IMG/VR virus record: IMGVR_UViG_3300034104_003795
Location: 26,370-90,369 of that record
DNA from: a virus
DNA: 64,000 nt
Direction: 5' to 3' (one strand)
The position numbers were made by a program, and so were the translations under genes. How positions within the stretch are numbered: position 1 is the stretch's first letter; each line of letters opens with the position of its first letter. The notes under the pieces were generated by a model. That model was not told where the DNA came from. It searched no databases and saw only the letters and a program-made list of their open reading frames with translations. Shown one piece after another: positions 1 to 64,000 of the stretch.

Positions 1-65
1 GAAAGAAACCCAATATCGTAGTATGTAGTATTTTATTTTACTCATACTAATAAATATTAACTAAA

Positions 66-1445
66 CTAAATACCGATTTCTTTAAGACGGAGTAACTCCT
101 GCTGAATATGTTTATTGAAAGGATTCCATTTAATATTTTCTAACATCCACTTACGATACCAAATTGGAATCTTACGAATTTCAGTATCTTTGTATTTTCC
201 GAATGTCATCTTAACCACCGGTCCTTGTGCAGCTATATCGTGCGGCGATGGTTGATTTTGTTTATGTAAACCAATTTCATGAAGTGGAATACCTGTCAAT
301 AACTTCTGACCTTCTCCATATAATTTCCAAAGGGGTACTTCGTAATCAAAATATAAATCTTCTACCTTCCCGAACTTCGGTACACTTCCCACGAAATCAA
401 TTATAAGCCCATTCTGCTTCTCAGGATGGATACGTGTCACTCTACCAACAAATTGATACCACCAACTCAAAGAAGCCGTAGGTCTCCCCGTAATGATACA
501 ATCCAGTTGTGGATGGTCAAACCCTACTGAAAGGATTGTAACTTGTACGATGATTCTTAATACACCTCTTTTAAATTCATCTATTATCCTATCTCTATCG
601 GCATCCGCCATACCACTATATATCGGTGCACAACTTGGTAGACGGGTTGAAAGTTCTTTTGCTTCTTCAATTGAAGGAACTGCCACCAATATTGATTTTC
701 TATCCGGTAATTGAGCTATTTTACGAATTATCTTACCTGCAATATCCTGGTCTTTGTACGCCCTTCTAATACTTTCTTCGGTATATTCAGCATTTGTTGA
801 ATTATATACTAAATCACCGGTTTCAAAATCGTATGATTCATATTGTAGTGGTGACCAGAATCCTAAATCAACCATTTCCTTAATTTGAGCAACGTGGATG
901 ATTTCTTTGAAGAAATTACCCTTTTTACTCTTTGAAGTAAGCATTACTAACTTTGAAAATGGTTTTCCGAACTCATCCATATTAGTTTGTAACTTTAAAG
1001 GGGTTGCTGTTAATCCTAATATGTGTGTTATTTTAGATGCAGTTAAAAATCTCCTTAACATACCATCTGGTTCTCTAGGAAAACGGTCACATTCATCAAT
1101 AATCACCTTTTTTATCCCTAATTCGTGGAATTTCCAAGCAATATTAACAATTGAACCGATTGTAGCATAAGTTACATCACCAATCTCCTTTTCATTCATA
1201 GATGCGGAGTAAATTGATGCTTTTCCACCTAAATTGATGAATTTATTGTAATTTTGTTCTAATAACTCTTTTGAAGGCTGAATAACTAGGATTTTTTCAC
1301 CCAATTGGTGAGCAATTTCAGCAATAACGATACTTTTACCAAAAGCGGTAGGGGCAACAATGATTGAAGGGTGCGGCTTCTTACTTTTAAAGAATTCCAC
1401 ACCCTTTTTTACAGGTTCTATCTGATTCGGTCTTAATTCCATCAA
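66..1445 (-). CDS. Superfamily-2 DEAD/DEAH-like DNA/RNA helicase
   Basis: 459-aa ORF; Walker A 'APTAFGKS', DExD-like 'IIDECDRF', motif III 'LGLTATP', motif VI 'QFVGRVTR'. Confidence 0.7.
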   Translation of the reverse strand: MMELRPNQIEPVKKGVEFFKSKKPHPSIIVAPTAFGKSIVIAEIAHQLGEKILVIQPSKELLEQNYNKFINLGGKASIYSASMNEKEIGDVTYATIGSIVNIAWKFHELGIKKVIIDECDRFPREPDGMLRRFLTASKITHILGLTATPLKLQTNMDEFGKPFSKLVMLTSKSKKGNFFKEIIHVAQIKEMVDLGFWSPLQYESYDFETGDLVYNSTNAEYTEESIRRAYKDQDIAGKIIRKIAQLPDRKSILVAVPSIEEAKELSTRLPSCAPIYSGMADADRDRIIDEFKRGVLRIIVQVTILSVGFDHPQLDCIITGRPTASLSWWYQFVGRVTRIHPEKQNGLIIDFVGSVPKFGKVEDLYFDYEVPLWKLYGEGQKLLTGIPLHEIGLHKQNQPSPHDIAAQGPVVKMTFGKYKDTEIRKIPIWYRKWMLENIKWNPFNKHIQQELLRLKEIGI

Positions 1446-1446
1446 A

Positions 1447-1797
1447 TTATTTTAAATATTCCGGTCCATACACACCATATTGGGCAGTTCCATCTATAAT
1501 ATTACCTCTAGCGTGCTTTGCTGGAGCTTTCCAAGTGGCTGCTTTCAATAAATCACCTTTTTTTATCGGTGAACCTTTCAAATCACCATCAACTCTACTA
1601 ATAAATCCCCAACAAGATGTACCTTGCCAAATTCTAATGAATTTATTACCAACTTCAATCACTACCGGTTTGTATTGATTGGGCATACTACATTTTTCGT
1701 AATATTCTTTACGTTCTTTATCCAATTTTTCAATAAAATTAGCTACAATAGGGTTACTTTTCAAATAATCCAATGCTTTTTGATTCGGTGTTCTCAT
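1447..1797 (-). CDS. hypothetical protein (116 aa)
   Basis: ORF separated by 1 nt from helicase ORF; no recognisable motif. Confidence 0.45.
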   Translation of the reverse strand: MRTPNQKALDYLKSNPIVANFIEKLDKERKEYYEKCSMPNQYKPVVIEVGNKFIRIWQGTSCWGFISRVDGDLKGSPIKKGDLLKAATWKAPAKHARGNIIDGTAQYGVYGPEYLK

Positions 1798-2044
1798 ATT
1801 TCTTAATTTTTATTTACAATTTTTAAAATCAAAGGTGAATTTCTTACGAGCCCACTCTTTTTTCTCTTTTTTCTTCTTGTCAACTACTGTTTTTTCACGA
1901 AAACGTCCATCGTAAGCTCCCGCTTGTATCATATCGGCTCGTTTTAACGTTAATTCATAATTTTTCATAATCATAATCTTTTTACTATGTAAAAATACGA
2001 AAAAATTTCCAATTTTCCAAATTTTTTTTCATAAAAATACCCTC

Positions 2045-2129
2045 ATAAGTCATTGAAAATCAACAAATTATGAACTTTTTTGAGTTTTTTATAAATATTT
2101 GATTATCAACCACTTATAAGTCATTGACC
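2045..2129. promoter_or_regulatory. intergenic regulatory motifs: ATAAGTCATTGAAAATCAA (2045-2063) and TTGATTATCAACCACTTATAAGTCATTGACC (2098-2129)
   Basis: same palindromic TTGAT..ATCAA / TCATTGA..TCAATGA motif family recurs in >=9 intergenic regions of the window. Confidence 0.5.
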
Positions 2130-2151
2130 TTCAATAATTTATCTCAAAATA

Positions 2152-2183
2152 TTTGGTTTGGTGGAAATTTTTTCGTATATTTG
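2152..2183 (+). promoter_or_regulatory. Bacteroidetes-type sigma-A promoter candidate (-33 TTTG, -7 TATATTTG)
   Basis: TTTG at 2152-2155, TATATTTG at 2176-2183 (spacer 20 nt); upstream of 2380 ORF with ~190-nt leader. Confidence 0.35.
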
Positions 2184-2379
2184 TTAAACTTTTACAAAAA
2201 ATGAATATAGTTATAAGAGTAAAAAATGTTTCAAAGCCTATGAATGTAGAATATACATATACAAATTTATATATAACGAATTTGACTGTAAAAAGTCATA
2301 AACTCTAAAAGGGTATGGGGAGTAATCTCTATACCTTTTTTATTTTTAATGGTTACAATTTAAACAAAAAACAAAACAC

Positions 2380-5300
2380 ATGAAAAAAATCGGAAAATTT
2401 CTCCTTATGGTAGTGATAACACTATTATCATTTGGAGCAAGTGCGCAAGAAACTACCTCTGAAATTCAGGGTTTGGTTTCTGATGGAAAAGCCGGATTAG
2501 CAGGTGTAACAATTGTAGCTACTCACCAGCCAACGGGTACGAAGTATAGTACTTCTTCTCGTACTGATGGTAGATACAACTTGCCAAACTTGAAAATCGG
2601 TGGACCGTATTCAATTCACGTAACATCAATTGGTTTCAAAGCAGAACATCAAGACGATATTACATTGTTATTGGGTCAGTCACACAAGGCAAACTTTATT
2701 TTGAAAGAAGCATCAACAACTTTGAAAGAAGTAGTTGTAACTTCAGGACAAAGTAAGGTATTTAACTCTAGCCGTAATGGTTCTCAAGAGATTATCAACA
2801 GACAATTGATTGAGAGAATACCAAACGTTAATAGAAGCTGGAAAGATTTAGTTAAATTAGTACCTTCACAAAACAACTTATCATTTGGTGGTTTATCTTC
2901 TCAATTGAATAACGTTACTTTGGATGGTGCTAACTTCAATAACTCTTTCGGTTTAGGTGATGGTACATTGGGTGGTCAAACTGGAGCACAACCAATCTCA
3001 TTGGATGCGATTGAGCAAATCCAAGTTAACGTTTCACCGTTTGATGTTAAGTTCGGTGGTTTCGCAGGTGGTTCAATCAACACCGTAACTCGTAGTGGTA
3101 AGAACCAATCATTCGGTTCGGTTTACCAATTCTTTAAGAATAAAGATTTACAGGGTTACAAAGTTGGTGATGTAACTTTACCAAAGCAAGATTTCACTTA
3201 TGATTTAAAAGGATTCACCGCAGGTGGAGCAATTGTTAAAAACAAATTGTTCTTCTTTGTAAATGGTGAACAAGAAAGTAGAATGGAACCTGGTACACAA
3301 TGGGTAGCATCTGATGCCAACAATACACCAAATGGTATCAACGTATCTCAAGCTAAAGCAGCTGATTTGGATGCATTGAGAAAGTTCTTAATTGAAAAAT
3401 ATAATTACGATCCAGGTGCATATCAAGGATACCAATATGGTTCAGTATCAAAAAGATTGACTACTAAATTAGATTGGAATATTAATAGTAAAAATTCATT
3501 CTCATTGAAATATACACTATTACGTTCATCAGCAGATATTCCAGCATCTAACTCACAATCGGTAAATGCATCAAATGGTAGAAGACCAAGTACAACTTCA
3601 ATGCCGTTTTATGGTGGTGGTTATACGATTAATAACAATGCGGATATTATTATTGGTGAGTTAAACACTAGATTCTCAAATAACGCTTCCAACAAATTAC
3701 AAATTGGATACACTAAATTGAGAGATTTTAGAGGAACATTGACTAGTGGTAATTTCCCACAAGTAGATATATTAGATGGTAACGGTCAACCTTTCACAAC
3801 TTTTGGTTATGAAAGATTTACTTATGGTAACGTTTTAAATTCAGATGTAATTCAATTGAATAACATTTTCAACTTATATAAAGGTAAGCATGAATTTACA
3901 TTCGGTACACAAAATTCATTTAAGAAATATTCAAATGGATTCTCACCTAACTATGCCGGAGCATTCCGTTTTAATAGTTTAGCTGATTTCTACGCATCTG
4001 CAGAAGGTACAAAACCGGCAGCTGCGTATGATTTATCGTGGTCATTAACCGGTGATTTTCCGTTGGTTGGTCCAAAGAATACTGAATTAAGTTTATTTGC
4101 TCAGGACAAATTTAGAGTAAAAGATAACTTAACAATCACTTACGGTTTGAGAGCGGATTATGTATCTTTCGCTGATAATTTCCTTTACAATCCAGTAGTT
4201 GATACATTATCTAAATTCTATGATGGTGTAAGATTAAATACAGGTTTAGCACCTAAAAATGCTTTACAACTTTCGCCTAGAATTGGTTTCAACTGGGATG
4301 TGAATAATGACCAAACATTGCAAGTTCGCGGTGGTACTGGTTTATTTCAAGGACCTCCACCATTCGTTTGGATATCTAACCAAGCATCTAATAGTGGTAT
4401 GGCATTATTCGGAAGTATTACAAACGCAACCGGATATATGTTTAATCCAGATATTAATGCATATAGACCAACTCCAACACCTGGTTTATCTAGAGCATAT
4501 TCTCTTAACGTAACTGACCCTAACTACAAATTCCCTCAAGTATGGAAATCAACGTTAGCAGTAGATAAGAAAGTATTAGGATGGACCGTAACTGCGGAAG
4601 GAACTTATATTAAGAACATCAACGCTACTGTATTCCAAAACGTTGCATTACCTTCAACAGGAAATATTACGTTAAGTGATGGTAGAACTCGTTTCATCAA
4701 ACGTTCAGTTTACGATGCAACTGGAACTGCTCAAACATCAGCTAATCCAAACATTGGTAACGCAATTTATATGACTAATGCAAACGTTGGTTATGTATTA
4801 TTCGGAACATTGCAGGTTCAAAGACAATTTAAGAATTTAGCGGTAAACGCTTCTTACACTCGTCAAACTGCAAAAGATGGTACAATCAATGGTTCTACTG
4901 CATTTACAATGTGGGGAGCTAGACCAACATCTACAAACCCTAATAACTTTGAAGAAGGTTTTTCAAACAACTACCTACCTCATAGAATCATAGGTTCATT
5001 TGTTTATGGTAAAGAGTTTATTAAGAATACAAGAACTTCAATTGGTTTATTATATGAAGCTTCTCCAAATTCTCCACAATCTTCTCTATCTTACACATAC
5101 GCGGGTGATTTGAATAATGATGGTTTCAATGGTAATGATTTAATCTTCGTTCCTAAAGATGCATCTCAAATCAAATTAACTAACGCATCTGCAGTAGGTG
5201 GTGTAGCTGATACTCGTACACAAGAAGAATTATGGAATCAATTAGATGCTTTCATTTCAAATAACAAATACCTTTCAACTCGTAGAGGCCAGTTTGCTGA

Positions 5301-5640
5301 AAGACAAGCATTAGTATTACCTTGGGTTCATAGATTAGATTTGAATTTCACACAAGATGTTTATATCAAAGTTAAAGATACAAAACATACTTTAAGATTC
5401 ACAGCCGATATCTATAACTTCACAAACTTCATCAGCAAAGATTGGGGTGTAAACCAAACTCCAACAACTGTAACTCCACTTAACTTCGTAAGATTGGATA
5501 CTGATGGAAAAACTCCGGTATTCTCATTCCCTTATTTAGATGGAAGAAACAAAGTTCCGTTTACTGATTCATTCAGAGATAACGTAGGATTTAGTTCTCG
5601 CTACCAAATTCAATTGGGTGTAAGATATATCTTTAACTAA
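2380..5640 (+). CDS. TonB-dependent receptor-like outer-membrane protein (SusC/RagA-type, N-terminal carboxypeptidase-regulatory-like domain)
   Basis: 1086 aa; signal peptide MKKIGKFLLMVVITLLSFGASAQE; N-terminal 'GLVSDGKAGLAGVTIVATH...GRYNLPNLKIGGPYSIHVTSIGF' CarbopepD_reg-like; Gly/Asn/Thr/Tyr-rich beta-barrel-like body ending ...GVRYIFN. Confidence 0.7.
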   Translation: MKKIGKFLLMVVITLLSFGASAQETTSEIQGLVSDGKAGLAGVTIVATHQPTGTKYSTSSRTDGRYNLPNLKIGGPYSIHVTSIGFKAEHQDDITLLLGQSHKANFILKEASTTLKEVVVTSGQSKVFNSSRNGSQEIINRQLIERIPNVNRSWKDLVKLVPSQNNLSFGGLSSQLNNVTLDGANFNNSFGLGDGTLGGQTGAQPISLDAIEQIQVNVSPFDVKFGGFAGGSINTVTRSGKNQSFGSVYQFFKNKDLQGYKVGDVTLPKQDFTYDLKGFTAGGAIVKNKLFFFVNGEQESRMEPGTQWVASDANNTPNGINVSQAKAADLDALRKFLIEKYNYDPGAYQGYQYGSVSKRLTTKLDWNINSKNSFSLKYTLLRSSADIPASNSQSVNASNGRRPSTTSMPFYGGGYTINNNADIIIGELNTRFSNNASNKLQIGYTKLRDFRGTLTSGNFPQVDILDGNGQPFTTFGYERFTYGNVLNSDVIQLNNIFNLYKGKHEFTFGTQNSFKKYSNGFSPNYAGAFRFNSLADFYASAEGTKPAAAYDLSWSLTGDFPLVGPKNTELSLFAQDKFRVKDNLTITYGLRADYVSFADNFLYNPVVDTLSKFYDGVRLNTGLAPKNALQLSPRIGFNWDVNNDQTLQVRGGTGLFQGPPPFVWISNQASNSGMALFGSITNATGYMFNPDINAYRPTPTPGLSRAYSLNVTDPNYKFPQVWKSTLAVDKKVLGWTVTAEGTYIKNINATVFQNVALPSTGNITLSDGRTRFIKRSVYDATGTAQTSANPNIGNAIYMTNANVGYVLFGTLQVQRQFKNLAVNASYTRQTAKDGTINGSTAFTMWGARPTSTNPNNFEEGFSNNYLPHRIIGSFVYGKEFIKNTRTSIGLLYEASPNSPQSSLSYTYAGDLNNDGFNGNDLIFVPKDASQIKLTNASAVGGVADTRTQEELWNQLDAFISNNKYLSTRRGQFAERQALVLPWVHRLDLNFTQDVYIKVKDTKHTLRFTADIYNFTNFISKDWGVNQTPTTVTPLNFVRLDTDGKTPVFSFPYLDGRNKVPFTDSFRDNVGFSSRYQIQLGVRYIFN

Positions 5641-5648
5641 TAATAAAT

Positions 5649-5676
5649 GGGGAGAAGAAATTCTCCCCTTTATTTT
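5649..5676 (+). terminator. rho-independent terminator
   Basis: GGGGAGAA-gaaa-TTCTCCCC hairpin followed by TTTATTTTG. Confidence 0.7.
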
Positions 5677-5704
5677 GTCCTTTAAATAAATTTTCGTATA
5701 TTTG
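5674..5704 (+). promoter_or_regulatory. Bacteroidetes-type promoter candidate (-33 TTTG, -7 TATATTTG) directly abutting ATG 5709
   Basis: TTTG 5674-5677, N19, TATATTTG 5697-5704; implies near-leaderless transcript. Confidence 0.4.
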
Positions 5705-5708
5705 TACA

Positions 5709-6248
5709 ATGAGTAAAATTATTAATCTATTCGGTGGACCTTCAATTGGTAAATCCACACAAGCGGCCGGTTTGTATTATGAAATGAAAAAGGCAGGATA
5801 CAATGTTGAGATGCCTTATGAGTTTCCAAAGTTACAAGCTTGGGAAAGAAATGTATATGCAGTTAAAGACCAATTTTATATTACCGCTAATCAACATCGT
5901 AACATTTCTCGTCTTTATGGACAGGTAGATTATATTATTGTTGATTCTCCAATTCTATTTGGATTAATTTATAAAAATCACTATAACGAAGAACCGGAAT
6001 ATCCTTCTATGTTTTATGGATATAAGTTTGACGAGTTTATTGTTGACTTGCATGGACATTACGATTCTCTTAATATAGTGTTAGATAGAGACCCTACAAT
6101 GTACCAAGAAGATGGAAGATTTCAAAATTTAGAAGAAAGTATAGAAATTGATAAAGAGATTGTTGGTATGCTTGAAAAATACAATGTAGAGTATTTTAAA
6201 GTACCAATCAATAATGATACAGCCAATATCATTATATCACTATTATAG
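5709..6248 (+). CDS. P-loop NTPase / putative nucleoside(-tide) kinase
   Basis: 179 aa; Walker A 'LFGGPSIGKST' at N-terminus; small kinase-like size. Confidence 0.5.
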   Translation: MSKIINLFGGPSIGKSTQAAGLYYEMKKAGYNVEMPYEFPKLQAWERNVYAVKDQFYITANQHRNISRLYGQVDYIIVDSPILFGLIYKNHYNEEPEYPSMFYGYKFDEFIVDLHGHYDSLNIVLDRDPTMYQEDGRFQNLEESIEIDKEIVGMLEKYNVEYFKVPINNDTANIIISLL

Positions 6249-6552
6249 TATAATACATTTTATTAACTATCACAATTAAAGTTGTTTATCACAATGTGGA
6301 TAGCTAGTATTACCATACCTTTTTATACGATATTTATTAAAACAAATTAGCGCTTGTTTTATTATTATGTTATTTTGATTAACTTAAACAAATAGAAACA
6401 TGCAAACAATTGTAGATTTCGTATTCAATTTTCACTTCCTTGTAGGTGGATTAGTTGGATACTTCGCTGTTCCTTTCTTAGTAAAATTCGCTAAAGGATT
6501 CCTAAAGAAGTAATAGTAAATTAAAAACAAAGTTGATATTAGCTAATCAAAC

Positions 6553-6590
6553 AAACCCTCATAGAAATATGGGGGTTTTTTATTTTTTCA
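6553..6590 (+). terminator. rho-independent terminator
   Basis: ACCCTCATA-gaaa-TATGGGGGT hairpin followed by TTTTTTATTTTTT. Confidence 0.65.
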
Positions 6591-6707
6591 TTATATATAT
6601 TATTGAAACCTTGTGGTTAATCCTTTAGTGTTCTCCGAAACATTTGAGTTGAAAATAAAACCCTCAACGAATAAAGGCTTAAATAAACAAACAAAAACAA
6701 GAAAATT

Positions 6708-7496
6708 ATGTACAACATTACAAACACGTGGTCTGCTACAAAAAGACCAGAAGCCTTCATTACGAAAGGTAAAAAAAGAATCAAACAATTTGATGGACAA
6801 GTATATCTCTCCGATGGAGATGAATACGAAATCGAATTATTCAATCCTACACAAGAAGTAGTATTAGCAAAAATTAAAATTGATGGAGATTATATTGCCG
6901 GTGGTGGTATAGTTCTTCGTAGGGGTGAAAGAGTATTTTTAGAACGATTCTTGGATTCACCAGAGAAGTTTAAATACTCAACCTATGTAGTTAATGGAAA
7001 TAATACAGAGGTTCAGGATGCGATTGCAAATAACGGATATGTAGAGATTGAATTCTATTCAGAATACAAACCAACTTGGAATAGTGGATTCCTAACAACA
7101 GGTACATTCAACCCCCAAACCATTAATGGAAATCCAATAACATATACTACAACGGGTAATAGTGGAAATTTCACTTTAACATCAGGCAATACAACTAGTA
7201 CATTCTATAATGCTAGTTTAACTTCTAATACATTAGCCGGTCCAAATATTAGAAACCTATCCAATAAGATAGAAACCGGTACAACTGAAAAGGGTAGTAG
7301 TTCAGACCAAACATTTCAACATACAAACAAAACATTCAATTCGTTTTCGTTTTGGAATGTAGCTTGGCAAATTCTACCAACATCGCAAAAACAATATACG
7401 GCAGAAGAAGTAGGTGTAAACTATTGTGGAAATTGTGGAGCTAAAAGAAAGAAATCATCTTTTAAATTCTGCCCGCACTGCGGAAATAAATTCTAA
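6708..7496 (+). CDS. hypothetical protein with C-terminal CxxC...CxxC zinc ribbon and Ser/Thr/Asn-rich central region
   Basis: 262 aa; C-terminus 'NYCGNCGAKRKKSSFKFCPHCGNKF'. Confidence 0.5.
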   Translation: MYNITNTWSATKRPEAFITKGKKRIKQFDGQVYLSDGDEYEIELFNPTQEVVLAKIKIDGDYIAGGGIVLRRGERVFLERFLDSPEKFKYSTYVVNGNNTEVQDAIANNGYVEIEFYSEYKPTWNSGFLTTGTFNPQTINGNPITYTTTGNSGNFTLTSGNTTSTFYNASLTSNTLAGPNIRNLSNKIETGTTEKGSSSDQTFQHTNKTFNSFSFWNVAWQILPTSQKQYTAEEVGVNYCGNCGAKRKKSSFKFCPHCGNKF

Positions 7497-7528
7497 TAAG
7501 TTATAATAAATCACAAGGTATTCAAAGA

Positions 7529-7556
7529 AAAAGGGAAGTGTAATTACTTCCCTTTC
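7529..7556. terminator. bidirectional rho-independent terminator between convergent genes
   Basis: AAGGGAAGT-gtaatt-ACTTCCCTT hairpin flanked by A-run upstream and T-run downstream. Confidence 0.7.
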
Positions 7557-7573
7557 TTTTTTATAATAATTTA

Positions 7574-8152
7574 TTAAAATGGTTCACCGGTTGTTAAATC
7601 TCCACCCGTTATTTTTGGTTTAGAAGTCCACCAGTCTTTGGGTAAAGTATTTAAAATAAATACTTGAGCCCTTGCGGTAAAATCCGGACGCATTATCGTA
7701 AATAATAATAGTTTTGCAAAAAACTGCTCATCTTCTTTTGTAAGCTTATGTTTTGTTTTTAGTTTCTTATATGAAGATGTTTTTAATAGTTTTTCTACAA
7801 CTCTTTTTGCAGTTGAATTCGGCTTGAAATCAGGAGCATTAATAGTTTTCCAAATTCTCCAAGTACCATGTAAATCAGATTTATCAGATGTTTTAACTTT
7901 TCTAAAGTCATCGGCTGTTTTTTCAAAGTCACCTTCATCGGAAAGAATCTTTGCAAAATCTTTTACAAATGGTTTATCATCCCACATATCATTTATTGCC
8001 TGAATAACGTTATCATTTGGAAGTGGTTTATCTTTTATTCCCGGTGTACCTTTATCCCAGTTTTTATTAATAAACTTTAATCCATACGATGCAAGATACA
8101 AAGCGGCTAATGTAAGTAAACCAGCACCTAAATCTTCTTTTAAAATTTTCAT
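7574..8152 (-). CDS. hypothetical membrane-anchored protein (192 aa)
   Basis: N-terminal hydrophobic segment 'AGLLTLAALYLASYGL'; Lys-rich body. Confidence 0.45.
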   Translation of the reverse strand: MKILKEDLGAGLLTLAALYLASYGLKFINKNWDKGTPGIKDKPLPNDNVIQAINDMWDDKPFVKDFAKILSDEGDFEKTADDFRKVKTSDKSDLHGTWRIWKTINAPDFKPNSTAKRVVEKLLKTSSYKKLKTKHKLTKEDEQFFAKLLLFTIMRPDFTARAQVFILNTLPKDWWTSKPKITGGDLTTGEPF

Positions 8153-8176
8153 ACATATAAATATAATGGAAACTAA

Positions 8177-8503
8177 TTATCCACTATACGCAGTAATGTG
8201 CTTTATCTTACCATCGTTAGTCCAATCAATTACATCCACTATTTTAAGTGTAGAACCACCAATTTCCAATTGTATGTGACCGTATGTACGATTACCACTA
8301 ATACGAACCTCATCAATCTTTAGATGAAATTCATTGTTAAAAAGGTTCTCATTCATTTCAAGTACAGCTAATCTACCCTTCCATTGTCCATTCCAATCAG
8401 TTAGGGTAATATCTTCACTATACAATTCTTCTAACCCTTTTGGGTTTTTACTCAAAAACAAGTTAAAGTACTTGTGTGTTAATTCAATTAAATTTAATTC
8501 CAT
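8177..8503 (-). CDS. hypothetical protein (108 aa)
   Basis: ORF in minus-strand operon; no motif recognised. Confidence 0.45.
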   Translation of the reverse strand: MELNLIELTHKYFNLFLSKNPKGLEELYSEDITLTDWNGQWKGRLAVLEMNENLFNNEFHLKIDEVRISGNRTYGHIQLEIGGSTLKIVDVIDWTNDGKIKHITAYSG

Positions 8504-8516
8504 AATATTTTATTTT

Positions 8517-10391
8517 TTAAACTACATCTTTTTGTTTACGGTTGATATCTCTATCGGATAACTCTATGTTTGATACGGCACTAGAACCACCTTTTGCTCT
8601 TGCTTTATTATGTGCTCTATCTGTTTCTTCTGTAGACCCTAGCAGATTTACTAACTCGTCAAAATCGGATGAAACCAATTTAGAAACGGTTGGTAGTTCG
8701 GAGCATGATATAAATCCAATTTCGCAAAAAGGATGTTTAGATGTTTTCATATCAATCATAGTAGTTTGAAATGCATGTTCAATGTGTTTGTTAAATACAT
8801 TAATAACACACGAGTGGTCATGTCCCCAAGTTAATAAATCACCAATAAAGTGTCTACCAAAAGACTTTTCAATATCTTTTGTTTCGTTTTTTTCACATTT
8901 CTTTTCAATATCTACCCAATCATTTTGGTATTCTTTAGCCAAGTCTTTTGCAGAAAGAGGATGTGGTTTTGTTGTAAAATCAAAAGCTTTCTTACTTTTC
9001 CAAAATTCAATCTGGTCCTTACCATCTTCGGTTTGCCAATAATTAGTATTTTGTGGATGTGTTATTTTAGATTCTATAAAACATACCATAAGAATACTAT
9101 GAATAAATTCATACATATTTGAATCTTTTATATCCAATTTCCACTTATCTCTTCCGTGAGAATATACATAATTGTTTCTATAATAATTCAAAGCAAACAT
9201 ACAATATATGAAAAAGGAAGCCTTCTCATAAGTTTTTTTGAATACTTTAGCGTTGGGTTGGGCATCAATATCTGATATAGCAGCCATAACTTTTACCATA
9301 TCCGTAAGAAGTTTATCACCCCATTCTATTATAAAAGGCGAATCATCTTTAAATAAGATTTTACAAATGTCTGATTTTGTTTTTACCTCAAATCTATTAA
9401 TGGATTGTGGTTGAGCATAAATTGTAGCCATTAGTACTCCTATAAAGTATTGCCAACCACCATCATTTCTCTTAAAAGTACCTTTAGAGATTGATAATGG
9501 ACTTGTTTTAGTATAGAATAATTTCTCGTATTTATTTAAATCATTTGTTCTCTCTGGCATCAAATTATCTCTAAACCAAGTAGAATATGCGGAAAATGAT
9601 TGAATTGCTTCGAATGCAAAGTCATCCCATCCAGCCGATTGGTTACTTCGTTTAACGTATGTCATTATACTACTAAAATCATTTGAATCAACAATTTCAA
9701 TTATACATAATTGACAAGATTCCAAATAACTTTGAAATATATTTTTTCTTTCATCGTAACTCAAATCTTTTGCAAAATCATATAATAACCACTCACCTGC
9801 GGAACAAAGTTTTGTTTTTAATTCATGCAAACTCGTAACGGTTTCATTATAAACTTCACCATTAATTTCCGCCTTTAAATTAGAGTATTCAACTTGAGTT
9901 GTTTTTTTCTTATTTTTAGGTTCAAGATTTCCCAAATAATCTTGTTTTATAGAATCAAATCTATGTTGTCCATTGATTATGAAATACTGACCAGTTTTTT
10001 CAGTAAAGTAATTCAGATAAATTGTTAAACTAGCAATTACACTTTCGTATCTTTCAATCAAAACATTATTTTGCTTTGATTTTTTTGATTGTTCGTACTT
10101 TATATCTTCTCGTTTTTCATCAATCTGTCTTTTGATTATATTAACAACGGTTTCTGCTTTTATAATATAATACCCTGCGGAAGTACCATACCCAGTTGTT
10201 ACTGATGCGCACATTCCCTTTTGTGTATCAAAATTCAACTCTCTCATTAAGCGATTTAGAGTTGGGTCATTGATGATTACATCAATATTATCAATTAATG
10301 ATTTTAGAGAAGTTCCAAATATTCTAGTGAGAATATCTTTAGATGCTGTTATTTTTATAGCATCGTTTTCAAATAAAGGAGAATATATCAT
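8517..10391 (-). CDS. large nuclease-like protein, possibly GmrSD-like (DUF262 ParB-like + DUF1524 His-Me finger)
   Basis: 624 aa; 'YFIINGQHRF' resembles DUF262 (I/V)DGQQR motif; C-terminal 'GHDHSCVINVFNKHIEHAF' His-rich HNH-like patch; weak, by-eye only. Confidence 0.35.
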   Translation of the reverse strand: MIYSPLFENDAIKITASKDILTRIFGTSLKSLIDNIDVIINDPTLNRLMRELNFDTQKGMCASVTTGYGTSAGYYIIKAETVVNIIKRQIDEKREDIKYEQSKKSKQNNVLIERYESVIASLTIYLNYFTEKTGQYFIINGQHRFDSIKQDYLGNLEPKNKKKTTQVEYSNLKAEINGEVYNETVTSLHELKTKLCSAGEWLLYDFAKDLSYDERKNIFQSYLESCQLCIIEIVDSNDFSSIMTYVKRSNQSAGWDDFAFEAIQSFSAYSTWFRDNLMPERTNDLNKYEKLFYTKTSPLSISKGTFKRNDGGWQYFIGVLMATIYAQPQSINRFEVKTKSDICKILFKDDSPFIIEWGDKLLTDMVKVMAAISDIDAQPNAKVFKKTYEKASFFIYCMFALNYYRNNYVYSHGRDKWKLDIKDSNMYEFIHSILMVCFIESKITHPQNTNYWQTEDGKDQIEFWKSKKAFDFTTKPHPLSAKDLAKEYQNDWVDIEKKCEKNETKDIEKSFGRHFIGDLLTWGHDHSCVINVFNKHIEHAFQTTMIDMKTSKHPFCEIGFISCSELPTVSKLVSSDFDELVNLLGSTEETDRAHNKARAKGGSSAVSNIELSDRDINRKQKDVV

Positions 10392-10466
10392 TTTTTATGT
10401 TTTATGGGTTTAAAATCTTTTAACTATACAAATATACAACTATTTTTTCAGACCACCAAATCTTTT

Positions 10467-10973
10467 TTAATATTTTATTAGGGATACCACATTTTTACCA
10501 CCGATTCGGATATCACCATGTAGGTAGGTTAAATCAATAAGGGTTACTGCTCCAATCACATTATACCCAGCTAACCTCAATAGTTCCTCTGCCGCAAGTA
10601 AAGTTCCGCCAGTAGCAAGAACATCATCTACAATCACTATATCACCTTTACCTTCTTTAACCTCTAATATATCATGTCCATACTCTTTGGATGAATCTAT
10701 TTTTATTGTAGGTGGTGGTAACTTACCTGCCTTACGAATAGGAACGAATCCTTTACTATCTACTCCTGCGATTGCGGAAGCAAATATAAATCCTCTTGCC
10801 TCTATTCCTGCAACTGAATGACAAGGAAAGTTTTCATCTATTAAAACTACCATTTCATCTATCGCAGATTGAAATGCTCTACCATCTGAAAGGAGTGGTG
10901 TTATATCCCTAAAAGTTACTCCGTCAATCGGAAATCCTTCTACATCGTTAATTAATCTTTTTAAATTTTCCAT
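10467..10973 (-). CDS. apt: adenine phosphoribosyltransferase
   Basis: 168 aa; 'GVTFRDITPLL' N-terminal APRT signature and PRPP-binding 'IVIVDDVLATGGTLLAA'. Confidence 0.85.
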   Translation of the reverse strand: MENLKRLINDVEGFPIDGVTFRDITPLLSDGRAFQSAIDEMVVLIDENFPCHSVAGIEARGFIFASAIAGVDSKGFVPIRKAGKLPPPTIKIDSSKEYGHDILEVKEGKGDIVIVDDVLATGGTLLAAEELLRLAGYNVIGAVTLIDLTYLHGDIRIGGKNVVSLIKY

Positions 10974-10974
10974 T

Positions 10975-11280
10975 TTATATTGTGTTTAAATAATGTACCA
11001 ATGATTCGCCAAAAAGTTCCATATCATGTAATGTTGCTTGATATACAACATCTTCTATAATATCTCCAGTAGAATCATTCATAAGTTTTATATCATAGGT
11101 AAGTTCACTCCATTCATCATTTAATAAACCTTGCCTAAATATAACCAATGTTATTGTTCGTTTACCATCTTTATGTCTGGCCTGCAAAGCATAATGTTCT
11201 TTACCCGCATCGGTTCTACCAATCTGCCAATCACCATACCATTGGTTTTGTATCTTCTTAAAATTTTCTATTGTTAGCAT
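10975..11280 (-). CDS. MLTIENI-family small protein (array A, member 1)
   Basis: starts MLTIENFKKIQNQWYGDWQIG; conserved N-terminus and W-x-I...Y-x-F pattern. Confidence 0.6.
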   Translation of the reverse strand: MLTIENFKKIQNQWYGDWQIGRTDAGKEHYALQARHKDGKRTITLVIFRQGLLNDEWSELTYDIKLMNDSTGDIIEDVVYQATLHDMELFGESLVHYLNTI

Positions 11281-11282
11281 AA

Positions 11283-11753
11283 TTAAAAAGGTATTACTGG
11301 ATGGTATTTATCAACTATTTCTTCTACCATTCCCCAAAAGTTTTTATAATTCAAATCATGCCCTCTAAACCAACCTCTATAATCCCATTCACCTTTATCA
11401 TCGTTAATATACACTTGATACATCATTTCTGGATAATATGGTACAGGTGCAACTTGAAGTTCTCTACCCAAAGTAATATATACTCTCAATTTTTTATCTT
11501 CTCTATGTACAAGTTGAAATGTATATACTTCTTCCGATTCATCCGCAGATAGAATATCCCATCCCCAAAAAATCATCGTAGTAAGTTCTTTATCGTAATT
11601 TTGTATATGTAATTTTTTCTTTTTCATATTTGGTTCTTTTGGTGTAACTGTTACTATAACCTTTCCATAGTTTTTAGGATTGATTGGTTTACTATATCCC
11701 TTTCTAATAAGTTGGTTAGGTCTAAATCCACCTTTTAATTTATTTATTCTCAT
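11283..11753 (-). CDS. MLTIENI-family related protein with N-terminal extension (array A)
   Basis: internal 'LHIQNYDKELTTMIFWGWDILSADESEEVYTFQL' matches family pattern; start could alternatively be internal MKKKK. Confidence 0.5.
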   Translation of the reverse strand: MRINKLKGGFRPNQLIRKGYSKPINPKNYGKVIVTVTPKEPNMKKKKLHIQNYDKELTTMIFWGWDILSADESEEVYTFQLVHREDKKLRVYITLGRELQVAPVPYYPEMMYQVYINDDKGEWDYRGWFRGHDLNYKNFWGMVEEIVDKYHPVIPF

Positions 11754-11754
11754 A

Positions 11755-12063
11755 TTACATTGATGCCTTTAAGCAACTACTAAACGTTCTCATCACATTT
11801 GTAAATTTTCCAAACCATTTCGCAGTTATAATATGAATTGGACAATTAGGATAGTTTAATCGGTATTCCCATGCCTTCTCAATATCATTATAATGCCCAA
11901 TCTTACTTACCTCAATCCAAATATAACGGTGTACACCGGAACTATCATCTCTGAATTGAAATCTATAATTTGTATCCGTTTCAATAGCCTCAGTACAAAT
12001 AAATCTTTCTTTATGAAACATCGCTGTTACTATCTTATCGTAATTTTGTATTATTAGTTTCAT
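11755..12063 (-). CDS. MLTIENI-family divergent member (array A)
   Basis: MKLIIQNYDKIV...; family-like pattern. Confidence 0.5.
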   Translation of the reverse strand: MKLIIQNYDKIVTAMFHKERFICTEAIETDTNYRFQFRDDSSGVHRYIWIEVSKIGHYNDIEKAWEYRLNYPNCPIHIITAKWFGKFTNVMRTFSSCLKASM

Positions 12064-12067
12064 TCAT

Positions 12068-12376
12068 CTATTTTTTATGTTCTGATTGAATATAACATTC
12101 CATCATCAACCAAAATTGCTCCTTATCTTTAAATTGAGAAAGTGGTAGTTGCCCTTTCCAAATTATATTCGTATAAGAACGATACATAACACTAACCTCA
12201 ACTTTACCATTTTTAATTTCTCTCCCTAATTGTACCGCAGCATGTGTAGTATTACCATCAATACATTTCAATTTAAATGTATAATACTGATTGGTTTCTT
12301 GTGCAAAATATATTACCCAATTTTGTATTAGATAATTCTTTAAATCTGCGTAATTACTAATATCTAACTTTTTCAT
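12068..12376 (-). CDS. MLTIENI-family divergent member (array A)
   Basis: 'NYLIQNWVIYFAQETNQYYTFKL' family pattern. Confidence 0.5.
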   Translation of the reverse strand: MKKLDISNYADLKNYLIQNWVIYFAQETNQYYTFKLKCIDGNTTHAAVQLGREIKNGKVEVSVMYRSYTNIIWKGQLPLSQFKDKEQFWLMMECYIQSEHKK

Positions 12377-12384
12377 TTATTATA

Positions 12385-12687
12385 TTATCTTTGTAACCCA
12401 CCCATTATTTCGGTGAATTTGTTCACTAAATTATTTATATCTTTTATATAGTCAAGCGTTACCGCATATCCTATTGGTTTATCATCTAATGTAAATTTAT
12501 ATTCTCCACTACTTTCAGCAATTCTATTAAGAGATAATTTCCTTACATCATCTATTTTACCTGTTAAAGGGTTTTTTCTTAACAATACGAAGTGATACCA
12601 ATTGTCAGTTTCACTAATACTATCCACCAACCAATGTTTGTCAAACGCATATTGGTTTAATTTATTTACATTTAATATTGTTAGCAT
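12385..12687 (-). CDS. MLTIENI-family member (array A)
   Basis: MLTILNVNKLNQYAFDKHWLV... Confidence 0.6.
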   Translation of the reverse strand: MLTILNVNKLNQYAFDKHWLVDSISETDNWYHFVLLRKNPLTGKIDDVRKLSLNRIAESSGEYKFTLDDKPIGYAVTLDYIKDINNLVNKFTEIMGGLQR

Positions 12688-12688
12688 G

Positions 12689-12964
12689 TTATATTAATTC
12701 ATCTATTAAAAATCTTACAAACTCATCTCTATCTCCCATACACTCTATTGGTAGATAATGTTCTTTTTGTGTTTCTAAACAATAGACATGATAATCACCA
12801 TGCTTTGTTTTCTTCCTATCAATACAAAGGTTAAACATATCAAAAGGTGAACCATTGTGTATTGTCTTTATATAGTAGATATCATCTCCTATTGACAAGT
12901 TATGTATCTTCCAATGGCCTATATACTTACCAGCCAATGTATTTATGTTTTGTATTGTTAGCAT
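12689..12964 (-). CDS. MLTIENI-family member (array A)
   Basis: MLTIQNINTLAGKYIGHWKIH... Confidence 0.6.
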   Translation of the reverse strand: MLTIQNINTLAGKYIGHWKIHNLSIGDDIYYIKTIHNGSPFDMFNLCIDRKKTKHGDYHVYCLETQKEHYLPIECMGDRDEFVRFLIDELI

Positions 12965-12965
12965 T

Positions 12966-13286
12966 TTATATCTTTTCTTTGTTCATTAAAATATATTCCA
13001 ATTGGTTAATCATATTATCTTTATCGGCTATGAAATCTGCGGTGACACATACATCGGTTCGTTTTGAATCAAATATGAAGAAGTACGATAAGTTAGGTGA
13101 ACCAACACCTCTAATACCAGTTCTCTCCAACATAATCTTATGTCTTGTTGTGAATCCACTCCCATCCCAATCCTTAACCAATTCAAATATGTAAGTATCG
13201 GGTCTACCTTCATATATCAGTTGTATTGTCCAACCATCTGCCAAAGGTCTCCCTTCTAATTTCAATATGTTTTCTATTGTTAGCAT
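12966..13286 (-). CDS. MLTIENI-family member (array A)
   Basis: MLTIENILKLEGRPLADGWTIQ... Confidence 0.6.
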   Translation of the reverse strand: MLTIENILKLEGRPLADGWTIQLIYEGRPDTYIFELVKDWDGSGFTTRHKIMLERTGIRGVGSPNLSYFFIFDSKRTDVCVTADFIADKDNMINQLEYILMNKEKI

Positions 13287-13287
13287 C

Positions 13288-13668
13288 TTAAATTAAATTT
13301 TGGTCTTTAGCCCATCTCATTATCACCTTGGTTGCGTACATTTCTAAATTGTTTTGGAATAGTTTCATATCCTTTATTTGTGATATCTTTAACCAATCAT
13401 CACTATCCATTAAATTATTTTCCATTTGGTATATTCCTTTTTCATCCGGCGTTCTACGAAGATAGATACAAAGTGGTACATCATAATCCGAAACGGCTTT
13501 ATATTCAAATCGGTATGATTCATCCGTCTCACCTGTTACTGCAGTTACATCACCGGGAAACTCAATAACTCGCTCACACTCCCATTCTAATAATTCAGAA
13601 GGGACGTACAAGTTTTGAAGTTTTATTTTAGTACCTACTAATTTTTCTATGTTCTTTATTGTTATCAT
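13288..13668 (-). CDS. MLTIENI-family member (array A)
   Basis: MITIKNIEKLVGTKIKLQNL... Confidence 0.55.
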   Translation of the reverse strand: MITIKNIEKLVGTKIKLQNLYVPSELLEWECERVIEFPGDVTAVTGETDESYRFEYKAVSDYDVPLCIYLRRTPDEKGIYQMENNLMDSDDWLKISQIKDMKLFQNNLEMYATKVIMRWAKDQNLI

Positions 13669-14036
13669 CCGAATACTAAATTTTTAATATCATCATATTG
13701 TTTAATACTAGCACCATTCAAACTATTTTTTACAATATACACACCAAACCTTCTCAACGAGCCCATCATTACTCTTTTAGAATTAAAGGAATTTGACCTA
13801 ACTCTTAAAGGATACGCCATATCTTTGGAATGATTAACTAAATAACAACCCCAACCCAATTCTTTTGGATGGGCTGAACTTCTCATAATGATAAGATAAC
13901 AAATGTGGTTCTCTATACCATCGTTGTACATAAACTCAATAGCATACAAATCTCTTTGAGCAACACAATATATTACCGATATCTTATCATCGGTCCATCC
14001 ACCTAACTTTTCAACACCATCAATAGTTAATCTCAT
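13665..14036 (-). CDS. MLTIENI-family member (array A)
   Basis: MRLTIDGVEKLGGWTDDKISVIYC... Confidence 0.55.
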   Translation of the reverse strand: MRLTIDGVEKLGGWTDDKISVIYCVAQRDLYAIEFMYNDGIENHICYLIIMRSSAHPKELGWGCYLVNHSKDMAYPLRVRSNSFNSKRVMMGSLRRFGVYIVKNSLNGASIKQYDDIKNLVFG

Positions 14037-14127
14037 ATTATACGTTTAGCAGGATATCAATAACATTAATAAGAGTATAAGCAAATACACTCCTAACATT
14101 TTCATTGTAGTCCAATCGTTTTTCTTT

Positions 14128-14487
14128 TTAGTTTTCATCCCAATACTTTTTACCTTTACGAACAACCTCATGCATACAAGCGATGAAGTATCCAAATTTC
14201 TTTATATCATCTACATCCAAATACTCAATCGTTACACCATGCAATCCCATCCAAAACAATTCGTACTTACCAGATACGTTTGGGTTTCGGTAAAGATAAA
14301 TTTTGAAACTATCTTCCCATTGTTTATATGGATTATTGGTTTTGGTGATGAAAGGTATTGCCGGAAAATGGAATACATACGCACTCCCATTAACTATCTC
14401 ACCTTTCTCTACCGTTATCTTTTCAATAGTACGATTGTGGAAATGGTGACCGGTAAGTTTGTTGATACCTTCTATGTTTAAGACCAT
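14128..14487 (-). CDS. MLTIENI-family divergent member (array A)
   Basis: MVLNIEGINKLTGHHF... Confidence 0.5.
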   Translation of the reverse strand: MVLNIEGINKLTGHHFHNRTIEKITVEKGEIVNGSAYVFHFPAIPFITKTNNPYKQWEDSFKIYLYRNPNVSGKYELFWMGLHGVTIEYLDVDDIKKFGYFIACMHEVVRKGKKYWDEN

Positions 14488-14723
14488 ATACCTTTCAGTT
14501 TTAAAAAGTTAAGGAATGAAGATTTCGGAGATACAGTCGAAAAATCATATTGGTCGTTGAGGTAATTTGCTTTGATAGTACTTTCCGGGTCTACATACGA
14601 TTGAGAAACCTTCAACTCCGCCTTCCATTGTTGGTATTGAGGATTTAGCATAGTAGTTGTTCTTTCGTTTTCCAAGACCTCATACGCTTGGACATCATTG
14701 TAGTTGTTATAAGTTGTACTCAT
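14478..14723 (-). CDS. hypothetical protein (81 aa)
   Basis: ORF overlapping upstream neighbour by 10 nt. Confidence 0.4.
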   Translation of the reverse strand: MSTTYNNYNDVQAYEVLENERTTTMLNPQYQQWKAELKVSQSYVDPESTIKANYLNDQYDFSTVSPKSSFLNFLKLKGIWS

Positions 14724-14745
14724 AATAAGGGTTTTATAATATAAA

Positions 14746-14961
14746 TTAATCTAAATAGTTATCAAATAGTAGGTATATCGTCCATACTACACCGAATACC
14801 AATACACCTGCTATAAAGGCAATGGAAACCGGTGGTATTAATAGGAATACCTTAAATGGCCGTTCCTTTAACCATCTCTTATCAGTATCGGAGAATATAA
14901 ATTGAATACCTAATGCTGATAGGAAGTTTAATAGGAATAGGATAAGGAATAGTAATACCAT
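14746..14961 (-). CDS. small membrane protein (2 TM, 71 aa)
   Basis: two hydrophobic helices. Confidence 0.45.
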   Translation of the reverse strand: MVLLFLILFLLNFLSALGIQFIFSDTDKRWLKERPFKVFLLIPPVSIAFIAGVLVFGVVWTIYLLFDNYLD

Positions 14962-15206
14962 TATTTCTTTGATTTAGTACGTTTAGTAGAAGCGGGTTTA
15001 GTTTCTTCTACAATCCCTGTGTTATCTGATGCCGTAGGGATTGTATCATCTATAAACTGACCACCATACGGAAAGAATTGTTTCCCACTAATACTGATGG
15101 AATGGATACGTCCAACTTTTCCTTTGATATGTGATTCGGATGGGTTTTCGGAATAGTACACACCATCTACTAACATCTTACCTTCTCTAACTTTAAAACT
15201 TTTCAT
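14961..15206 (-). CDS. hypothetical protein (81 aa)
   Basis: start/stop overlap with neighbour. Confidence 0.4.
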   Translation of the reverse strand: MKSFKVREGKMLVDGVYYSENPSESHIKGKVGRIHSISISGKQFFPYGGQFIDDTIPTASDNTGIVEETKPASTKRTKSKK

Positions 15207-15241
15207 AATCTTTAATTTTTGTTTTTATAATGAATAATTGT

Positions 15242-15598
15242 TTATACTAAATAATTTTGTTGAACGAACTTTAAGATATTGGTTCTATCCTTACCCGATA
15301 CACCTTTGAATGATTTGAACGAATAGATATCATCCGCCCAATACTTTGTCATAGTGTTGGTATGTGTAGGACGTACCTCAAAGAAACGTACAAAGAAGTA
15401 ATTGGGTTCACCACCGAATTCACTTTTGATACTAATAGGTACATATACTACCTCGCAACTATCCGAAGGAATCTTTGTTACTTCATCTAACCATATATCA
15501 ATAGGTTTAGAGAAATGTGAAAACCTCTCTATCTCATTGTAGAACCTTTTCCAAGTACTCTTACTTAACTTAATTGAATCTACATACTTCATAGCCAT
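15242..15598 (-). CDS. hypothetical protein (118 aa)
   Basis: ORF only. Confidence 0.45.
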   Translation of the reverse strand: MAMKYVDSIKLSKSTWKRFYNEIERFSHFSKPIDIWLDEVTKIPSDSCEVVYVPISIKSEFGGEPNYFFVRFFEVRPTHTNTMTKYWADDIYSFKSFKGVSGKDRTNILKFVQQNYLV

Positions 15599-15617
15599 AA
15601 TCTTAATTTTTATTTTA

Positions 15618-15941
15618 TTACTTTGTGTTTAATGCGGGTTTGTGTTTCTTAACCAATTCCATCTCTCTAATGTGAGCGGCCTCTTTACCTCTTACTACAT
15701 CTAATACCGATACTTCATATACCAATTCTAAATCATCAATGTAGTTGAACATATCCATATACAATTTCCAATCCCAATTTTCCCTTCTCGCTCTACTAAA
15801 ATGTTTTTGTAACCGAACCTTTGCGGAACGAAGGAACGCCCGACCGGTTGAAGCCGTAATACCAATATATTCGTTACCATTGAAGGTATTTGTAATAAGG
15901 TATATAATATGATTCCTATCTGTACGTTTCTTCCTACTCAT
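15618..15941 (-). CDS. GIY-YIG domain endonuclease (free-standing, homing-endonuclease-like)
   Basis: 'HIIYLITNTFNGNEYIGIT' = GIY-x10-YIG motif near N-terminus; start set at internal ATG 15939-15941 (MSRKKRTD...) because the ORF-track start at 16073 is TTG and a promoter-like motif lies at 15963-15994. Confidence 0.6.
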   Translation of the reverse strand: MSRKKRTDRNHIIYLITNTFNGNEYIGITASTGRAFLRSAKVRLQKHFSRARRENWDWKLYMDMFNYIDDLELVYEVSVLDVVRGKEAAHIREMELVKKHKPALNTK

Positions 15942-15962
15942 ATCTAACTTAACTTTTATACC

Positions 15963-15994
15963 TAAAATTACGAAAATTAATTGAGACCACCAAA
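15963..15994 (-). promoter_or_regulatory. Bacteroidetes-type promoter candidate (minus orientation: -33 TTTG ... -7 TAATTTTA)
   Basis: +strand 'taaaattacgaaaattaattgagaccaccaaat'; same architecture as other minus-strand promoters in window. Confidence 0.35.
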
Positions 15995-16079
15995 TTCTAC
16001 CTAAAAGTTCTCGATTGGAAATCAACCCTTTATAGATATATTTTAACCCCATACATAAGTCATTGACCGTCAACCAAGT

Positions 16080-16400
16080 ATATATTAACCCCTTTCCGTT
16101 CCATTTTAACCCTATGAACCCCTAAACCATACCTTTACCCTACCCATCCAAAATAACCCCAAGAAACCCCCTCGAAATGATTCATATATACGGCTATACT
16201 GTACAACCCACTGGTACCCCAATCCTAACCTATTGATTGTCAATGAGTTATAACCAATTGATAATGAAGGGGTTATATATAGGGAATATCCACCATACCA
16301 ATAAGGACGGATACAATAAAGACAGGTACAATAGTAATAAAGACTATATACCATTAGGGGTAATATATAAAAATCTCGTATAGCGAAAAACTTGGGCTCG
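16080..16400. other. strongly strand-asymmetric (C/pyrimidine-rich on + strand; G-tract-rich on - strand) non-coding region
   Basis: runs such as ccctttccg..aacccctaaacc..cccaagaaaccccctcg; only Tyr-rich spurious ORFs; candidate ncRNA / G-quadruplex-forming / origin-like element. Confidence 0.35.
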
Positions 16401-16475
16401 ATACGAGAAGGGGTTAGGGGGCCCTCTAATAAAAAAATATTTTCTACGGTTCCAAGAAATTCAGTCCCCTACAGT

Positions 16476-16554
16476 CCCTATGGCGCCTACGTTCCAGAGG
16501 ATTGGTATGCATGTATATATGTGTGTCCTCTACAATCCTTATGGCGCCTACGTT
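16476..16554. repeat. 18-nt direct repeat CCCT(A/T)TGGCGCCTACGTT x2 (16476-16493, 16537-16554)
   Basis: seen directly; one mismatch; 43-nt spacer. Confidence 0.6.
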
Positions 16555-16729
16555 GCGTGAGATTGTGTTTTTGATTGAAGTAAAATCTTTTTTGTTAAGG
16601 TAGTCCGTCCATGTGGGTAAGTTATAGACACAAGAAAGGGGACCCGATTCCCAGTCAGTCCCCTCAGTCAACTTGCTCATTTAATAAACGTCAAATCACC
16701 AAACACTCCTCATTCAAGAGGATAATATT

Positions 16730-17035
16730 TTATTTATTCATATAGTCCAATCCTATGTAGATATCGAACCATTGATTTATAACTCTATACTTTAGCCCCA
16801 TTCCTTTACTATCATAATCTGTATAATCAGGTCCAGCTACCGCCTTCACTTCATTATATAGTGCTTCCGCATCTTCTTTGTGTATGGCACATAGGGCGTG
16901 TATTTTTGCTTTAATACTAGCTTCGTGTCTCATACCTACTTCCCATACCGAGTGGCTATCTGACATCATATAGGACCAATCATGCTCATTCACTAACTGC
17001 ATTAGGTCACTTCTCATTGTATTACTTATACTCAT
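16730..17035 (-). CDS. hypothetical protein (101 aa)
   Basis: ORF only. Confidence 0.45.
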   Translation of the reverse strand: MSISNTMRSDLMQLVNEHDWSYMMSDSHSVWEVGMRHEASIKAKIHALCAIHKEDAEALYNEVKAVAGPDYTDYDSKGMGLKYRVINQWFDIYIGLDYMNK

Positions 17036-17279
17036 ATACTTAATTTTTTATAATAAATAAAATGTTACTGTCTCAGCTTTCCGCCAGGGTATATCATTTT
17101 GGGTACCGGGTCTATATGCATTACCCAGCACAGCCTTTCGGTTACTATGTCTACCACGTGGACGGACACGGCCACCACCACAGGTTGCAGATAGTAACTT
17201 CTTTATAGATAATATCTGGATTTCGGACTCAAACTTTACAGTCAATAATTTTTCACTCATTGTATAAGGGGTTTATGAA

Positions 17280-17579
17280 TTAATAAGAATAAGCCTTTGT
17301 ACTAGCTTCTTCCATCTCTGCCAAATAGGCTTTACCATTGGCTGTACCCCAATATGATTTAGGGATACTATTATCGTATGGATTTGTACGCACAATACGT
17401 TCAATCACTTCCGCTTCCAACTCATTCGAGCGTAGAAAACCATTCACCAATTTTTCCATAAGGTCAGAACGTGTCTCACGTCTGTCCAACTTATTGTATG
17501 CGGCCAAGGCCATAACTAATGTTTTCAACTCTTTATTTGAGAAAGCCGATACTAACAGGTCACAATTTTGATTATACAT
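17280..17579 (-). CDS. hypothetical protein (99 aa)
   Basis: ORF; AACCCCTT box 12 nt upstream of ATG. Confidence 0.45.
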   Translation of the reverse strand: MYNQNCDLLVSAFSNKELKTLVMALAAYNKLDRRETRSDLMEKLVNGFLRSNELEAEVIERIVRTNPYDNSIPKSYWGTANGKAYLAEMEEASTKAYSY

Positions 17580-17604
17580 ATAGATAATTTAAGGGGTTTA
17601 AAAA

Positions 17605-17913
17605 TTACTTCAAAAGGTATTTAGAACACATACCGAAACCAGCAGACTGTAAGTCCGATTTGATTTCCTTATGGAACTTTTTAGGGAACTTACCCATTGA
17701 AACCGGATACTCTCTCAAGATTGAATTGATCTTGGTTGTTTCAGATTTGAAAAGGGAAAGGAACTCTCTAGCCTCATTGAAGGCTTTACGAGTCTTACAT
17801 TGGATACGGTGGGTATTACCCAAGAAGTCAGTATATTCTACTGATACGTTAAAACGGGGGTTTTCACTCATTTTAGAGGCTGAGAAACTCTTAAAGGGAT
17901 TTTGCGTATTCAT
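17605..17913 (-). CDS. hypothetical protein (102 aa)
   Basis: ORF only. Confidence 0.45.
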   Translation of the reverse strand: MNTQNPFKSFSASKMSENPRFNVSVEYTDFLGNTHRIQCKTRKAFNEAREFLSLFKSETTKINSILREYPVSMGKFPKKFHKEIKSDLQSAGFGMCSKYLLK

Positions 17914-17934
17914 ATCTTATCATTTTTATTACAT

Positions 17935-18340
17935 AATAAAGATAGGGGTATTTTCCGAGCTGGCCAAACTTTTTGGGACTTATTTTAAAAATTCTTGCTT
18001 GAGAATCAATGACTTATGTAAGGGGTTGAATATCAATGACTTATAAAACGTTGGTTTTCAATGAGTTACGATTCAGTATAGATTAGGGGTATTTCACCCA
18101 GCCCCTACACAGATTCCAGAAGACCTGTCCAGAAAATGTGGATAACTTGATAAAAAACGGGTAAAACTACACAGAAAAATGTTCAAAATATAATATGTAG
18201 CATGTTAGTGTGTTAATTAGTATATTAACCCCACCAGTCCATCTGGGCCCAGGTCCCGCGGGACTTGTGGTACTTTGGGAACATCAGCGAGGTACATTGG
18301 GTACATTAGGGACATAAAAAAACCGGTCACATCGGACCGG
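17935..18340. other. long non-coding region: candidate replication origin / regulatory hub
   Basis: three TCAATGA(C/G)TTA(T/C) motifs (18006-18069), perfect DnaA box TGTGGATAA (18137-18145), adjacent GC-rich palindromes CTGGGCCCAG + GTCCCGCGGGAC (18243-18264), direct repeat GGTACATT(G/A)GG (18291-18315). Confidence 0.4.
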
Positions 18341-18341
18341 C
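18313..18341 (-). terminator. rho-independent terminator (minus strand)
   Basis: CCGGTC-acatcg-GACCGG hairpin preceded on + strand by A7 (T-run on minus). Confidence 0.55.
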
Positions 18342-18366
18342 TAATTATTTACTAACCTATCTTAAT

Positions 18367-18540
18367 TACTTAACGATAGTAGTAGTATCAGCTGCTACTG
18401 GAGCTACAGTTGAATCCACAGCTACTGCTGTTGTATCTACTGCTACTGCTGTTGAATCAGTAGTTACTTCTGTTGAAGTTGAACCACCACAAGCTACCAA
18501 TGATGTAGCGATTACGAAAATTGCGATTACTTTTTTCATC
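18367..18540 (-). CDS. small secreted lipoprotein with TTAVAVD repeats (57 aa)
   Basis: MKKVIAIFVIATSLVAC (signal peptide + lipobox LVAC) followed by Thr/Ala/Val-rich repeats; not in ORF track (<60 aa); bracketed by two terminator hairpins. Confidence 0.5.
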
Positions 18541-18605
18541 TTTGTTGTTTTTATATTTGTTTTATTGTTTACCCATTAAAATAACAGGTATAAGTATTGG
18601 TTGTC

Positions 18606-18646
18606 TTAAAAAATTGGGACCGGCTAAATAGGTATCTGCCGGTCCC
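18606..18646 (-). terminator. rho-independent terminator (minus strand)
   Basis: GGGACCGGC...GCCGGTCCC 9-bp stem, A6 on + side (T-run on minus). Confidence 0.65.
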
Positions 18647-18667
18647 TAATAAATTTATCAGTTAAGA

Positions 18668-18862
18668 TTAACCAACCCACTCATTACGAAGAGTCTTCGC
18701 TTTCTTTAATGAAGTCTCATATTGAGAATAAGTGATACCATCTTCGGTAACTCTCACGCGATAAGATACAGTACCAGATGGACGTGTAATCTTTTGAATG
18801 TTGTTAGAAACTGTTTCGTACATGTTTCCACGCTTTGCTGCTTTTTTTGACTTATTAGCCAT
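18668..18862 (-). CDS. small basic protein (64 aa)
   Basis: ORF; Lys/Arg-rich. Confidence 0.45.
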   Translation of the reverse strand: MANKSKKAAKRGNMYETVSNNIQKITRPSGTVSYRVRVTEDGITYSQYETSLKKAKTLRNEWVG

Positions 18863-18948
18863 AGTTTTGAACGGTTGACCTCTTACACCGCTAGGTTTAG
18901 TTTATTTCGGTCCAACTTATTAATAGGGGTGGTCCTTACCCTTTATCT

Positions 18949-19146
18949 TTATAGAATATCAAAGATACGAAATATTTCTGATACTTCCAAATTTATTTTT
19001 TCCTTACGTTCAAGGTCAGCAATAACCCTATCTACCATTGCTTCTGTTATTTGGGGTGATGCCATGCTCATATCTTTCATTAACTCTTGCATCGCTTCCC
19101 ACTTGTCACCTTCAACTTCTATACAAATATACGAATAATTTCCCAT
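18949..19146 (-). CDS. hypothetical protein (65 aa)
   Basis: ORF only. Confidence 0.4.
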   Translation of the reverse strand: MGNYSYICIEVEGDKWEAMQELMKDMSMASPQITEAMVDRVIADLERKEKINLEVSEIFRIFDIL

Positions 19147-19163
19147 ACTACCAAATTTATTTT

Positions 19164-19421
19164 TTAGGATGTAAAATACAACTCACCATTGTTGCTATAT
19201 ACCCTATCCACACTATTTTCTACAATAGTAACCAAGTTACCCTTGCGTAACCCTTCGGAATAGAATTTAGCATACTGGTCAGTAGATTGCTCTAATACTT
19301 CAATAAACGGTCCAGCATCTATTGTACGGCACCCAACAATCGGGGTATGTGTAAATGCAATGCGGACTTGGGGAAAGTCACTTAACAGTTGACGATAATA
19401 ACCTTTTGGCGGTAAATTCAT
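19164..19421 (-). CDS. hypothetical protein (85 aa)
   Basis: ORF only. Confidence 0.45.
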   Translation of the reverse strand: MNLPPKGYYRQLLSDFPQVRIAFTHTPIVGCRTIDAGPFIEVLEQSTDQYAKFYSEGLRKGNLVTIVENSVDRVYSNNGELYFTS

Positions 19422-19432
19422 ATTATTTGTTT

Positions 19433-19900
19433 TTATTTTGTAACTAACAATGCGTTAAATGGATTTCTATCTACAACCTCAACGGCTGCTATACCAAGGT
19501 CTGCTAACTCATCAGCTACTTTGGTTAAACCTTTCGCTACGATGTTAAAACCGTGTACCTCATCAATAGCAATCTTTGCGTACTCTAAATTCACATACCT
19601 ACGTCCGCTAAGGTCATCCATAATCTTTGCCGGTCCCATTGTGATTTGAACCATCTCTGGAAACTTCTCATTACTTACATCCGATATTGCGCAGTTTAAG
19701 TACTTAATGTGCGGTAACGGGTTCTTTTTACTACCAGCTTTAAAACCTTCTCTTAATGCTTGGATGGTCTTAATACTCTTAGCCTTCTTTGTAGCGGGCT
19801 TCTTTGCTGTTTTCTTTACAACCTTTTTAGTGGCTGCTTTCTTAACTACTTTTTTAGCTACCTTTTTAGGTGCTGACTTCTTTGTGACTTTCTTATTCAT
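19433..19900 (-). CDS. Lys/Ala-rich histone H1-like / AlgP-like DNA-binding protein
   Basis: N-terminal 'KKSAPKKVAKKVVKKAATKKVVKKTAKKPATKKAK' repeat tract followed by globular C-terminal domain. Confidence 0.5.
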   Translation of the reverse strand: MNKKVTKKSAPKKVAKKVVKKAATKKVVKKTAKKPATKKAKSIKTIQALREGFKAGSKKNPLPHIKYLNCAISDVSNEKFPEMVQITMGPAKIMDDLSGRRYVNLEYAKIAIDEVHGFNIVAKGLTKVADELADLGIAAVEVVDRNPFNALLVTK

Positions 19901-19928
19901 ATCTTATTAAATTAAAGGGGTTATTAAA

Positions 19929-20228
19929 TTACTTCACCATACCAATACGCTTCCAACTACCATTCCATTCCTCACCATTCAGGTACCAATTCCAATTCTT
20001 TTGTTTGATGTGTACGCCGGGTATACCATTCAGACGTTCTTTTGTAGTGTTTGAGGACCATCCAGCGTTTGTTATACTCAATACTCCTAGCTCGTCAATA
20101 GTTGCAATAGTATTACCATGCAATCTGAGCTTATATATACCATAGGACTCTTCTACACTCATATTAGATTTGCGGAAGGTCTCTTTACTTAAAAACTTGT
20201 CAATAGATTCTTTTGTGATTTTTCTCAT
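19929..20228 (-). CDS. hypothetical protein (99 aa)
   Basis: ORF; AACCCCTT box 4 nt upstream of ATG. Confidence 0.45.
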   Translation of the reverse strand: MRKITKESIDKFLSKETFRKSNMSVEESYGIYKLRLHGNTIATIDELGVLSITNAGWSSNTTKERLNGIPGVHIKQKNWNWYLNGEEWNGSWKRIGMVK

Positions 20229-20246
20229 AATAAGGGGTTTAACGGA

Positions 20247-20525
20247 TTACTTAACAATTTCAACCATACTCAAAGGTACGTTAAATGTACCAATACCAAA
20301 TCGGACTTTACAACGGGTACGATTGATTTCAATTACTGAACCAGTCGAACCTTGTACTCTGGGTGAATTCACTTTAACGTTGTCACCAACTCTTAATTGG
20401 TTTTTAACTTCATACGCCCTATCTAATCGAGATTCTTTTAATAGGGATACTACATAGGAATTCAACAACTTCAAGTCAAGTGAACTCATTTTTTGAATTT
20501 CTGCACGCATTTTTGAACTAATCAT
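20247..20525 (-). CDS. hypothetical protein (92 aa), KOW-like C-terminus
   Basis: 'VGDNVKVNSPRVQGSTGSVIEI'; AACCCCTT box 6 nt upstream. Confidence 0.45.
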   Translation of the reverse strand: MISSKMRAEIQKMSSLDLKLLNSYVVSLLKESRLDRAYEVKNQLRVGDNVKVNSPRVQGSTGSVIEINRTRCKVRFGIGTFNVPLSMVEIVK

Positions 20526-21300
20526 ATAATAAGGGGTTTAAATTTTAATACTTAATGTGAACACCATTCTGGTCATCCACAACTTTTGGATACCCGATGT
20601 TCGGCTCTCTAATAACAAAAGCAACGAAAACGATACCAAACCAAAGGATTGTCTTTAACATAGGGGTTATTTAGAAGTTTTGAAATAGTACTCATAAACG
20701 GTTTTACCTAAAACATATCCAAAAAGTGAAACTCCACTTATAAGGACGAACTCTAAAATTGTAATGTGTGTCATATCTCTTAATCTTATATACCAAAACT
20801 ACACCTATTTTTTAATATATCCAAGCTTTTTATCCACTTTTTTTGGTCCCCAAAGCGTAACTCGTTGATACTCAATCAAGAATTTTTTGGTAAAAAGCTG
20901 GATCTTGGTAAGTCATTGATTATCAACCACTTGCGGCAGCCGGACTTAACATAATATAATTTATAGGCGATTTAGGGGTTTTTCCATCGTAACACATTGA
21001 TTATCAACGAGTTGTGGACTTAACATAATATCCGTTATTGGGGGTCTCACTCAAAGGACGTACCCCGCCCTCCACTCCCTAAAGTTACGAAAAATACCTG
21101 ATATTTCCAACAGGTGTGGATAACTTTTTAATTAGTTGATAATCAATTCGTTATATGCCATCTCTAAACAATCCAACCAGTCTGCCGTGTCACCATCGGT
21201 TTCCAGTTGTCTTTTTATTTGTTTGGCATAACTAACTAACTCTTCGTCCATACCTAATTGGACAGCCCGTTGAATCATTTGAAGTTCTGTAAGCATATAT
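20526..21300. other. 775-nt non-coding region: candidate origin/regulatory region
   Basis: ~45-nt imperfect direct repeat (20909-20960 / 20996-21040: CATTGATTATCAAC..TTG.GGACTTAACATAATAT), TTGATACTCAATCAAGAATTTTTT (20865-20890), TTGATAATCAA (21136-21146), perfect DnaA box TGTGGATAA (21115-21123), near-DnaA box TTATCCACT (20830-20838); only tiny hydrophobic ORFs. Confidence 0.4.
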
Positions 21301-21304
21301 AACA

Positions 21305-21580
21305 TTATAGGTCAGTATCGGACCACTCATTTATTTTATCTAAACACCTTTGTAGTTTTAGAAGTTCCCTTTCGGCATCCTCTATTTGTTTACGTTTGTC
21401 CGCCATAATCGTTTGGACCAATGTAGTGGCGGCGTATTTCCTACCCCAGACTTTCGGATAATGGAAATTTGAACCAATAGGGATGTATTCACCTCTTATC
21501 AATGCATACCTGTCACCTCTTATGACAACCGCATCGTATTCACCCTCACCATTTTCCATTAACCTCATATCGTTATGCAT
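21305..21580 (-). CDS. hypothetical protein
   Basis: ORF-track frame 21305-21775 overlaps neighbour by 130 nt; start probably internal Met (MHNDMRLMENGEGEY...). Confidence 0.4.
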   Translation of the reverse strand: MHNDMRLMENGEGEYDAVVIRGDRYALIRGEYIPIGSNFHYPKVWGRKYAATTLVQTIMADKRKQIEDAERELLKLQRCLDKINEWSDTDL

Positions 21581-21644
21581 GGCACGATTTGATGCCACTT
21601 GCTCACCTGGTTTGACATGAGTATTTTTATGAGTCTTTTTTTCT

Positions 21645-22001
21645 TTACTTTCCTTTCTTTCTGTATGCACGTTTGACAAGTTTTTCGTTTTCCCTTGCTT
21701 GTATTTCGTATGGGTTATTTTTGTACCCGTATTTAATTTGATAATGATTGTACCAGCGGTATGACTGTTGTGCATGTGTCCATTCGTGTAGAATTGTTTT
21801 CTGAACCGCCACCATTCGTTTACATTGTGCTAAATTAATCCAAATTGTTTTTTCCCAATCGTAGTAACCACATTCGGCATCCTCTTTGGTATCCCAGTAA
21901 AAAGCAATTGCTCCACATCTGCTTTCACCCAGTTTTTCATGAGCCCAATTCCATAAACGGTTACAATCAAACTTCATTCCTATTTTATTACTTACACGCA
22001 T
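21645..22001 (-). CDS. putative zinc metallopeptidase-like protein (HExxH)
   Basis: 'ILHEWTHAQQSYRWYNHY'; paralog of 49120-49488 ('IVHEYTHYLQDPRWMTRYY'). Confidence 0.5.
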   Translation of the reverse strand: MRVSNKIGMKFDCNRLWNWAHEKLGESRCGAIAFYWDTKEDAECGYYDWEKTIWINLAQCKRMVAVQKTILHEWTHAQQSYRWYNHYQIKYGYKNNPYEIQARENEKLVKRAYRKKGK

Positions 22002-22039
22002 AAATATCTTTTAGATTTTAAATAGATTAATTAGATATA

Positions 22040-22071
22040 CAAATATACGAAAAAAAATCCATTCCACCAAA
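22040..22071 (-). promoter_or_regulatory. Bacteroidetes-type promoter candidate (minus orientation)
   Basis: +strand 'CAAATATAcgaaaaaaaatccattccacCAAA' = rc of TTTG-N20-TATATTTG. Confidence 0.45.
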
Positions 22072-22447
22072 TCTAATGCCAGTAAGGGTTACAGTAGTAT
22101 AGTGTATTAAATTCATATAAAAAAATTTTTTTGCGTGGAAAAGAATTCGTATATACCTCACATTATGACTGACATATACTAATTTTGACATCGTTTTTAT
22201 TGTGAAGTGGTAAAAAGTGGGATTTTGTGTTAAAGTGTGTTTTCATTGACACCCATCGGTTTTCAATTACTTTGTACTATCAAATTACATTTCATTAAAA
22301 ATTGTGACACTTACCCCTTAAAACGTAATTAAATTTTAGTAGTATCAAAATAGGGTTTTATCAAGTTTCAACGCAAGTCCCAACACCCTTTTGCTCACCA
22401 TCGTACTATCAATATTCGGACACAAAAAAGGGACCATTTAAGTATCC

Positions 22448-22642
22448 CTATTCTATTTCGTTTGTTGTACTATTGGTAGCGAGTAACTCGTATTTTTTAT
22501 TGATTAGGTTTCGTATTTGGGTACAAAGCTCGTATTCCTCAATCCCAATACATTCTTTTAATAACCATTGGAGACGTTGTATTTTATGTTGAAGTTCAAG
22601 GCGTTCCCTTTGTGTTAAACCGTGTGTGTGATTAGTATCCAT
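22448..22642 (-). CDS. hypothetical coiled-coil protein (64 aa)
   Basis: ORF only. Confidence 0.4.
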   Translation of the reverse strand: MDTNHTHGLTQRERLELQHKIQRLQWLLKECIGIEEYELCTQIRNLINKKYELLATNSTTNEIE

Positions 22643-22702
22643 AACATTGTAATTAATGCGGTTATCAATAGGAGCTCGGACCCATTACCTTTAATACGCC
22701 CC

Positions 22703-22894
22703 TTATTTATTCTTTTTGTTTTCATTTGGTTTATGTTCGTAATCCCATTCAGTTCCCCTACGGATTACGATATCTTTTTTGTTTTCTTTTGTACCGTATT
22801 CCTTACTATATACCAATATCTTTAAGGTTATGTAGAACCCTATAAAACCTATTAGAGCAAGGATATCAAAGAGGTTTATTTCATTACTCGGCAT
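22703..22894 (-). CDS. small membrane protein (63 aa)
   Basis: single TM helix; followed by further tiny hydrophobic ORFs 22895-23200. Confidence 0.4.
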   Translation of the reverse strand: MPSNEINLFDILALIGFIGFYITLKILVYSKEYGTKENKKDIVIRRGTEWDYEHKPNENKKNK

Positions 22895-23198
22895 CTTCTA
22901 TTCTATTGATTTGTTTTATTAGGTCTATTACACACCATACAGTCATTATACCTATTAACCCTATTACTATTCCCATAACTTATTTGTTTTTATTTTGTCT
23001 CCTTATTTCCCTATATATCAGTATTACTACTATTAACGTTATTAATCCCATTATCTATTAGTCTTTGTTTATATCCTTATGATTTTCGTTTATGTATCTG
23101 TCTACTATATACTGACCTATTCCATACCCTACTAACATTCCTATTACTATTACTACTATTAACATCTGTACTATAATTATTTTTATCTACGTCCGCTC

Positions 23199-23471
23199 TT
23201 ATTCCCAAACAAACTCCCAACTCCTATCAGCTCTTTGAACACTTAAACGAAATGGACCAACTCTTGGATGTGTCCCTCTTATAACCCATTCGGTTGGAGT
23301 AGTTATCAATTCCCTATCTACAAAATCCGCTGGTATACACGCCTTGTAATGTTTCTCTATTGCTTCAAACCCCATACCAGCAGTAACTCCAAAACCCCCA
23401 CCACCAGTGATATACCTTTCAAATGATTCTTGCCACCATGTATCCGTGTTTGTACTAAAATCTATTGCCAT
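23199..23471 (-). CDS. hypothetical protein (90 aa)
   Basis: ORF only. Confidence 0.45.
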   Translation of the reverse strand: MAIDFSTNTDTWWQESFERYITGGGGFGVTAGMGFEAIEKHYKACIPADFVDRELITTPTEWVIRGTHPRVGPFRLSVQRADRSWEFVWE

Positions 23472-23829
23472 ACTATTTGTTTTTAATTGTTTGTTATAAA
23501 TATATATTCAAATCTTATTTTTATTTCCTATTAATCCATTCTCTATTAATCAAGGCAGACACTATCAAAAATTTTCCCTATCGACCCGAACACCGATTCA
23601 CCGATACGATATATACTACAAGTACTGAATATACTATATGTATTATACTATGTATTACTATTGTCCGATTTTATTTTCTTATAGTTCGGAAATTACTTGC
23701 ACCCTTTGTTAGTTCCCTCAATTCCTTTACTTCATATAACAGGCAAAACATACCTATTGTAGCTACTATCATTAATATAAAGGTTATCCCCTCTAATATA
23801 TCTTTTGTTTTTAGTTCGTTATTCATATT

Positions 23830-24156
23830 TTATTGATTTACTATATTTTTTATATGAGTGTCCAAGCAAAAAGTAAAACTACTTATGGTCCTCATATACT
23901 CTATATCCCATGCCGAACGTCCATGAAAGCTTTGTTTTACTAGTCCGGTCTCCATTACATACCCACCTATTGTTTTTACTCTATTCAATTTTATAGTCAA
24001 CTCATCACGCCTAAAACCCCCGATTGTCCAATAACCTACCCGTTTATGGATTACAAATATATAGTTTTGTTCACCTATAAACATTTCACCTATCCGCCAT
24101 TCGGGTGTACCGGCAAACTTACTATTGAGTATGTTTATGTTTTCTATTGTTAGCAT
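23830..24156 (-). CDS. MLTIENI-family member (array B)
   Basis: MLTIENINILNSKFAGTPEWRIG... Confidence 0.6.
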   Translation of the reverse strand: MLTIENINILNSKFAGTPEWRIGEMFIGEQNYIFVIHKRVGYWTIGGFRRDELTIKLNRVKTIGGYVMETGLVKQSFHGRSAWDIEYMRTISSFTFCLDTHIKNIVNQ

Positions 24157-24157
24157 A

Positions 24158-24466
24158 CTATTCTTTTAACATTTTATCAATTAAGTTTCCTATAAAATAC
24201 GGCGTTATTTGATGCATACTCAACCATCTATTTACTTTACTTTGGTCAAAATCTTTATATAACCTATAAACGGGTTCGTTTCTGCCACTTACATATTGGC
24301 TCTCTCTATTCAAATAAAATACATTTTGTACCTTACCGTTTACAGAAACAGCAAATGCATATACATCCTTATAAACATCGGTTGTTTCTATCGCTTCACT
24401 TATATACCATATGTTAATAGATGAACCCACATTTATTATTTTATCTATGTTTTGTATTGTTAGCAT
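24158..24466 (-). CDS. MLTIENI-family member (array B)
   Basis: MLTIQNIDKIINVGSSINIWYIS... Confidence 0.6.
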   Translation of the reverse strand: MLTIQNIDKIINVGSSINIWYISEAIETTDVYKDVYAFAVSVNGKVQNVFYLNRESQYVSGRNEPVYRLYKDFDQSKVNRWLSMHQITPYFIGNLIDKMLKE

Positions 24467-24783
24467 AGTATATATTTGTTTACTAAAAATTCTATTGAGC
24501 TTACAAACTGTCTCATGTCCGATATATCCTTTGTTCTTAAATATATTCTACTCGTAGGATTACTATTATCATACATCGCGTAGGTTGTTTCCATATTAGG
24601 ACCAAATACGTCCGAAGTTCTAAGTAAAACTAATAACTCGTCAGATTTTGATTTACGCGGACATCTTAAATGTATTTGATATGCTCTTTCATATTGAGTA
24701 GTATTTCTTATATAATATTCTACAACACGATTCTTAACTATTGGTACATCTAATATCTTATATGTATTTTCTATTGTTAGCAT
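24460..24783 (-). CDS. MLTIENI-family member (array B)
   Basis: start set at internal MLTIENTYKILD (ORF track started 54 nt upstream at alternative codon). Confidence 0.55.
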   Translation of the reverse strand: MLTIENTYKILDVPIVKNRVVEYYIRNTTQYERAYQIHLRCPRKSKSDELLVLLRTSDVFGPNMETTYAMYDNSNPTSRIYLRTKDISDMRQFVSSIEFLVNKYILC

Positions 24784-24793
24784 ATTATTTGTT

Positions 24794-25117
24794 TTAATTA
24801 CTGAAACTATGCAATTGACCACCCAATATACCAACAAACATTTTCAATTGTAAGTAACCTTTTGTTAGTATTGTATAACCATTATCTTGGTCATTATACA
24901 TTTTCCACTCACCTAACGTACTACTAAATTCATTATATCTTAATAGTTTAAAGTTTACATACTTTGGATGCTTTACGCCAAATGTAGTACCATACTCAAA
25001 TCTTACTTTAATAATATAATCATGCTTTTGTTCCTCTATACTCATTACTACCCAATGTGCATGTGGTGTATGTATTTTTTTTCCTACTATCTTTTGTATG
25101 TTTTTTATTTTTAGCAT
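24794..25117 (-). CDS. MLTIENI-family member (array B)
   Basis: MLKIKNIQKIVGKKIHTPHAHWVV... Confidence 0.55.
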   Translation of the reverse strand: MLKIKNIQKIVGKKIHTPHAHWVVMSIEEQKHDYIIKVRFEYGTTFGVKHPKYVNFKLLRYNEFSSTLGEWKMYNDQDNGYTILTKGYLQLKMFVGILGGQLHSFSN

Positions 25118-25127
25118 ATATTATTTT

Positions 25128-25451
25128 TTATATATCGTATGAGGTATCAATCATTTCAGTCATTCGTTTTATCAATAACCTCTTATCACTTATAGTTTCA
25201 ATTGGTATGTATGTTTTAATCTTATACATTCTTTGCATACCCGGCCCACCTGCTGATATTCCAAATTCATATCCAATTCCATGTAGGTTTTGTTTATTCA
25301 AAGCAAATATTTCTTTTGGGCCTTTTCTATTTTCAATTAAGATTAGGTATTCATCGGTGTCATCTATAATTTTGTCCACTACCCAATACATACCCATCTT
25401 ATCATAAAACGAATCACTTATTAACCGTCCTCTATTTTCTATTGTGAGCAT
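25128..25451 (-). CDS. MLTIENI-family member (array B)
   Basis: MLTIENRGRLISDSFYDKMGMYWVV... Confidence 0.6.
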   Translation of the reverse strand: MLTIENRGRLISDSFYDKMGMYWVVDKIIDDTDEYLILIENRKGPKEIFALNKQNLHGIGYEFGISAGGPGMQRMYKIKTYIPIETISDKRLLIKRMTEMIDTSYDI

Positions 25452-25758
25452 ATATCATTCCAGTTTGTATGTGTAACTCTAATATGAAGTTTTTCATTGT
25501 AAGGTTTTCCGGCGTTACATAAACATTTTGTTTTAGTTTTGCCGATGTCATTTCATATCCCCTACTATTCCTTATAGTTCGCATCAATTTATATACAATA
25601 CCATCGTTTATACTTGCCACATTGTTTTCCATCAAAGGAAATACCCCAAAACTATAATGGTCATAATATGCTCTTGCGATACCAATTATAAACTTCCGTC
25701 CGCTACTCAATTGGAATTCCTTACCGTCTATATTTTGTATGTTTTCTATTGTCAACAT
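25432..25758 (-). CDS. MLTIENI-family member (array B)
   Basis: MLTIENIQNIDGKEFQLSSGRKFII... Confidence 0.6.
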   Translation of the reverse strand: MLTIENIQNIDGKEFQLSSGRKFIIGIARAYYDHYSFGVFPLMENNVASINDGIVYKLMRTIRNSRGYEMTSAKLKQNVYVTPENLTMKNFILELHIQTGMIYAHNRK

Positions 25759-25918
25759 TCATTCCGTTTATTAGGTCTTTTAAAATAACATTCCAATTAT
25801 CCGCATTGTCCATTACTACTCTTTGATATTGCTTTAATATCGTATCCCTTTGCTCCTTTGTTAATTCTACGTCTAATTCTTGCTCTATTCCTTTGATATC
25901 GTCTATTGTAACATTCAT
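25721..25918 (-). CDS. hypothetical protein (65 aa)
   Basis: ORF only. Confidence 0.4.
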   Translation of the reverse strand: MNVTIDDIKGIEQELDVELTKEQRDTILKQYQRVVMDNADNWNVILKDLINGMNVDNRKHTKYRR

Positions 25919-25927
25919 ACGATTTAT

Positions 25928-26236
25928 TTATTTAGATATTGCTTTACTAATTATGTCCACAATCCTATTCAACCGCCATTCACTCTTTTTTTCTCTTATT
26001 GTTTTCGGTTCGTCATCCTTTGTATTGTTATATACATTGACGGATGTATTGTATTGACTTATTAAGGATTGATAATAGATTTGATGTAAGTGATGCGGGA
26101 TGTTTGTAAAATCAGCTTCAACAGTTACAGGCATTTTAGTACCTGTTCCGTATATTTGTATTGAAGTTTTGATTTGTACTTTACCATTACCCTTCATTGT
26201 AAGGTGTCTACTATCCGTTGAAATGTTTATACTCAT
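25928..26236 (-). CDS. hypothetical protein, paralog of 38114-38419
   Basis: shared 'V..EADF.NIP....Q' core (VTVEADFTNIPHHLHQ vs VKIEADFDNIPEKYQ). Confidence 0.5.
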   Translation of the reverse strand: MSINISTDSRHLTMKGNGKVQIKTSIQIYGTGTKMPVTVEADFTNIPHHLHQIYYQSLISQYNTSVNVYNNTKDDEPKTIREKKSEWRLNRIVDIISKAISK

Positions 26237-26366
26237 CCGAAACTATTTAATACTTTTTTAATTACTCTTTTTACCATTCGTTGTGCCACAAATAATGCAA
26301 TTAGTGCACCAACTCCGGCTCCTATTAAGAAGCCCCAAATAAATTGAAATTCTATACTCATATTTT

Positions 26367-26675
26367 TTATTTTAAAGATTCTAACATATCTTTTATCAAA
26401 TCAGTCACATATACAGTGCCTAACTTCAAATCCGGTTTATTTAATATCCTTCTAATTGGTATTCCACTTCCCGATTGATTAGACCAAAACCATAATTCAT
26501 AAAGTGCCGAATCACTCTTACCTATTGCGGTTCGTTCTAAATTAACTTGCAATCGTAGGCCATTGGATTTTCTTAATTCAATTAGGTATGCACTATCCAA
26601 TGTTACTACTTTACCTATTCTCCATTCACCTACATCCTGTTTGTAAAGTTTTTCTATGTTTACTATTGTTAGCAT
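26367..26675 (-). CDS. MLTIENI-family member (array B)
   Basis: MLTIVNIEKLYKQDVGEWRIGKV... Confidence 0.6.
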   Translation of the reverse strand: MLTIVNIEKLYKQDVGEWRIGKVVTLDSAYLIELRKSNGLRLQVNLERTAIGKSDSALYELWFWSNQSGSGIPIRRILNKPDLKLGTVYVTDLIKDMLESLK

Positions 26676-26676
26676 A

Positions 26677-26973
26677 CTAAATAAATGATTCTAAATGATT
26701 ACTGAATATATCAATATTTTTCATATCGTCTCTGTGTATATACTTTTTTTCATTTCCACATTCTAATTTGTATTGGTGTCCAAGTTTAAACGGTGAAAAA
26801 CTTCTGTCCAAAACTATTTTCTTGTCCCAACCATTTTCAGTTTGCTCAATAAAAATTACATAGTGATTCAAATGTGGTCTTATTGAAGTTACAACCCATT
26901 CCATTGGACCGGCACTTCCGCTACCATGCAATATAGTACCTAATAACTTTTTTTCGTTTTCTATTGTTAGCAT
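26677..26973 (-). CDS. MLTIENI-family member (array B)
   Basis: MLTIENEKKLLGTILHGSGSAGPMEWVV... Confidence 0.6.
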   Translation of the reverse strand: MLTIENEKKLLGTILHGSGSAGPMEWVVTSIRPHLNHYVIFIEQTENGWDKKIVLDRSFSPFKLGHQYKLECGNEKKYIHRDDMKNIDIFSNHLESFI

Positions 26974-26974
26974 C

Positions 26975-27337
26975 TTAATAAGTGTTTGGTAGCATATATC
27001 TTAATACATCAATAAATTTATCCATTGTGTCTATATCGGTACAATATCCACGTTGTACTTGTCCATAACAAAACAATTCATATGTATTTTCATGTTGAAC
27101 TCTATAAAAACTTAACTTAGCTTCCTCAATTCTTGCACGAGTCATAGAATAGTATTGCTGATTAGGTGAACTTATAACAGGCACTTGCGTTTGGAATTGA
27201 AATACATATGTAATTTCGTCATCCATCGTTACATTGACGTTTGTTACACACCAAATCAAATTACCGGTTGCACTTGGTATAATTGTTTTTAATAACTTTT
27301 CAGGATTTTTTAATATCATTTTATTTGTTATTATCAT
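26975..27337 (-). CDS. MLTIENI-family divergent member (array B)
   Basis: MIITNKMILKNPEKLL...GNLIWCV. Confidence 0.5.
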   Translation of the reverse strand: MIITNKMILKNPEKLLKTIIPSATGNLIWCVTNVNVTMDDEITYVFQFQTQVPVISSPNQQYYSMTRARIEEAKLSFYRVQHENTYELFCYGQVQRGYCTDIDTMDKFIDVLRYMLPNTY

Positions 27338-27548
27338 CTAAACATTTGTTACAACTTCCGTCCTCATTCAATAATGTACTATGTATTGGACAGATATCGT
27401 TTCGTTTATCTTCGTCCAAAACTATATAACGATACCCATCTTTTGTTTGAGTAAACTCGCCCAACTTCGCTATTTGTTTTACTACATTCATTTTTCCGGT
27501 ATTCGCCATCAAAGCAATTGTGTCCTCTAAATAAATTATTTTTGCCAT
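27321..27548 (-). CDS. hypothetical Cys-containing protein (75 aa)
   Basis: 'CPIHSTLLNEDGSCNKC'. Confidence 0.4.
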   Translation of the reverse strand: MAKIIYLEDTIALMANTGKMNVVKQIAKLGEFTQTKDGYRYIVLDEDKRNDICPIHSTLLNEDGSCNKCLDDNNK

Positions 27549-27757
27549 TCTTTACGATGTTTTATAAACCAATAAATGTGAATCATTAATACACAAGCAT
27601 TAACTACAATTGTAGGTCCCGCCATAATACCCAATCCGTAAACTATCCAAAACATAGAACCGATTGAATTTATTAAACGCAATCGGTAAATGTTTTCTAT
27701 TGTGAACGAATAAAGGACCACTACAGTTCCTATGTATCCGAATATATCCCAATTCAT
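27536..27757 (-). CDS. small membrane protein (73 aa, 2-3 TM)
   Basis: hydrophobic helices. Confidence 0.45.
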   Translation of the reverse strand: MNWDIFGYIGTVVVLYSFTIENIYRLRLINSIGSMFWIVYGLGIMAGPTIVVNACVLMIHIYWFIKHRKEWQK

Positions 27758-27759
27758 AA

Positions 27760-28011
27760 CTAATCAAATAAATCTTTAAATAATCCGGCTTCAACTCTTT
27801 TACCAAATGCTTCACCTAATAATTCAATTGTAAGTTCATTAGCTTTATCTTGCCTTTCAACTTCCTTACTGAATCTTTCAGGTGTTAATTCGTCCAACTC
27901 TTTGATATTGAAATGCTGTGTTGGTATTGTGAATACTACATACCCCTCGTTTGTTTTACGAATATCAATCCCGTCTTTAATCCATTCTTTTAACTCAATC
28001 ATTTTCTTCAA
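27760..28011 (-). CDS. hypothetical protein (83 aa)
   Basis: ORF only. Confidence 0.4.
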   Translation of the reverse strand: MKKMIELKEWIKDGIDIRKTNEGYVVFTIPTQHFNIKELDELTPERFSKEVERQDKANELTIELLGEAFGKRVEAGLFKDLFD

Positions 28012-28198
28012 TGTTAAATTCTATATTGTCAATAATTGTTCTACTAACTGGATAATATGCAATTCCAATTGCTTTACCCTGCTCATTTCGTTTCCAAAAT
28101 TCGTAAAGACCGGAGTCTGACCAAGATATTCCATCTGCTTCAACTTTACGATTCATATAAGATTCGCCTGTTATAACTAAAATGTGGTATGCATTCAT
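27995..28198 (-). CDS. hypothetical protein (67 aa)
   Basis: ORF only. Confidence 0.4.
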   Translation of the reverse strand: MNAYHILVITGESYMNRKVEADGISWSDSGLYEFWKRNEQGKAIGIAYYPVSRTIIDNIEFNIEEND

Positions 28199-28201
28199 AA
28201 A

Positions 28202-28648
28202 TTAAATGTTTGTTTCATTAATCACTTCAATTGAAATAATAGAATCACCTTGTCTGATAAAATCAACCACTTCAACCCCTTCAATTACTTTACCGAAGCA
28301 AGTGTGATTGCCGTCCAAATGTGCAACTCCTGCTCTATTGTGACAAATAAAGAATTGTGAACCACCAGTATTTCGACCGGCGTGTGCCATACTTAATACA
28401 CCCCTATCATGAAATTGCTTTGGTGCATTCACCTCACACGGAATTGTATAACCAGGTCCGCCATCACCTCTACCGTTCGGACATCCACCTTGAACCATAA
28501 AGTTTGGAATAACTCTATGAAAGTTTAATCCATTGTAAAATCCTTTTTCAACTAATTTTTTAAAGTTACCAGATGCAATTGGTGTCTCGTCATATAGTTC
28601 GACTACCATGTTACCTTTTGCTGTTTTAAATAATACTTTTGTTGCCAT
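28202..28648 (-). CDS. peptidyl-prolyl cis-trans isomerase, cyclophilin type
   Basis: 'FHRVIPNFMVQGGCPNG...GPGY', 'GVLSMAHAGRNTGGSQFFICH' cyclophilin signatures. Confidence 0.85.
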   Translation of the reverse strand: MATKVLFKTAKGNMVVELYDETPIASGNFKKLVEKGFYNGLNFHRVIPNFMVQGGCPNGRGDGGPGYTIPCEVNAPKQFHDRGVLSMAHAGRNTGGSQFFICHNRAGVAHLDGNHTCFGKVIEGVEVVDFIRQGDSIISIEVINETNI

Positions 28649-28653
28649 AATTT

Positions 28654-28965
28654 TTATTTTATAATCATTAATAATTCTTGTTCTCTGAATAAATAATATT
28701 CTTTGTTTTCTAGTTTCACAATTTGTGCAGTCCCGATTTGTGGCATCATAACCTTATCGCCTACTTTCACACTCATTGGAATTTTAACCCCATCGTTTGT
28801 GTATATACCTTCACCAACTGAAACTACAACTCCAATCTTTGTATCTTCTGCTCTAGCGGTTTCTGGAATGATAATACCACCTGTTGTTTTTGTTTGTACT
28901 TCTTCTTTCTCAATAAGTACTCTGTCCGCTAACGGCTTTGCTAATTGAAATGTTTCTTTGCTCAT
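28654..28965 (-). CDS. groES: co-chaperonin GroES (Cpn10)
   Basis: 103 aa; 'KPLADRVLIEKEE..TKTTGGIIIPETA....IGVVVSVGEG' and C-terminal 'YYLFREQELLMII' GroES pattern. Confidence 0.8.
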   Translation of the reverse strand: MSKETFQLAKPLADRVLIEKEEVQTKTTGGIIIPETARAEDTKIGVVVSVGEGIYTNDGVKIPMSVKVGDKVMMPQIGTAQIVKLENKEYYLFREQELLMIIK

Positions 28966-28976
28966 TATTGTTTTTG

Positions 28977-29570
28977 TTAAATTTTTACATTAAAGTTTAT
29001 AATACATCGAGTATCCTTTGAAGGTCCAGAGCTTGAATGGTATCTATTTCCATTGAATAACACTACTCTACCTTTTTTTGGACTTACTCTTTTTAGTATT
29101 TCAGGCTTTGCATCTTTTGAAATCGGTCCATCATTTTTTGTTCTATTGAATATAAACGTATCCCCATCGGTATCGTTTACATAATATAAACAAACAAGAT
29201 GTTCGTAACCAATATCAATATGCGGATTGTCATATTCCTTTCGTAATTCACTTGCCAATGGAAAATGCATAAAACTTCTTGCGTTATAAATTTCTTTACA
29301 TTCTTTTCCAATTTTTTTACAAGCTTCATTTGGTATAATTTTCACTTCATTTAATAATGAATCATTTACAAAACGCGGATTATCCTGTTTGATGTAACAT
29401 GCTATACCAGGTGTTAATTGTTTAATACCCAATCTTTTTATTTCAGATAAAGGTAAAGCGATATCTTTAAAAAATATCCATGACAATCTTGTAGAACTAA
29501 AAAGTTCTTCTAATTTGTCTTGGGTAGATTTTGGTAAAAAATCGTCAATCACAATTATATCGTCAATCAT
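28977..29570 (-). CDS. 2OG-Fe(II) oxygenase superfamily protein (prolyl-4-hydroxylase-like)
   Basis: HxD...H triad 'PHIDIG...YYVND' and 'GNRYHSSSG'; 'GRVVLFNG'. Confidence 0.65.
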   Translation of the reverse strand: MIDDIIVIDDFLPKSTQDKLEELFSSTRLSWIFFKDIALPLSEIKRLGIKQLTPGIACYIKQDNPRFVNDSLLNEVKIIPNEACKKIGKECKEIYNARSFMHFPLASELRKEYDNPHIDIGYEHLVCLYYVNDTDGDTFIFNRTKNDGPISKDAKPEILKRVSPKKGRVVLFNGNRYHSSSGPSKDTRCIINFNVKI

Positions 29571-30184
29571 TATGCTTTTGGTTTTGTTGTTTTCTTTTTT
29601 GTTTTTACAAATGGTGCATCGGTTTTAATTCCGTCCATTTGTTTAGGGTTTTTCTTTTTAGGTTGGATTTTATTAACAATTGAAACTCTGTCCTTATCAG
29701 CCGATTCTACTAATACATCTTTTGCTAATTGGTCAATAACAGGACCTAATTCTGATTCAATCATTTGTTTAGTTTGTGCATCCAATCTATCGGAAATATC
29801 TTGCTTAGCAATTTCAGCCATTTTCTTTTTACCTTCGTCCGATACTCTACTCATTGGAACCTGTGCCAATGGGTCACTATCCCCATAACTGCCACCAATT
29901 GTAGTTAGTTTTGCCGTAGTTACCGGTATTGATGGGTCTGGTGCTGGAAATTCTCCCTTCCTTAATTCCTCTTTAAGTTTTTCCTCGTCAATAATATTGT
30001 TATTAACTAAAAATTGGCGAACTTCATCATTAGGATTCGTTGGTATAATACCTGCTAACTTTTGAAGTGCATCCTTATCAAATCCATCTTCGTTTTTTGT
30101 TGGTTTGTTTTTCTTTTGTTGTACATCGTAAACTAGCTTACCAACGAATGCTAATACTACGAATAGGAAAATCCATGCTAACAT
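29570..30184 (-). CDS. membrane-anchored protein (N-terminal TM, 204 aa)
   Basis: 'MLAWIFLFVVLAFVGKLVY'; Lys-rich C-terminus; a 41-aa TM mini-ORF lies just upstream (30194-30319). Confidence 0.45.
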   Translation of the reverse strand: MLAWIFLFVVLAFVGKLVYDVQQKKNKPTKNEDGFDKDALQKLAGIIPTNPNDEVRQFLVNNNIIDEEKLKEELRKGEFPAPDPSIPVTTAKLTTIGGSYGDSDPLAQVPMSRVSDEGKKKMAEIAKQDISDRLDAQTKQMIESELGPVIDQLAKDVLVESADKDRVSIVNKIQPKKKNPKQMDGIKTDAPFVKTKKKTTKPKA

Positions 30185-30330
30185 ATTGTTTTATTTTAAA
30201 ATTGATTGTAAAAGTATCCAGAACATTCTAAATCCAAAATATAGAATATAAAATCCTAACCCTATTACAGCTAGGTATCCGAATGTTTCTAATGCTTTTG
30301 TTAATTTTTCTTTCATAATTTATTATTTTA

Positions 30331-30594
30331 TTATCCATTCACTCTTTTAATAGTACAATCCTCATATCTACAGTCATAGTACTCTTCTTGATTATCAGGA
30401 TTAATAACCAATAATCTTGCTCCAATCATTTTGATAATTGCCGGCTGATATGTAACCGGTGATAAAACTCTTTCACCTACATATTCTCTAATATGAATCT
30501 TAGCATTATCATATCGTACTATTTCAATGTGTTTATTACTCATTTGTGTTTCTTTTAATCCTTTGTCCCAAACTTCTCTTTGAGCTAAACTCAT
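30331..30594 (-). CDS. hypothetical protein (87 aa)
   Basis: ORF only. Confidence 0.4.
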   Translation of the reverse strand: MSLAQREVWDKGLKETQMSNKHIEIVRYDNAKIHIREYVGERVLSPVTYQPAIIKMIGARLLVINPDNQEEYYDCRYEDCTIKRVNG

Positions 30595-31175
30595 TATTTT
30601 CTTTTTTTCTTTGGTGTTTCAATAGTTGCAGATGCTTCGCGTGGTTTCCAATATTCATCAAAACTTTTTTTAGCTTCACCCCTATCAACCATGTCATAAT
30701 ACATTTTTAAAGCGTAATTACGGCAAATAGTTCGAACCCATCCGTTATTCCAAATTCCAACTTCAACTTCTGAACCGCTTTCCTCACATACTCCATATGA
30801 TTTTTGTTCGGCGTTTCTAATCAATGCCCAATTTTTATCGGATGTACCTGTCACATAGAAACGTAACCCACCGAATTTTTCTTTGCATTGTGTAACCTTT
30901 GTAATCCAGTCACCTTTTTTTAAGTCATTAACTTTGATACCATCCACTAATTCGTAAATAATTTTAAACCAACCATTACCAACTTCAAACTCATATCTAT
31001 ACGGATTTGTTTGTTGGATGTAATCAATTTTACGAGTCCACTTTATATTTTTATGGATATACGCTAACGCTTTATTGTATGTTTTTTCAAACATATTGTG
31101 CTCATATCCTCTAACTGTGAATGTAAACATTTCTGGATACAATTCAACAATCTTCATACTATTTTCCTTTGTCAT
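30594..31175 (-). CDS. hypothetical protein (193 aa)
   Basis: ORF only. Confidence 0.45.
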   Translation of the reverse strand: MTKENSMKIVELYPEMFTFTVRGYEHNMFEKTYNKALAYIHKNIKWTRKIDYIQQTNPYRYEFEVGNGWFKIIYELVDGIKVNDLKKGDWITKVTQCKEKFGGLRFYVTGTSDKNWALIRNAEQKSYGVCEESGSEVEVGIWNNGWVRTICRNYALKMYYDMVDRGEAKKSFDEYWKPREASATIETPKKKRK

Positions 31176-31419
31176 CTTTTACTTTTTTCTTTTTACCTTT
31201 CAATTGTTTTTCGGCAATAGTTAATTCATCGGTTTCATCCGGTGATACAATCGTATCATTCTTTACTATTGCGGTTTTCAATGTTCCCTTCCATTCTTGT
31301 TTAGGAATAAATTTCCAAACGCCACTCCTTACTTTTTCTTCTGCGTCCTGGTCATCGGTTCTACGAATTTCATCCAAATCGTAGCTCTTTGTTTGTTTAA
31401 TACATTTAATACACTTCAT
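31159..31419 (-). CDS. hypothetical protein (86 aa)
   Basis: ORF only. Confidence 0.4.
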   Translation of the reverse strand: MKCIKCIKQTKSYDLDEIRRTDDQDAEEKVRSGVWKFIPKQEWKGTLKTAIVKNDTIVSPDETDELTIAEKQLKGKKKKVKDDKGK

Positions 31420-31511
31420 TGGTTTAAGCCTCCATGCTTATTTTTGTTTGTTAATTTATACAAATATACAAAAAAGTCTTGGAATTACCAAGACTTTATG
31501 TAATTATTTTA

Positions 31512-32486
31512 TTATTGAATGCTTTTAAACAACTGCGGTACAGTACCATATACTGGCAATTTACCATCCCACTTTTGTACATATTCTAATTGAATAAGTA
31601 ATGGTGTCAATGTTTGTTGCTTCATTCTATTTGCTTCAGCTTCAGCTTTTGCCGATGTAAGTAATGCTTGTGCGTTACCTTCCGCAGTTGCTACTTTAAT
31701 CTTTGCTTCAGCTTCGGCAGTTTTTACTTTATTTTCAGCCATCAATGCCGCCTGAACTGCGTTATTCTTAGCCTCAATTGCCGTTTTGAATGTTTCAGGA
31801 TATACTAAATTTGATGTAAACTGATTAACAATAAATCCTTCTGCTAATAGTTGCCCTTCTAATATCTTACGAACCTCAACTTCATATGCTTGTCTATTAC
31901 CAATTAATTCATCAGCTGTATATTTGTTGGTTGCCAATCTGAATGCGTCAAATACGGATGTTTTCAAAAACCCTTCTTCTATTTGGTCCAAACTTCTACG
32001 ATATTTAGCGAAGATTGATGGAACTTTCTCTCTCTTTACTGAATAGTTAATGATTGGTGAAACGTGAAACTCACTACCATCTTTACTATTTACTACAAAT
32101 GAATTTTCACCTGTATATTCTTTGTGTTGAATGAATGTAGGGAACTCATAGATTGAATGTGTAATTGGATTATAGAATACCATACCAGTTACTTCAGTCA
32201 CATCACTTACACCTTTGTTATCACCATAAAGGTTTACTTTAACACCCACGTGTCCTGCATCAATTCTTTCGCAAGACTTAAATAAAAATACCATTAGAAA
32301 TAATCCAACGATACTACCACCGATAATCTTTGTCATCTTTTTAATTTTTAATTGTTGTTCTAATTTATATTGTTGTAATTGTTCTTCACGCTCTTTTTGT
32401 TGGCGAGCATACCTTTCTTCAAACGATTCGAATGCCATATTACTTTGTTTTTTTAGTGTACTTACGTTTTGGTTTACTTTGCTCAT
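31512..32486 (-). CDS. SPFH/band-7 (prohibitin/HflK-like) membrane protein
   Basis: N-terminal TM 'IIGGSIVGLFLMVFLF', SPFH core, C-terminal Ala/Glu-rich 'AEAEAKIKVATAEGNAQALLTSAKAEAEA' coiled coil. Confidence 0.65.
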   Translation of the reverse strand: MSKVNQNVSTLKKQSNMAFESFEERYARQQKEREEQLQQYKLEQQLKIKKMTKIIGGSIVGLFLMVFLFKSCERIDAGHVGVKVNLYGDNKGVSDVTEVTGMVFYNPITHSIYEFPTFIQHKEYTGENSFVVNSKDGSEFHVSPIINYSVKREKVPSIFAKYRRSLDQIEEGFLKTSVFDAFRLATNKYTADELIGNRQAYEVEVRKILEGQLLAEGFIVNQFTSNLVYPETFKTAIEAKNNAVQAALMAENKVKTAEAEAKIKVATAEGNAQALLTSAKAEAEANRMKQQTLTPLLIQLEYVQKWDGKLPVYGTVPQLFKSIQ

Positions 32487-32727
32487 CTAATATTTTTTGA
32501 GCTTCCTTCAATTCCTCTTTATCAACTATACCACCTTTATCCGATGTTATATAGCTGTAAAGTGCTAATCCACCCCATACAATCAATAACAAAAATCCAA
32601 TACCTGCTAATATGTTTGATACGGTATCGGCCTTTGTAAGACCAGGATAAATTACGAATTCTAAAATCAAAAATATCGTAATGATATTAAAGATTTGCGT
32701 TTTGTACTTTTTTAAAAAATCTATCAT
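32440..32727 (-). CDS. small membrane protein (95 aa, 2 TM; NfeD-like partner position)
   Basis: two TM helices; immediately upstream of SPFH gene. Confidence 0.4.
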   Translation of the reverse strand: MIDFLKKYKTQIFNIITIFLILEFVIYPGLTKADTVSNILAGIGFLLLIVWGGLALYSYITSDKGGIVDKEELKEAQKILDEQSKPKRKYTKKTK

Positions 32728-32748
32728 TTTATTTTATGTTTTATTTTA

Positions 32749-32780
32749 CAAATATACGAAATTATTTTGAATATACCAAA
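32749..32780 (-). promoter_or_regulatory. Bacteroidetes-type promoter candidate (minus orientation)
   Basis: +strand 'CAAATATAcgaaattattttgaatataCCAAAT' = rc of TTTG-N20-TATATTTG. Confidence 0.45.
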
Positions 32781-32781
32781 T

Positions 32782-33066
32782 TTATTTAAGAATCTTATTA
32801 ACTAACTTATTCCACTCTTGCACTTCAATCTTATCGGCGTTATACATTTCAAACTCAAATTCATCAACGTTGGCCGGTACTACTAATATGTGATAATCAT
32901 CTTTAATATCGTCTTTAAACATACTATCCCTAACTTGTCTAATTTCGGTACTGCTCATAGCTTGTGGTACTCTAATTACAAATATAGGTTTTGCTTTTGT
33001 AGAAAACATCATTGGTTGCTGATTTAATTGAGCTACCATTTGTTGTGCTATTTGTGTTGGATTCAT
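32782..33066 (-). CDS. hypothetical protein (94 aa)
   Basis: ORF only. Confidence 0.4.
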   Translation of the reverse strand: MNPTQIAQQMVAQLNQQPMMFSTKAKPIFVIRVPQAMSSTEIRQVRDSMFKDDIKDDYHILVVPANVDEFEFEMYNADKIEVQEWNKLVNKILK

Positions 33067-33067
33067 A

Positions 33068-33403
33068 TTAAGGTATTAAATGTCTTACTAATATTGTTAA
33101 TGAAATCACTATCCATATCGTATTGAATGCAATCAATGTAGGTAAATCCTTTCTCATTGATGCCCAAATTAACAAAGAGGATGTAATCAATGTTAAGAAA
33201 TGAAATTGCCAAATCTCAATGCCAAATATTAAACCTGGAATGATAATGATTGCTTTGGCAAACCATGCAAAGAATTCAATCACATTATAATCTGTCCAAT
33301 AATTTTTGTCCAAGAACATTTTATAACGTTTGAATATTTTTTTAATTCCAATTCCTAAATACAAAGCGAATAGGAATACAATATATGTGATTATGTATTT
33401 CAT
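33068..33403 (-). CDS. polytopic membrane protein (111 aa)
   Basis: 3-4 hydrophobic helices. Confidence 0.45.
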   Translation of the reverse strand: MKYIITYIVFLFALYLGIGIKKIFKRYKMFLDKNYWTDYNVIEFFAWFAKAIIIIPGLIFGIEIWQFHFLTLITSSLLIWASMRKDLPTLIAFNTIWIVISLTILVRHLIP

Positions 33404-33981
33404 TACTTTAAATCTTTTTTAACATCTTCTTTTACTTTTTCCAAATAAACTAATCTGTCATTGTGAGAAACAAATGGCACACTCCAAAATTGTCTTGTCT
33501 TTGTTTTGAACCAACCGAACACAAATGAATATACACCCATCACCAATCTTAATTTTACCGAATTCAAATAAAGTGTCATAACAGGTAAAGCAGGTGCACC
33601 ATGTGTTAAATAAGTTCTTACTTTTTTGTCACTTAACAAAGGAGTTGGATATCCATACACCTTTGTAACAGGCGTAAACTTATATGCAAATCCAGGTGTA
33701 AAGATTTGGTCAAAGAATGATTCCATAGCCGGCGAACATCTAAACCAATATACCGGTGATACGAAGTAAATCTTATCAGCCCAAGTAATTAATTGTTTGT
33801 ATTCACTAACTTTATCTTTATGGAATTCAAACGTTTTGTTTTCTGCATACAAATCAATTACAAATACTTCTTGCTTATTTTTCTCAAGAGTTTCTTTGAT
33901 TGTCTTTGCAATACCATTGGTGCAAAAACTTTCTTTGTTTGGATGCCCAATTACTATTAAATTTTTCATAACTTTATCCAT
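33403..33981 (-). CDS. flavodoxin-like NAD(P)H:quinone oxidoreductase / FMN reductase family protein
   Basis: 'MKNLIVIGHPNKESF' and 'IYFVSPVYWF' flavodoxin_2-like signatures. Confidence 0.6.
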   Translation of the reverse strand: MDKVMKNLIVIGHPNKESFCTNGIAKTIKETLEKNKQEVFVIDLYAENKTFEFHKDKVSEYKQLITWADKIYFVSPVYWFRCSPAMESFFDQIFTPGFAYKFTPVTKVYGYPTPLLSDKKVRTYLTHGAPALPVMTLYLNSVKLRLVMGVYSFVFGWFKTKTRQFWSVPFVSHNDRLVYLEKVKEDVKKDLK

Positions 33982-34376
33982 TTGTTATTGGATTCTAATC
34001 TTGTTGCACCTATAAATTTCATATTCCATTCATCAGGTGCTATTAATGAAAGGAATGGACTACCATCATTTTTTTCGTATAGATAATATGTTTCACCTAT
34101 TACAGGTATAAAGTTGTAAGTTACTGAATATACAAATTCATTCCAACTAACTTCATCCACTAATTTTTTGAATTCATCTTTTATTTCCTCATACTTTTTA
34201 GTGAATATCTTATTAGCGTTTTGAGCTTGTATTTGTTTCCAACCACCAACATCTTCTAATTTAATAGCAGGTGCTCCATTGTTACTACCATAGACTAATT
34301 CTCTTGGATAGTAACCGCGTTCCTCATCCCATACAACTAAATCGGGTTTCTTTTTACTCATAACTTGCTCTATCAA
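33966..34376 (-). CDS. hypothetical protein (136 aa)
   Basis: ORF only. Confidence 0.45.
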   Translation of the reverse strand: MIEQVMSKKKPDLVVWDEERGYYPRELVYGSNNGAPAIKLEDVGGWKQIQAQNANKIFTKKYEEIKDEFKKLVDEVSWNEFVYSVTYNFIPVIGETYYLYEKNDGSPFLSLIAPDEWNMKFIGATRLESNNKWIKL

Positions 34377-35466
34377 TATTAATTACAAAAGGAAAACGAG
34401 GAATACCATCCGGTGTTAAATTGAAATACTTAATCGTTGCTTGTTTACCTATTAGTTTCTTTTTACTCTTTAACATTTCAGCAGTTTCTTCCCATGTCCC
34501 CTTTACATTTGATTTGAAAGGTTTACCATCTGCGGTTTCAAATACCATATAACCGGCAGTTCCAGTTCTATTACCCTCACCCTCACAAATATCTTTAATG
34601 ATATATTCTTCGTCCACAAATGATTTATGTTTCAATAAAGATTTGCTTCTCTTATTCTCATACTTACTATCCAATCGTAACATCTGGCCTTCGAATCCTT
34701 TATCTACATACTCACCATACAATTCCATAACTTCATCTTCGCTATTACACGTATCGGTTTCAACTAATACACAATGTTTTTCAAACGAATCAAGTTCAAC
34801 ATCAAATAACTGGTCCAATGCATAACAACGTTCACCAAAGTTTGAACTATTACTTGGTATATCATAAATCCAATACTGAATATTCTTTTTACTTTCAAGC
34901 AAATCAGCATCGGTTGGTTTTGTTTTCTTAACCAACGATACAATTGCATTGAAATCGTTAGCGAACTTATCAGCATATAACTCACCATCCAATATCAATG
35001 TAGGGTGCGTTTCAAATACACTATTCAAACTCTCTCTAATGTGTGGTGCTGAAATGATTGGTTTACCATTTCTACTAAACATACCATCCTTTGTAACTAT
35101 ACAACGAATACCATCTAGCTTTGGCTGTGAGAATATTGGATATGTAACCTTATCTTTATAATCATCCCACTTAGCCGCTAACATTGGTTCAAAGTATTGA
35201 GTCTTATTGATGTGTTTGATATTCTCAAAGTAACCACTCTCTAATTTCTTTGTACGTTTAGCTTCAGCTTCTTTAAGAGCTTGTTCATTATCGGTAGTAC
35301 CATTTGCTTTACCTACATTCTTACCATACACTACTGTCCATTCGTTTGTAGTGATTGCCCCACCAACTTGTCCACTATGGGTTCGGTATTTGTTACTCAC
35401 TACTTCAATTGTCCACTCTTGAGTAGCGCCTGTCTTTGTTTTTTTGTAAATTGTTTCTAACTTCAT
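34354..35466 (-). CDS. ATP-dependent DNA ligase
   Basis: motif I 'PKLDGIRC' (KxDGxR), motif III 'ILDGELY', motif IV 'EGQMLR', motif V 'LLKHK'. Confidence 0.8.
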   Translation of the reverse strand: MKLETIYKKTKTGATQEWTIEVVSNKYRTHSGQVGGAITTNEWTVVYGKNVGKANGTTDNEQALKEAEAKRTKKLESGYFENIKHINKTQYFEPMLAAKWDDYKDKVTYPIFSQPKLDGIRCIVTKDGMFSRNGKPIISAPHIRESLNSVFETHPTLILDGELYADKFANDFNAIVSLVKKTKPTDADLLESKKNIQYWIYDIPSNSSNFGERCYALDQLFDVELDSFEKHCVLVETDTCNSEDEVMELYGEYVDKGFEGQMLRLDSKYENKRSKSLLKHKSFVDEEYIIKDICEGEGNRTGTAGYMVFETADGKPFKSNVKGTWEETAEMLKSKKKLIGKQATIKYFNLTPDGIPRFPFVINIDRASYE

Positions 35467-35477
35467 ATCTTATTTTT

Positions 35478-35840
35478 TTACATTTTTTGATTAATAATTT
35501 CAGCCAAACTTTTTAATACTTTAAAAAATAATTCAGGTGTTTTGAGTGCACCATTATTAACTTCTACCTTACCATTATGCCCTTCATTGGTCATAGCCGT
35601 TATTTTATATGTTGGTACTATTTCAGTATCATATTCAATGCTAAATACAACATGCGGCGGAACAAGATAGTTTGTACCTTTGTTTTCAAATTTAGCTAAT
35701 ACAACTGCTCCCCAATTACCGTTTGATGAACCTACTTTATCCAAAGTATTTACACTCTCAACTTTATATACAGCTTCATTTGCATGGGCTATTGGAAAAT
35801 TAAACTCACTTCCTTTTATTTTTTCTATACCTACTATCAT
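35478..35840 (-). CDS. hypothetical protein (120 aa)
   Basis: ORF only. Confidence 0.45.
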   Translation of the reverse strand: MIVGIEKIKGSEFNFPIAHANEAVYKVESVNTLDKVGSSNGNWGAVVLAKFENKGTNYLVPPHVVFSIEYDTEIVPTYKITAMTNEGHNGKVEVNNGALKTPELFFKVLKSLAEIINQKM

Positions 35841-36178
35841 AATAATTTATTTATTAGGGTTACTACATAAGTTTTAAAGTAATCCTTTTTTCTAAAATGA
35901 ACTTTACTAACATAATCTTCTATTAATGCCGGCGTAGATTCACCTTTTTTATAAACACAAACCTTATTCATTTTGTTTATATTATCCGCGAATATACCTA
36001 CTGAATATTTCACATTTGAAACAGGAGCAACTACTCTTTTTATATCAAAGTATTCAATCAGTTCCGGCTCACTACTTGTACGAATAATATTATTAGGGGC
36101 TATCACAAACACATCACCATTCTTAGCAAAGAGTTCGGAACGATATAATTTTTCAAAATTTTCTATTTTCTTAACCAT
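35837..36178 (-). CDS. hypothetical protein (113 aa)
   Basis: ORF only. Confidence 0.45.
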   Translation of the reverse strand: MVKKIENFEKLYRSELFAKNGDVFVIAPNNIIRTSSEPELIEYFDIKRVVAPVSNVKYSVGIFADNINKMNKVCVYKKGESTPALIEDYVSKVHFRKKDYFKTYVVTLINKLL

Positions 36179-36179
36179 G

Positions 36180-36443
36180 CTAATTATGTTTCATACCTTT
36201 ACAAACACCATATCCCTGCCTTTGTGATAACTTATACAATCTATTTGCATCTTCCATCGGCATTATCTGAATTTCATTACCAGTTTTGTGGTTAGCTATT
36301 GCTACCCCACCAACTCTTTGTGTTGTACTACAATTCACACAACTTCTATAACCATACTTTGTGAATCGTAAAAGTGGCATATCATTACCACATTTAACAC
36401 AACTAGTCATTTCTAATTTGTTTACATTTACTTTCATATTCAT
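36180..36443 (-). CDS. C4 zinc-finger protein (TraR/DksA-like)
   Basis: 'CVKCGNDM...YGYRSCVNCS' CxxC-x17-CxxC. Confidence 0.4.
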   Translation of the reverse strand: MNMKVNVNKLEMTSCVKCGNDMPLLRFTKYGYRSCVNCSTTQRVGGVAIANHKTGNEIQIMPMEDANRLYKLSQRQGYGVCKGMKHN

Positions 36444-36455
36444 ATCTTATAATTT

Positions 36456-36926
36456 TTATACCATTGGAAAACCAGCAGCTGAATTTGTTGTTGAGTTTTT
36501 CCAAGATGGATTAGCTGCAAGAGCATCAATTGATGAACCCATAGGGGCTTTTATTGTTGGGGCCCAACCTTTTGAATGGGTACTAAAATGTTTACTGAAT
36601 TGTGATGCTAAACCTCTACCTCTAATTTGTTGTGTAGGTTGTCCGATACTATCCCAAGCACTTTCCCACTTAACAGGTAAGATACCATCCCTAACAGTAA
36701 TTTCACAAATCGCTGTAGGTTTGAAATTAACAATATCTTTTCTATCTACTTTACGGAAAATGTTTTGGCGATTTTCTCTATCAACTTCTATAAAAGTAAT
36801 TGAACGAGCTTTTACACTACATACTTTTAATTCTTTTGTTCCGGTTTTACCATTAAGGGAAACGTGAACTTTACATACCAATCCCTTAATAAAGGAATCC
36901 GGCAACTGAATAGGTAATTGTTTCAT
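36456..36926 (-). CDS. hypothetical protein (156 aa)
   Basis: ORF; promoter-like motif 36949-36980 upstream. Confidence 0.45.
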   Translation of the reverse strand: MKQLPIQLPDSFIKGLVCKVHVSLNGKTGTKELKVCSVKARSITFIEVDRENRQNIFRKVDRKDIVNFKPTAICEITVRDGILPVKWESAWDSIGQPTQQIRGRGLASQFSKHFSTHSKGWAPTIKAPMGSSIDALAANPSWKNSTTNSAAGFPMV

Positions 36927-37138
36927 ATCTTTAAATTTTTAATACAACGTAAAGATACGAAAAAAGCCTGAAACGGCCAAATTTATTTTGAAGTTTTTTT
37001 GGGGAATTAGGGTAATTTAAGGTGATAAAACGTACAGAAACACCCCAAATTTCCCCTAAAATACACAAGTAAGGTGAATATACCACCCACCATATTAGGC
37101 CAGTTTATATGTATAACTCATTGAGAACCAATAAGTTA

Positions 37139-37164
37139 TAAGTCATTGATTATCAATCAGTTAT
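37139..37164. promoter_or_regulatory. TAAGTCATTGATTATCAATCAGTTAT palindromic motif
   Basis: member of recurrent TTGATNATCAA motif family; overlaps 3' end of 37153-38112 gene. Confidence 0.45.
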
Positions 37165-38112
37165 GATGGCATGTATTTTTTGATTCAGGTCTATAAATTT
37201 ATTAGTTATATCCTGACAAATACCATTGTTATAATTTTCGGAATTTTGAATAGGAATTATTTTTGATAAAAATCCAGAAGGTCTCAAATAATCAACTTTA
37301 TCACGTATTCTAAAATTTTCCTGATACATAGTTTGTCCGTTTACTTCTTTATTATAATCGGAAACTCTACCTTGATTATGCGTTCTTACAAAACACAAAA
37401 TCTTTTTTATTGAATTATGTCCCAATCCTAAATAATCTAAACTTCCCAAAAATTCAAGATCATCAACAAAAAAAGATGTTAGATTTATTTTATCTTTAAC
37501 TCTTTTTACCGAAGAAGTTCTCATTGAATATGAATGATAAATTGATAATTGATTTGCTTTTGCCGCATGAATTATTGAAGTATAATGTTGCGGGGTTTCA
37601 AAGTAATTATCTATAAATTGCCACGGATTTGTCCACGGACTATTGTTTGGAATAGTATAACCTGCCCACATAGCTCTTGTTTTTTCGTGCTCAAATGGAT
37701 TTTTGGTTTCAACTAATGATGTTAGTTTATTATCATTAAAAAATATAGATGAACCATATGTAAAATCTAATTCACTATTAGTAGTATAAACATCTACTAA
37801 AAATTTCAAAGAATCATTTAATAGAATATCATCATCATCTAATCTAATCATTATTTCTCCCAATGAAAGTTCTGGTGATAGAATCCAGCTATTTTGAAAT
37901 AAATCATAACTAGATTTAGTACTCATATACAAAACTCTCTTATCAGAATTTCTTTGCTTAAACCATTTATAAATTGAAAAATTAATATCAGATGCAGAAT
38001 CATCAAACATTAATACTTCCCAATCAGTATGTGATTGTAATTCAATTGACGCCAATGCCTCTTTTAAAAACTCTGGTCTATTGCATGTTCGTACTACTAC
38101 GGTTACTTTCAT
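37153..38112 (-). CDS. family-2 glycosyltransferase
   Basis: 'MKVTVVVRTCNRPEFLKEALASIELQSHTDWEVLMFDDSASD' GT2 N-terminal Rossmann signature with DDS (DxD-like). Confidence 0.6.
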   Translation of the reverse strand: MKVTVVVRTCNRPEFLKEALASIELQSHTDWEVLMFDDSASDINFSIYKWFKQRNSDKRVLYMSTKSSYDLFQNSWILSPELSLGEIMIRLDDDDILLNDSLKFLVDVYTTNSELDFTYGSSIFFNDNKLTSLVETKNPFEHEKTRAMWAGYTIPNNSPWTNPWQFIDNYFETPQHYTSIIHAAKANQLSIYHSYSMRTSSVKRVKDKINLTSFFVDDLEFLGSLDYLGLGHNSIKKILCFVRTHNQGRVSDYNKEVNGQTMYQENFRIRDKVDYLRPSGFLSKIIPIQNSENYNNGICQDITNKFIDLNQKIHAIITD

Positions 38113-38113
38113 A

Positions 38114-38419
38114 TTAAATATTTACATTAGCTTTCCAAAACTGCCACCATTTTTTCTTTGGCGGTGGTACACATTGTGAGAACGGATTATCTCCAAATGA
38201 AACCGTATCCAAGTATTTAGCACTCATCATATTCAAGAATACCTCTTGATATTTTTCAGGAATATTATCAAAGTCAGCTTCAATTTTTACATCTAAACTA
38301 ATAGCACCATCACCAATTGTAGTTAATTTTAAGTTATTGTGAATAGTTACTACTTTGGCGGCTTTTACATTTATATTAGCACCACCACCTAAATATAATT
38401 CACGTTCTTTCTTTGTCAT
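38114..38419 (-). CDS. hypothetical protein, paralog of 25928-26236
   Basis: shared EADFxNIP core. Confidence 0.5.
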   Translation of the reverse strand: MTKKERELYLGGGANINVKAAKVVTIHNNLKLTTIGDGAISLDVKIEADFDNIPEKYQEVFLNMMSAKYLDTVSFGDNPFSQCVPPPKKKWWQFWKANVNI

Positions 38420-38420
38420 A

Positions 38421-38825
38421 TTAATCTATTTTTATAACTCTAGTAACACGTCCGGTTACCATTTTCATTTTCTTTTGTGAAGCCGGTGGTTCACCTATGC
38501 CGTTAGCCATCCAGCTTTTTATTTCCATCTCACCCAAATAATCGGATACGTTTGGAATATATTTTTTACCAAAATCTTCTAATATATGCCACTCACATAT
38601 ATCTTTTACCGAAACTAATTTACCATCTGAATTATGGATATACTCGCCAAAAATTGGTATCATAACTTCGAAGATAAAAAACATATTATGTGTCAATGCA
38701 CGATGTCTATTATCGGAAAAGTATTTTTTACTACTATCCATTTTGTTATGAAGTGGTAAGTAATCTTCTACCTTGCCACCCCATAACTTAACGGATGATT
38801 GAGAATGTTTTAAGGGATTTGCCAC
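38421..38825 (-). CDS. hypothetical protein (134 aa)
   Basis: ORF only. Confidence 0.45.
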   Translation of the reverse strand: MANPLKHSQSSVKLWGGKVEDYLPLHNKMDSSKKYFSDNRHRALTHNMFFIFEVMIPIFGEYIHNSDGKLVSVKDICEWHILEDFGKKYIPNVSDYLGEMEIKSWMANGIGEPPASQKKMKMVTGRVTRVIKID

Positions 38826-38831
38826 TTTAAA

Positions 38832-39212
38832 TTAGTTTTGAGTTTCTACAATATCGTCATCTTCATCTTCTTCCAACTCACCATAGTAATCATCGGATAC
38901 AGTTGTTTCACAAGTCAACTCACCATCTTCATAACGAATACGGCCTGTTGTACCGGCATTATTGAAATTATACACCACACCGGTTGCATCAATAATTTCA
39001 AATAAGAAATCAATATCATCGCCTTCACTCATATCCCAATCACCTTTTACCTCTGACCACTTTCCGTCTTTATAATCGGATACGTGAATTGAATGAAATG
39101 AATCAAAGTTATCACCACCACCACAAAACTCAATTTCAACTTCCGAAGTTTCTGAATTGAAATCAGGATAATACTCTTTAATTTTAGCTAAAAATTGTTT
39201 TTTAAGTCCCAT
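38832..39212 (-). CDS. acidic hypothetical protein (126 aa)
   Basis: Asp/Glu-rich C-terminus. Confidence 0.45.
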   Translation of the reverse strand: MGLKKQFLAKIKEYYPDFNSETSEVEIEFCGGGDNFDSFHSIHVSDYKDGKWSEVKGDWDMSEGDDIDFLFEIIDATGVVYNFNNAGTTGRIRYEDGELTCETTVSDDYYGELEEDEDDDIVETQN

Positions 39213-39229
39213 AACATTTGTTTTTGTTT

Positions 39230-39667
39230 TTATAAATTGTTTTCTTCTATTTTATTTTCTACTCTTATTCTTATACAGGTTTGAGGTAACTTACAACTCA
39301 TTAAATAATTGTTTACATACCCCATTATATTAGCTGAACCAATTGGGTTAGCCGAATGTACATAGATTTGTGGTAAAGGTATATTTTTAGTCATACTTTC
39401 AGCCACCAACCATTTAGCACAATCATATCCAGTTTTTTCATTTACTATATTATCGTAATTCAATTTGTAATTTGGAAGTGCATTGTTATAAAATTCATCT
39501 GTAGCTTGTTCACCTAAATCGTGGTCTAATGAAATCACTTCATAATTTTCTAAACCATTCAATCTAATATGTGCTACAAAGTCATCATAACTTCTGACAA
39601 TTGTCCAATCTTCTGCAATTGGAGTTCTAATATCATCCAAATACAATCTTATTTTTTGTTTTTTCAT
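39230..39667 (-). CDS. hypothetical protein (145 aa)
   Basis: ORF only. Confidence 0.45.
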   Translation of the reverse strand: MKKQKIRLYLDDIRTPIAEDWTIVRSYDDFVAHIRLNGLENYEVISLDHDLGEQATDEFYNNALPNYKLNYDNIVNEKTGYDCAKWLVAESMTKNIPLPQIYVHSANPIGSANIMGYVNNYLMSCKLPQTCIRIRVENKIEENNL

Positions 39668-39671
39668 AACT

Positions 39672-40433
39672 CTACATTAAAAATTCAATCTCACCAGTTT
39701 CAAAATTATAATTGAAGCTAATCGGATTATTTTCAGCCTCATATCTTAAATTGCAACTACATCCATTAAAAGTATGCAAATCATGCCACTTAGTCAATCC
39801 CATAGTTTTCCAACCATATGCCTCATGTATATGTCCCGCAAAATGTAAGTGTGGTTGCACTTCTCTTAATCGGTGATATAAATCTGAACATCCTACATTT
39901 TGATTCGTATTAGATGCCCTATCATTGTATCCGTATATTGGAGTATGTGTAATAACAATATCGGTATCCATTGGTATTTCATTCCAACATTGTGTTATAT
40001 CATGCCCCCTATCTTTATTAAATGCCCACCCATATCCAAAAGACGGTGAATGTGGTGAACCCCAAATGTTAATACCTTCTAACTTAATAGAACTATTCTC
40101 TAAATAATAAACGTTATCGGGTAAATTATCTAATAACTCAATTAACCAATCGGGTTTACCTTCACTACCCGGCGTATCAAATACCCTTCTCTCAAAGTAT
40201 GCAGATTTTTCTTCGTACATTCGTTCACTTTGAAATGTAAGGTCGTGGTTACCAGCTATAAACACTTTGTGTGTATAATCCTGCTTATCAAACCATTCAA
40301 TAAACTTTTCCACTTCGTGCTTTCTACCAATAGACGTGAAATCGCCTGAATGGATTAATAGTTGTCCACCAGGCAATTTACCATTAAGTTGATTATGCTT
40401 ATTGTGTGTATCCGAAATGTGCGTAATTCTCAT
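39672..40433 (-). CDS. calcineurin-like metallophosphoesterase
   Basis: motifs 'ISDTH', 'GDFT', 'GNHD', 'GHIH'. Confidence 0.75.
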   Translation of the reverse strand: MRITHISDTHNKHNQLNGKLPGGQLLIHSGDFTSIGRKHEVEKFIEWFDKQDYTHKVFIAGNHDLTFQSERMYEEKSAYFERRVFDTPGSEGKPDWLIELLDNLPDNVYYLENSSIKLEGINIWGSPHSPSFGYGWAFNKDRGHDITQCWNEIPMDTDIVITHTPIYGYNDRASNTNQNVGCSDLYHRLREVQPHLHFAGHIHEAYGWKTMGLTKWHDLHTFNGCSCNLRYEAENNPISFNYNFETGEIEFLM

Positions 40434-40609
40434 AACATATTAGTTGTAACAAAGATACGAAATTAATTTTAATTTTCAAAATCTTTTATTTTATCGGGCC
40501 ATTTATCCCTCATATATTGTACATATCGGTCTTGTTGCATTCCGTTATAGAACATCCAAGCAAAGTAGTAATCAAACCACCATTCTAATTTTCGTAACAT
40601 TTTTTCTAA

Positions 40610-40873
40610 TTAAAAGTAAATAGTTGCTTCATTGTTTTCATTAATAGAAACTTCAACCGTATGCTTTAACACATTAAGTATGTACAAAATTTCAGGTTGG
40701 TCTAAAACTGCATCAACTAATGAAACTTGTCTTATATTAGCTCCTTCATTTTCGCTTACATACTTAATTTCAGAAAATTGAACACACTTTAAGTTTTCAG
40801 TAATTTGAAGAACTGCGTGTTCTGGTTGTCCTGCCAAGCCGATATTTACTATTCTTGCTGTTTGTTTTTCCAT
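40610..40873 (-). CDS. hypothetical protein (87 aa)
   Basis: ORF only. Confidence 0.4.
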   Translation of the reverse strand: MEKQTARIVNIGLAGQPEHAVLQITENLKCVQFSEIKYVSENEGANIRQVSLVDAVLDQPEILYILNVLKHTVEVSINENNEATIYF

Positions 40874-40895
40874 AGTTTTTATTTTTATATAAGTA

Positions 40896-41309
40896 TTAAT
40901 TTAAACAAATATTTTTAAGGATATCTTCACCATCCTTAATTCTTTTTACTTTCTCATTTAGTTTATCAACCAATACTCTAGCTTCTTTTACACTTTCCAT
41001 TAATTGTGCACGATAGTTTTCAACACCCTTCTTTTCCTCAATTTCTAAACAAAATCTATCAATAGAATTGTTGATAAGATTTGCAAGTGGTTCATCATCA
41101 CCATCTATAAAACTAACTTCCATCATATTGAGTAAAGATGCACACATAGCAGATTTGATACTTCCACTAACACCTTTTTCACTATCCAATACATTACATA
41201 ATAGAATAATCAAAGCAAATCTTTGCTCGTTTATTCTCATATTTTTTTCACCTGCGGTTAATTTCTTTTTTCTCATTTTAAAAGTTTTGTGAGCTGAATT
41301 AAATACCAT
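40896..41309 (-). CDS. hypothetical protein (137 aa)
   Basis: ORF only. Confidence 0.45.
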   Translation of the reverse strand: MVFNSAHKTFKMRKKKLTAGEKNMRINEQRFALIILLCNVLDSEKGVSGSIKSAMCASLLNMMEVSFIDGDDEPLANLINNSIDRFCLEIEEKKGVENYRAQLMESVKEARVLVDKLNEKVKRIKDGEDILKNICLN

Positions 41310-41466
41310 TTTGGTACTTCAAATTGAGCTCTAATAAATAGTACTAATTGAAATGATGTCTTATATCTAAGCTCATCATCCGTTTCTTCCATTTTCCTAT
41401 TAACATGTCTAACAATAGGAAAGCTTAGAAGAATCCATACTAATAAAATTGTTAATCCATCCATAC

Positions 41467-42186
41467 CTATAAATATCTACTGAATACCTTTCGGTACTCT
41501 TTATTCAATTGTTTACAAAGTTTTTTACTCACACCCTTACTAAATTTAGCGTAGTCCCATCCCCAACTTAAATATGCTTGAATCTCATCATCAATCACAC
41601 TTTCAGTATATCCCATATCCAATAAATTTTGACGGAATTTCGTATAATCTTTCAAAGGAATTGTTTGAGTAATTTCATTCATTAACTCCTTATACTCTTT
41701 GTTAGTGTAATACAAACCATGTGCAACTTCGTGCTGAAATGTATCACCTTCCATATCCTTAGCTCCGATAATATAAGCGTTCCAGTTACGAGTATTCTTT
41801 TTATTGAACATCTTTAATTCAATAGTACCTACAATATCGCTCATCGTTTCATCCCATTTACTTTTCCAAGTATCAGGCATTGAACGAACACCATTGTAAC
41901 TATTTTTTGGGTTTCGGTTTTCTTTACCTTCATAACATTCCCATGCAGTTTTCAATGGAATATTAAACCCACCCCAATCAAACGCGTAAGTAAAAGCACC
42001 TTTCTTTGTACGGCTATACCATTCAATATAATCCCAAATGTTAAAGTGCTTACCTCTAAAATCAGGGTTAGGTGATTCATAAAACTCTTGAACTCTACAA
42101 AAGGTCATAGCTCTATCATAGGCATCTTCAATAGTTACAGCGAATACTCTATCTCTAACTTCGGTTATTTTATAATCTATTTTCAT
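41467..42186 (-). CDS. putative zinc metallopeptidase-like protein (HExxH)
   Basis: 'FQHEVAHGLYY'. Confidence 0.45.
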   Translation of the reverse strand: MKIDYKITEVRDRVFAVTIEDAYDRAMTFCRVQEFYESPNPDFRGKHFNIWDYIEWYSRTKKGAFTYAFDWGGFNIPLKTAWECYEGKENRNPKNSYNGVRSMPDTWKSKWDETMSDIVGTIELKMFNKKNTRNWNAYIIGAKDMEGDTFQHEVAHGLYYTNKEYKELMNEITQTIPLKDYTKFRQNLLDMGYTESVIDDEIQAYLSWGWDYAKFSKGVSKKLCKQLNKEYRKVFSRYL

Positions 42187-42187
42187 A

Positions 42188-42382
42188 CTATCTATTTTTT
42201 GTTGGTGTCCTAATACTCGTCACCTGAGCTTTACTTACCGTCAATAAATTATCACTATTAAGTACCTTTCCACATTCAATACATTTAAACTTCGCGGTAG
42301 GTAGTTCTTTATCCCAAACCAATTCTTTTGTTAGTGCTCCACATTTACATTGATAAGTGTGATTCTTTAATGTACTTTTCAT
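42188..42382 (-). CDS. zinc-ribbon protein (64 aa)
   Basis: 'CKCGA...CIECGK'. Confidence 0.4.
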   Translation of the reverse strand: MKSTLKNHTYQCKCGALTKELVWDKELPTAKFKCIECGKVLNSDNLLTVSKAQVTSIRTPTKNR

Positions 42383-42568
42383 TTTCTAAAAGTTTACAAT
42401 TCTTCAATGATTCCTAATATCTCAGCCAATCCAAATGTGATTGCTGAATTACCAAATTGTTGATTGAATAGGAAATAACATGCTCCTAATCTTAATACAC
42501 TTTTAAACAGTGAAATGTAAAAGTGACTTTTTGCATTACTTGCTTTTGGCTGTGCCATAATTTTATTT

Positions 42569-42805
42569 TTAACTAATTACAAAATCGTATAAATCTCTTA
42601 CTGAATAAATTCCATCTCTACTACTCATTGTATCAATGTCCGAAAGTCTTTCAACATTACAACCTTCGTTAATCTCATCATAGGTACAATTGATATTACA
42701 ACTACCTTCTACACAATACCAACGTTTGCCGCTGTTTGTTTCATATACAAAAATAGTACCTCTATTTCGGGTACCATAAAATCCATTTACTTCATATAAA
42801 TTCAT
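42569..42805 (-). CDS. hypothetical protein (78 aa)
   Basis: ORF only. Confidence 0.4.
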   Translation of the reverse strand: MNLYEVNGFYGTRNRGTIFVYETNSGKRWYCVEGSCNINCTYDEINEGCNVERLSDIDTMSSRDGIYSVRDLYDFVIS

Positions 42806-42967
42806 AACTTTATTTTTTATTTTACAAATATTTCACATTGACCGTTAAGAGCTAAATTCTTACGAACATACTCTAAATTAGCTTTGGTAGGTTTAAGGTC
42901 AGATTTAGTCCATTTACCTTCCCAATTTTTATACCATATACTTTTCATATCTTATATTTTATTTTAA

Positions 42968-43327
42968 TTAAATTCCTTGCTCTCTACGAAGGTCATATTC
43001 TTCCTTCTCAATTTCGTTATACTCAACTACTTTTAAGTAAGGTTTGAAATCGGTCATATAGTAACCATTAAGGTTAGCCAAACTAATCATCGTATCAATA
43101 AATGATTTACGAACATAGGTCATATCAGATGAACCAAATCCCTGGTCACTCGGCCAATCTTGGTAATCTTCGGCTACATCATTAAGTGCTTCATACACCG
43201 CATCGGCGTAAGTTATAATTCTTTTAGAATATCTTCCCTCAACCGGGAAAGTGTTTCTAACTACATCGAACCCTTCTACCAAAGAAGCGGTTGCTAATAC
43301 TGAATTCAAATTGAAAGGTAAACTCAT
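42968..43327 (-). CDS. hypothetical protein (119 aa)
   Basis: ORF; AACCCCTT box 4 nt upstream. Confidence 0.45.
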   Translation of the reverse strand: MSLPFNLNSVLATASLVEGFDVVRNTFPVEGRYSKRIITYADAVYEALNDVAEDYQDWPSDQGFGSSDMTYVRKSFIDTMISLANLNGYYMTDFKPYLKVVEYNEIEKEEYDLRREQGI

Positions 43328-43342
43328 AATAAGGGGTTTTAA

Positions 43343-43570
43343 TTATTTGTTATTGAATAAATTAGAAATTTGTGTTGGGGTATATCCACATTTGAACACA
43401 TCATTCAAAGTACATACTGTATCGTACTTCAAATTTAACCAACTATCCGAATCACACAAATCATCAATACAATTTTGAATAGCGATTGGATACTTTTGAA
43501 GTTCGGCAAGAAGAACATTAATGTTATCAACATTCATTCGGTTGATAATTGGATTTTGAGAATTCATCAT
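43343..43570 (-). CDS. hypothetical protein (75 aa)
   Basis: ORF only. Confidence 0.4.
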   Translation of the reverse strand: MMNSQNPIINRMNVDNINVLLAELQKYPIAIQNCIDDLCDSDSWLNLKYDTVCTLNDVFKCGYTPTQISNLFNNK

Positions 43571-43653
43571 AATTTTAAATTTTATTACATAGTAAAACTA
43601 CAAAATTACATTGAGACCACCAAATTTTTAGGGTAAAATCTTTAAAAAAAGTT

Positions 43654-43721
43654 CATTGAAAATCAATGACTTATGGGTAATAAAATCAAATATTCGTAAC
43701 TCATTGATAATCAACGGATTA
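43654..43721. promoter_or_regulatory. perfect inverted repeat TCATTGAAAATCAATGA (43654-43670) plus CTCATTGATAATCAACGGATT (43701-43721)
   Basis: recurrent intergenic palindromic motif family. Confidence 0.5.
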
Positions 43722-43822
43722 CATATTAAAGGGTTTCTAGGTAATTTTAGGGGTTATTTTCCAATAAAGGATGTCTAACCCTACCAACACCAAGAAACCC
43801 TTCAGGATTCGTTAAAAATAGG

Positions 43823-44200
43823 TTATTCTACACCATTTTTGGTATTCCAAACATCGTTCAATTTACCCATTATCATACTGGTTAAAACAGGCCCTGCTAA
43901 CCCATCCAACACATATAAAATATCGTTATCTGTGTACTTTAACTTTATACTATCGTTTATGTCATCAATTTCAGATTGAGCATAAAATTCGTTTTCCAAT
44001 TCAGTTTGTTCCTGAATTAATTGTCCAACCACCTCATCGGGTAATTGTTCACTTTGTTGTTTATAATTTTCCATATATTCTACATATTCAAATGCCGAAA
44101 TTTCAAATCGTTCATCCATTTCTTCCGGCGTTAAGTTATTGAGTAACGTTTCTTTTAGTTTTCCCATATTAAATATTTTCTTCCCTATAAATTCTTTCAA
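43823..44200 (-). CDS. acidic hypothetical protein (125 aa)
   Basis: ORF only. Confidence 0.45.
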   Translation of the reverse strand: MKEFIGKKIFNMGKLKETLLNNLTPEEMDERFEISAFEYVEYMENYKQQSEQLPDEVVGQLIQEQTELENEFYAQSEIDDINDSIKLKYTDNDILYVLDGLAGPVLTSMIMGKLNDVWNTKNGVE

Positions 44201-44789
44201 ACTTTTTGGGTAACTTACTATAATCCATTTTAAAGTTAGCCGGCATTGCTGCCACTAAACGTTTGTTGTTATATGGCTGGTTACCTGGTTTACTCCATTT
44301 TCTAGATTGTTTTAACCAATTGTAGAACATCAAATATGCATTAGCTCTCTTAATGTACTTATCGGTATCAATACTCAATCCCCATTCGTTAATCATTCGT
44401 ACACTTCTCATCTCATTATCCCTTTCCAAACCAATAGCAATTTCAAATGCTTTGTTCAATGTTTGAGGTCTTTTGTACTTACCTTCCAACCACTCATCAA
44501 TAACAGGTAATGCTCTACCTGCTTTTTTCCACAAATGAAATCCATCTTGCCATTGTGTAAGGTGACAATATTCGTGAACCAATATTTCCAATCCATCCGG
44601 CTTACCCATTGAAGCTGCCAGTATAGCACCTTTTTCAGGATCCGCCTCATCAAAGTATCCACTACATCTAATTGTAGGTGATAACTTTACATAAGCCACA
44701 TCTTTAATGTGGTTCTTTACACCCAAGCGTTTACACTCATCCTTTACGAACTGAATGAATGCTTTATCATTTTTTGTATAACGTTTCAT
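44169..44789 (-). CDS. putative zinc metallopeptidase-like protein (HExxH)
   Basis: 'LVHEYCHLTQWQDGFHLW'. Confidence 0.45.
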   Translation of the reverse strand: MKRYTKNDKAFIQFVKDECKRLGVKNHIKDVAYVKLSPTIRCSGYFDEADPEKGAILAASMGKPDGLEILVHEYCHLTQWQDGFHLWKKAGRALPVIDEWLEGKYKRPQTLNKAFEIAIGLERDNEMRSVRMINEWGLSIDTDKYIKRANAYLMFYNWLKQSRKWSKPGNQPYNNKRLVAAMPANFKMDYSKLPKKFERIYREENI

Positions 44790-44804
44790 ATTAAGGGGTT
44801 TTTA

Positions 44805-44836
44805 CAAATATACGAAATTATTTTGAATCTACCAAA
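44805..44836 (-). promoter_or_regulatory. Bacteroidetes-type promoter candidate (minus orientation)
   Basis: +strand 'CAAATATAcgaaattattttgaatctaCCAAAT'; TATATTTG box ends 13 nt before ATG 44789. Confidence 0.45.
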
Positions 44837-44837
44837 T

Positions 44838-45257
44838 CTATACTATTTGATTCACAAAAATCGTACTCAATACTTTTATTTTGTTTCTTTTGTTTTGAGC
44901 ATGATTATATGAATAACCATGTCTTTTTCTGAATTCAATAATCAACTTATCAGCTTCTACCGAATATCCATACTTTCTTAAAGTTAGAATTGCCCAACTA
45001 TCAGCTTCAGCTTCATCATTTGGACCTTTAATACCCGTATGATTGAATACTATATGCCCAACTTCATGTGCCTCTACTATCTTTTGTGTTGAAGCAGATT
45101 GGTCACCATCAATGAATATCAACTTTTGGTCAGGTGCTACAAACCCATAACCATACTCATTGAATAGTGGTGCGAGTTGTTGATATTGATAATCACCCTT
45201 ATCAACAACCGCTACAATCACTCCTTTATGAAATTCACTTTCAAATACTTTTCCCAT
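44838..45257 (-). CDS. ImmA/IrrE-like (peptidase M78-type) HExxH metallopeptidase domain protein
   Basis: 'VEAHEVGHIVFNH'. Confidence 0.5.
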   Translation of the reverse strand: MGKVFESEFHKGVIVAVVDKGDYQYQQLAPLFNEYGYGFVAPDQKLIFIDGDQSASTQKIVEAHEVGHIVFNHTGIKGPNDEAEADSWAILTLRKYGYSVEADKLIIEFRKRHGYSYNHAQNKRNKIKVLSTIFVNQIV

Positions 45258-45260
45258 AAC

Positions 45261-45752
45261 TTACCAAATTTCAAATCCACCACATCCTCTCAAGAACGTA
45301 ACGAACTCTTTTATTCTACCTAATGATGTACTATGTGCCGATTCTACTACCATACCATCTTTAGTTACAACCGAACTAAAAAGGATACTACCATACTCAT
45401 ACTGCTGATTTAATTCGGTTTCCTTTTCAGAACCAATAAATTTACCAGTACCGGCTTCGCACCAAGCACCCAATACTATTTGAATACGGTCATCATTATC
45501 AACCATATATTCATTGTAAGTGGCACTATTAGATATAAGTAGTTCAATAGCATCTGCCAACTTATCACATTGCTTTTGTGTTCTCAATCCTTTACCATCG
45601 TTTGAACCCCAATAAGAGAAATCAATCTTTAACTTTGATTGTTCAGCTGCTAATTGGCAAATGTAATTGATAGGTCTCCAACCCCACCAATTAGCCCTAA
45701 AATAATCACCTTCGTTTGTTGTAGGCTTTCTGCCTGAAATATCAACTCCCAT
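45261..45752 (-). CDS. hypothetical protein (163 aa)
   Basis: ORF only. Confidence 0.45.
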   Translation of the reverse strand: MGVDISGRKPTTNEGDYFRANWWGWRPINYICQLAAEQSKLKIDFSYWGSNDGKGLRTQKQCDKLADAIELLISNSATYNEYMVDNDDRIQIVLGAWCEAGTGKFIGSEKETELNQQYEYGSILFSSVVTKDGMVVESAHSTSLGRIKEFVTFLRGCGGFEIW

Positions 45753-45771
45753 AACTTATAATTTAATTTGT

Positions 45772-46230
45772 TTACCAACTTGCCCTATATGCGAAATCGT
45801 CAGCCGATTCATCACTAAGCGCTTCTTCTAAAATTTCAATTGTGTTATCAATATCTTGGTAGTAATACTCATCGTATCCAGTACTACCAAAAAAGAAACC
45901 GCTTTGTGTAGGTAACAATTGTTCAGCTTTTCTTTTATCAATCTTTACAATCCTACATATCCCAAGCAATTCTTCTAACTTCTCTCTACTCACATAAGAT
46001 TCTTGACACTCATCTTTACCATCCTGCACATTGTCAACAAACCAATTGTGAATTTGATTAGCTTTTCTCCAATAACCAACTTCCTCAACTACATACTTAA
46101 CCCTATTAGGTTTAATTGTGGTATCTACATCACCACCTTTCTTTACAAGAACTTCTTGCTTAATTTCCGGCTTTACCCATTCACCTTGCCAAATGTAATT
46201 CTTTTTGTACAAATACATGTCTAATCCCAT
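45772..46230 (-). CDS. hypothetical protein (152 aa)
   Basis: ORF only. Confidence 0.45.
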   Translation of the reverse strand: MGLDMYLYKKNYIWQGEWVKPEIKQEVLVKKGGDVDTTIKPNRVKYVVEEVGYWRKANQIHNWFVDNVQDGKDECQESYVSREKLEELLGICRIVKIDKRKAEQLLPTQSGFFFGSTGYDEYYYQDIDNTIEILEEALSDESADDFAYRASW

Positions 46231-46268
46231 AACTTTAATTTTTATTTTTGTTTATTAATAATTTATTT

Positions 46269-46715
46269 TTATGATTCATAATCTTCTTCATCATCCCACA
46301 TATCATTATTCTCATCTTCATCATCATCACCATAAAAGAATCCCTGCTCATCACAACTATCAGGTCCACTCATTTGATAAACCCAACCATCAGCTTGCTC
46401 CACTAAATTAGGATAGTACACACCATCCGTTCCAACTCCACTGCCATTGTTTTTACCAAATGCTAAACTAATACCCTCTTGTCTCATATCAAAGGTATAT
46501 TTTTCACCACCCTCATAAACCGATGTTACTCCATTCATTTCAGCAAGTAATTCATAATAATCCTTACCACCAAATACACCATAACCATCGTAATCATCTT
46601 CGGTCCATACATTACCTTTGTTATCCATCATTTGTACTCTAAACGTTCTACGAATAGAATATTTGTTAGCGATACTCTTATCGGTATCTTGCGTTTTCCA
46701 ACTAAAAAATCCCAT
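46269..46715 (-). CDS. hypothetical protein with poly-acidic C-terminus (148 aa)
   Basis: 'DDDEDENNDMWDDEEDYES'. Confidence 0.45.
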   Translation of the reverse strand: MGFFSWKTQDTDKSIANKYSIRRTFRVQMMDNKGNVWTEDDYDGYGVFGGKDYYELLAEMNGVTSVYEGGEKYTFDMRQEGISLAFGKNNGSGVGTDGVYYPNLVEQADGWVYQMSGPDSCDEQGFFYGDDDEDENNDMWDDEEDYES

Positions 46716-46718
46716 AAC

Positions 46719-47060
46719 TTACTTTTTATTTTTTATTAATATAATATGTTTACAATCTTTACCACGTCCGAAACTATGCGCAGGACAACTACAATTCCAA
46801 ACACCTTCATCATTTATCACTTTGTAGGTATTACCTTTACTACCTGCTACTTCGTATTCCTTACGTTCTTTCTTAACAGGTTTTACTTTATCTTTAACAC
46901 CATACTCAATTTTATCCCAAAGTTTTTCCAACTCATCCCATCTATAACTTCTATCTACTTTTACCCAACCATCACCAGCGGAACTACATATGATATACCA
47001 TTGTTTACTGAATATACCTTGAAAGGATACCGGTGGAAAGTGTGAACGAAATCTTCTCAT
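46719..47060 (-). CDS. SWIM zinc-finger protein
   Basis: 'CSCPAHSFGRGKDCKHI' CxC...CxH. Confidence 0.45.
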   Translation of the reverse strand: MRRFRSHFPPVSFQGIFSKQWYIICSSAGDGWVKVDRSYRWDELEKLWDKIEYGVKDKVKPVKKERKEYEVAGSKGNTYKVINDEGVWNCSCPAHSFGRGKDCKHIILIKNKK

Positions 47061-47064
47061 TGTA

Positions 47065-47280
47065 TTATCTATATAGGGTTACAAAATGTCCGAAGTGTTT
47101 ATCAAAGGTTGCTACTAAATGTTCATAGTCACCTTTCATCATTTCGGCTTGGATAGCTTTACTATCTAATCCCAATTGTTTAGCCAAATTACTAGCTCTA
47201 CCAATTAACATAAACGCGTTACCATCAGGTCCCGTCAAATCAATTTCAATTCCTAAACTTTGTTTTTTACTTTTTATCAT
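47065..47280 (-). CDS. hypothetical protein (71 aa)
   Basis: ORF only. Confidence 0.4.
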   Translation of the reverse strand: MIKSKKQSLGIEIDLTGPDGNAFMLIGRASNLAKQLGLDSKAIQAEMMKGDYEHLVATFDKHFGHFVTLYR

Positions 47281-47297
47281 AACTTAATTTTTAACGA

Positions 47298-47510
47298 TTA
47301 ATAAAAGAAACTATTCCAAGCAATCCAATTCGGTACTTTGTACTTAACACCAACAAACTCCGGTTTAGGAAACTTATTGTAAGGTGATGGAACTGATTCA
47401 AATGTTGAATTCACTTTGTTTACTTTAACCAATCTTGCTCTACAAGTTGGTGATTGATTTTGAGAAGTATCTTTCCCAATAACCGATTTTAATTCTTCTA
47501 TCTTATTCAT
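47298..47510 (-). CDS. hypothetical protein (70 aa)
   Basis: ORF only. Confidence 0.4.
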   Translation of the reverse strand: MNKIEELKSVIGKDTSQNQSPTCRARLVKVNKVNSTFESVPSPYNKFPKPEFVGVKYKVPNWIAWNSFFY

Positions 47511-47513
47511 AAC

Positions 47514-47714
47514 TTAATATTTACTAATTTTCTTTTCGTATTGTTTTGTAATTGTGATTGATTTTAATTCAGGATTACTATTTGCTATTATCATAATAGT
47601 CGAATAACTCAATCCTTTAATTATAATCTTATCACCTGACTGTGATACTATTTCAATATCATGTGTTGTTTTGTAATTCATATTAGGCAACTTTATGATA
47701 AATTGTTTCACCAT
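47514..47714 (-). CDS. hypothetical protein (66 aa)
   Basis: ORF only. Confidence 0.4.
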   Translation of the reverse strand: MVKQFIIKLPNMNYKTTHDIEIVSQSGDKIIIKGLSYSTIMIIANSNPELKSITITKQYEKKISKY

Positions 47715-48213
47715 TAGAGAATCTAGCGGTAACTCCTAACTTCATAGAATAATCTTTGAATATATTTTCAGTTACTTCAACTAATTCATTCCTTAACTTC
47801 TCAGCTTTTTTCTCAGCCAATAAAGCGTAAGCTTTGATTTTAGAATTTGATAAAGCTGTATTGTATCCAATACCATTTTCTAATTCACCAATCTCATATT
47901 CATCACCATTGATAAAATAATGAGCGTTCCAATCCAAATTCACACCTTCATAGTAACCACTACGAATAACAGGTGAAACCCAAACTTCTAAACTGAAATC
48001 GTTGTATGAAAACTCTTTTGTTAATGAACCCAAAACACGTGAAGGAAAACTTCTACATTCGTGCGGGTCACTTTTGTTACCATCGTACCAATCGGCGTGG
48101 TTTTTAAATTCATAAGTAAGATTATCTACTAAATCTTCATAATCCCATTCGTTCTCTAATGAACACGCGAAAATGTGGGTAGCGTTTACATTGTGGAAAT
48201 TGCTTGTAGCCAT
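47683..48213 (-). CDS. hypothetical protein (176 aa)
   Basis: first gene after large regulatory intergenic region 48214-48571. Confidence 0.45.
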   Translation of the reverse strand: MATSNFHNVNATHIFACSLENEWDYEDLVDNLTYEFKNHADWYDGNKSDPHECRSFPSRVLGSLTKEFSYNDFSLEVWVSPVIRSGYYEGVNLDWNAHYFINGDEYEIGELENGIGYNTALSNSKIKAYALLAEKKAEKLRNELVEVTENIFKDYSMKLGVTARFSNGETIYHKVA

Positions 48214-48307
48214 AATTTTTAAGTTTTATTACATCGTAAAACTACAAAAAAGGCATGAAACTACCAAATATTTTAGGGGTTATTTTTAGGGGTAAAGACG
48301 TAACTAA

Positions 48308-48391
48308 TTGATTCTCAATCAAGAATTTTTTAGGGGGCGTAACTGATTGATTTTCAATGATTTATAACTCATTGATTATCAACGAGTTAGA
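48308..48391. promoter_or_regulatory. cluster of three palindromic motifs: ATTGATTCTCAATCAAGAATTTTTT, TGATTGATTTTCAATGATTTAT, CTCATTGATTATCAACGAGTT
   Basis: same three-part arrangement as 52375-52463; upstream of minus-strand operon. Confidence 0.5.
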
Positions 48392-48571
48392 ATCTCTCCT
48401 TTTTAACGTCCTTTATTATCTGATGAACTGATAATTCCGGGTGCTCCTTTGCATAAGCTATTACTCTTAAAATGAATATAGCAACTTCATCTTTTTTTTC
48501 TAATTTCTTAACCAAATTTATTAGGTCATCTAAATTCTCATAAAACTTACCCATAGGTTATAATTTATTAA

Positions 48572-48898
48572 TTAATCTATCCACTGTGAACGATGTGTTT
48601 TATGTCCCCTCACATTTAATTCAGGAACTTTTGCGGTAATATGTTTAGCCGCTTCTTTTAACTTATCATTACGAACCATCTCACCTTCTCTACCAATTTC
48701 TTTTGCTCTTTTTAATTGCTTTGTTGACAGATTCCCACCCATAGTTACTGATGCGAACTTCTTAACGTGATACTGGTCCAAAGGTACTGATTGTTCTTTT
48801 AGGTATGCCGATTTACTATCCAAATATTCAAAGAAAGCATCTTCGGATAATTCCTTCATTTGCTCATCGGTTAATTCTTGTTCAGGATTATATTTCAT
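48572..48898 (-). CDS. hypothetical protein (108 aa)
   Basis: ORF only. Confidence 0.45.
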   Translation of the reverse strand: MKYNPEQELTDEQMKELSEDAFFEYLDSKSAYLKEQSVPLDQYHVKKFASVTMGGNLSTKQLKRAKEIGREGEMVRNDKLKEAAKHITAKVPELNVRGHKTHRSQWID

Positions 48899-48916
48899 AA
48901 GTGTATAAATATTAAG

Positions 48917-49129
48917 TTAATCATTTACTATTTCAGCTTCGGATACTTCGTTTACTAAATAGTGGGTATCATCCGGTCCTCTCAATAGTTTTTCTACACA
49001 ATAGTATTCACATACTTCTTGTGCATTGAATTTGTTTGAGAATAAACCTTGCACAAACCAACTATCTGCTTTGAACTTTCTTTTCACTATCCACAAAGAG
49101 TTGTTAGCGTTTAAAAATTCTATTTGCAT
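48917..49129 (-). CDS. hypothetical protein (70 aa)
   Basis: ORF only. Confidence 0.4.
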   Translation of the reverse strand: MQIEFLNANNSLWIVKRKFKADSWFVQGLFSNKFNAQEVCEYYCVEKLLRGPDDTHYLVNEVSEAEIVND

Positions 49130-49488
49130 ACTTTATACCAATTTAAATCTTCCATTATAAATGCCTGTTTTTCGTATGGGTGATTATTGTATTTGTATCC
49201 CATATTATAATAGCGTGTCATCCATCTAGGATCCTGTAAATAATGTGTGTATTCGTGCACTATTGTTTTTGCCAAATCACTTTTTGATGTTATATTTTTT
49301 GAATAGATTATAATTTCGTTTTCTTCTGGGTCATACTCACCATGCCATTCGTTATCTATACCTTCCGATTCCGGAGTTTTTTCTATAACTAAATACGGCG
49401 TATGTGTATGGTATTTACTTTCACCCAAAAGTTCAACAGTCCTATCAAAATATAATTCAGCCAATCTCTCCACTTCTTTTTTATTCAT
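49120..49488 (-). CDS. putative zinc metallopeptidase-like protein (HExxH), paralog of 21645-22001
   Basis: 'TIVHEYTHYLQDPRWMTRYY'. Confidence 0.5.
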   Translation of the reverse strand: MNKKEVERLAELYFDRTVELLGESKYHTHTPYLVIEKTPESEGIDNEWHGEYDPEENEIIIYSKNITSKSDLAKTIVHEYTHYLQDPRWMTRYYNMGYKYNNHPYEKQAFIMEDLNWYKVCK

Positions 49489-49795
49489 AATTTTGTATTT
49501 TAGCTGATAACAGCTTTTTAAATGTATCCATTCTTTTTAGGTCTAATTTAGACATATCAAATATCTCAATTGGATTCCATTGGTTATCTATATAGACACC
49601 GCATGCAATACGTTTATCCAACATCGTAATAACAATAGTAAATGCTTTATTATCCTGATTACCACCACTAACAGGATTCAGTCTTAATGTATGTGATTGT
49701 GGTGCAACTGTCATAGTATCTTTACAAACTTCATACATTACATTGTTAGTATAAAGATGTTCACCATAAATTTTATTCCAATTTTCTATTAACAT
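49481..49795 (-). CDS. hypothetical protein (104 aa)
   Basis: ORF only. Confidence 0.45.
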   Translation of the reverse strand: MLIENWNKIYGEHLYTNNVMYEVCKDTMTVAPQSHTLRLNPVSGGNQDNKAFTIVITMLDKRIACGVYIDNQWNPIEIFDMSKLDLKRMDTFKKLLSAKIQNYE

Positions 49796-49961
49796 AATTT
49801 ATTATTTAATCCATTCATAATATGCATGTTGGTATGCCTCTACGGGTGTAAAACCTTCACTAATATATCTTTGTGCGTATTCCTCAACTTCTACTCTCAA
49901 TCCATATGCAGATGCTTCTTCTAATATCAATTCAATATCCATTTGTTCATCTATTGTAATA

Positions 49962-50177
49962 CTATTTGTCATTGTTTTCTCTTTTAATAGTTACATTTGA
50001 TTTGAAAAGAATATTTGCCAAAAAGTTTATACCCATAGCTTGATATAATGTAATTTGCGTTACACCAAATATATTAGGCATCAACCAATTCCATAACCAC
50101 ATTGTTGGAAATGCCAAAATGATTGCTGATAATAACAGCAATCCTACTACAATTAAAAATGCTTCTAATGCTTTCAT
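49962..50177 (-). CDS. small membrane protein (71 aa)
   Basis: hydrophobic helices. Confidence 0.4.
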   Translation of the reverse strand: MKALEAFLIVVGLLLLSAIILAFPTMWLWNWLMPNIFGVTQITLYQAMGINFLANILFKSNVTIKRENNDK

Positions 50178-50178
50178 T

Positions 50179-50448
50179 TTATGATATGTTTGTTGTTAAT
50201 AATTCATCGGTATCACTATAAAATAATTCAGCAGTTGATTCGCCACCATTATCACCGGGTTCCATATCGGTTTCAGTACCATATAAACTTTCACTATCTT
50301 CATAGGTATTATCAAAATTATCATTTTTGAAACACTCAATCATTTTAGTTTTAGCTTCATCCAATGTCTCACATTCAATTGTGTGATGTTCCCTTACCCA
50401 CATTGTTATTTTCTTATCAATGTAGAAATTAAATTTTTCGTTACTCAT
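50179..50448 (-). CDS. acidic hypothetical protein (89 aa)
   Basis: ORF only. Confidence 0.4.
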   Translation of the reverse strand: MSNEKFNFYIDKKITMWVREHHTIECETLDEAKTKMIECFKNDNFDNTYEDSESLYGTETDMEPGDNGGESTAELFYSDTDELLTTNIS

Positions 50449-50466
50449 AATTTTTATTTTTAATTT

Positions 50467-50730
50467 TTAAAACCCACCAACAAAGCAATTAGCTTTACAC
50501 ATTGTTAATAAATAAATGTTGTTTCTACAATCGACATCTGCTCTACTCATAGCAAGGTACAAGTTGTTATCAACTACGGCCTGTACAAACCCGCCACCGG
50601 CGTAGGAACTCTTATCACGTGTACACATAATAGAAACCATAACATCCAAAATATGTTCACTTACATTTGTGAACCCATAATCAATAGCGAATTGAGTAGC
50701 TCGCTCTCTACATTGTTCTCTAATATCCAT
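50467..50730 (-). CDS. hypothetical protein (87 aa)
   Basis: ORF only. Confidence 0.4.
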   Translation of the reverse strand: MDIREQCRERATQFAIDYGFTNVSEHILDVMVSIMCTRDKSSYAGGGFVQAVVDNNLYLAMSRADVDCRNNIYLLTMCKANCFVGGF

Positions 50731-50752
50731 AACTTTATTTTTATTGTTTTAA

Positions 50753-50965
50753 TTAATCAATTTCTCCAAACATTCTAATCCATTCCTCGTGTGTAATTCC
50801 CGTCATAAGAAACTCTCTATCTTCCATAGATAAGTTGGGAACAATATTCTGAATTAATTCAGAAGTATTCCGTCTACTTTCAATTCTAAGCAATTGCTCC
50901 GGCGTAACATCAATGTTTAATGTATTTTCTTTACCGGTCAAACTACTTATTTTTGTAACATTCAT
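50753..50965 (-). CDS. hypothetical protein (70 aa)
   Basis: ORF only. Confidence 0.4.
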   Translation of the reverse strand: MNVTKISSLTGKENTLNIDVTPEQLLRIESRRNTSELIQNIVPNLSMEDREFLMTGITHEEWIRMFGEID

Positions 50966-51006
50966 ATCTTTATCGTTTTTATTTATTACTATTTTTATTG
51001 TTTTAA

Positions 51007-51738
51007 TTAATCAATTTCAACTACTACCCAATTTGATGGATTCGCTACCTTAATGATATATTTAGCATCGGTATATCTTTTACCTTCTTTAGCTATATAT
51101 CTTTGTGTTTTACGATTCTTATAAGGAGTTCTCAATGATTGTAAAATGTGTGAGAAACTATTAGAACCGGTAAGTTGTTTGTAGTATGTTTCCAATTCAC
51201 CATGCGATACTGCACCTTTCCTATCCACATAATCTAAAAGAGCTTGTGTAATATATCCACGTTCTCTTATATTTTTTAAGTGGTTATCGTAATCTTTACT
51301 AACCGATGATTCATATCTATCTGAATCTTGTTGCAACGTTGAACGATAATCTTCATCGGCTTCTTCGTTACTTACAAAATGTGAATTCGTATTATCAAAC
51401 ACATTCACATCTAAAAGGTCCTGATAGGTATATTTTTCAATACCACCATTACAGTTGTATATAGTTAAGGTCTTTCCATCCCAATCCCAATCTTCATAAT
51501 CATCACCATTTTTAAGCCATCTTTGAATAGCATCCAATTGTGATTGAGTTGGTTCATCAAACCAATCTGATTCACTAACTTCTTCATCAATAGCTTCTTC
51601 GGCTATTTTAGAATTCAATTCACCATATAATTTTTCTAACAAAGATTCATTAACTTCTTTATTAACAAAGTTACCATTATGGTAGGTAATACCCAACGAA
51701 TAAATGAGTTCGTTAATCTCTTTAATACTTAAATTCAT
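51007..51738 (-). CDS. hypothetical protein
   Basis: ORF-track frame extends to 51828 and overlaps the next gene; internal Met (MNLSIKEINELIY) gives non-overlapping start. Confidence 0.45.
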   Translation of the reverse strand: MNLSIKEINELIYSLGITYHNGNFVNKEVNESLLEKLYGELNSKIAEEAIDEEVSESDWFDEPTQSQLDAIQRWLKNGDDYEDWDWDGKTLTIYNCNGGIEKYTYQDLLDVNVFDNTNSHFVSNEEADEDYRSTLQQDSDRYESSVSKDYDNHLKNIRERGYITQALLDYVDRKGAVSHGELETYYKQLTGSNSFSHILQSLRTPYKNRKTQRYIAKEGKRYTDAKYIIKVANPSNWVVVEID

Positions 51739-51742
51739 ATTC

Positions 51743-52021
51743 TTATTTTTTACTTTTATAATATTGAAATAATTCAGCCCAACCACTACAAGCATCCCAA
51801 TCGTACTTATAGAATGTTTTTGTACCAAATGATACTGAACCGATACATTCAGGTCTACCGCCTAACTTTGATTCGTTCATATCCTTTAACTTTAAGAACT
51901 TCTTATAACCGGACATCAAATCTTTACCATCCGAATTTTCCATAAGGTTACATACCAAAGGATACTTTTTAAGGAAAGCTACACAAGCCTTCTCATTAAC
52001 TTTAAAAACTAGCTTATTCAT
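51743..52021 (-). CDS. hypothetical protein (92 aa)
   Basis: ORF only. Confidence 0.45.
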   Translation of the reverse strand: MNKLVFKVNEKACVAFLKKYPLVCNLMENSDGKDLMSGYKKFLKLKDMNESKLGGRPECIGSVSFGTKTFYKYDWDACSGWAELFQYYKSKK

Positions 52022-52027
52022 ATTTTA

Positions 52028-52282
52028 TTATTTATTATCAATTAAGTAAATTGTACCTTTAACATAAGGACCACCCCATCTTTGATATTCAAATAATTCA
52101 TTCCATAACCAATCACAATAGTCATCGGTTACACCTTTAGTCAAATCTTCATTAAAGAATGTTATTGCTTTAACAAACTTCAATCTTCGTTTAGCTAATT
52201 GCGGGTTAATACTTACTTCAATCATAGCATCGTTCAAATGTGAACCCACTATAATACCTAAATTTGTTTCAAAACTACTCAT
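52028..52282 (-). CDS. hypothetical protein (84 aa)
   Basis: first gene after regulatory intergenic region. Confidence 0.4.
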   Translation of the reverse strand: MSSFETNLGIIVGSHLNDAMIEVSINPQLAKRRLKFVKAITFFNEDLTKGVTDDYCDWLWNELFEYQRWGGPYVKGTIYLIDNK

Positions 52283-52374
52283 ATTTTCAATCTTTATTAT
52301 ACCTAAAACTACAAAATAGTTACCAATCTACCAAATATTTAAGGGACTATTTTTACCCCTAAAAGCGTAACTAA

Positions 52375-52463
52375 TTGATTCTCAATCAAGAATTTTTGGG
52401 CAAAAAATAACCCATTGAAAATCAATGAGTTATGAATGTGTTGAAAATCAATGAGTTATGAAT
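52375..52463. promoter_or_regulatory. cluster of three palindromic motifs: ATTGATTCTCAATCAAGAATTTTT, CATTGAAAATCAATGAGTTATGAAT x2
   Basis: same motif family and same arrangement as 48308-48391. Confidence 0.5.
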
Positions 52464-52789
52464 TATCCATAATTTTCCCAATAATATTGCCTTACAGCTC
52501 CACCCAATTCCATATCATTAGGATATTGTTCAACTAGGTATTTAGGTATTGAAATAAGTTCTCTACCCGCTGAACTTCCTTTGGTATAACAAATACCACA
52601 AAGTTGTCCAACTCCTTCTACATATCCAGTTCTTATATCAATATGTGTGCTTGTTTTATATTGTGTTTTCTTTCCACAAATTACACAATTATCATATTGA
52701 ACGTCATCTTTAATTGTAGTAAATGCAGGATTAATTCCTGTTACTAAATTATCTTCTCCAATTTGTAATGTTACGTGATGTTCTCCCAT
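52463..52789 (-). CDS. hypothetical Cys-rich protein (108 aa)
   Basis: 'CVICGKK...CGICYTKGS'. Confidence 0.45.
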   Translation of the reverse strand: MGEHHVTLQIGEDNLVTGINPAFTTIKDDVQYDNCVICGKKTQYKTSTHIDIRTGYVEGVGQLCGICYTKGSSAGRELISIPKYLVEQYPNDMELGGAVRQYYWENYG

Positions 52790-52825
52790 AGTATTAATAT
52801 TTATTGTTTATATAAATATATAGTT

Positions 52826-53257
52826 CTATTTTGAATTTTCCAAATCTAAATTGGCAGTGTACCATTCTAATATTTCTTCACCTGCTATTATATCCCTAGT
52901 TGCAACTCCATCTGTTGTTATATTAATATTTTCTTCATTTGGATATGCCGAATTACAATACGATACCGAATGACAAATGAAATTTATCCCTTTAAACAAT
53001 CTAAATAATTTATAACCACAATCTTCGTTTATAAAATACATATCCAAAAGGTCTTGTACCCCTTCTGGTAAATTTTTTAATTTATCTTTGGGAAGCATAT
53101 ACACACCCGTTTCTCCATCCCATTGTGGAAATACTTGCTCTCCTTTTTTTATATCTTTAATTGCAAATACACCTATCCCGTGAATTGGTGATGGTGCAAT
53201 TTTGCTTTTCACATTCATTTCTAAATGGTCTATAACCTTTTGTATATTTGTATTCAT
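52826..53257 (-). CDS. SET-domain protein (putative lysine methyltransferase)
   Basis: 'HGIGVFAIKDIKKGEQVF', 'FICHSVSYCNSAYPNE' (NHSCxPN-like), C-terminal 'EILEWY' (ELxxDY-like). Confidence 0.5.
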   Translation of the reverse strand: MNTNIQKVIDHLEMNVKSKIAPSPIHGIGVFAIKDIKKGEQVFPQWDGETGVYMLPKDKLKNLPEGVQDLLDMYFINEDCGYKLFRLFKGINFICHSVSYCNSAYPNEENINITTDGVATRDIIAGEEILEWYTANLDLENSK

Positions 53258-54792
53258 TAACTATAAAATTTTCCTGACATTAAATTCTTTATAAATTGTT
53301 CCTGTGTTTGTAATAACTTAGCTCCTTCATCCGCACGTCTTATAATTTTAGTGTGTAGTTGTTTTGTATAATGTATAAGAGAATATTTTTTTAATGTATT
53401 AAATACTGCGGGTTTAGATAGAGTTTCCAATCCGTACAATGTCCAACACCAAACACCCCAACCAGATGAACCATTGTAACTGGAAAAATCAAATGTAGAA
53501 GGACTTCTATATTTACAAATTTCTATGATATTTTTTACAAAATCACTCATTGGTAATTCGTTATTACAAAACTTCCAAAATTCTGAATCATTTCGTTTAT
53601 TATAGTAATGGATTCGTATTAGGTCTTTATACTCATCTACCAGAGTTCCCATAACCTCATTGTATCGTTTTAAATTTTGTTCTAAAAAAAATTCTTTTTT
53701 ATTTAAAGAAAAGAAATTACTGAATAACGTATCAACTTGTAATAACGTTGTATGAATTGACGTAGCTTGAAGTGGTTCTAAAAATGAAGATGATAATCCT
53801 ATCGCTACAACATTTTTAATCCAAAATTTATCTAATCTACCTGGATCAAAACTTAATTTTCTTATCGGTTGTATTTTCCTACCAGTTGTTTTTTCCAATT
53901 CTTCAAGCGCCTTATCATCACTTACAAATTTATCGCAATATACATAACCACATCCATATCTTTCTTGCGTTGGTATTTGCCACATCCAACCATTCGGCAT
54001 TGACCAAGCCAAAGTTTCTAATTTAGCTTCTTCCGGTCCTTTTTCGTATTGATGTATATAAGGTAATGCGGAATTTACGGGAAGTTCATTTGAATAACTT
54101 ATCCATTTTGCACCCATTTTATTAATTAACTTCTTATGAAATCCAGTACAATCTATCCAAAAGTCTGCCTCTAACGGAATTAAGTTACCTTCCAATTTTA
54201 CGCTATCACATTCACCTGTTATTGGATTTATATTAACATCATCAACTTTAGCATCTATGTGTTTTACACCGTTTTCTATACAAACACTTTTAAAATATTC
54301 ACCAACTTTATGGGCATCAAAGTGATAACCATGTATACCCATATTTTCTTTACCGTTAATGTGATAATCCGATATTCCTCTGGACATAAAATGTCCCGCT
54401 ATGGATGAATCATAAAAATTACCCTGCATACAGGAAGCAAGAAATTCACTATCTACGTTATATCCCGCGGTTTCAGACGGTTGTATGGGACTTAAAAATT
54501 CAGTACCAACCCCATTCCAATCTTTAAAACGTATTCCGTATTTTGGCACTGCACGTGACCCTTTAAAAAAGTTAAATTCAGTTTTTTTCAAAGCAGAAAA
54601 ACGAGTAGCTACCATTTGTTGCATTAACGCAGTAGTTCCTTCTCCGGCCCCGATAATTGGTATATCGGAACTTTCAATTACAGTAATATCTATTTGCTCT
54701 AATCTATCCTGTTTGTATAATTGGTTTTGATTTGCAAAGAATGCCGCAGTCAACCAACCCGCTGTTCCCCCACCTACTATAACAATTTTCAT
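53257..54792 (-). CDS. flavin-dependent halogenase (tryptophan-halogenase family)
   Basis: N-terminal FAD fold 'MKIVIVGGGTAGWLTAAFFA'; 'IIGAGEGTT'; diagnostic 'GWMWQIP' (WxWxIP); 'SFLEPLQATSI' (= F(I/L)EPLxSTGI motif). Confidence 0.75.
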   Translation of the reverse strand: MKIVIVGGGTAGWLTAAFFANQNQLYKQDRLEQIDITVIESSDIPIIGAGEGTTALMQQMVATRFSALKKTEFNFFKGSRAVPKYGIRFKDWNGVGTEFLSPIQPSETAGYNVDSEFLASCMQGNFYDSSIAGHFMSRGISDYHINGKENMGIHGYHFDAHKVGEYFKSVCIENGVKHIDAKVDDVNINPITGECDSVKLEGNLIPLEADFWIDCTGFHKKLINKMGAKWISYSNELPVNSALPYIHQYEKGPEEAKLETLAWSMPNGWMWQIPTQERYGCGYVYCDKFVSDDKALEELEKTTGRKIQPIRKLSFDPGRLDKFWIKNVVAIGLSSSFLEPLQATSIHTTLLQVDTLFSNFFSLNKKEFFLEQNLKRYNEVMGTLVDEYKDLIRIHYYNKRNDSEFWKFCNNELPMSDFVKNIIEICKYRSPSTFDFSSYNGSSGWGVWCWTLYGLETLSKPAVFNTLKKYSLIHYTKQLHTKIIRRADEGAKLLQTQEQFIKNLMSGKFYS

Positions 54793-54797
54793 ATATT

Positions 54798-55007
54798 TTA
54801 TTTTTTAGTTTCTTCCATATTACCAACATATTGATATACATCCCATAATCTTCCTAATGCGTATTCCAATTGAAATTTAAGTTCACTATCAGTTTCCGTT
54901 AATGGATGTTCTACACAATGGTCATTTAGGGTACACATTATAACATGCAATCTGTCCATCAATTCTAAATAGTGTCCATCATTAATTTTTGTTTCATTTT
55001 CTGGCAT
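54798..55007 (-). CDS. hypothetical protein (69 aa)
   Basis: ORF only. Confidence 0.4.
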   Translation of the reverse strand: MPENETKINDGHYLELMDRLHVIMCTLNDHCVEHPLTETDSELKFQLEYALGRLWDVYQYVGNMEETKK

Positions 55008-55018
55008 ATATCATTTGT

Positions 55019-55735
55019 TTAAAATTCAGTTATACATCCTGTATTTTTGAAATTACTTCTATAATGAACCCGAATACCTCTGTCTTTTTGAGTTGCTATG
55101 TATGGTTTAAGTTCATTAATATCAAATATGTCAAACCATTTTTTCATATAACTATCCCAAGATATAGTGTTACATATATCAAACATTTTTTCAATTGAAT
55201 AGTTTTCTTTTTGTTGAACATATGCCATACCAAGACTTGATTCAGGTGTATTATTATTCCTTAAATTGTTAATTAGATTGTCTTTTGTTTTATTAAACAT
55301 GATTTTCATATTCTCAACAGTACCACATATTATATGGTCTCCTATGTGAAATGGATATGGACAATTCAATGGTCTAAAAAACATAGAACTACATAATAGT
55401 TTTTCATCTGACTTTAATGAATGGAACATCTTATCAATATCGGTCCAGTATTCATCACCTCTAACTTTAATAGCATATTTTGTTTCAGTTAAATTCAATC
55501 CATTTAAAGTTGATACCAATTGATATTCTAAGTTTTGCATATGTCCCTGTCCGGCGAATTCAAAATCAACTCCATCTGCTTTTACCACTTTCCAATTTGA
55601 TGGTATTTCAAATGGTATAGTATAATCATTCCAAGTTGATATGATAACTTTATGATTTGAATAATTTTCAATCCACATTTTCAATGGCTCATCTTCACAT
55701 CTTCCTTGTATTATAATTGTTAAATCATTTATCAT
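55019..55735 (-). CDS. hypothetical protein (238 aa), possibly glycosyltransferase-like
   Basis: in-operon ORF; no firm motif. Confidence 0.4.
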   Translation of the reverse strand: MINDLTIIIQGRCEDEPLKMWIENYSNHKVIISTWNDYTIPFEIPSNWKVVKADGVDFEFAGQGHMQNLEYQLVSTLNGLNLTETKYAIKVRGDEYWTDIDKMFHSLKSDEKLLCSSMFFRPLNCPYPFHIGDHIICGTVENMKIMFNKTKDNLINNLRNNNTPESSLGMAYVQQKENYSIEKMFDICNTISWDSYMKKWFDIFDINELKPYIATQKDRGIRVHYRSNFKNTGCITEF

Positions 55736-55738
55736 ATT

Positions 55739-56464
55739 TTATTTTTTAACCTTTTCATATAAAATTTCCCAATCAATAAAAGATTGCACTTTGTCACCAT
55801 ACTCTTTCATATACCACTCATGCATTTGTTCTGCATGTGTAATATCTATATTATAATCAACATACATATTTTCTATTGAATCAAACATATGAAAATATTT
55901 GTACATCGCATCGGGTTCACCATACGCAAAATAATCGCTCCAATGTGTTTCTATTTTATAGAATTCAATGTTACTTTTTGGAACTACGAATTTAGCTTTT
56001 TTGAGTTCAATCTGATGGAATAACATGTCAAATCTTACTCTCATTATAACATCGTACTGATGTGGATTTTCTATTAAATCCCAAGCACGCTTAACCATCC
56101 ACCATTGGTCTCTTATTCTTTCAACATAATAAGTTCCATGATATATTGCTCTTGGATTTACTTTAAACACATCATCATCTCTATCTAAAAATGAAATATT
56201 AGGGAATCTATTTTTTTCATAATTTTCCCAAGATTCAAAGTTATAATTTTTAAGATATGGTTTTAATTTTGATATTAAACTATCTTTATCAACTGGATGA
56301 TATGCTAAATTAAACTTACCAACACTATTGATAGAATGTTGATTGACATCCCAAGTATTAAAATAAACATCTGCATTATATTTTTTAAATAAATGTTCTT
56401 CTAAATTAGCAAATACTAATTCAAAATCTCTACAATGTCCTGTTAATACAATTGCTACTTTCAT
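55739..56464 (-). CDS. hypothetical protein (241 aa), possibly glycosyltransferase-like
   Basis: 'MKVAIVLTGHCRDFE' Rossmann-like start; no firm motif. Confidence 0.4.
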   Translation of the reverse strand: MKVAIVLTGHCRDFELVFANLEEHLFKKYNADVYFNTWDVNQHSINSVGKFNLAYHPVDKDSLISKLKPYLKNYNFESWENYEKNRFPNISFLDRDDDVFKVNPRAIYHGTYYVERIRDQWWMVKRAWDLIENPHQYDVIMRVRFDMLFHQIELKKAKFVVPKSNIEFYKIETHWSDYFAYGEPDAMYKYFHMFDSIENMYVDYNIDITHAEQMHEWYMKEYGDKVQSFIDWEILYEKVKK

Positions 56465-56465
56465 A

Positions 56466-56921
56466 TTATATTTTAACTAAATGGTCAGCCGCATAAGTTG
56501 CAATTGGACCTAATGTTTTATATCTAACTTCATATCCCATACCTTCTACTAAACCAACCGCTTGTCTAAACACTTCATTTGATTTAAAGCGTGGGTCTGG
56601 ATTTAAATCAATATCAATCCATTTTGGTTTTGGAATACCAGCTTCTTTTAAAAATTCCGCAGTTTCAATTGCATACCAAACTTCATTCAATAATCTAACT
56701 GAACGAGTAAACTCTCTATCTGCTTTCCATCTTCTATAAAGTACATGCGCACCTTTTCCGGTAGTGTACAAAGCCACAACAACCGCATATATTGTTTTAT
56801 CTGCAAAGTTTTGGGAATCGCATCCAATAAGAATTTCAATTCCATCATTGTTTTCCAAATAATTTTTAACATAAGGGATAAGTTCAAATTCTTCTTTACC
56901 ATACAATTTTTTGTACTTCAT
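56466..56921 (-). CDS. hypothetical protein (151 aa), possibly RNase-H-like fold
   Basis: weak resemblance to YkuK/DUF458 family; by-eye only. Confidence 0.3.
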   Translation of the reverse strand: MKYKKLYGKEEFELIPYVKNYLENNDGIEILIGCDSQNFADKTIYAVVVALYTTGKGAHVLYRRWKADREFTRSVRLLNEVWYAIETAEFLKEAGIPKPKWIDIDLNPDPRFKSNEVFRQAVGLVEGMGYEVRYKTLGPIATYAADHLVKI

Positions 56922-56926
56922 ATATT

Positions 56927-57739
56927 TTATTTTTTACCAAAGTGAGATACTATGTGTTTTACTATTAAACTCATTTTATCTGCACTTTCATTTGCTACTC
57001 TTTGCACTTCTTCGTGCGTTATTTCTACTATCTTACCTGCAACTCCTAAATCAGTAATCAAAGACATTGAGAATACTTTAACCCCCATATGTCTAGCAAC
57101 TAATACTTCAGGTATAGTTGACATCCCAACTGCATCTCCACCTATTATACTCATATATCTATACTCTGCTGGCGTTTCATAGTTTGGACCGGATACTGCT
57201 ATCAATACTCCTTCATGCGTTCTAATATCAACTTCACATTGTTTCGCTACTTCAATCATTTCCTTATCATATGCCGCACTAACATCTAAAAAACGAGGTC
57301 CCATTGAATCATCATTTGGACCTAACAATGGATTATCACCCATTAGATTAATATGGTCATTTACAAACATCACATCACCAATTTCAAAGTTAGGATTCAT
57401 ACCACCCGTTGCGTTGGATGTTATCAATCTTTCGATACCTAACATTTTCAGTATTCGTATTGGGTATGTAATTTCTTGCATTGTATATCCTTCGTAATAA
57501 TGATTTCTACCCTGAAGTGCTACTACCGGTACTCCATCAAGTGTACCAAATATTAAATTACCACTATGCCCTTCAATCGTTGGTGTGATAAAACCCGGAA
57601 TATCTTTATATGGTATTGTAGCTGTAATATCTATATCGTTAGCCACATCACCTAATCCTGAACCCAATACCAATCCTATCTTTGGTCTAGTATATGTAAA
57701 CTTATTAATGTAATTTAATGTTTCGTTATATTGTGCCAT
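56927..57739 (-). CDS. purine nucleoside phosphorylase (PunA-type, PNP/MTAP family)
   Basis: 'IGLVLGSGLG', 'HSGNLIFGTLDGVPVVALQGRNHYYEG', 'SNATGG'. Confidence 0.8.
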   Translation of the reverse strand: MAQYNETLNYINKFTYTRPKIGLVLGSGLGDVANDIDITATIPYKDIPGFITPTIEGHSGNLIFGTLDGVPVVALQGRNHYYEGYTMQEITYPIRILKMLGIERLITSNATGGMNPNFEIGDVMFVNDHINLMGDNPLLGPNDDSMGPRFLDVSAAYDKEMIEVAKQCEVDIRTHEGVLIAVSGPNYETPAEYRYMSIIGGDAVGMSTIPEVLVARHMGVKVFSMSLITDLGVAGKIVEITHEEVQRVANESADKMSLIVKHIVSHFGKK

Positions 57740-58157
57740 TTGTTATTCTTTTTTTAATTTCGGTTGTACTGATTCCTCTGGTGTATGATAGGTAAACTAA
57801 TACAATATCATTTTCATCCAGCCAATCCTGTGTGAATTGCATTTGTGTATAATAATCTTTCTTTGCCCAATCATCACCAATTGCTATGATATCAGGTTTA
57901 ACTTGTAATATTGATGGTTTACTATCTGCACCCCCGATGTTAGGAATAACCTCATCAACAAACTTACAAAACTCCAAAGACTTCTTTCGTTCTTCGTAAG
58001 TCATAATTGGTGGTTTACCTTTATAGTATTCAATAAACTCATCTGTGTTTAGTGATACTATTACTTTATCAGCTATTTTAGAACATTGTTTAAGAAAGTT
58101 CATGTGGCCATAATGTAATATGTCAAATGTTCCACCGGTGTATAATATTTTACTCAT
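57726..58157 (-). CDS. cytidylyltransferase-like nucleotidyltransferase (TagD/RfaE-domain-II type)
   Basis: 'LYTGGTFDILHYGHMNFL' (HxGH motif). Confidence 0.7.
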   Translation of the reverse strand: MSKILYTGGTFDILHYGHMNFLKQCSKIADKVIVSLNTDEFIEYYKGKPPIMTYEERKKSLEFCKFVDEVIPNIGGADSKPSILQVKPDIIAIGDDWAKKDYYTQMQFTQDWLDENDIVLVYLSYTRGISTTEIKKRITNGTI

Positions 58158-58845
58158 ATATTCGTTTAAAAGGTATATTTACTCTGTTTAATTCTGCTTC
58201 AATTTCTATTACATTATTTGTATGTAATCCATCCCCACAATAATCCGTATATTTTCTAGTAGGAAGTTCTAATATAATTGAATTTTCTATTTGTTTTGTT
58301 TTATCATATAATTCATGTCCTAATAATATTTCAATAGATTCATTTCTTTCGAGAATTGGAAATAGATGATTTAATTTTTTAGGATTTATTGCAAGTGTAC
58401 AAGCATTAACTTCATACGATGGTCTAGTTGCATATGCAATTGGAGGCCACGGTGGTGCGGGCCAATCTCCACATGCTAAATCAAATGTATTATCTAAAAG
58501 AAATCTAATTGTTTCACCGCTTGTAAAAAATGAATCTTCATCTAATATTAGAACTTTATCATATTCTCTAGTTAGAGCCTGTATTTTATTTATACCTTCA
58601 GTAAAGTAAAATCCATTTAATGTAGAACCTGCTGCAGATGTATTTCCAAAATTCCATTTCTTCTTATCAAAATAAATTGATACTCCTAATTCTAAAAACT
58701 TTGGTATGTATTGAATGTATTCGCTTATATCATTATCATATAAAAAAAGACATCTTATATCAATATTAGGAAAAAGATGTCTCACCGATTGAACCGATAA
58801 ATAAGTTCTATCAGTTCGTTTATAATCTTTAAAAAATACTATCAT
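58150..58845 (-). CDS. hypothetical protein, possibly glycosyltransferase-like
   Basis: ORF-track start 58869 is a TTG inside tRNA-Leu; internal ATG (MIVFFKDYK) used; 'VLILDEDSFF' DxD-like. Confidence 0.4.
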   Translation of the reverse strand: MIVFFKDYKRTDRTYLSVQSVRHLFPNIDIRCLFLYDNDISEYIQYIPKFLELGVSIYFDKKKWNFGNTSAAGSTLNGFYFTEGINKIQALTREYDKVLILDEDSFFTSGETIRFLLDNTFDLACGDWPAPPWPPIAYATRPSYEVNACTLAINPKKLNHLFPILERNESIEILLGHELYDKTKQIENSIILELPTRKYTDYCGDGLHTNNVIEIEAELNRVNIPFKRIYE

Positions 58846-58861
58846 ATTATTAAGTTGTTTG

Positions 58862-58942
58862 TGCCCCAAGAGAGATTCGAACTCTCACACCTCTCGATAT
58901 CAGTTCCTAAAACTGATGTGTCTACCGTTCCACCATCAGGGC
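58862..58942 (-). tRNA. tRNA-Leu (anticodon TAG)
   Basis: type-II cloverleaf; acceptor GCCCTGA/TTGGGGC, anticodon loop TTTAGGA, 13-nt variable arm, T-arm GAGAG-TTCGAAT-CTCTC. Confidence 0.8.
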
Positions 58943-59470
58943 ATATTTTTGTAATGATTTTAAAAATAATTCAATTCCTTTGTTGTGATTAGCTTCCCAA
59001 TCATCCGGATTACCGCTATCACTTACATATTTGTATGCAGTAAAATCAAATCCATAAATCTTACATACCTTTGCAATTGAGTATGCTTCCATATCACATA
59101 TTACAGATGGTGTGGTTTGAAAATGGTCTTGTGTATAACATATATTATATCCCAATCCATTGAAATCAATATTACCCATCAATATTTCATTATCAAATGG
59201 TGTTTTTGTTTTATCTGCAAATGGTCTAGCGTCCATATCGTTTTGGACAAATGTTTTACACTTAAATAAACTACCAACCATAACGGCATGCCCACCCGCA
59301 CTTCCGTAGTTTATAACTACTACATCTTTGGGGTCTAAATCTTTAAGAGTTTCAGTTGCTTTTATAGCCGCATTTACTTTTCCAACACCAGTATAAACAA
59401 CTTTAACACCTTCCGGTGCTTTTTCCTTTGGAAACTCATTTTCTAATGCAACAAATAATATAACGTTCAT
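58922..59470 (-). CDS. mtnN: 5'-methylthioadenosine/S-adenosylhomocysteine nucleosidase
   Basis: 'MNVILFVALENEF', 'VVYTGVGKVNAAIKATETL', 'VINYGSAGG', 'DMEAYSIAKVC'; start set at internal ATG 59470; 3' end overlaps tRNA-Leu by ~21 nt. Confidence 0.7.
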   Translation of the reverse strand: MNVILFVALENEFPKEKAPEGVKVVYTGVGKVNAAIKATETLKDLDPKDVVVINYGSAGGHAVMVGSLFKCKTFVQNDMDARPFADKTKTPFDNEILMGNIDFNGLGYNICYTQDHFQTTPSVICDMEAYSIAKVCKIYGFDFTAYKYVSDSGNPDDWEANHNKGIELFLKSLQKYALMVER

Positions 59471-59477
59471 AACAATA

Positions 59478-59565
59478 AGTATGCTGTTAGAGTAGGATTC
59501 GAACCATACAGGAGGAGATTCAAAAAGTAACATTTAGTGCTTGCAAGCTGGTGGTCAACCCCATA
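59478..59565 (-). other. tRNA-like fragment with degenerate T-arm (possible pseudo-tRNA)
   Basis: contains GGTTCGAATCC T-loop but T-stem pairs only 2 bp and no acceptor pairing found. Confidence 0.25.
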
Positions 59566-59661
59566 TTACTTTTCTATTTCTTTATCCTCGCCCACGAGAC
59601 GAGTGGGTGTGTTTGCCAGGTTATAACATAGATAACCAATTTCACCATCTAACAATTTTTG

Positions 59662-59746
59662 CGGAGAAACAGGGATTCGAACCCCAGAACCTGTTACAGT
59701 TGCCGGTTTTCAAGACCGGTGCATTCAACCACTCTGCCATTTCTCC
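59662..59746 (-). tRNA. tRNA-Ser (anticodon TGA)
   Basis: acceptor GGAGAAA/TTTCTCC, anticodon stem-loop CCGGT-CTTGAAA-ACCGG, long variable arm. Confidence 0.85.
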
Positions 59747-59763
59747 GTTAAGTACTCTAATAA

Positions 59764-60027
59764 TTAGAATACTTTTTCTTCGCTTTTACCGTCTAAACTA
59801 TTTTCGGTATCGGCATGCTTTCTTCTAGCTTCTTCTGCTTCTTTATATATTCTAACCCAAGTTAAGAATATATCTACTGGCGCTAATATCCAACACATAA
59901 TCAATAGAGCCATAGAATCTAATCCAGGTGAAATACCTAATCCACCAGCCATTACATCTCTATTCCATTTTCGTATTGACATTATAACACAATAGATGAA
60001 ACACATTACATAATAAGTAATAAACAT
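59764..60027 (-). CDS. small membrane protein (87 aa) within tRNA island
   Basis: ORF with 2-3 hydrophobic helices; uncertain. Confidence 0.3.
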   Translation of the reverse strand: MFITYYVMCFIYCVIMSIRKWNRDVMAGGLGISPGLDSMALLIMCWILAPVDIFLTWVRIYKEAEEARRKHADTENSLDGKSEEKVF

Positions 60028-60046
60028 AACATTTGTTTTTAATGAG

Positions 60047-60118
60047 TTACCCGAACTGGACTCGAACCAATACGAACAGAATCAAAATCTGTGATGCTAA
60101 CCATTACATCATCGGGCA
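60047..60118 (-). tRNA. tRNA-Gln (anticodon TTG)
   Basis: U1-A72 acceptor TGCCCGA/TCGGGTA, anticodon stem-loop ACAGA-TTTTGAT-TCTGT. Confidence 0.8.
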
Positions 60119-60254
60119 ATAATCTCAAGCATTCTACTTCCCGCAGTGCGAAATTGTATCTTACTTAGCCCATCGCTAGCGGTATGGGTACTTGAGTTTT
60201 AGTAATTGAAAAACATCTATTCTTCTTGCGGCCTAATACTAACAGGCCCACTTG

Positions 60255-60327
60255 AGCGAGAGACCAGGCTCGAACTGGCCACCTGAAGCTTGGAAGGCTA
60301 CCGCTCTACCAAATGAGCTACTCTCGC
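60255..60327 (-). tRNA. tRNA-Gly (anticodon TCC)
   Basis: acceptor GCGAGAG/CTCTCGC, D-arm GCTC-ATTTGGTA-GAGC, anticodon loop CTTCCAA. Confidence 0.85.
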
Positions 60328-60385
60328 TAAAGAGTGTAGTGGAAGATATCATTCCTGCAGTTACTACACGTTTTATCTGCTTTGG

Positions 60386-60458
60386 AGCGGAAGACCAGGC
60401 TCGAACTGGCCACCCTGACCTTGGCAAGGTCATGCTCTACCAAATGAGCTACTTCCGC
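60386..60458 (-). tRNA. tRNA-Gly (anticodon GCC)
   Basis: acceptor GCGGAAG/CTTCCGC, anticodon stem-loop TGACC-TTGCCAA-GGTCA. Confidence 0.85.
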
Positions 60459-60515
60459 AATTAATAGGTGAGGCTATTACCATCATTAAGTCTTTAATGC
60501 TTTAGACACCTATTG

Positions 60516-60589
60516 TGGACCCACTTGGAATCGAACCAAGCACCTAATGATTATGAGTCATTTGCTCTAACCGAATGAGCTATAGGTCC
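60516..60589 (-). tRNA. tRNA-Met (anticodon CAT; elongator/initiator/Ile2 not distinguishable)
   Basis: acceptor GGACCTA/TGGGTCC, anticodon stem-loop AATGA-CTCATAA-TCATT. Confidence 0.8.
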
Positions 60590-60593
60590 GATG

Positions 60594-60667
60594 TGGAGAA
60601 GAAGGGATTCGAACCCATGACCCCCTGCGTGCAAGGCAGGTGCTCTAGCCAACTGAGCTACTTCCCC
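60594..60667 (-). tRNA. tRNA-Ala (anticodon TGC)
   Basis: acceptor GGGGAAG/CTTCTCC with G3:U70 identity pair, anticodon stem-loop CCTGC-CTTGCAC-GCAGG. Confidence 0.85.
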
Positions 60668-60678
60668 ATAAGTGAACG

Positions 60679-60763
60679 TACCGGGGATGGGATTCGAACC
60701 CACACGAGCGATTTCTGCTCAAAAGATTTTAAGTCTTTCATGTCTACCATTCCATCACCCCGG
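60679..60763 (-). tRNA. tRNA-Leu (anticodon TAA)
   Basis: acceptor GCCGGGG/CCCCGGT, anticodon loop CTTAAAA, long variable arm GAGC-AGAAATC-GCTC. Confidence 0.85.
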
Positions 60764-60789
60764 CGGCGATACTATTTTTAATAACTATA

Positions 60790-60831
60790 CAAAGATACGA
60801 ATAATAATTTAATTATCCAAATCCTTTTTTA
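60790..60831 (-). promoter_or_regulatory. Bacteroidetes-type promoter candidate driving minus-strand tRNA cluster
   Basis: +strand 'CAAAGATAcgaataataatttaattatCCAAAT'. Confidence 0.4.
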
Positions 60832-61258
60832 TATTATATATTTTAACCCTTCTGATTTTAGTTCCACTCTCATCAGGATTAATTAATATATCAATTTTTT
60901 TTCTCCACCTCTTTGCCATCAAATCTCTGACAGTATAAACACCATCTAATTTTCCAGCACCCTTCACTCTTACTTTTTGTCCAAACTTATACTTTCGTTT
61001 CAGGTCTCTACTAATCGCTATTACCTTTTGTTTCTTTGGATTAAGACTATCCAACTTATAACCACTTGCGGTAATTAAGGGAGTTGAATCGGTTTGGCCG
61101 GCGGATACCGTATATGTTGTAACCGTAACTACATCATAAGGTATGTGTTTCTTTTCTATCATTATATCCGCAACTTCTTCCTCACTCATTTCGGAGTCAA
61201 TCATATTATGTGGAATAAACATAATAACAGTTAAGAATAAAAGAATAACTTTTCTCAT
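60809..61258 (-). CDS. 3D-domain (MltA/YuiC-like) putative peptidoglycan hydrolase, secreted
   Basis: signal peptide MRKVILLFLTVIMFIP; 'VTVTTYTVSAGQTDSTPLITASGYKL' and 'GVYTVRDLMAKRWRKKIDIL' match 3D-domain pattern. Confidence 0.6.
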   Translation of the reverse strand: MRKVILLFLTVIMFIPHNMIDSEMSEEEVADIMIEKKHIPYDVVTVTTYTVSAGQTDSTPLITASGYKLDSLNPKKQKVIAISRDLKRKYKFGQKVRVKGAGKLDGVYTVRDLMAKRWRKKIDILINPDESGTKIRRVKIYNIKKDLDN

Positions 61259-61276
61259 AACTTATTTTTTATTTAG

Positions 61277-61350
61277 TGATTCGGAAAGGATTCGAACCTT
61301 TGACCCCAAACTTAGAAGGTTTGTGCTCTATCCAGCTGAGCTACCGAACC
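61277..61350 (-). tRNA. tRNA-Arg (anticodon TCT)
   Basis: acceptor GGTTCGG/CCGAATC, anticodon stem-loop CAAAC-CTTCTAA-GTTTG. Confidence 0.85.
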
Positions 61351-61456
61351 ATATAGTAAGAGAGATACTACGTCTAATATCTCAATGTTTCTACCGGCCG
61401 TCTATGGAATATGCGCACTGACCATAAACTAAACTTTCGTCTGCTCTTACTACTTG

Positions 61457-61527
61457 CGGAAAGTACGGGAATCGAACCCGTCACATTGCCGTGACAAGGC
61501 AACATTATACCGATTAACTAACTCTCC
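61457..61527 (-). tRNA. tRNA-Asp (anticodon GTC)
   Basis: acceptor GGAGAGT/ACTTTCC, anticodon stem-loop TTGCC-TTGTCAC-GGCAA, 4-nt variable loop. Confidence 0.8.
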
Positions 61528-61556
61528 AAATTACATTATCGTTCTTTAACTAATTT

Positions 61557-61814
61557 TTATTTTTTATTGTTAGTTAATTTTTGTTCTAATTTATCCAATC
61601 TCGAATCTAATTGAGAAAAGATGTGATTTTCTAATTCATCTGCTCTACGATTAAAGTCAGTTTGATTTCTATCAACTTGACGATACAAATCTTCGCCGAT
61701 GCTTTCTAATTCTTTTTCTATTTTTCTTGCCTTAACAAGCCCAATAACAGCAACTATCGACACTGCGATAACCACCACTACAGACATTCCTAAAACGAAT
61801 GATAATATTTCCAT
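61557..61814 (-). CDS. small membrane-anchored coiled-coil protein (85 aa)
   Basis: N-terminal TM 'FVLGMSVVVVIAVSIVAVIGLV' + charged helical region. Confidence 0.4.
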   Translation of the reverse strand: MEILSFVLGMSVVVVIAVSIVAVIGLVKARKIEKELESIGEDLYRQVDRNQTDFNRRADELENHIFSQLDSRLDKLEQKLTNNKK

Positions 61815-61851
61815 AATTTATTTCTCCTATATGTCAAAGAACGATAATGTG

Positions 61852-61924
61852 AGCCCAAGACAAGAATCGAACTTGCGACCTACTGATTACAAATCAGTTG
61901 CTCTACCTGCTGAGCTACTCGGGC
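61852..61924 (-). tRNA. tRNA-Thr (anticodon TGT)
   Basis: acceptor GCCCGAG/CTTGGGC, anticodon stem-loop ACTGA-TTTGTAA-TCAGT. Confidence 0.85.
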
Positions 61925-62024
61925 GTTTAGGAAAGTAGAAGATGGGTGCGTGGACATCTACTTTTATGATTGGCATTTCTAACCGATTTATGCATACTAA
62001 TATGCTTATCCCAATCAACCTTTG

Positions 62025-62096
62025 TACTCTGTACGGGATTCGAACCCGTATTACATCCGTGAAAGGGATGTGACCTAACCCTTAGTCGAACAGAGC
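62025..62096 (-). tRNA. tRNA-Glu (anticodon TTC)
   Basis: acceptor GCTCTGT/ACAGAGT, 3-bp D-stem with 10-nt loop, anticodon stem-loop CATCC-CTTTCAC-GGATG. Confidence 0.8.
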
Positions 62097-62114
62097 GTTA
62101 ATGTTAATGTTATA

Positions 62115-62146
62115 CAAATATACGAATAATATCTGATATAACCAAA
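62115..62146 (-). promoter_or_regulatory. Bacteroidetes-type promoter candidate driving minus-strand tRNA cluster
   Basis: +strand 'CAAATATAcgaataatatctgatataaCCAAAT'. Confidence 0.4.
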
Positions 62147-62309
62147 TCTATTTTAACAATAGGTTTTATATTTTTTTATACCACCTTTCAAACGTCTTAT
62201 ACATATCATACAAGCTCCGTTTTCTCTTATTATTTTTCTTATTCGGTATAACTTATTACTTCGTCTATTAATTTCAAACTTATCATTTTTCATAATGTCC
62301 AATTTAATG

Positions 62310-62398
62310 CGGAGAATGTTGGATTCGAACCAACGGTACAACTTTCATCGTACAACGGTTTAGCAAACCGGCCCCATCGTCCACTCGGGCAATTCTCC
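62310..62398 (-). tRNA. tRNA-Ser (anticodon GCT)
   Basis: acceptor GGAGAAT/ATTCTCC, anticodon loop TTGCTAA, long variable arm, T-arm GTTGG-TTCGAAT-CCAAC. Confidence 0.8.
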
Positions 62399-62400
62399 GT

Positions 62401-62475
62401 TGGGGTGTAAGGACGGTATCGAACCGTCTTATCTAGCTCCACAAACTAGCGCATCACCTTAATGCTTCAAACACC
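62401..62475 (-). tRNA. tRNA-His (anticodon GTG) with G-1 and genomically encoded CCA
   Basis: extra 5' G pairing with C73; anticodon stem-loop CTAGT-TTGTGGA-GCTAG; 3' ...CTTACAC-C-CCA. Confidence 0.8.
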
Positions 62476-62481
62476 ATTTGG

Positions 62482-62550
62482 TTGCGGGGCCAGGAATCGA
62501 ACCTGAATATCTGGCTTATGAGACCAAACGGATTACCTAATCTCCCCACA
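62482..62550 (-). tRNA. second CAT-anticodon tRNA (Met/fMet/Ile2) with shortened D-arm
   Basis: acceptor TGTGGGG/CCCCGCA, anticodon loop CTCATAA, T-arm TCAGG-TTCGATT-CCTGG; D-arm only ~13 nt. Confidence 0.55.
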
Positions 62551-62558
62551 ATATCAAG

Positions 62559-62629
62559 AGGCGAGTACAAGATTCGAACTTGTGTAAAAGCTTTTGCAGA
62601 GCTCCATATAACCACTCTAACAACTCGCC
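62559..62629 (-). tRNA. tRNA-Cys (anticodon GCA)
   Basis: acceptor GGCGAGT/ACTCGCC, anticodon stem-loop GAGCT-CTGCAAA-AGCTT, T-arm ACAAG-TTCGAAT-CTTGT. Confidence 0.75.
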
Positions 62630-62635
62630 ATTTTG

Positions 62636-62708
62636 TAGCCCCTAAAGGATTCGAACCCATACTCCGAAGTCCGTAGCTTCGTGTGCTAATCCATTACACC
62701 AAAGAGCC
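62636..62708 (-). tRNA. tRNA-Arg (anticodon ACG)
   Basis: acceptor GGCTCTT/AGGGGCT (three G:U pairs), anticodon stem-loop CGAAG-CTACGGA-CTTCG. Confidence 0.7.
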
Positions 62709-62712
62709 ATAG

Positions 62713-62783
62713 CACCGGTGGAAGGACTCGAACCCTCACAAACAGTTTTGGAGACTGGTATGCTACCATTACACTACACCGAT
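62713..62783 (-). tRNA. tRNA-Trp (anticodon CCA)
   Basis: A1-U72 acceptor ATCGGTG/CACCGGT (as in E. coli tRNA-Trp), anticodon loop CTCCAAA. Confidence 0.8.
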
Positions 62784-62789
62784 ATATTG

Positions 62790-62863
62790 TTGGAATAAAA
62801 AGAATCGAACTTTTAACCTTCCGCGTATCAGACGGATGCTCTAACCAATTGAGCTATATTCCA
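62790..62863 (-). tRNA. tRNA-Ile (anticodon GAT)
   Basis: acceptor TGGAATA/TATTCCA, D-arm GCTC-AATTGGTTA-GAGC, anticodon loop CTGATAC. Confidence 0.8.
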
Positions 62864-62911
62864 ATTTTGCACTTCCTATTTCCCAATGCTGTGTAGTGCG
62901 AACCATATCGG

Positions 62912-62985
62912 TTGGGAATGCAGGATTCGAACCTACGGCCTCTAGCTCCCAAAGCTAGCGCGATACCTGACTACGCTAATTCCCA
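62912..62985 (-). tRNA. tRNA-Pro (anticodon TGG)
   Basis: acceptor TGGGAAT/ATTCCCA, anticodon stem-loop CTAGC-TTTGGGA-GCTAG. Confidence 0.8.
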
Positions 62986-63060
62986 ATGTGATAAGTTTCC
63001 ATCCTATCGTATAATGTGTACATCATTATTTTAACTCAATATTAAGTTCGGAACTTTTTG

Positions 63061-63134
63061 TGACCCCTAATGGATTCGAACCATTGACTCCTATATTAAA
63101 AGTATAGTGCTCTAACCAACTGAGCTAAGAGGTC
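63061..63134 (-). tRNA. tRNA-Lys (anticodon TTT)
   Basis: acceptor GACCTCT/AGGGGTC, anticodon stem-loop CTATA-CTTTTAA-TATAG. Confidence 0.85.
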
Positions 63135-63174
63135 TGACTTTTGTCATACTTGTCACTTTCCATAGTATTTGTTT

Positions 63175-63384
63175 TTAATTGTTATCTTCTAATTCTATTT
63201 TACAATATTCGTCCAATGATATTTTATCAAATGTTATCCATTGTCCATTTCCAAAATCTACTGCGAACTTACCATCTTCTGGTAGATACGCAGTTACTAT
63301 TCCTTTACTACCCATTTCAATTTTTCCTTTTGGTGTCACCAACTCTTTTATTAATGTACCAACTCCATGATTAAAATCTGCCAT
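63175..63384 (-). CDS. hypothetical protein (69 aa) inside tRNA island
   Basis: ORF not overlapping tRNAs. Confidence 0.4.
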   Translation of the reverse strand: MADFNHGVGTLIKELVTPKGKIEMGSKGIVTAYLPEDGKFAVDFGNGQWITFDKISLDEYCKIELEDNN

Positions 63385-63406
63385 AATTGTTTTTTTAATT
63401 GTTAAG

Positions 63407-63479
63407 TGGTAATGAGTGGTATCGAACCACTTCCTAAAGATTTTCAGTCTTTCGCTTCTACCTAGTTAGCTTCATCACC
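63407..63479 (-). tRNA. tRNA-Phe (anticodon GAA)
   Basis: acceptor GGTGATG/CATTACC, anticodon stem-loop AAAGA-CTGAAAA-TCTTT. Confidence 0.8.
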
Positions 63480-63483
63480 GGTG

Positions 63484-63565
63484 TTGGGGTAGACGGACTC
63501 GAACCGCCGAACTCAAATGAGAGCTGATTTACAGTCAGCCGCAATTGCCACTATGCGATACCCCA
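63484..63565 (-). tRNA. tRNA-Tyr (anticodon GTA)
   Basis: acceptor TGGGGTA/TACCCCA, anticodon stem-loop GCTGA-CTGTAAA-TCAGC, 14-nt variable arm. Confidence 0.8.
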
Positions 63566-63670
63566 ATGGCGTTCCATATAACTCACATTTGATAGCCCTA
63601 TCGTGCTACTCACTCAATCCTACAACAGCTTTCAACTGAGAGATTGTAGGAATGTGTATGGAACATGTTG

Positions 63671-63745
63671 TGGAAGTTACAGGATTCGAACCTATGACCC
63701 TCACGGTGTAAACGTGATGCTCTAAACCAACTGAGCTAAACTTCC
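63671..63745 (-). tRNA. tRNA-Val (anticodon TAC)
   Basis: acceptor GGAAGTT/AACTTCC, anticodon stem-loop TCACG-TTTACAC-CGTGA. Confidence 0.85.
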
Positions 63746-63778
63746 TACTTATCCAATATGTCAAAGAACTTAATCTTG

Positions 63779-63850
63779 CGCTCCCTCTTGGATTCGAACC
63801 AAGGACCAACAGATTAACAGTCTGCTGCGCTACCGCTGCGCCAAAGGAGC
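63779..63850 (-). tRNA. tRNA-Asn (anticodon GTT)
   Basis: acceptor GCTCCTT/AGGGAGC, anticodon stem-loop GCAGA-CTGTTAA-TCTGT. Confidence 0.85.
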
Positions 63851-63851
63851 T

Positions 63852-63892
63852 TAAAACGAAAAAACCTCTAACCGATTTTATTCAGTTAGAGG
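63852..63892 (-). terminator. rho-independent terminator (minus strand), upstream boundary of tRNA island
   Basis: CCTCTAAC...GTTAGAGG 8-bp stem; + side A-run (T-run on minus strand). Confidence 0.6.
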
Positions 63893-64000
63893 TCTTTCTA
63901 TTTAAGTTAAGTTATGTAATTACCCAACATCAGTGTCCTCTAACTGCTTCGTACTAATATAATCCACCTTGCCTAAATTTAAGTTTGCCGGATTACTTAA

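What the first reader, a model, noticed from the sequence alone, without database searches (positions are those of the whole stretch)
58862..63892. About 5-kb minus-strand tRNA island with ~25 tRNAs decoding all 20 amino acids
By manual folding I find these anticodons: Leu(TAG,TAA), Ser(TGA,GCT), Gln(TTG), Gly(TCC,GCC), Met/CAT x2, Ala(TGC), Arg(TCT,ACG), Asp(GTC), Thr(TGT), Glu(TTC), His(GTG), Cys(GCA), Trp(CCA), Ile(GAT), Pro(TGG), Lys(TTT), Phe(GAA), Tyr(GTA), Val(TAC), Asn(GTT). U34 anticodons that read A-ending codons predominate, which fits an AT-rich phage compensating for host tRNA supply. tRNA-His carries the extra G-1 and a genomically encoded CCA. The second CAT tRNA has an abnormally short D-arm. 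Two promoter-like elements (60790-60831, 62115-62146) and a terminator (63852-63892) partition the island. Small ORFs, including a 3D-domain hydrolase, are interspersed.
Basis: seen in the sequence. Interest (0 to 1): 0.6.

Follow-up and report, generated by a model that had tools for sequence, protein, structure and literature searches.

The report
Phage tRNA island with hidden RNAs
A 5-kb stretch of an uncultured phage genome does carry 25 tRNA genes covering all 20 amino acids, which is a familiar phage feature, but the same stretch also holds two conserved structured RNAs of no described family and runs on past the window end into a further tRNA and a GOLLD RNA.

Summary

The window is 100% identical to a 181-kb metagenome contig. 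On that contig the locus continues past the window end:
- a 26th tRNA, which is an initiator;
- tandem promoter-like repeats;
- a GOLLD RNA (307 bits).

Related uncultured phages keep the same gene order. The two internal promoters belong to a window-wide Bacteroidota-type -33/-7 motif. Genes lack Shine-Dalgarno sites, so the host is probably a Bacteroidota member.

The 26 tRNAs amount to about one per codon box plus an extra Gly. That is a near-complete decoding set, not a top-up of a few codons. This is a new member of a known kind, the GOLLD-associated phage tRNA array.

The short-D-arm CAU tRNA is real, initiator-like and conserved. The '3D-domain' label could not be verified.

Two spacers hold conserved structured RNAs with no Rfam match:
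- a 174-nt tRNA-like RNA at 59482-59655, with 18 compensatory pairs;
- a 135-nt pseudoknotted RNA at 60119-60253.

The parts
63778..63850 (-). tRNA-Asn (GTT)
   Evidence: ARAGORN; Rfam 69.6 bits
63670..63745 (-). tRNA-Val (TAC)
   Evidence: 70.3 bits
63483..63565 (-). tRNA-Tyr (GTA)
   Evidence: 53.9 bits
63406..63479 (-). tRNA-Phe (GAA)
   Evidence: 58.6 bits
63060..63134 (-). tRNA-Lys (TTT)
   Evidence: 69.8 bits
62910..62985 (-). tRNA-Pro (TGG)
   Evidence: 67.7 bits
62789..62863 (-). tRNA-Ile (GAT)
   Evidence: 72.5 bits
62712..62783 (-). tRNA-Trp (CCA)
   Evidence: 57.3 bits
62635..62708 (-). tRNA-Arg (ACG)
   Evidence: 48.0 bits
62558..62629 (-). tRNA-Cys (GCA)
   Evidence: 54.4 bits
62479..62550 (-). 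Non-canonical CAU tRNA. Initiator-like acceptor stem (UGUGGGG/CCCCGCA, A73, encoded CCA). The 5' strand of the D stem is missing. The anticodon stem can extend to 7 bp.
   Evidence: Rfam 30.3 bits with an unpaired D stem. 75% identity to E. coli initiator metZ, against 67% to elongator metT. Identical in L012 and L013. The L004 homolog has a compensatory anticodon stem, and L005/L015 carry a canonical tRNA at this position.
62401..62475 (-). tRNA-His (GTG) with encoded G-1 (62475) and CCA; U-U mismatches at 5:68 and 6:67
   Evidence: 41.4 bits
62309..62398 (-). tRNA-Ser (GCT)
   Evidence: 49.9 bits
62153..62293 (-). Possible 46-aa basic ORF; doubtful, not called by JGI on the identical contig
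   Evidence: no Pfam hit
62115..62146 (-). Promoter, Bacteroidota type (TTTG-N20-TATATTTG), about 19 nt upstream of tRNA-Glu
   Evidence: consensus as given in PMC6847099
62024..62096 (-). tRNA-Glu (TTC)
   Evidence: 58.9 bits
61851..61924 (-). tRNA-Thr (TGT)
   Evidence: 71.4 bits
61557..61814 (-). 85-aa ORF with an N-terminal hydrophobic segment and a predicted helix; function unknown
   Evidence: weak ZapG-like match, E 0.0011, below cut-off; called by JGI on L013
61456..61527 (-). tRNA-Asp (GTC)
   Evidence: 59.0 bits
61276..61350 (-). tRNA-Arg (TCT)
   Evidence: 67.9 bits
60809..61258 (-). 149-aa ORF with an N-terminal hydrophobic segment. JGI names its homologs '3D domain-containing protein'; that label was not verified here.
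   Evidence: 947 homologs; PHROG 21574, function unknown. No Pfam, NCBIfam, PDB or fold match.
60790..60821 (-). Promoter, Bacteroidota type (TTTG-N20-TATCTTTG), about 26 nt upstream of tRNA-Leu(TAA)
60678..60764 (-). tRNA-Leu (TAA)
   Evidence: 56.8 bits
60593..60667 (-). tRNA-Ala (TGC)
   Evidence: 69.4 bits
60515..60589 (-). Canonical CAU tRNA, either elongator Met or Ile2 (lysidine). It has C4:G69 and C5:G68.
   Evidence: 68.3 bits. The best E. coli BLAST match is tRNA-Ile(CAU) at 77%. Global identity is tied at 78% between metT and the ileX-like gene.
60383..60458 (-). tRNA-Gly (GCC), encoded CCA
60254..60327 (-). tRNA-Gly (TCC)
   Evidence: 59.0 bits
60119..60253 (-). Conserved structured RNA candidate 'S5' (135 nt) that fills the Gly-Gln spacer. 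The 5' domain has two hairpins and a co-varying loop-to-3' pseudoknot. The 3' domain is a three-helix unit.
   Evidence: Found in about 70 metagenome or IMG/VR contigs. The pseudoknot occurs in 4 co-varying versions. The 3' domain shows covariation in 5 pairs. No Rfam match.
60046..60118 (-). tRNA-Gln (TTG)
   Evidence: 53.5 bits
59764..60027 (-). 87-aa hydrophobic ORF (JGI calls a 62-aa version); function unknown
   Evidence: a related C-terminus precedes the S5 motif in L018
59661..59746 (-). tRNA-Ser (TGA)
   Evidence: 57.3 bits
59482..59655 (-). Conserved tRNA-like structured RNA candidate 'S6' (174 nt). An 8-bp acceptor-like stem joins the two ends, next to a T arm (GGUUCGAAUCC). The internal domain of about 130 nt holds a 12-bp helix and GC-rich hairpins.
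   Evidence: 23 distinct homologs. 45 pairs, 18 of them with compensatory changes. 98.1% of cells paired, 0 of 500 shuffles reach the observed values, and the covariation score is 0.273 against at most 0.062 when slid. No Rfam, tRNA or tmRNA call.
58922..59470 (-). 182-aa nucleosidase-like ORF (MTA/SAH nucleosidase family); its last 21 nt, including the stop codon, overlap tRNA-Leu(TAG)
   Evidence: PF01048 E 4.7e-12; NCBIfam PRK05634 E 1e-18, below cut-off; conserved in L001 and L005
58861..58942 (-). tRNA-Leu (TAG), last tRNA of the island, lying between two protein genes
   Evidence: 54.0 bits
63175..63384 (-). 69-aa ORF between tRNA-Phe and tRNA-Lys; function unknown; identical protein on many contigs
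   Evidence: listed in 58 index blocks; no Pfam hit
63852..63898 (-). Intrinsic-terminator-like hairpin plus T run, ending 1-2 nt before tRNA-Asn
   Evidence: -22.5 kcal/mol, z = -6.3

Best explanation
This is the larger part of a phage-encoded RNA locus. It is an array of tRNA genes which, together with one initiator tRNA just beyond the window end, gives about one tRNA per codon box plus a second Gly. That is a near-complete decoding set for the standard code.

Expression (inferred). Host RNA polymerase transcribes the array from Bacteroidota-type -33/-7 promoters. Two of them lie inside the island, ahead of tRNA-Glu and tRNA-Leu(TAA). The first 14 tRNAs probably depend on read-through from a battery of tandem promoters upstream of the adjacent GOLLD RNA. 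The tRNAs are co-transcribed with small ORFs and with two other structured RNAs. Host RNase P and 3'-end processing enzymes would then cut them out of the polycistronic transcripts. Twenty-two of the 25 tRNAs lack an encoded CCA, so they also need a CCA-adding enzyme.

Function (inferred). The set keeps translation of the A/T-rich phage genes going largely independently of the host tRNA pool. That would matter whether the pool is ill-matched, degraded during infection, or attacked by tRNA-cleaving defence nucleases.

Shown here: the genes, their order, their conservation in related phages, the promoter motif, and the physical link to GOLLD. Inferred: expression, processing, the identities of the CAU tRNAs, and the benefit to the phage.
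For: - 25 tRNAs from two independent tools.
- 26 tRNAs on the 100%-identical contigs L013 and L014. The extra one has the initiator hallmarks C1xA72 and A11:U24 and is 81% identical to E. coli metZ.
- The same order, with 21-27 tRNAs, in IMG/VR and JGI relatives whose 149-aa protein is down to 55% identical.
- The anticodon set is one per box (12 U34, 9 G34, ACG, CCA, CAT) plus Gly-GCC. By standard wobble rules it reads every sense codon except CGG (9 of 16,017 codons), and AUA as well if one CAU tRNA is Ile2.
- The cognate A-ending codon is the most used codon for Ala, Glu, Lys, Gln, Leu, Pro, Arg, Thr and Val.
- The promoter motif occurs 15 times against 3.1 expected, always oriented with the genes.
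- GOLLD scores 288-314 bits upstream of the array in all seven related loci examined.
- The literature states that GOLLD is encoded in phages 'often near tRNA islands', and that env-38 lies downstream of a Met-tRNA (PMC12286853).
- Phage tRNAs are reported to evade tRNA-targeting defences (PMC10264068 and PMC11555353).
Against: - There are no expression data, and neither host nor host codon usage is known.
- The two non-initiator CAU tRNAs cannot be assigned with confidence. One is tied between Met and Ile2 and the other is structurally aberrant. Coverage of AUA (3.1% of codons) and the 'one per box' reading are therefore conditional.
- The set still depends on host aminoacyl-tRNA synthetases, modification enzymes and CCA addition, so independence is only partial.
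- A strong terminator-like hairpin sits directly in front of the first 14 tRNAs, with no recognisable promoter after it.
- No tRNA-maturation enzyme was found in the window.
Confidence: 0.75

Rival explanations
1. Codon compensation only. The phage carries tRNAs for A/T-ending codons that its host decodes poorly, and this raises the translation rate of late genes.
For: 76% of third codon positions are A or T, and the U34 tRNAs match the most used codon in nine families. Codon compensation is described as the most widely accepted hypothesis (abstract of PMC10264068).
Against: The array is not selective. It also covers boxes with no bias problem (Trp, Met, Cys, the G34 tRNAs for NNY boxes) and rarely used boxes such as CGN. 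A complete set is not what compensation for a few rare codons predicts. If the host is a Bacteroidota member of similarly low GC content, its own tRNA pool would already suit these codons, but this was not tested. U34 predominance follows from any minimal set.
Confidence: 0.3
2. Hitch-hiking mobile cassette. The tRNA array plus GOLLD is a horizontally moving module, as in mycobacterial tRNA arrays, kept mainly by its own spread or as a landing pad for small ORFs, with little benefit to this phage.
For: GOLLD-plus-tRNA clusters occur in unrelated genomes and are described as horizontally transferred (PMC6582537). Relatives differ by insertions and deletions of ORFs and spacers between tRNAs, and tRNA-Pro sits at a different place in L002.
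Against: The order and the sequences of the tRNAs are conserved across relatives whose proteins have diverged to 55-64% identity. Compensatory changes keep the stems paired. The anticodon set is non-redundant and complete, which argues for selection on decoding.
Confidence: 0.15
3. Not a phage feature. The window could be part of a small AT-rich bacterial genome or another element whose own tRNA operon this is.
For: A complete single set of tRNAs is what a reduced cellular genome has. A TonB-dependent-receptor-like gene lies in the window.
Against: The window has no rRNA, ribosomal-protein or aminoacyl-tRNA synthetase genes. Most ORFs are small and of unknown function, and PHROG/Pfam matches include helicase, ATP-dependent DNA ligase, RNaseH-like and Kyano_Gp96. 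Relatives are IMG/VR viral contigs of 90-214 kb. The best ligase matches are T4-like phages. GOLLD is a phage and prophage RNA.
Confidence: 0.03

Closest known systems
GOLLD-associated tRNA arrays of phages, prophages and mycobacteria (Weinberg et al. 2009 as cited in PMC12286853; PMC6582537)
   Same: A GOLLD RNA sits next to or inside a dense cluster of about 25-32 tRNA genes. A Met-tRNA lies immediately upstream of GOLLD, as for env-38, and a tRNA-like remnant lies at the GOLLD 3' side.
   Different: The probable host here is a Bacteroidota member. The array is broken up by Bacteroidota-type promoters, small ORFs and two further structured RNAs not reported with GOLLD. GOLLD itself lies outside the 64-kb window.
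tRNA regions of large lytic phages such as T4 (8 tRNAs plus two small stable RNAs), T5 (about 24), KVP40, Sf14 (26 tRNAs for 19 amino acids, PMC12482277) and huge phages. T4, T5 and KVP40 details are from my own knowledge.
   Same: tRNA genes are clustered on one strand, tightly spaced (2-10 nt in places) and interspersed with small ORFs, and they cover most or all amino acids. In T4, additional small stable RNAs of unknown function are embedded in the cluster and released by tRNA processing.
   Different: There is no sequence relationship: megablast finds only tRNA-sized fragments. This set is non-redundant, at about one tRNA per codon box. The embedded RNAs are unrelated to any Rfam family.
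tmRNA, and tRNA-like domains of bacterial Y-RNA-like (YrlA) RNAs, as comparators for the 174-nt RNA at 59482-59655
   Same: An acceptor-like stem formed by the 5' and 3' ends stacks on a canonical T arm (GGUUCGAAUCC). There is a D-loop-like GG segment and a large structured insert in place of the anticodon arm.
   Different: The stem has 8 bp. There is no G3:U70, no conserved tag reading frame and no encoded CCA. Neither ARAGORN nor the Rfam tmRNA and YrlA models match it. At 150-175 nt it is half the size of a tmRNA.
Bacterial initiator tRNA-fMet, as comparator for the odd CAU tRNA at 62479-62550
   Same: The acceptor 3' strand plus tail, CCCCGCAACCA, is identical to E. coli metZ. G2:C71 and G4:C69 are present, as are two G-C pairs in the anticodon stem and the loop CUCAUAA.
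   Different: It has a U1-A72 pair instead of the C1xA72 mismatch. The D stem is lost, so there is no A11:U24. Position 31:39 is U-G. A bona fide initiator is encoded separately, 3 kb upstream.

Membership tests
tRNA (Rfam RF00005) | Covariance-model score at or above the gathering score (29 bits) | tested here: met
   25 of 25 score 30.3-72.5 bits. ARAGORN calls the same 25.
tRNA (Rfam RF00005) | Complete cloverleaf with a paired D stem | tested here: met
   The Infernal alignment of tRNA-His shows a complete cloverleaf, and by my reading of the sequences 24 of 25 have one. The exception is 62479-62550, where all four D-stem pairs are missing.
Phage tRNA gene array | Many tRNA genes densely clustered on one strand of a phage genome | tested here: met
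   25 genes in 5.0 kb. Phage-type gene content. Related contigs come from IMG/VR.
Phage tRNA gene array | Conservation of the array in related phages | tested here: met
   The same order, with 21-27 tRNAs, in L002-L005 and L011-L015.
Phage tRNA gene array | Expression and aminoacylation during infection | not testable with these tools
   No host isolate and no RNA data.
GOLLD-associated tRNA island | A GOLLD RNA (RF02032) adjacent to the tRNA cluster | tested here: met
   L013 8689-9102 scores 306.8 bits. This lies 283-696 nt beyond window position 64000 on a 100%-identical contig. GOLLD is also present in L004, L005, L011, L012, L015 and L018. It is not inside the window itself.
Bacterial initiator tRNA (the 26th tRNA, L013 7745-7817) | 1:72 mismatch, A11:U24, and G-C pairs next to the anticodon loop | tested here: met
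   C1xA72 and A11:U24 are present. G30:C40 and G31:C39 give two of the canonical three G-C pairs. It is 81% identical to E. coli metZ.
Bacterial initiator tRNA (odd tRNA 62479-62550) | 1:72 mismatch, A11:U24, and three G-C pairs in the anticodon stem | tested here: not met
   U1-A72 is paired, the D stem is absent, and there are two G-C pairs plus U31-G39. It is initiator-like in sequence only (75% to metZ).
tRNA-Ile2 (CAU read as AUA after lysidine modification) | CAU anticodon with the acceptor pairs C4:G69 and C5:G68 (E. coli TilS determinants, recalled from the literature, not re-read here) | tested here: inconclusive
   60515-60589 has both pairs, and its best E. coli BLAST match is tRNA-Ile(CAU). 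Global identity is tied with elongator metT at 78% each. The relatives L004, L005 and L012 have U5-G68. The modification itself cannot be tested.
3D (Asp-Asp-Asp) domain, Pfam PF06725 (149-aa ORF) | Match to the family profile or fold | tested here: not met
   No Pfam hit even at E <= 10. No NCBIfam hit. No PDB profile hit. hhalign against E. coli MltA gives E 0.13 over 18 columns. The AlphaFold model has pLDDT 63.6 and no Foldseek hit below E 0.09. Only JGI's product name supports the label.
Bacteroidota sigma-A promoter | -33 TTTG and -7 TAnnTTTG elements about 19-21 nt apart, upstream of genes | tested here: met
   15 matches against 3.1 expected, oriented with the downstream genes on both strands. 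The consensus is as given in PMC6847099. Promoter activity was not testable.
tmRNA (candidate RNA 59482-59655) | tRNA-like domain with G3:U70, a tag reading frame, and a match to tmRNA models | tested here: not met
   An acceptor stem and a T arm are present. However, position 3 pairs as G-C, no reading frame is conserved across homologs, and there is no ARAGORN or Rfam tmRNA hit.

The most novel reading that the evidence does not exclude
The 'spacers' of this island are not spacers. The island would then be a multi-RNA production locus that delivers, besides tRNAs and GOLLD, at least two undescribed classes of phage structured RNA, each released by the tRNA-processing machinery.
- One is a 150-175-nt tRNA-like RNA (59482-59655). 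It has an 8-bp acceptor stem and a T arm and could be a substrate or decoy for tRNA-binding enzymes such as RNase P, the CCA-adding enzyme, aminoacyl-tRNA synthetases or anticodon nucleases.
- The other is a 135-nt doubly pseudoknotted RNA (60119-60253).
- A third unusual product is an initiator-derived CAU tRNA without a D stem that is kept in several phage lineages.
Probability: 0.5. Interest if true: 0.7.

Novelty: new member of a known kind. Interest (0 to 1): 0.5.

Why it matters
The tRNA island itself adds one more example to a well-known class. Its value is as a clean case of a non-redundant, near-complete decoding set in a phage that probably infects Bacteroidota. That bears on the debate between codon compensation and escape from host tRNA depletion or cleavage.

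The locus also ties together tRNAs, GOLLD and two unclassified structured RNAs in one transcription and processing context. GOLLD is an RNA nanocage of unknown function that has been suggested to enclose tRNAs. If the tRNA-like 174-nt RNA and the pseudoknotted 135-nt RNA are functional, they are new handles on what phages do to the host translation or tRNA-surveillance machinery. They are also candidates for structural study. Both are abundant in environmental metagenomes, mostly from lakes judging by the contig names, so homolog sets for covariation analysis are easy to obtain.

Tried and rejected
- Close relatives among cultured phages. Megablast of the island against 50,697 phage records gave only tRNA-sized fragments.
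- 3D-domain label for the 149-aa ORF. I tried Pfam at E <= 10, NCBIfam, PHROGs (only families of unknown function), phmmer and profile searches of PDB, AlphaFold2 with a 22-sequence alignment (pLDDT 63.6) followed by Foldseek against PDB, and hhalign against E. coli MltA. None gave a significant match.
- Assigning the CAU tRNAs by similarity to E. coli genes. This was clear only for the initiator. The Ala-adjacent tRNA is tied between Met and Ile2. The odd tRNA has no BLAST match in E. coli at E <= 10. Phage annotations call every CAT 'Met' and are uninformative.
- Extra or degenerate tRNAs in the spacers. A permissive Rfam search of 58000-64000 gave only tRNA-derived noise.
- Known families for the two spacer RNAs. 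Rfam at E <= 10 on the isolated stretches gave only spurious hits: mir-345 on the wrong strand, sR52 and AniS.
- Host clue from isolate genomes and MAGs. The S5 motif pattern hit three unrelated genomes that lack the motif context, which I take as chance.
- SusC/RagA membership of the 1086-aa outer-membrane protein. There was no NCBIfam SusC hit, so it is only weak evidence for the host.
- tmRNA reading of the 174-nt RNA. Rejected, because there is no G3:U70, no conserved tag frame and no model match.
- Mini-ORFs inside both RNAs (AUG UUU UUC... and AUG GGG...). They vary in length and stop position between homologs, so they are probably not coding.
- Paralogous ORF arrays at 10-13 kb and 24-27 kb. 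Only weak pairwise similarity was found, and I did not pursue it.

Full report
**Observation.** ARAGORN finds 25 tRNA genes in the 64-kb window. Rfam's tRNA model finds the same 25 at 30.3-72.5 bits against a gathering score of 29. No other family reaches its gathering score in the window. The other 59 kb holds no tRNA, so the cluster is not a chance pattern. The tRNA genes raise local G+C to 0.39, against about 0.31 in the flanking sequence.

- tRNA-His has an encoded G-1 (62475) opposite C73 and an encoded CCA. It also has two U-U mismatches in the acceptor stem.
- The second CAU tRNA (62479-62550) lacks the 5' strand of the D stem in the Infernal alignment and is the weakest call at 30.3 bits.
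- Only 3 of the 25 encode CCA: His, the odd CAU tRNA and Gly-GCC.

**Where the window comes from.** No cultured phage in the 50,697-record collection shares more than tRNA-sized fragments with the island. An exact-protein look-up shows that the last 10 kb of the window are 100% identical to two JGI metagenome contigs of 181,380 bp and 90,033 bp (L013 and L014). IMG/VR holds relatives of 90-214 kb.

Gene content is phage-like. It includes a helicase, an ATP-dependent DNA ligase whose best matches are T4-like phages, RNaseH-like and Kyano_Gp96 domains, and many small ORFs of unknown function.

**The island is cut by the window end.** On L013, reading upstream past window position 64000, the order is as follows.
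- A small ORF.
- A GOLLD RNA (RF02032, 306.8 bits, E 3e-88), 283-696 nt beyond the window end.
- Four or five tandem promoter-like repeats (AAAAAAGATTTGGTAGTTTGAAAAA..TTCGTATCTTTA).
- A 26th tRNA, 1.57 kb beyond the window end.

That tRNA has the bacterial initiator hallmarks C1xA72 and A11:U24 and is 81% identical to E. coli metZ. GOLLD is present at 288-314 bits at the same place in all six other related loci examined. [quoted passage not shown] The same holds for mycobacterial tRNA arrays (PMC6582537).

**Conservation.** Relatives whose 149-aa island protein is 97% to 55% identical keep the tRNAs in the same order, with 21-27 genes. They differ by insertions and deletions of ORFs and spacers and by one relocated tRNA-Pro.

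**Transcription signals and host.** This motif occurs 15 times in the window against 3.1 +/- 1.8 in shuffles. Its extended form ATTATTCGTATnTTTGTATA occurs 7 times against 0.19 expected. Every instance points the same way as the gene downstream of it, including two on the plus strand ahead of plus-strand ORFs. This is the -33/-7 consensus of the Bacteroidota primary sigma factor (PMC6847099).

Two further observations fit a Bacteroidota host.
- Only 3 of 99 predicted genes have a Shine-Dalgarno-like motif, and A reaches 69-79% at positions -12 to -10. That matches the Bacteroidetes pattern described in the same paper.
- A TonB-dependent-receptor-like ORF with a carboxypeptidase-regulatory domain lies in the window. 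This is weak support, because the SusC model does not match it.

I therefore infer a Bacteroidota host with probability about 0.7. The main doubt is that the contig also carries genes typical of cyanophages: heme oxygenase, bilin reductase, AdoMet decarboxylase and Kyano_Gp96.

Inside the island the promoters sit about 19 nt before tRNA-Glu and about 26 nt before tRNA-Leu(TAA). That gives three transcription units. The hairpin at 63852-63898 is a strong terminator-like structure (-22.5 kcal/mol, z = -6.3). It ends 1-2 nt before tRNA-Asn, and no promoter motif lies between it and the first 14 tRNAs. Their transcription is therefore unexplained. Read-through from the tandem promoters upstream of GOLLD is my inference.

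**What the tRNA set can decode.** The anticodons are 12 with U34, 9 with G34, plus ACG, CCA and two CAT. With the upstream initiator that makes 26 genes. If the three CAU tRNAs are fMet, Met and Ile2, this is exactly one tRNA for each of the 25 codon boxes (the initiator counted as one) plus one extra Gly (GCC).

In 99 predicted genes (16,017 codons), 76% of third positions are A or T. The A-ending cognate is the most used codon for nine amino acids. GGT, which Gly-GCC reads, makes up 59% of Gly codons. ATA makes up 39% of Ile codons and 3.1% of all codons. CGG, the only codon the set cannot read by standard wobble, occurs 9 times.

It is not specific evidence for codon compensation. A complete, non-redundant set fits better the idea that the phage makes itself largely independent of the host tRNA pool. 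The literature now links that idea to host tRNA degradation and to tRNA-cleaving defence systems (PMC10264068 and PMC11555353). I could not test it directly.

**The CAU tRNAs.**
- The upstream one is an initiator (see above).
- The one next to tRNA-Ala (60515-60589) is canonical. It has C4:G69 and C5:G68, which I recall as the E. coli TilS determinants, and its best BLAST match among 5,426 E. coli genomes is a tRNA-Ile with a CAT anticodon. In global alignment, however, it is 78% identical to both that gene and elongator metT. The choice between Ile2 and Met stays open.
- The odd one (62479-62550) resembles initiators. It is 75% identical to metZ, with the same 3' strand CCCCGCAACCA, but has U1-A72, no D stem and an anticodon stem that can extend to 7 bp.

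The odd tRNA is not a dead gene. It is identical in L012 and L013 and differs at one T-loop base in L011. A homolog in the more distant L004 also has a reduced D arm and keeps the anticodon stem paired through three double changes (UUGGU/GCCAG against UAUCU/GGAUG). L005 and L015 carry a canonical U1-A72 CAU tRNA at the same position.

**Protein genes in the island.**
- The 149-aa ORF has 947 homologs, which JGI names '3D domain-containing protein'. No profile or fold test I ran supports or refutes that label. The model was of low confidence.
- The ORF listed as 203 aa really starts at ATG 59470 and is 182 aa. It is a nucleosidase-family protein, and its stop codon lies 21 nt inside tRNA-Leu(TAG).
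- The other small ORFs (69, 85 and 87 aa) have no family match.
- No CCA-adding enzyme, RNA ligase or tRNA-modification gene is in the window. A Metallophos plus cREC_REC (cyclic-phosphate processing) gene pair lies at 39233-40433.

**Two structured RNAs hidden in the 'spacers'.**

(a) 59482-59655 (174 nt). This RNA starts 5 nt after tRNA-Ser(TGA) and ends 11 nt before the nucleosidase start codon.
- Twenty-three distinct homologs were found among the fetched metagenome loci.
- On a 19-sequence MAFFT alignment, RNAalifold predicts 45 pairs, 18 of them with compensatory double changes.
- 98.1% of cells are paired. No shuffle out of 500 reaches the observed values. The covariation score is 0.273, against at most 0.062 when the partners are slid by 1-3 columns.
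- The 5' and 3' ends form an 8-bp acceptor-like stem: UUGU/ACAG is invariant and is followed by four pairs seen in five co-varying versions. This stem sits next to a canonical T arm. The interior holds a 12-bp helix and GC-rich hairpins.
- It is not called as a tRNA or tmRNA, has no G3:U70, has no conserved reading frame, and matches no Rfam family even at E <= 10.

(b) 60119-60253 (135 nt). This RNA fills the Gly(TCC)-Gln gap.
- A pattern taken from it recovers the element on about 70 IMG/VR and metagenome contigs, nearly always between tRNAs.
- Its 5' domain has a GGCC hairpin whose loop pairs with a downstream segment. The pairing occurs in four co-varying versions (UUAGUA/UACUAA, UUGUGAA/UUCACAA, UGUGGA/UUCACA, GGUGG/CCACC), which gives compensatory changes at five positions in register.
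- Its 3' domain exists as a long form, with covariation in five pairs across 17 distinct sequences, or as a short hairpin.
- It has no Rfam match.
- The evidence is weaker than for (a). There are few independent haplotypes, and a single AT-rich 6-bp helix is not significant on its own: 20% of shuffles reach that length.

Because both RNAs are flanked by tRNAs or carry tRNA-like ends, release by RNase P and 3'-end processing is the natural inference. From my own knowledge, phage T4 offers a precedent, with two small stable RNAs embedded in its tRNA cluster.

**Verdict.** The finding is real and accurately described. As a phage tRNA island it is a new member of a known kind, the GOLLD-associated tRNA array, and by itself is of modest interest. 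Three things raise its interest:
- the set is a non-redundant, near-complete decoding set in a probable Bacteroidota phage;
- it includes a conserved D-armless, initiator-derived tRNA;
- the island contains two conserved structured RNAs that are in no Rfam family, one of them tRNA-like and very well supported by covariation.

Noticed in passing
L013 7745-7817 and 8689-9102 (a contig 100% identical to the window; 283-1640 nt beyond window position 64000): A 26th tRNA (an initiator with C1xA72 and A11:U24) and a GOLLD RNA (306.8 bits) continue the island outside the window. GOLLD is present in all six other related loci checked.
   Followed up: yes
L013 7580-8200: Four or five tandem copies of a promoter-like unit (AAAAAAGATTTGGTAGTTTGAAAAA..TTCGTATCTTTA), spaced about 110-120 nt apart, lie ahead of the initiator tRNA and GOLLD. 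The -7 element ends in TTTA rather than TTTG. They may form a promoter battery or encode short transcripts.
   Followed up: partly
window 59482-59655 (minus): A 174-nt conserved tRNA-like structured RNA with an 8-bp acceptor-like stem, a T arm and a large insert. It has 18 compensatory pairs and no Rfam, tRNA or tmRNA call.
   Followed up: yes
window 60119-60253 (minus): A 135-nt conserved RNA between tRNA-Gly and tRNA-Gln with a co-varying pseudoknot. It occurs on about 70 metagenome contigs, in long and short 3'-domain forms. No Rfam match.
   Followed up: yes
window 63566-63669, 61351-61455 and 60459-60514 (minus): Other inter-tRNA spacers fold so that their two ends pair (z = -2.1, -2.85 and -2.4). 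They are identical in close relatives and absent in distant ones, so covariation could not be assessed.
   Followed up: partly
window 58922-58942: The stop codon and last 7 codons of the nucleosidase-like ORF lie inside the 5' part of tRNA-Leu(TAG). Excision of the tRNA would therefore remove the stop codon from the mRNA.
   Followed up: no
window 39233-40433 (minus): Adjacent genes for a calcineurin-like phosphoesterase (Metallophos) and a cREC_REC 'cyclic-phosphate processing receiver' domain protein. This could be an RNA-end-healing module relevant to tRNA damage.
   Followed up: partly
window 2380-5640 (plus): A 1086-aa outer-membrane TonB-dependent-receptor-like protein (CarboxypepD_reg, faint Plug, OMP beta-barrel) encoded on the opposite strand with its own Bacteroidota-type promoter at 2152-2183. 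This is unusual cargo for a phage. There was no SusC NCBIfam hit.
   Followed up: partly
L013 2819-6681 (upstream of the island, outside the window): Genes for heme oxygenase, ferredoxin-dependent bilin reductase, AdoMet decarboxylase and S-AdoMet lyase. These are typical cyanophage-style auxiliary genes, on a phage whose promoters and translation-start regions look Bacteroidota-like.
   Followed up: no
L018 8397-8800: A related 214-kb phage contig carries a bona fide tmRNA (83.4 bits) as well as GOLLD, a tRNA array and both spacer-RNA motifs.
   Followed up: no
L012 9573-9817: A close relative has a 140-nt insertion in the Val-Tyr spacer that contains a T-arm-like GGTTCGAATCC motif. ARAGORN does not call it, and it may be a degenerate or unusual tRNA.
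   Followed up: no
window 53257-54792 and 51007-58157 (minus): Just downstream of the island lies a block of metabolic genes: Trp-halogenase-like flavoprotein, SET-domain protein, WavE-like protein, RNaseH-like protein, purine nucleoside phosphorylase and a glycerol-3-phosphate cytidylyltransferase-like protein.
   Followed up: no
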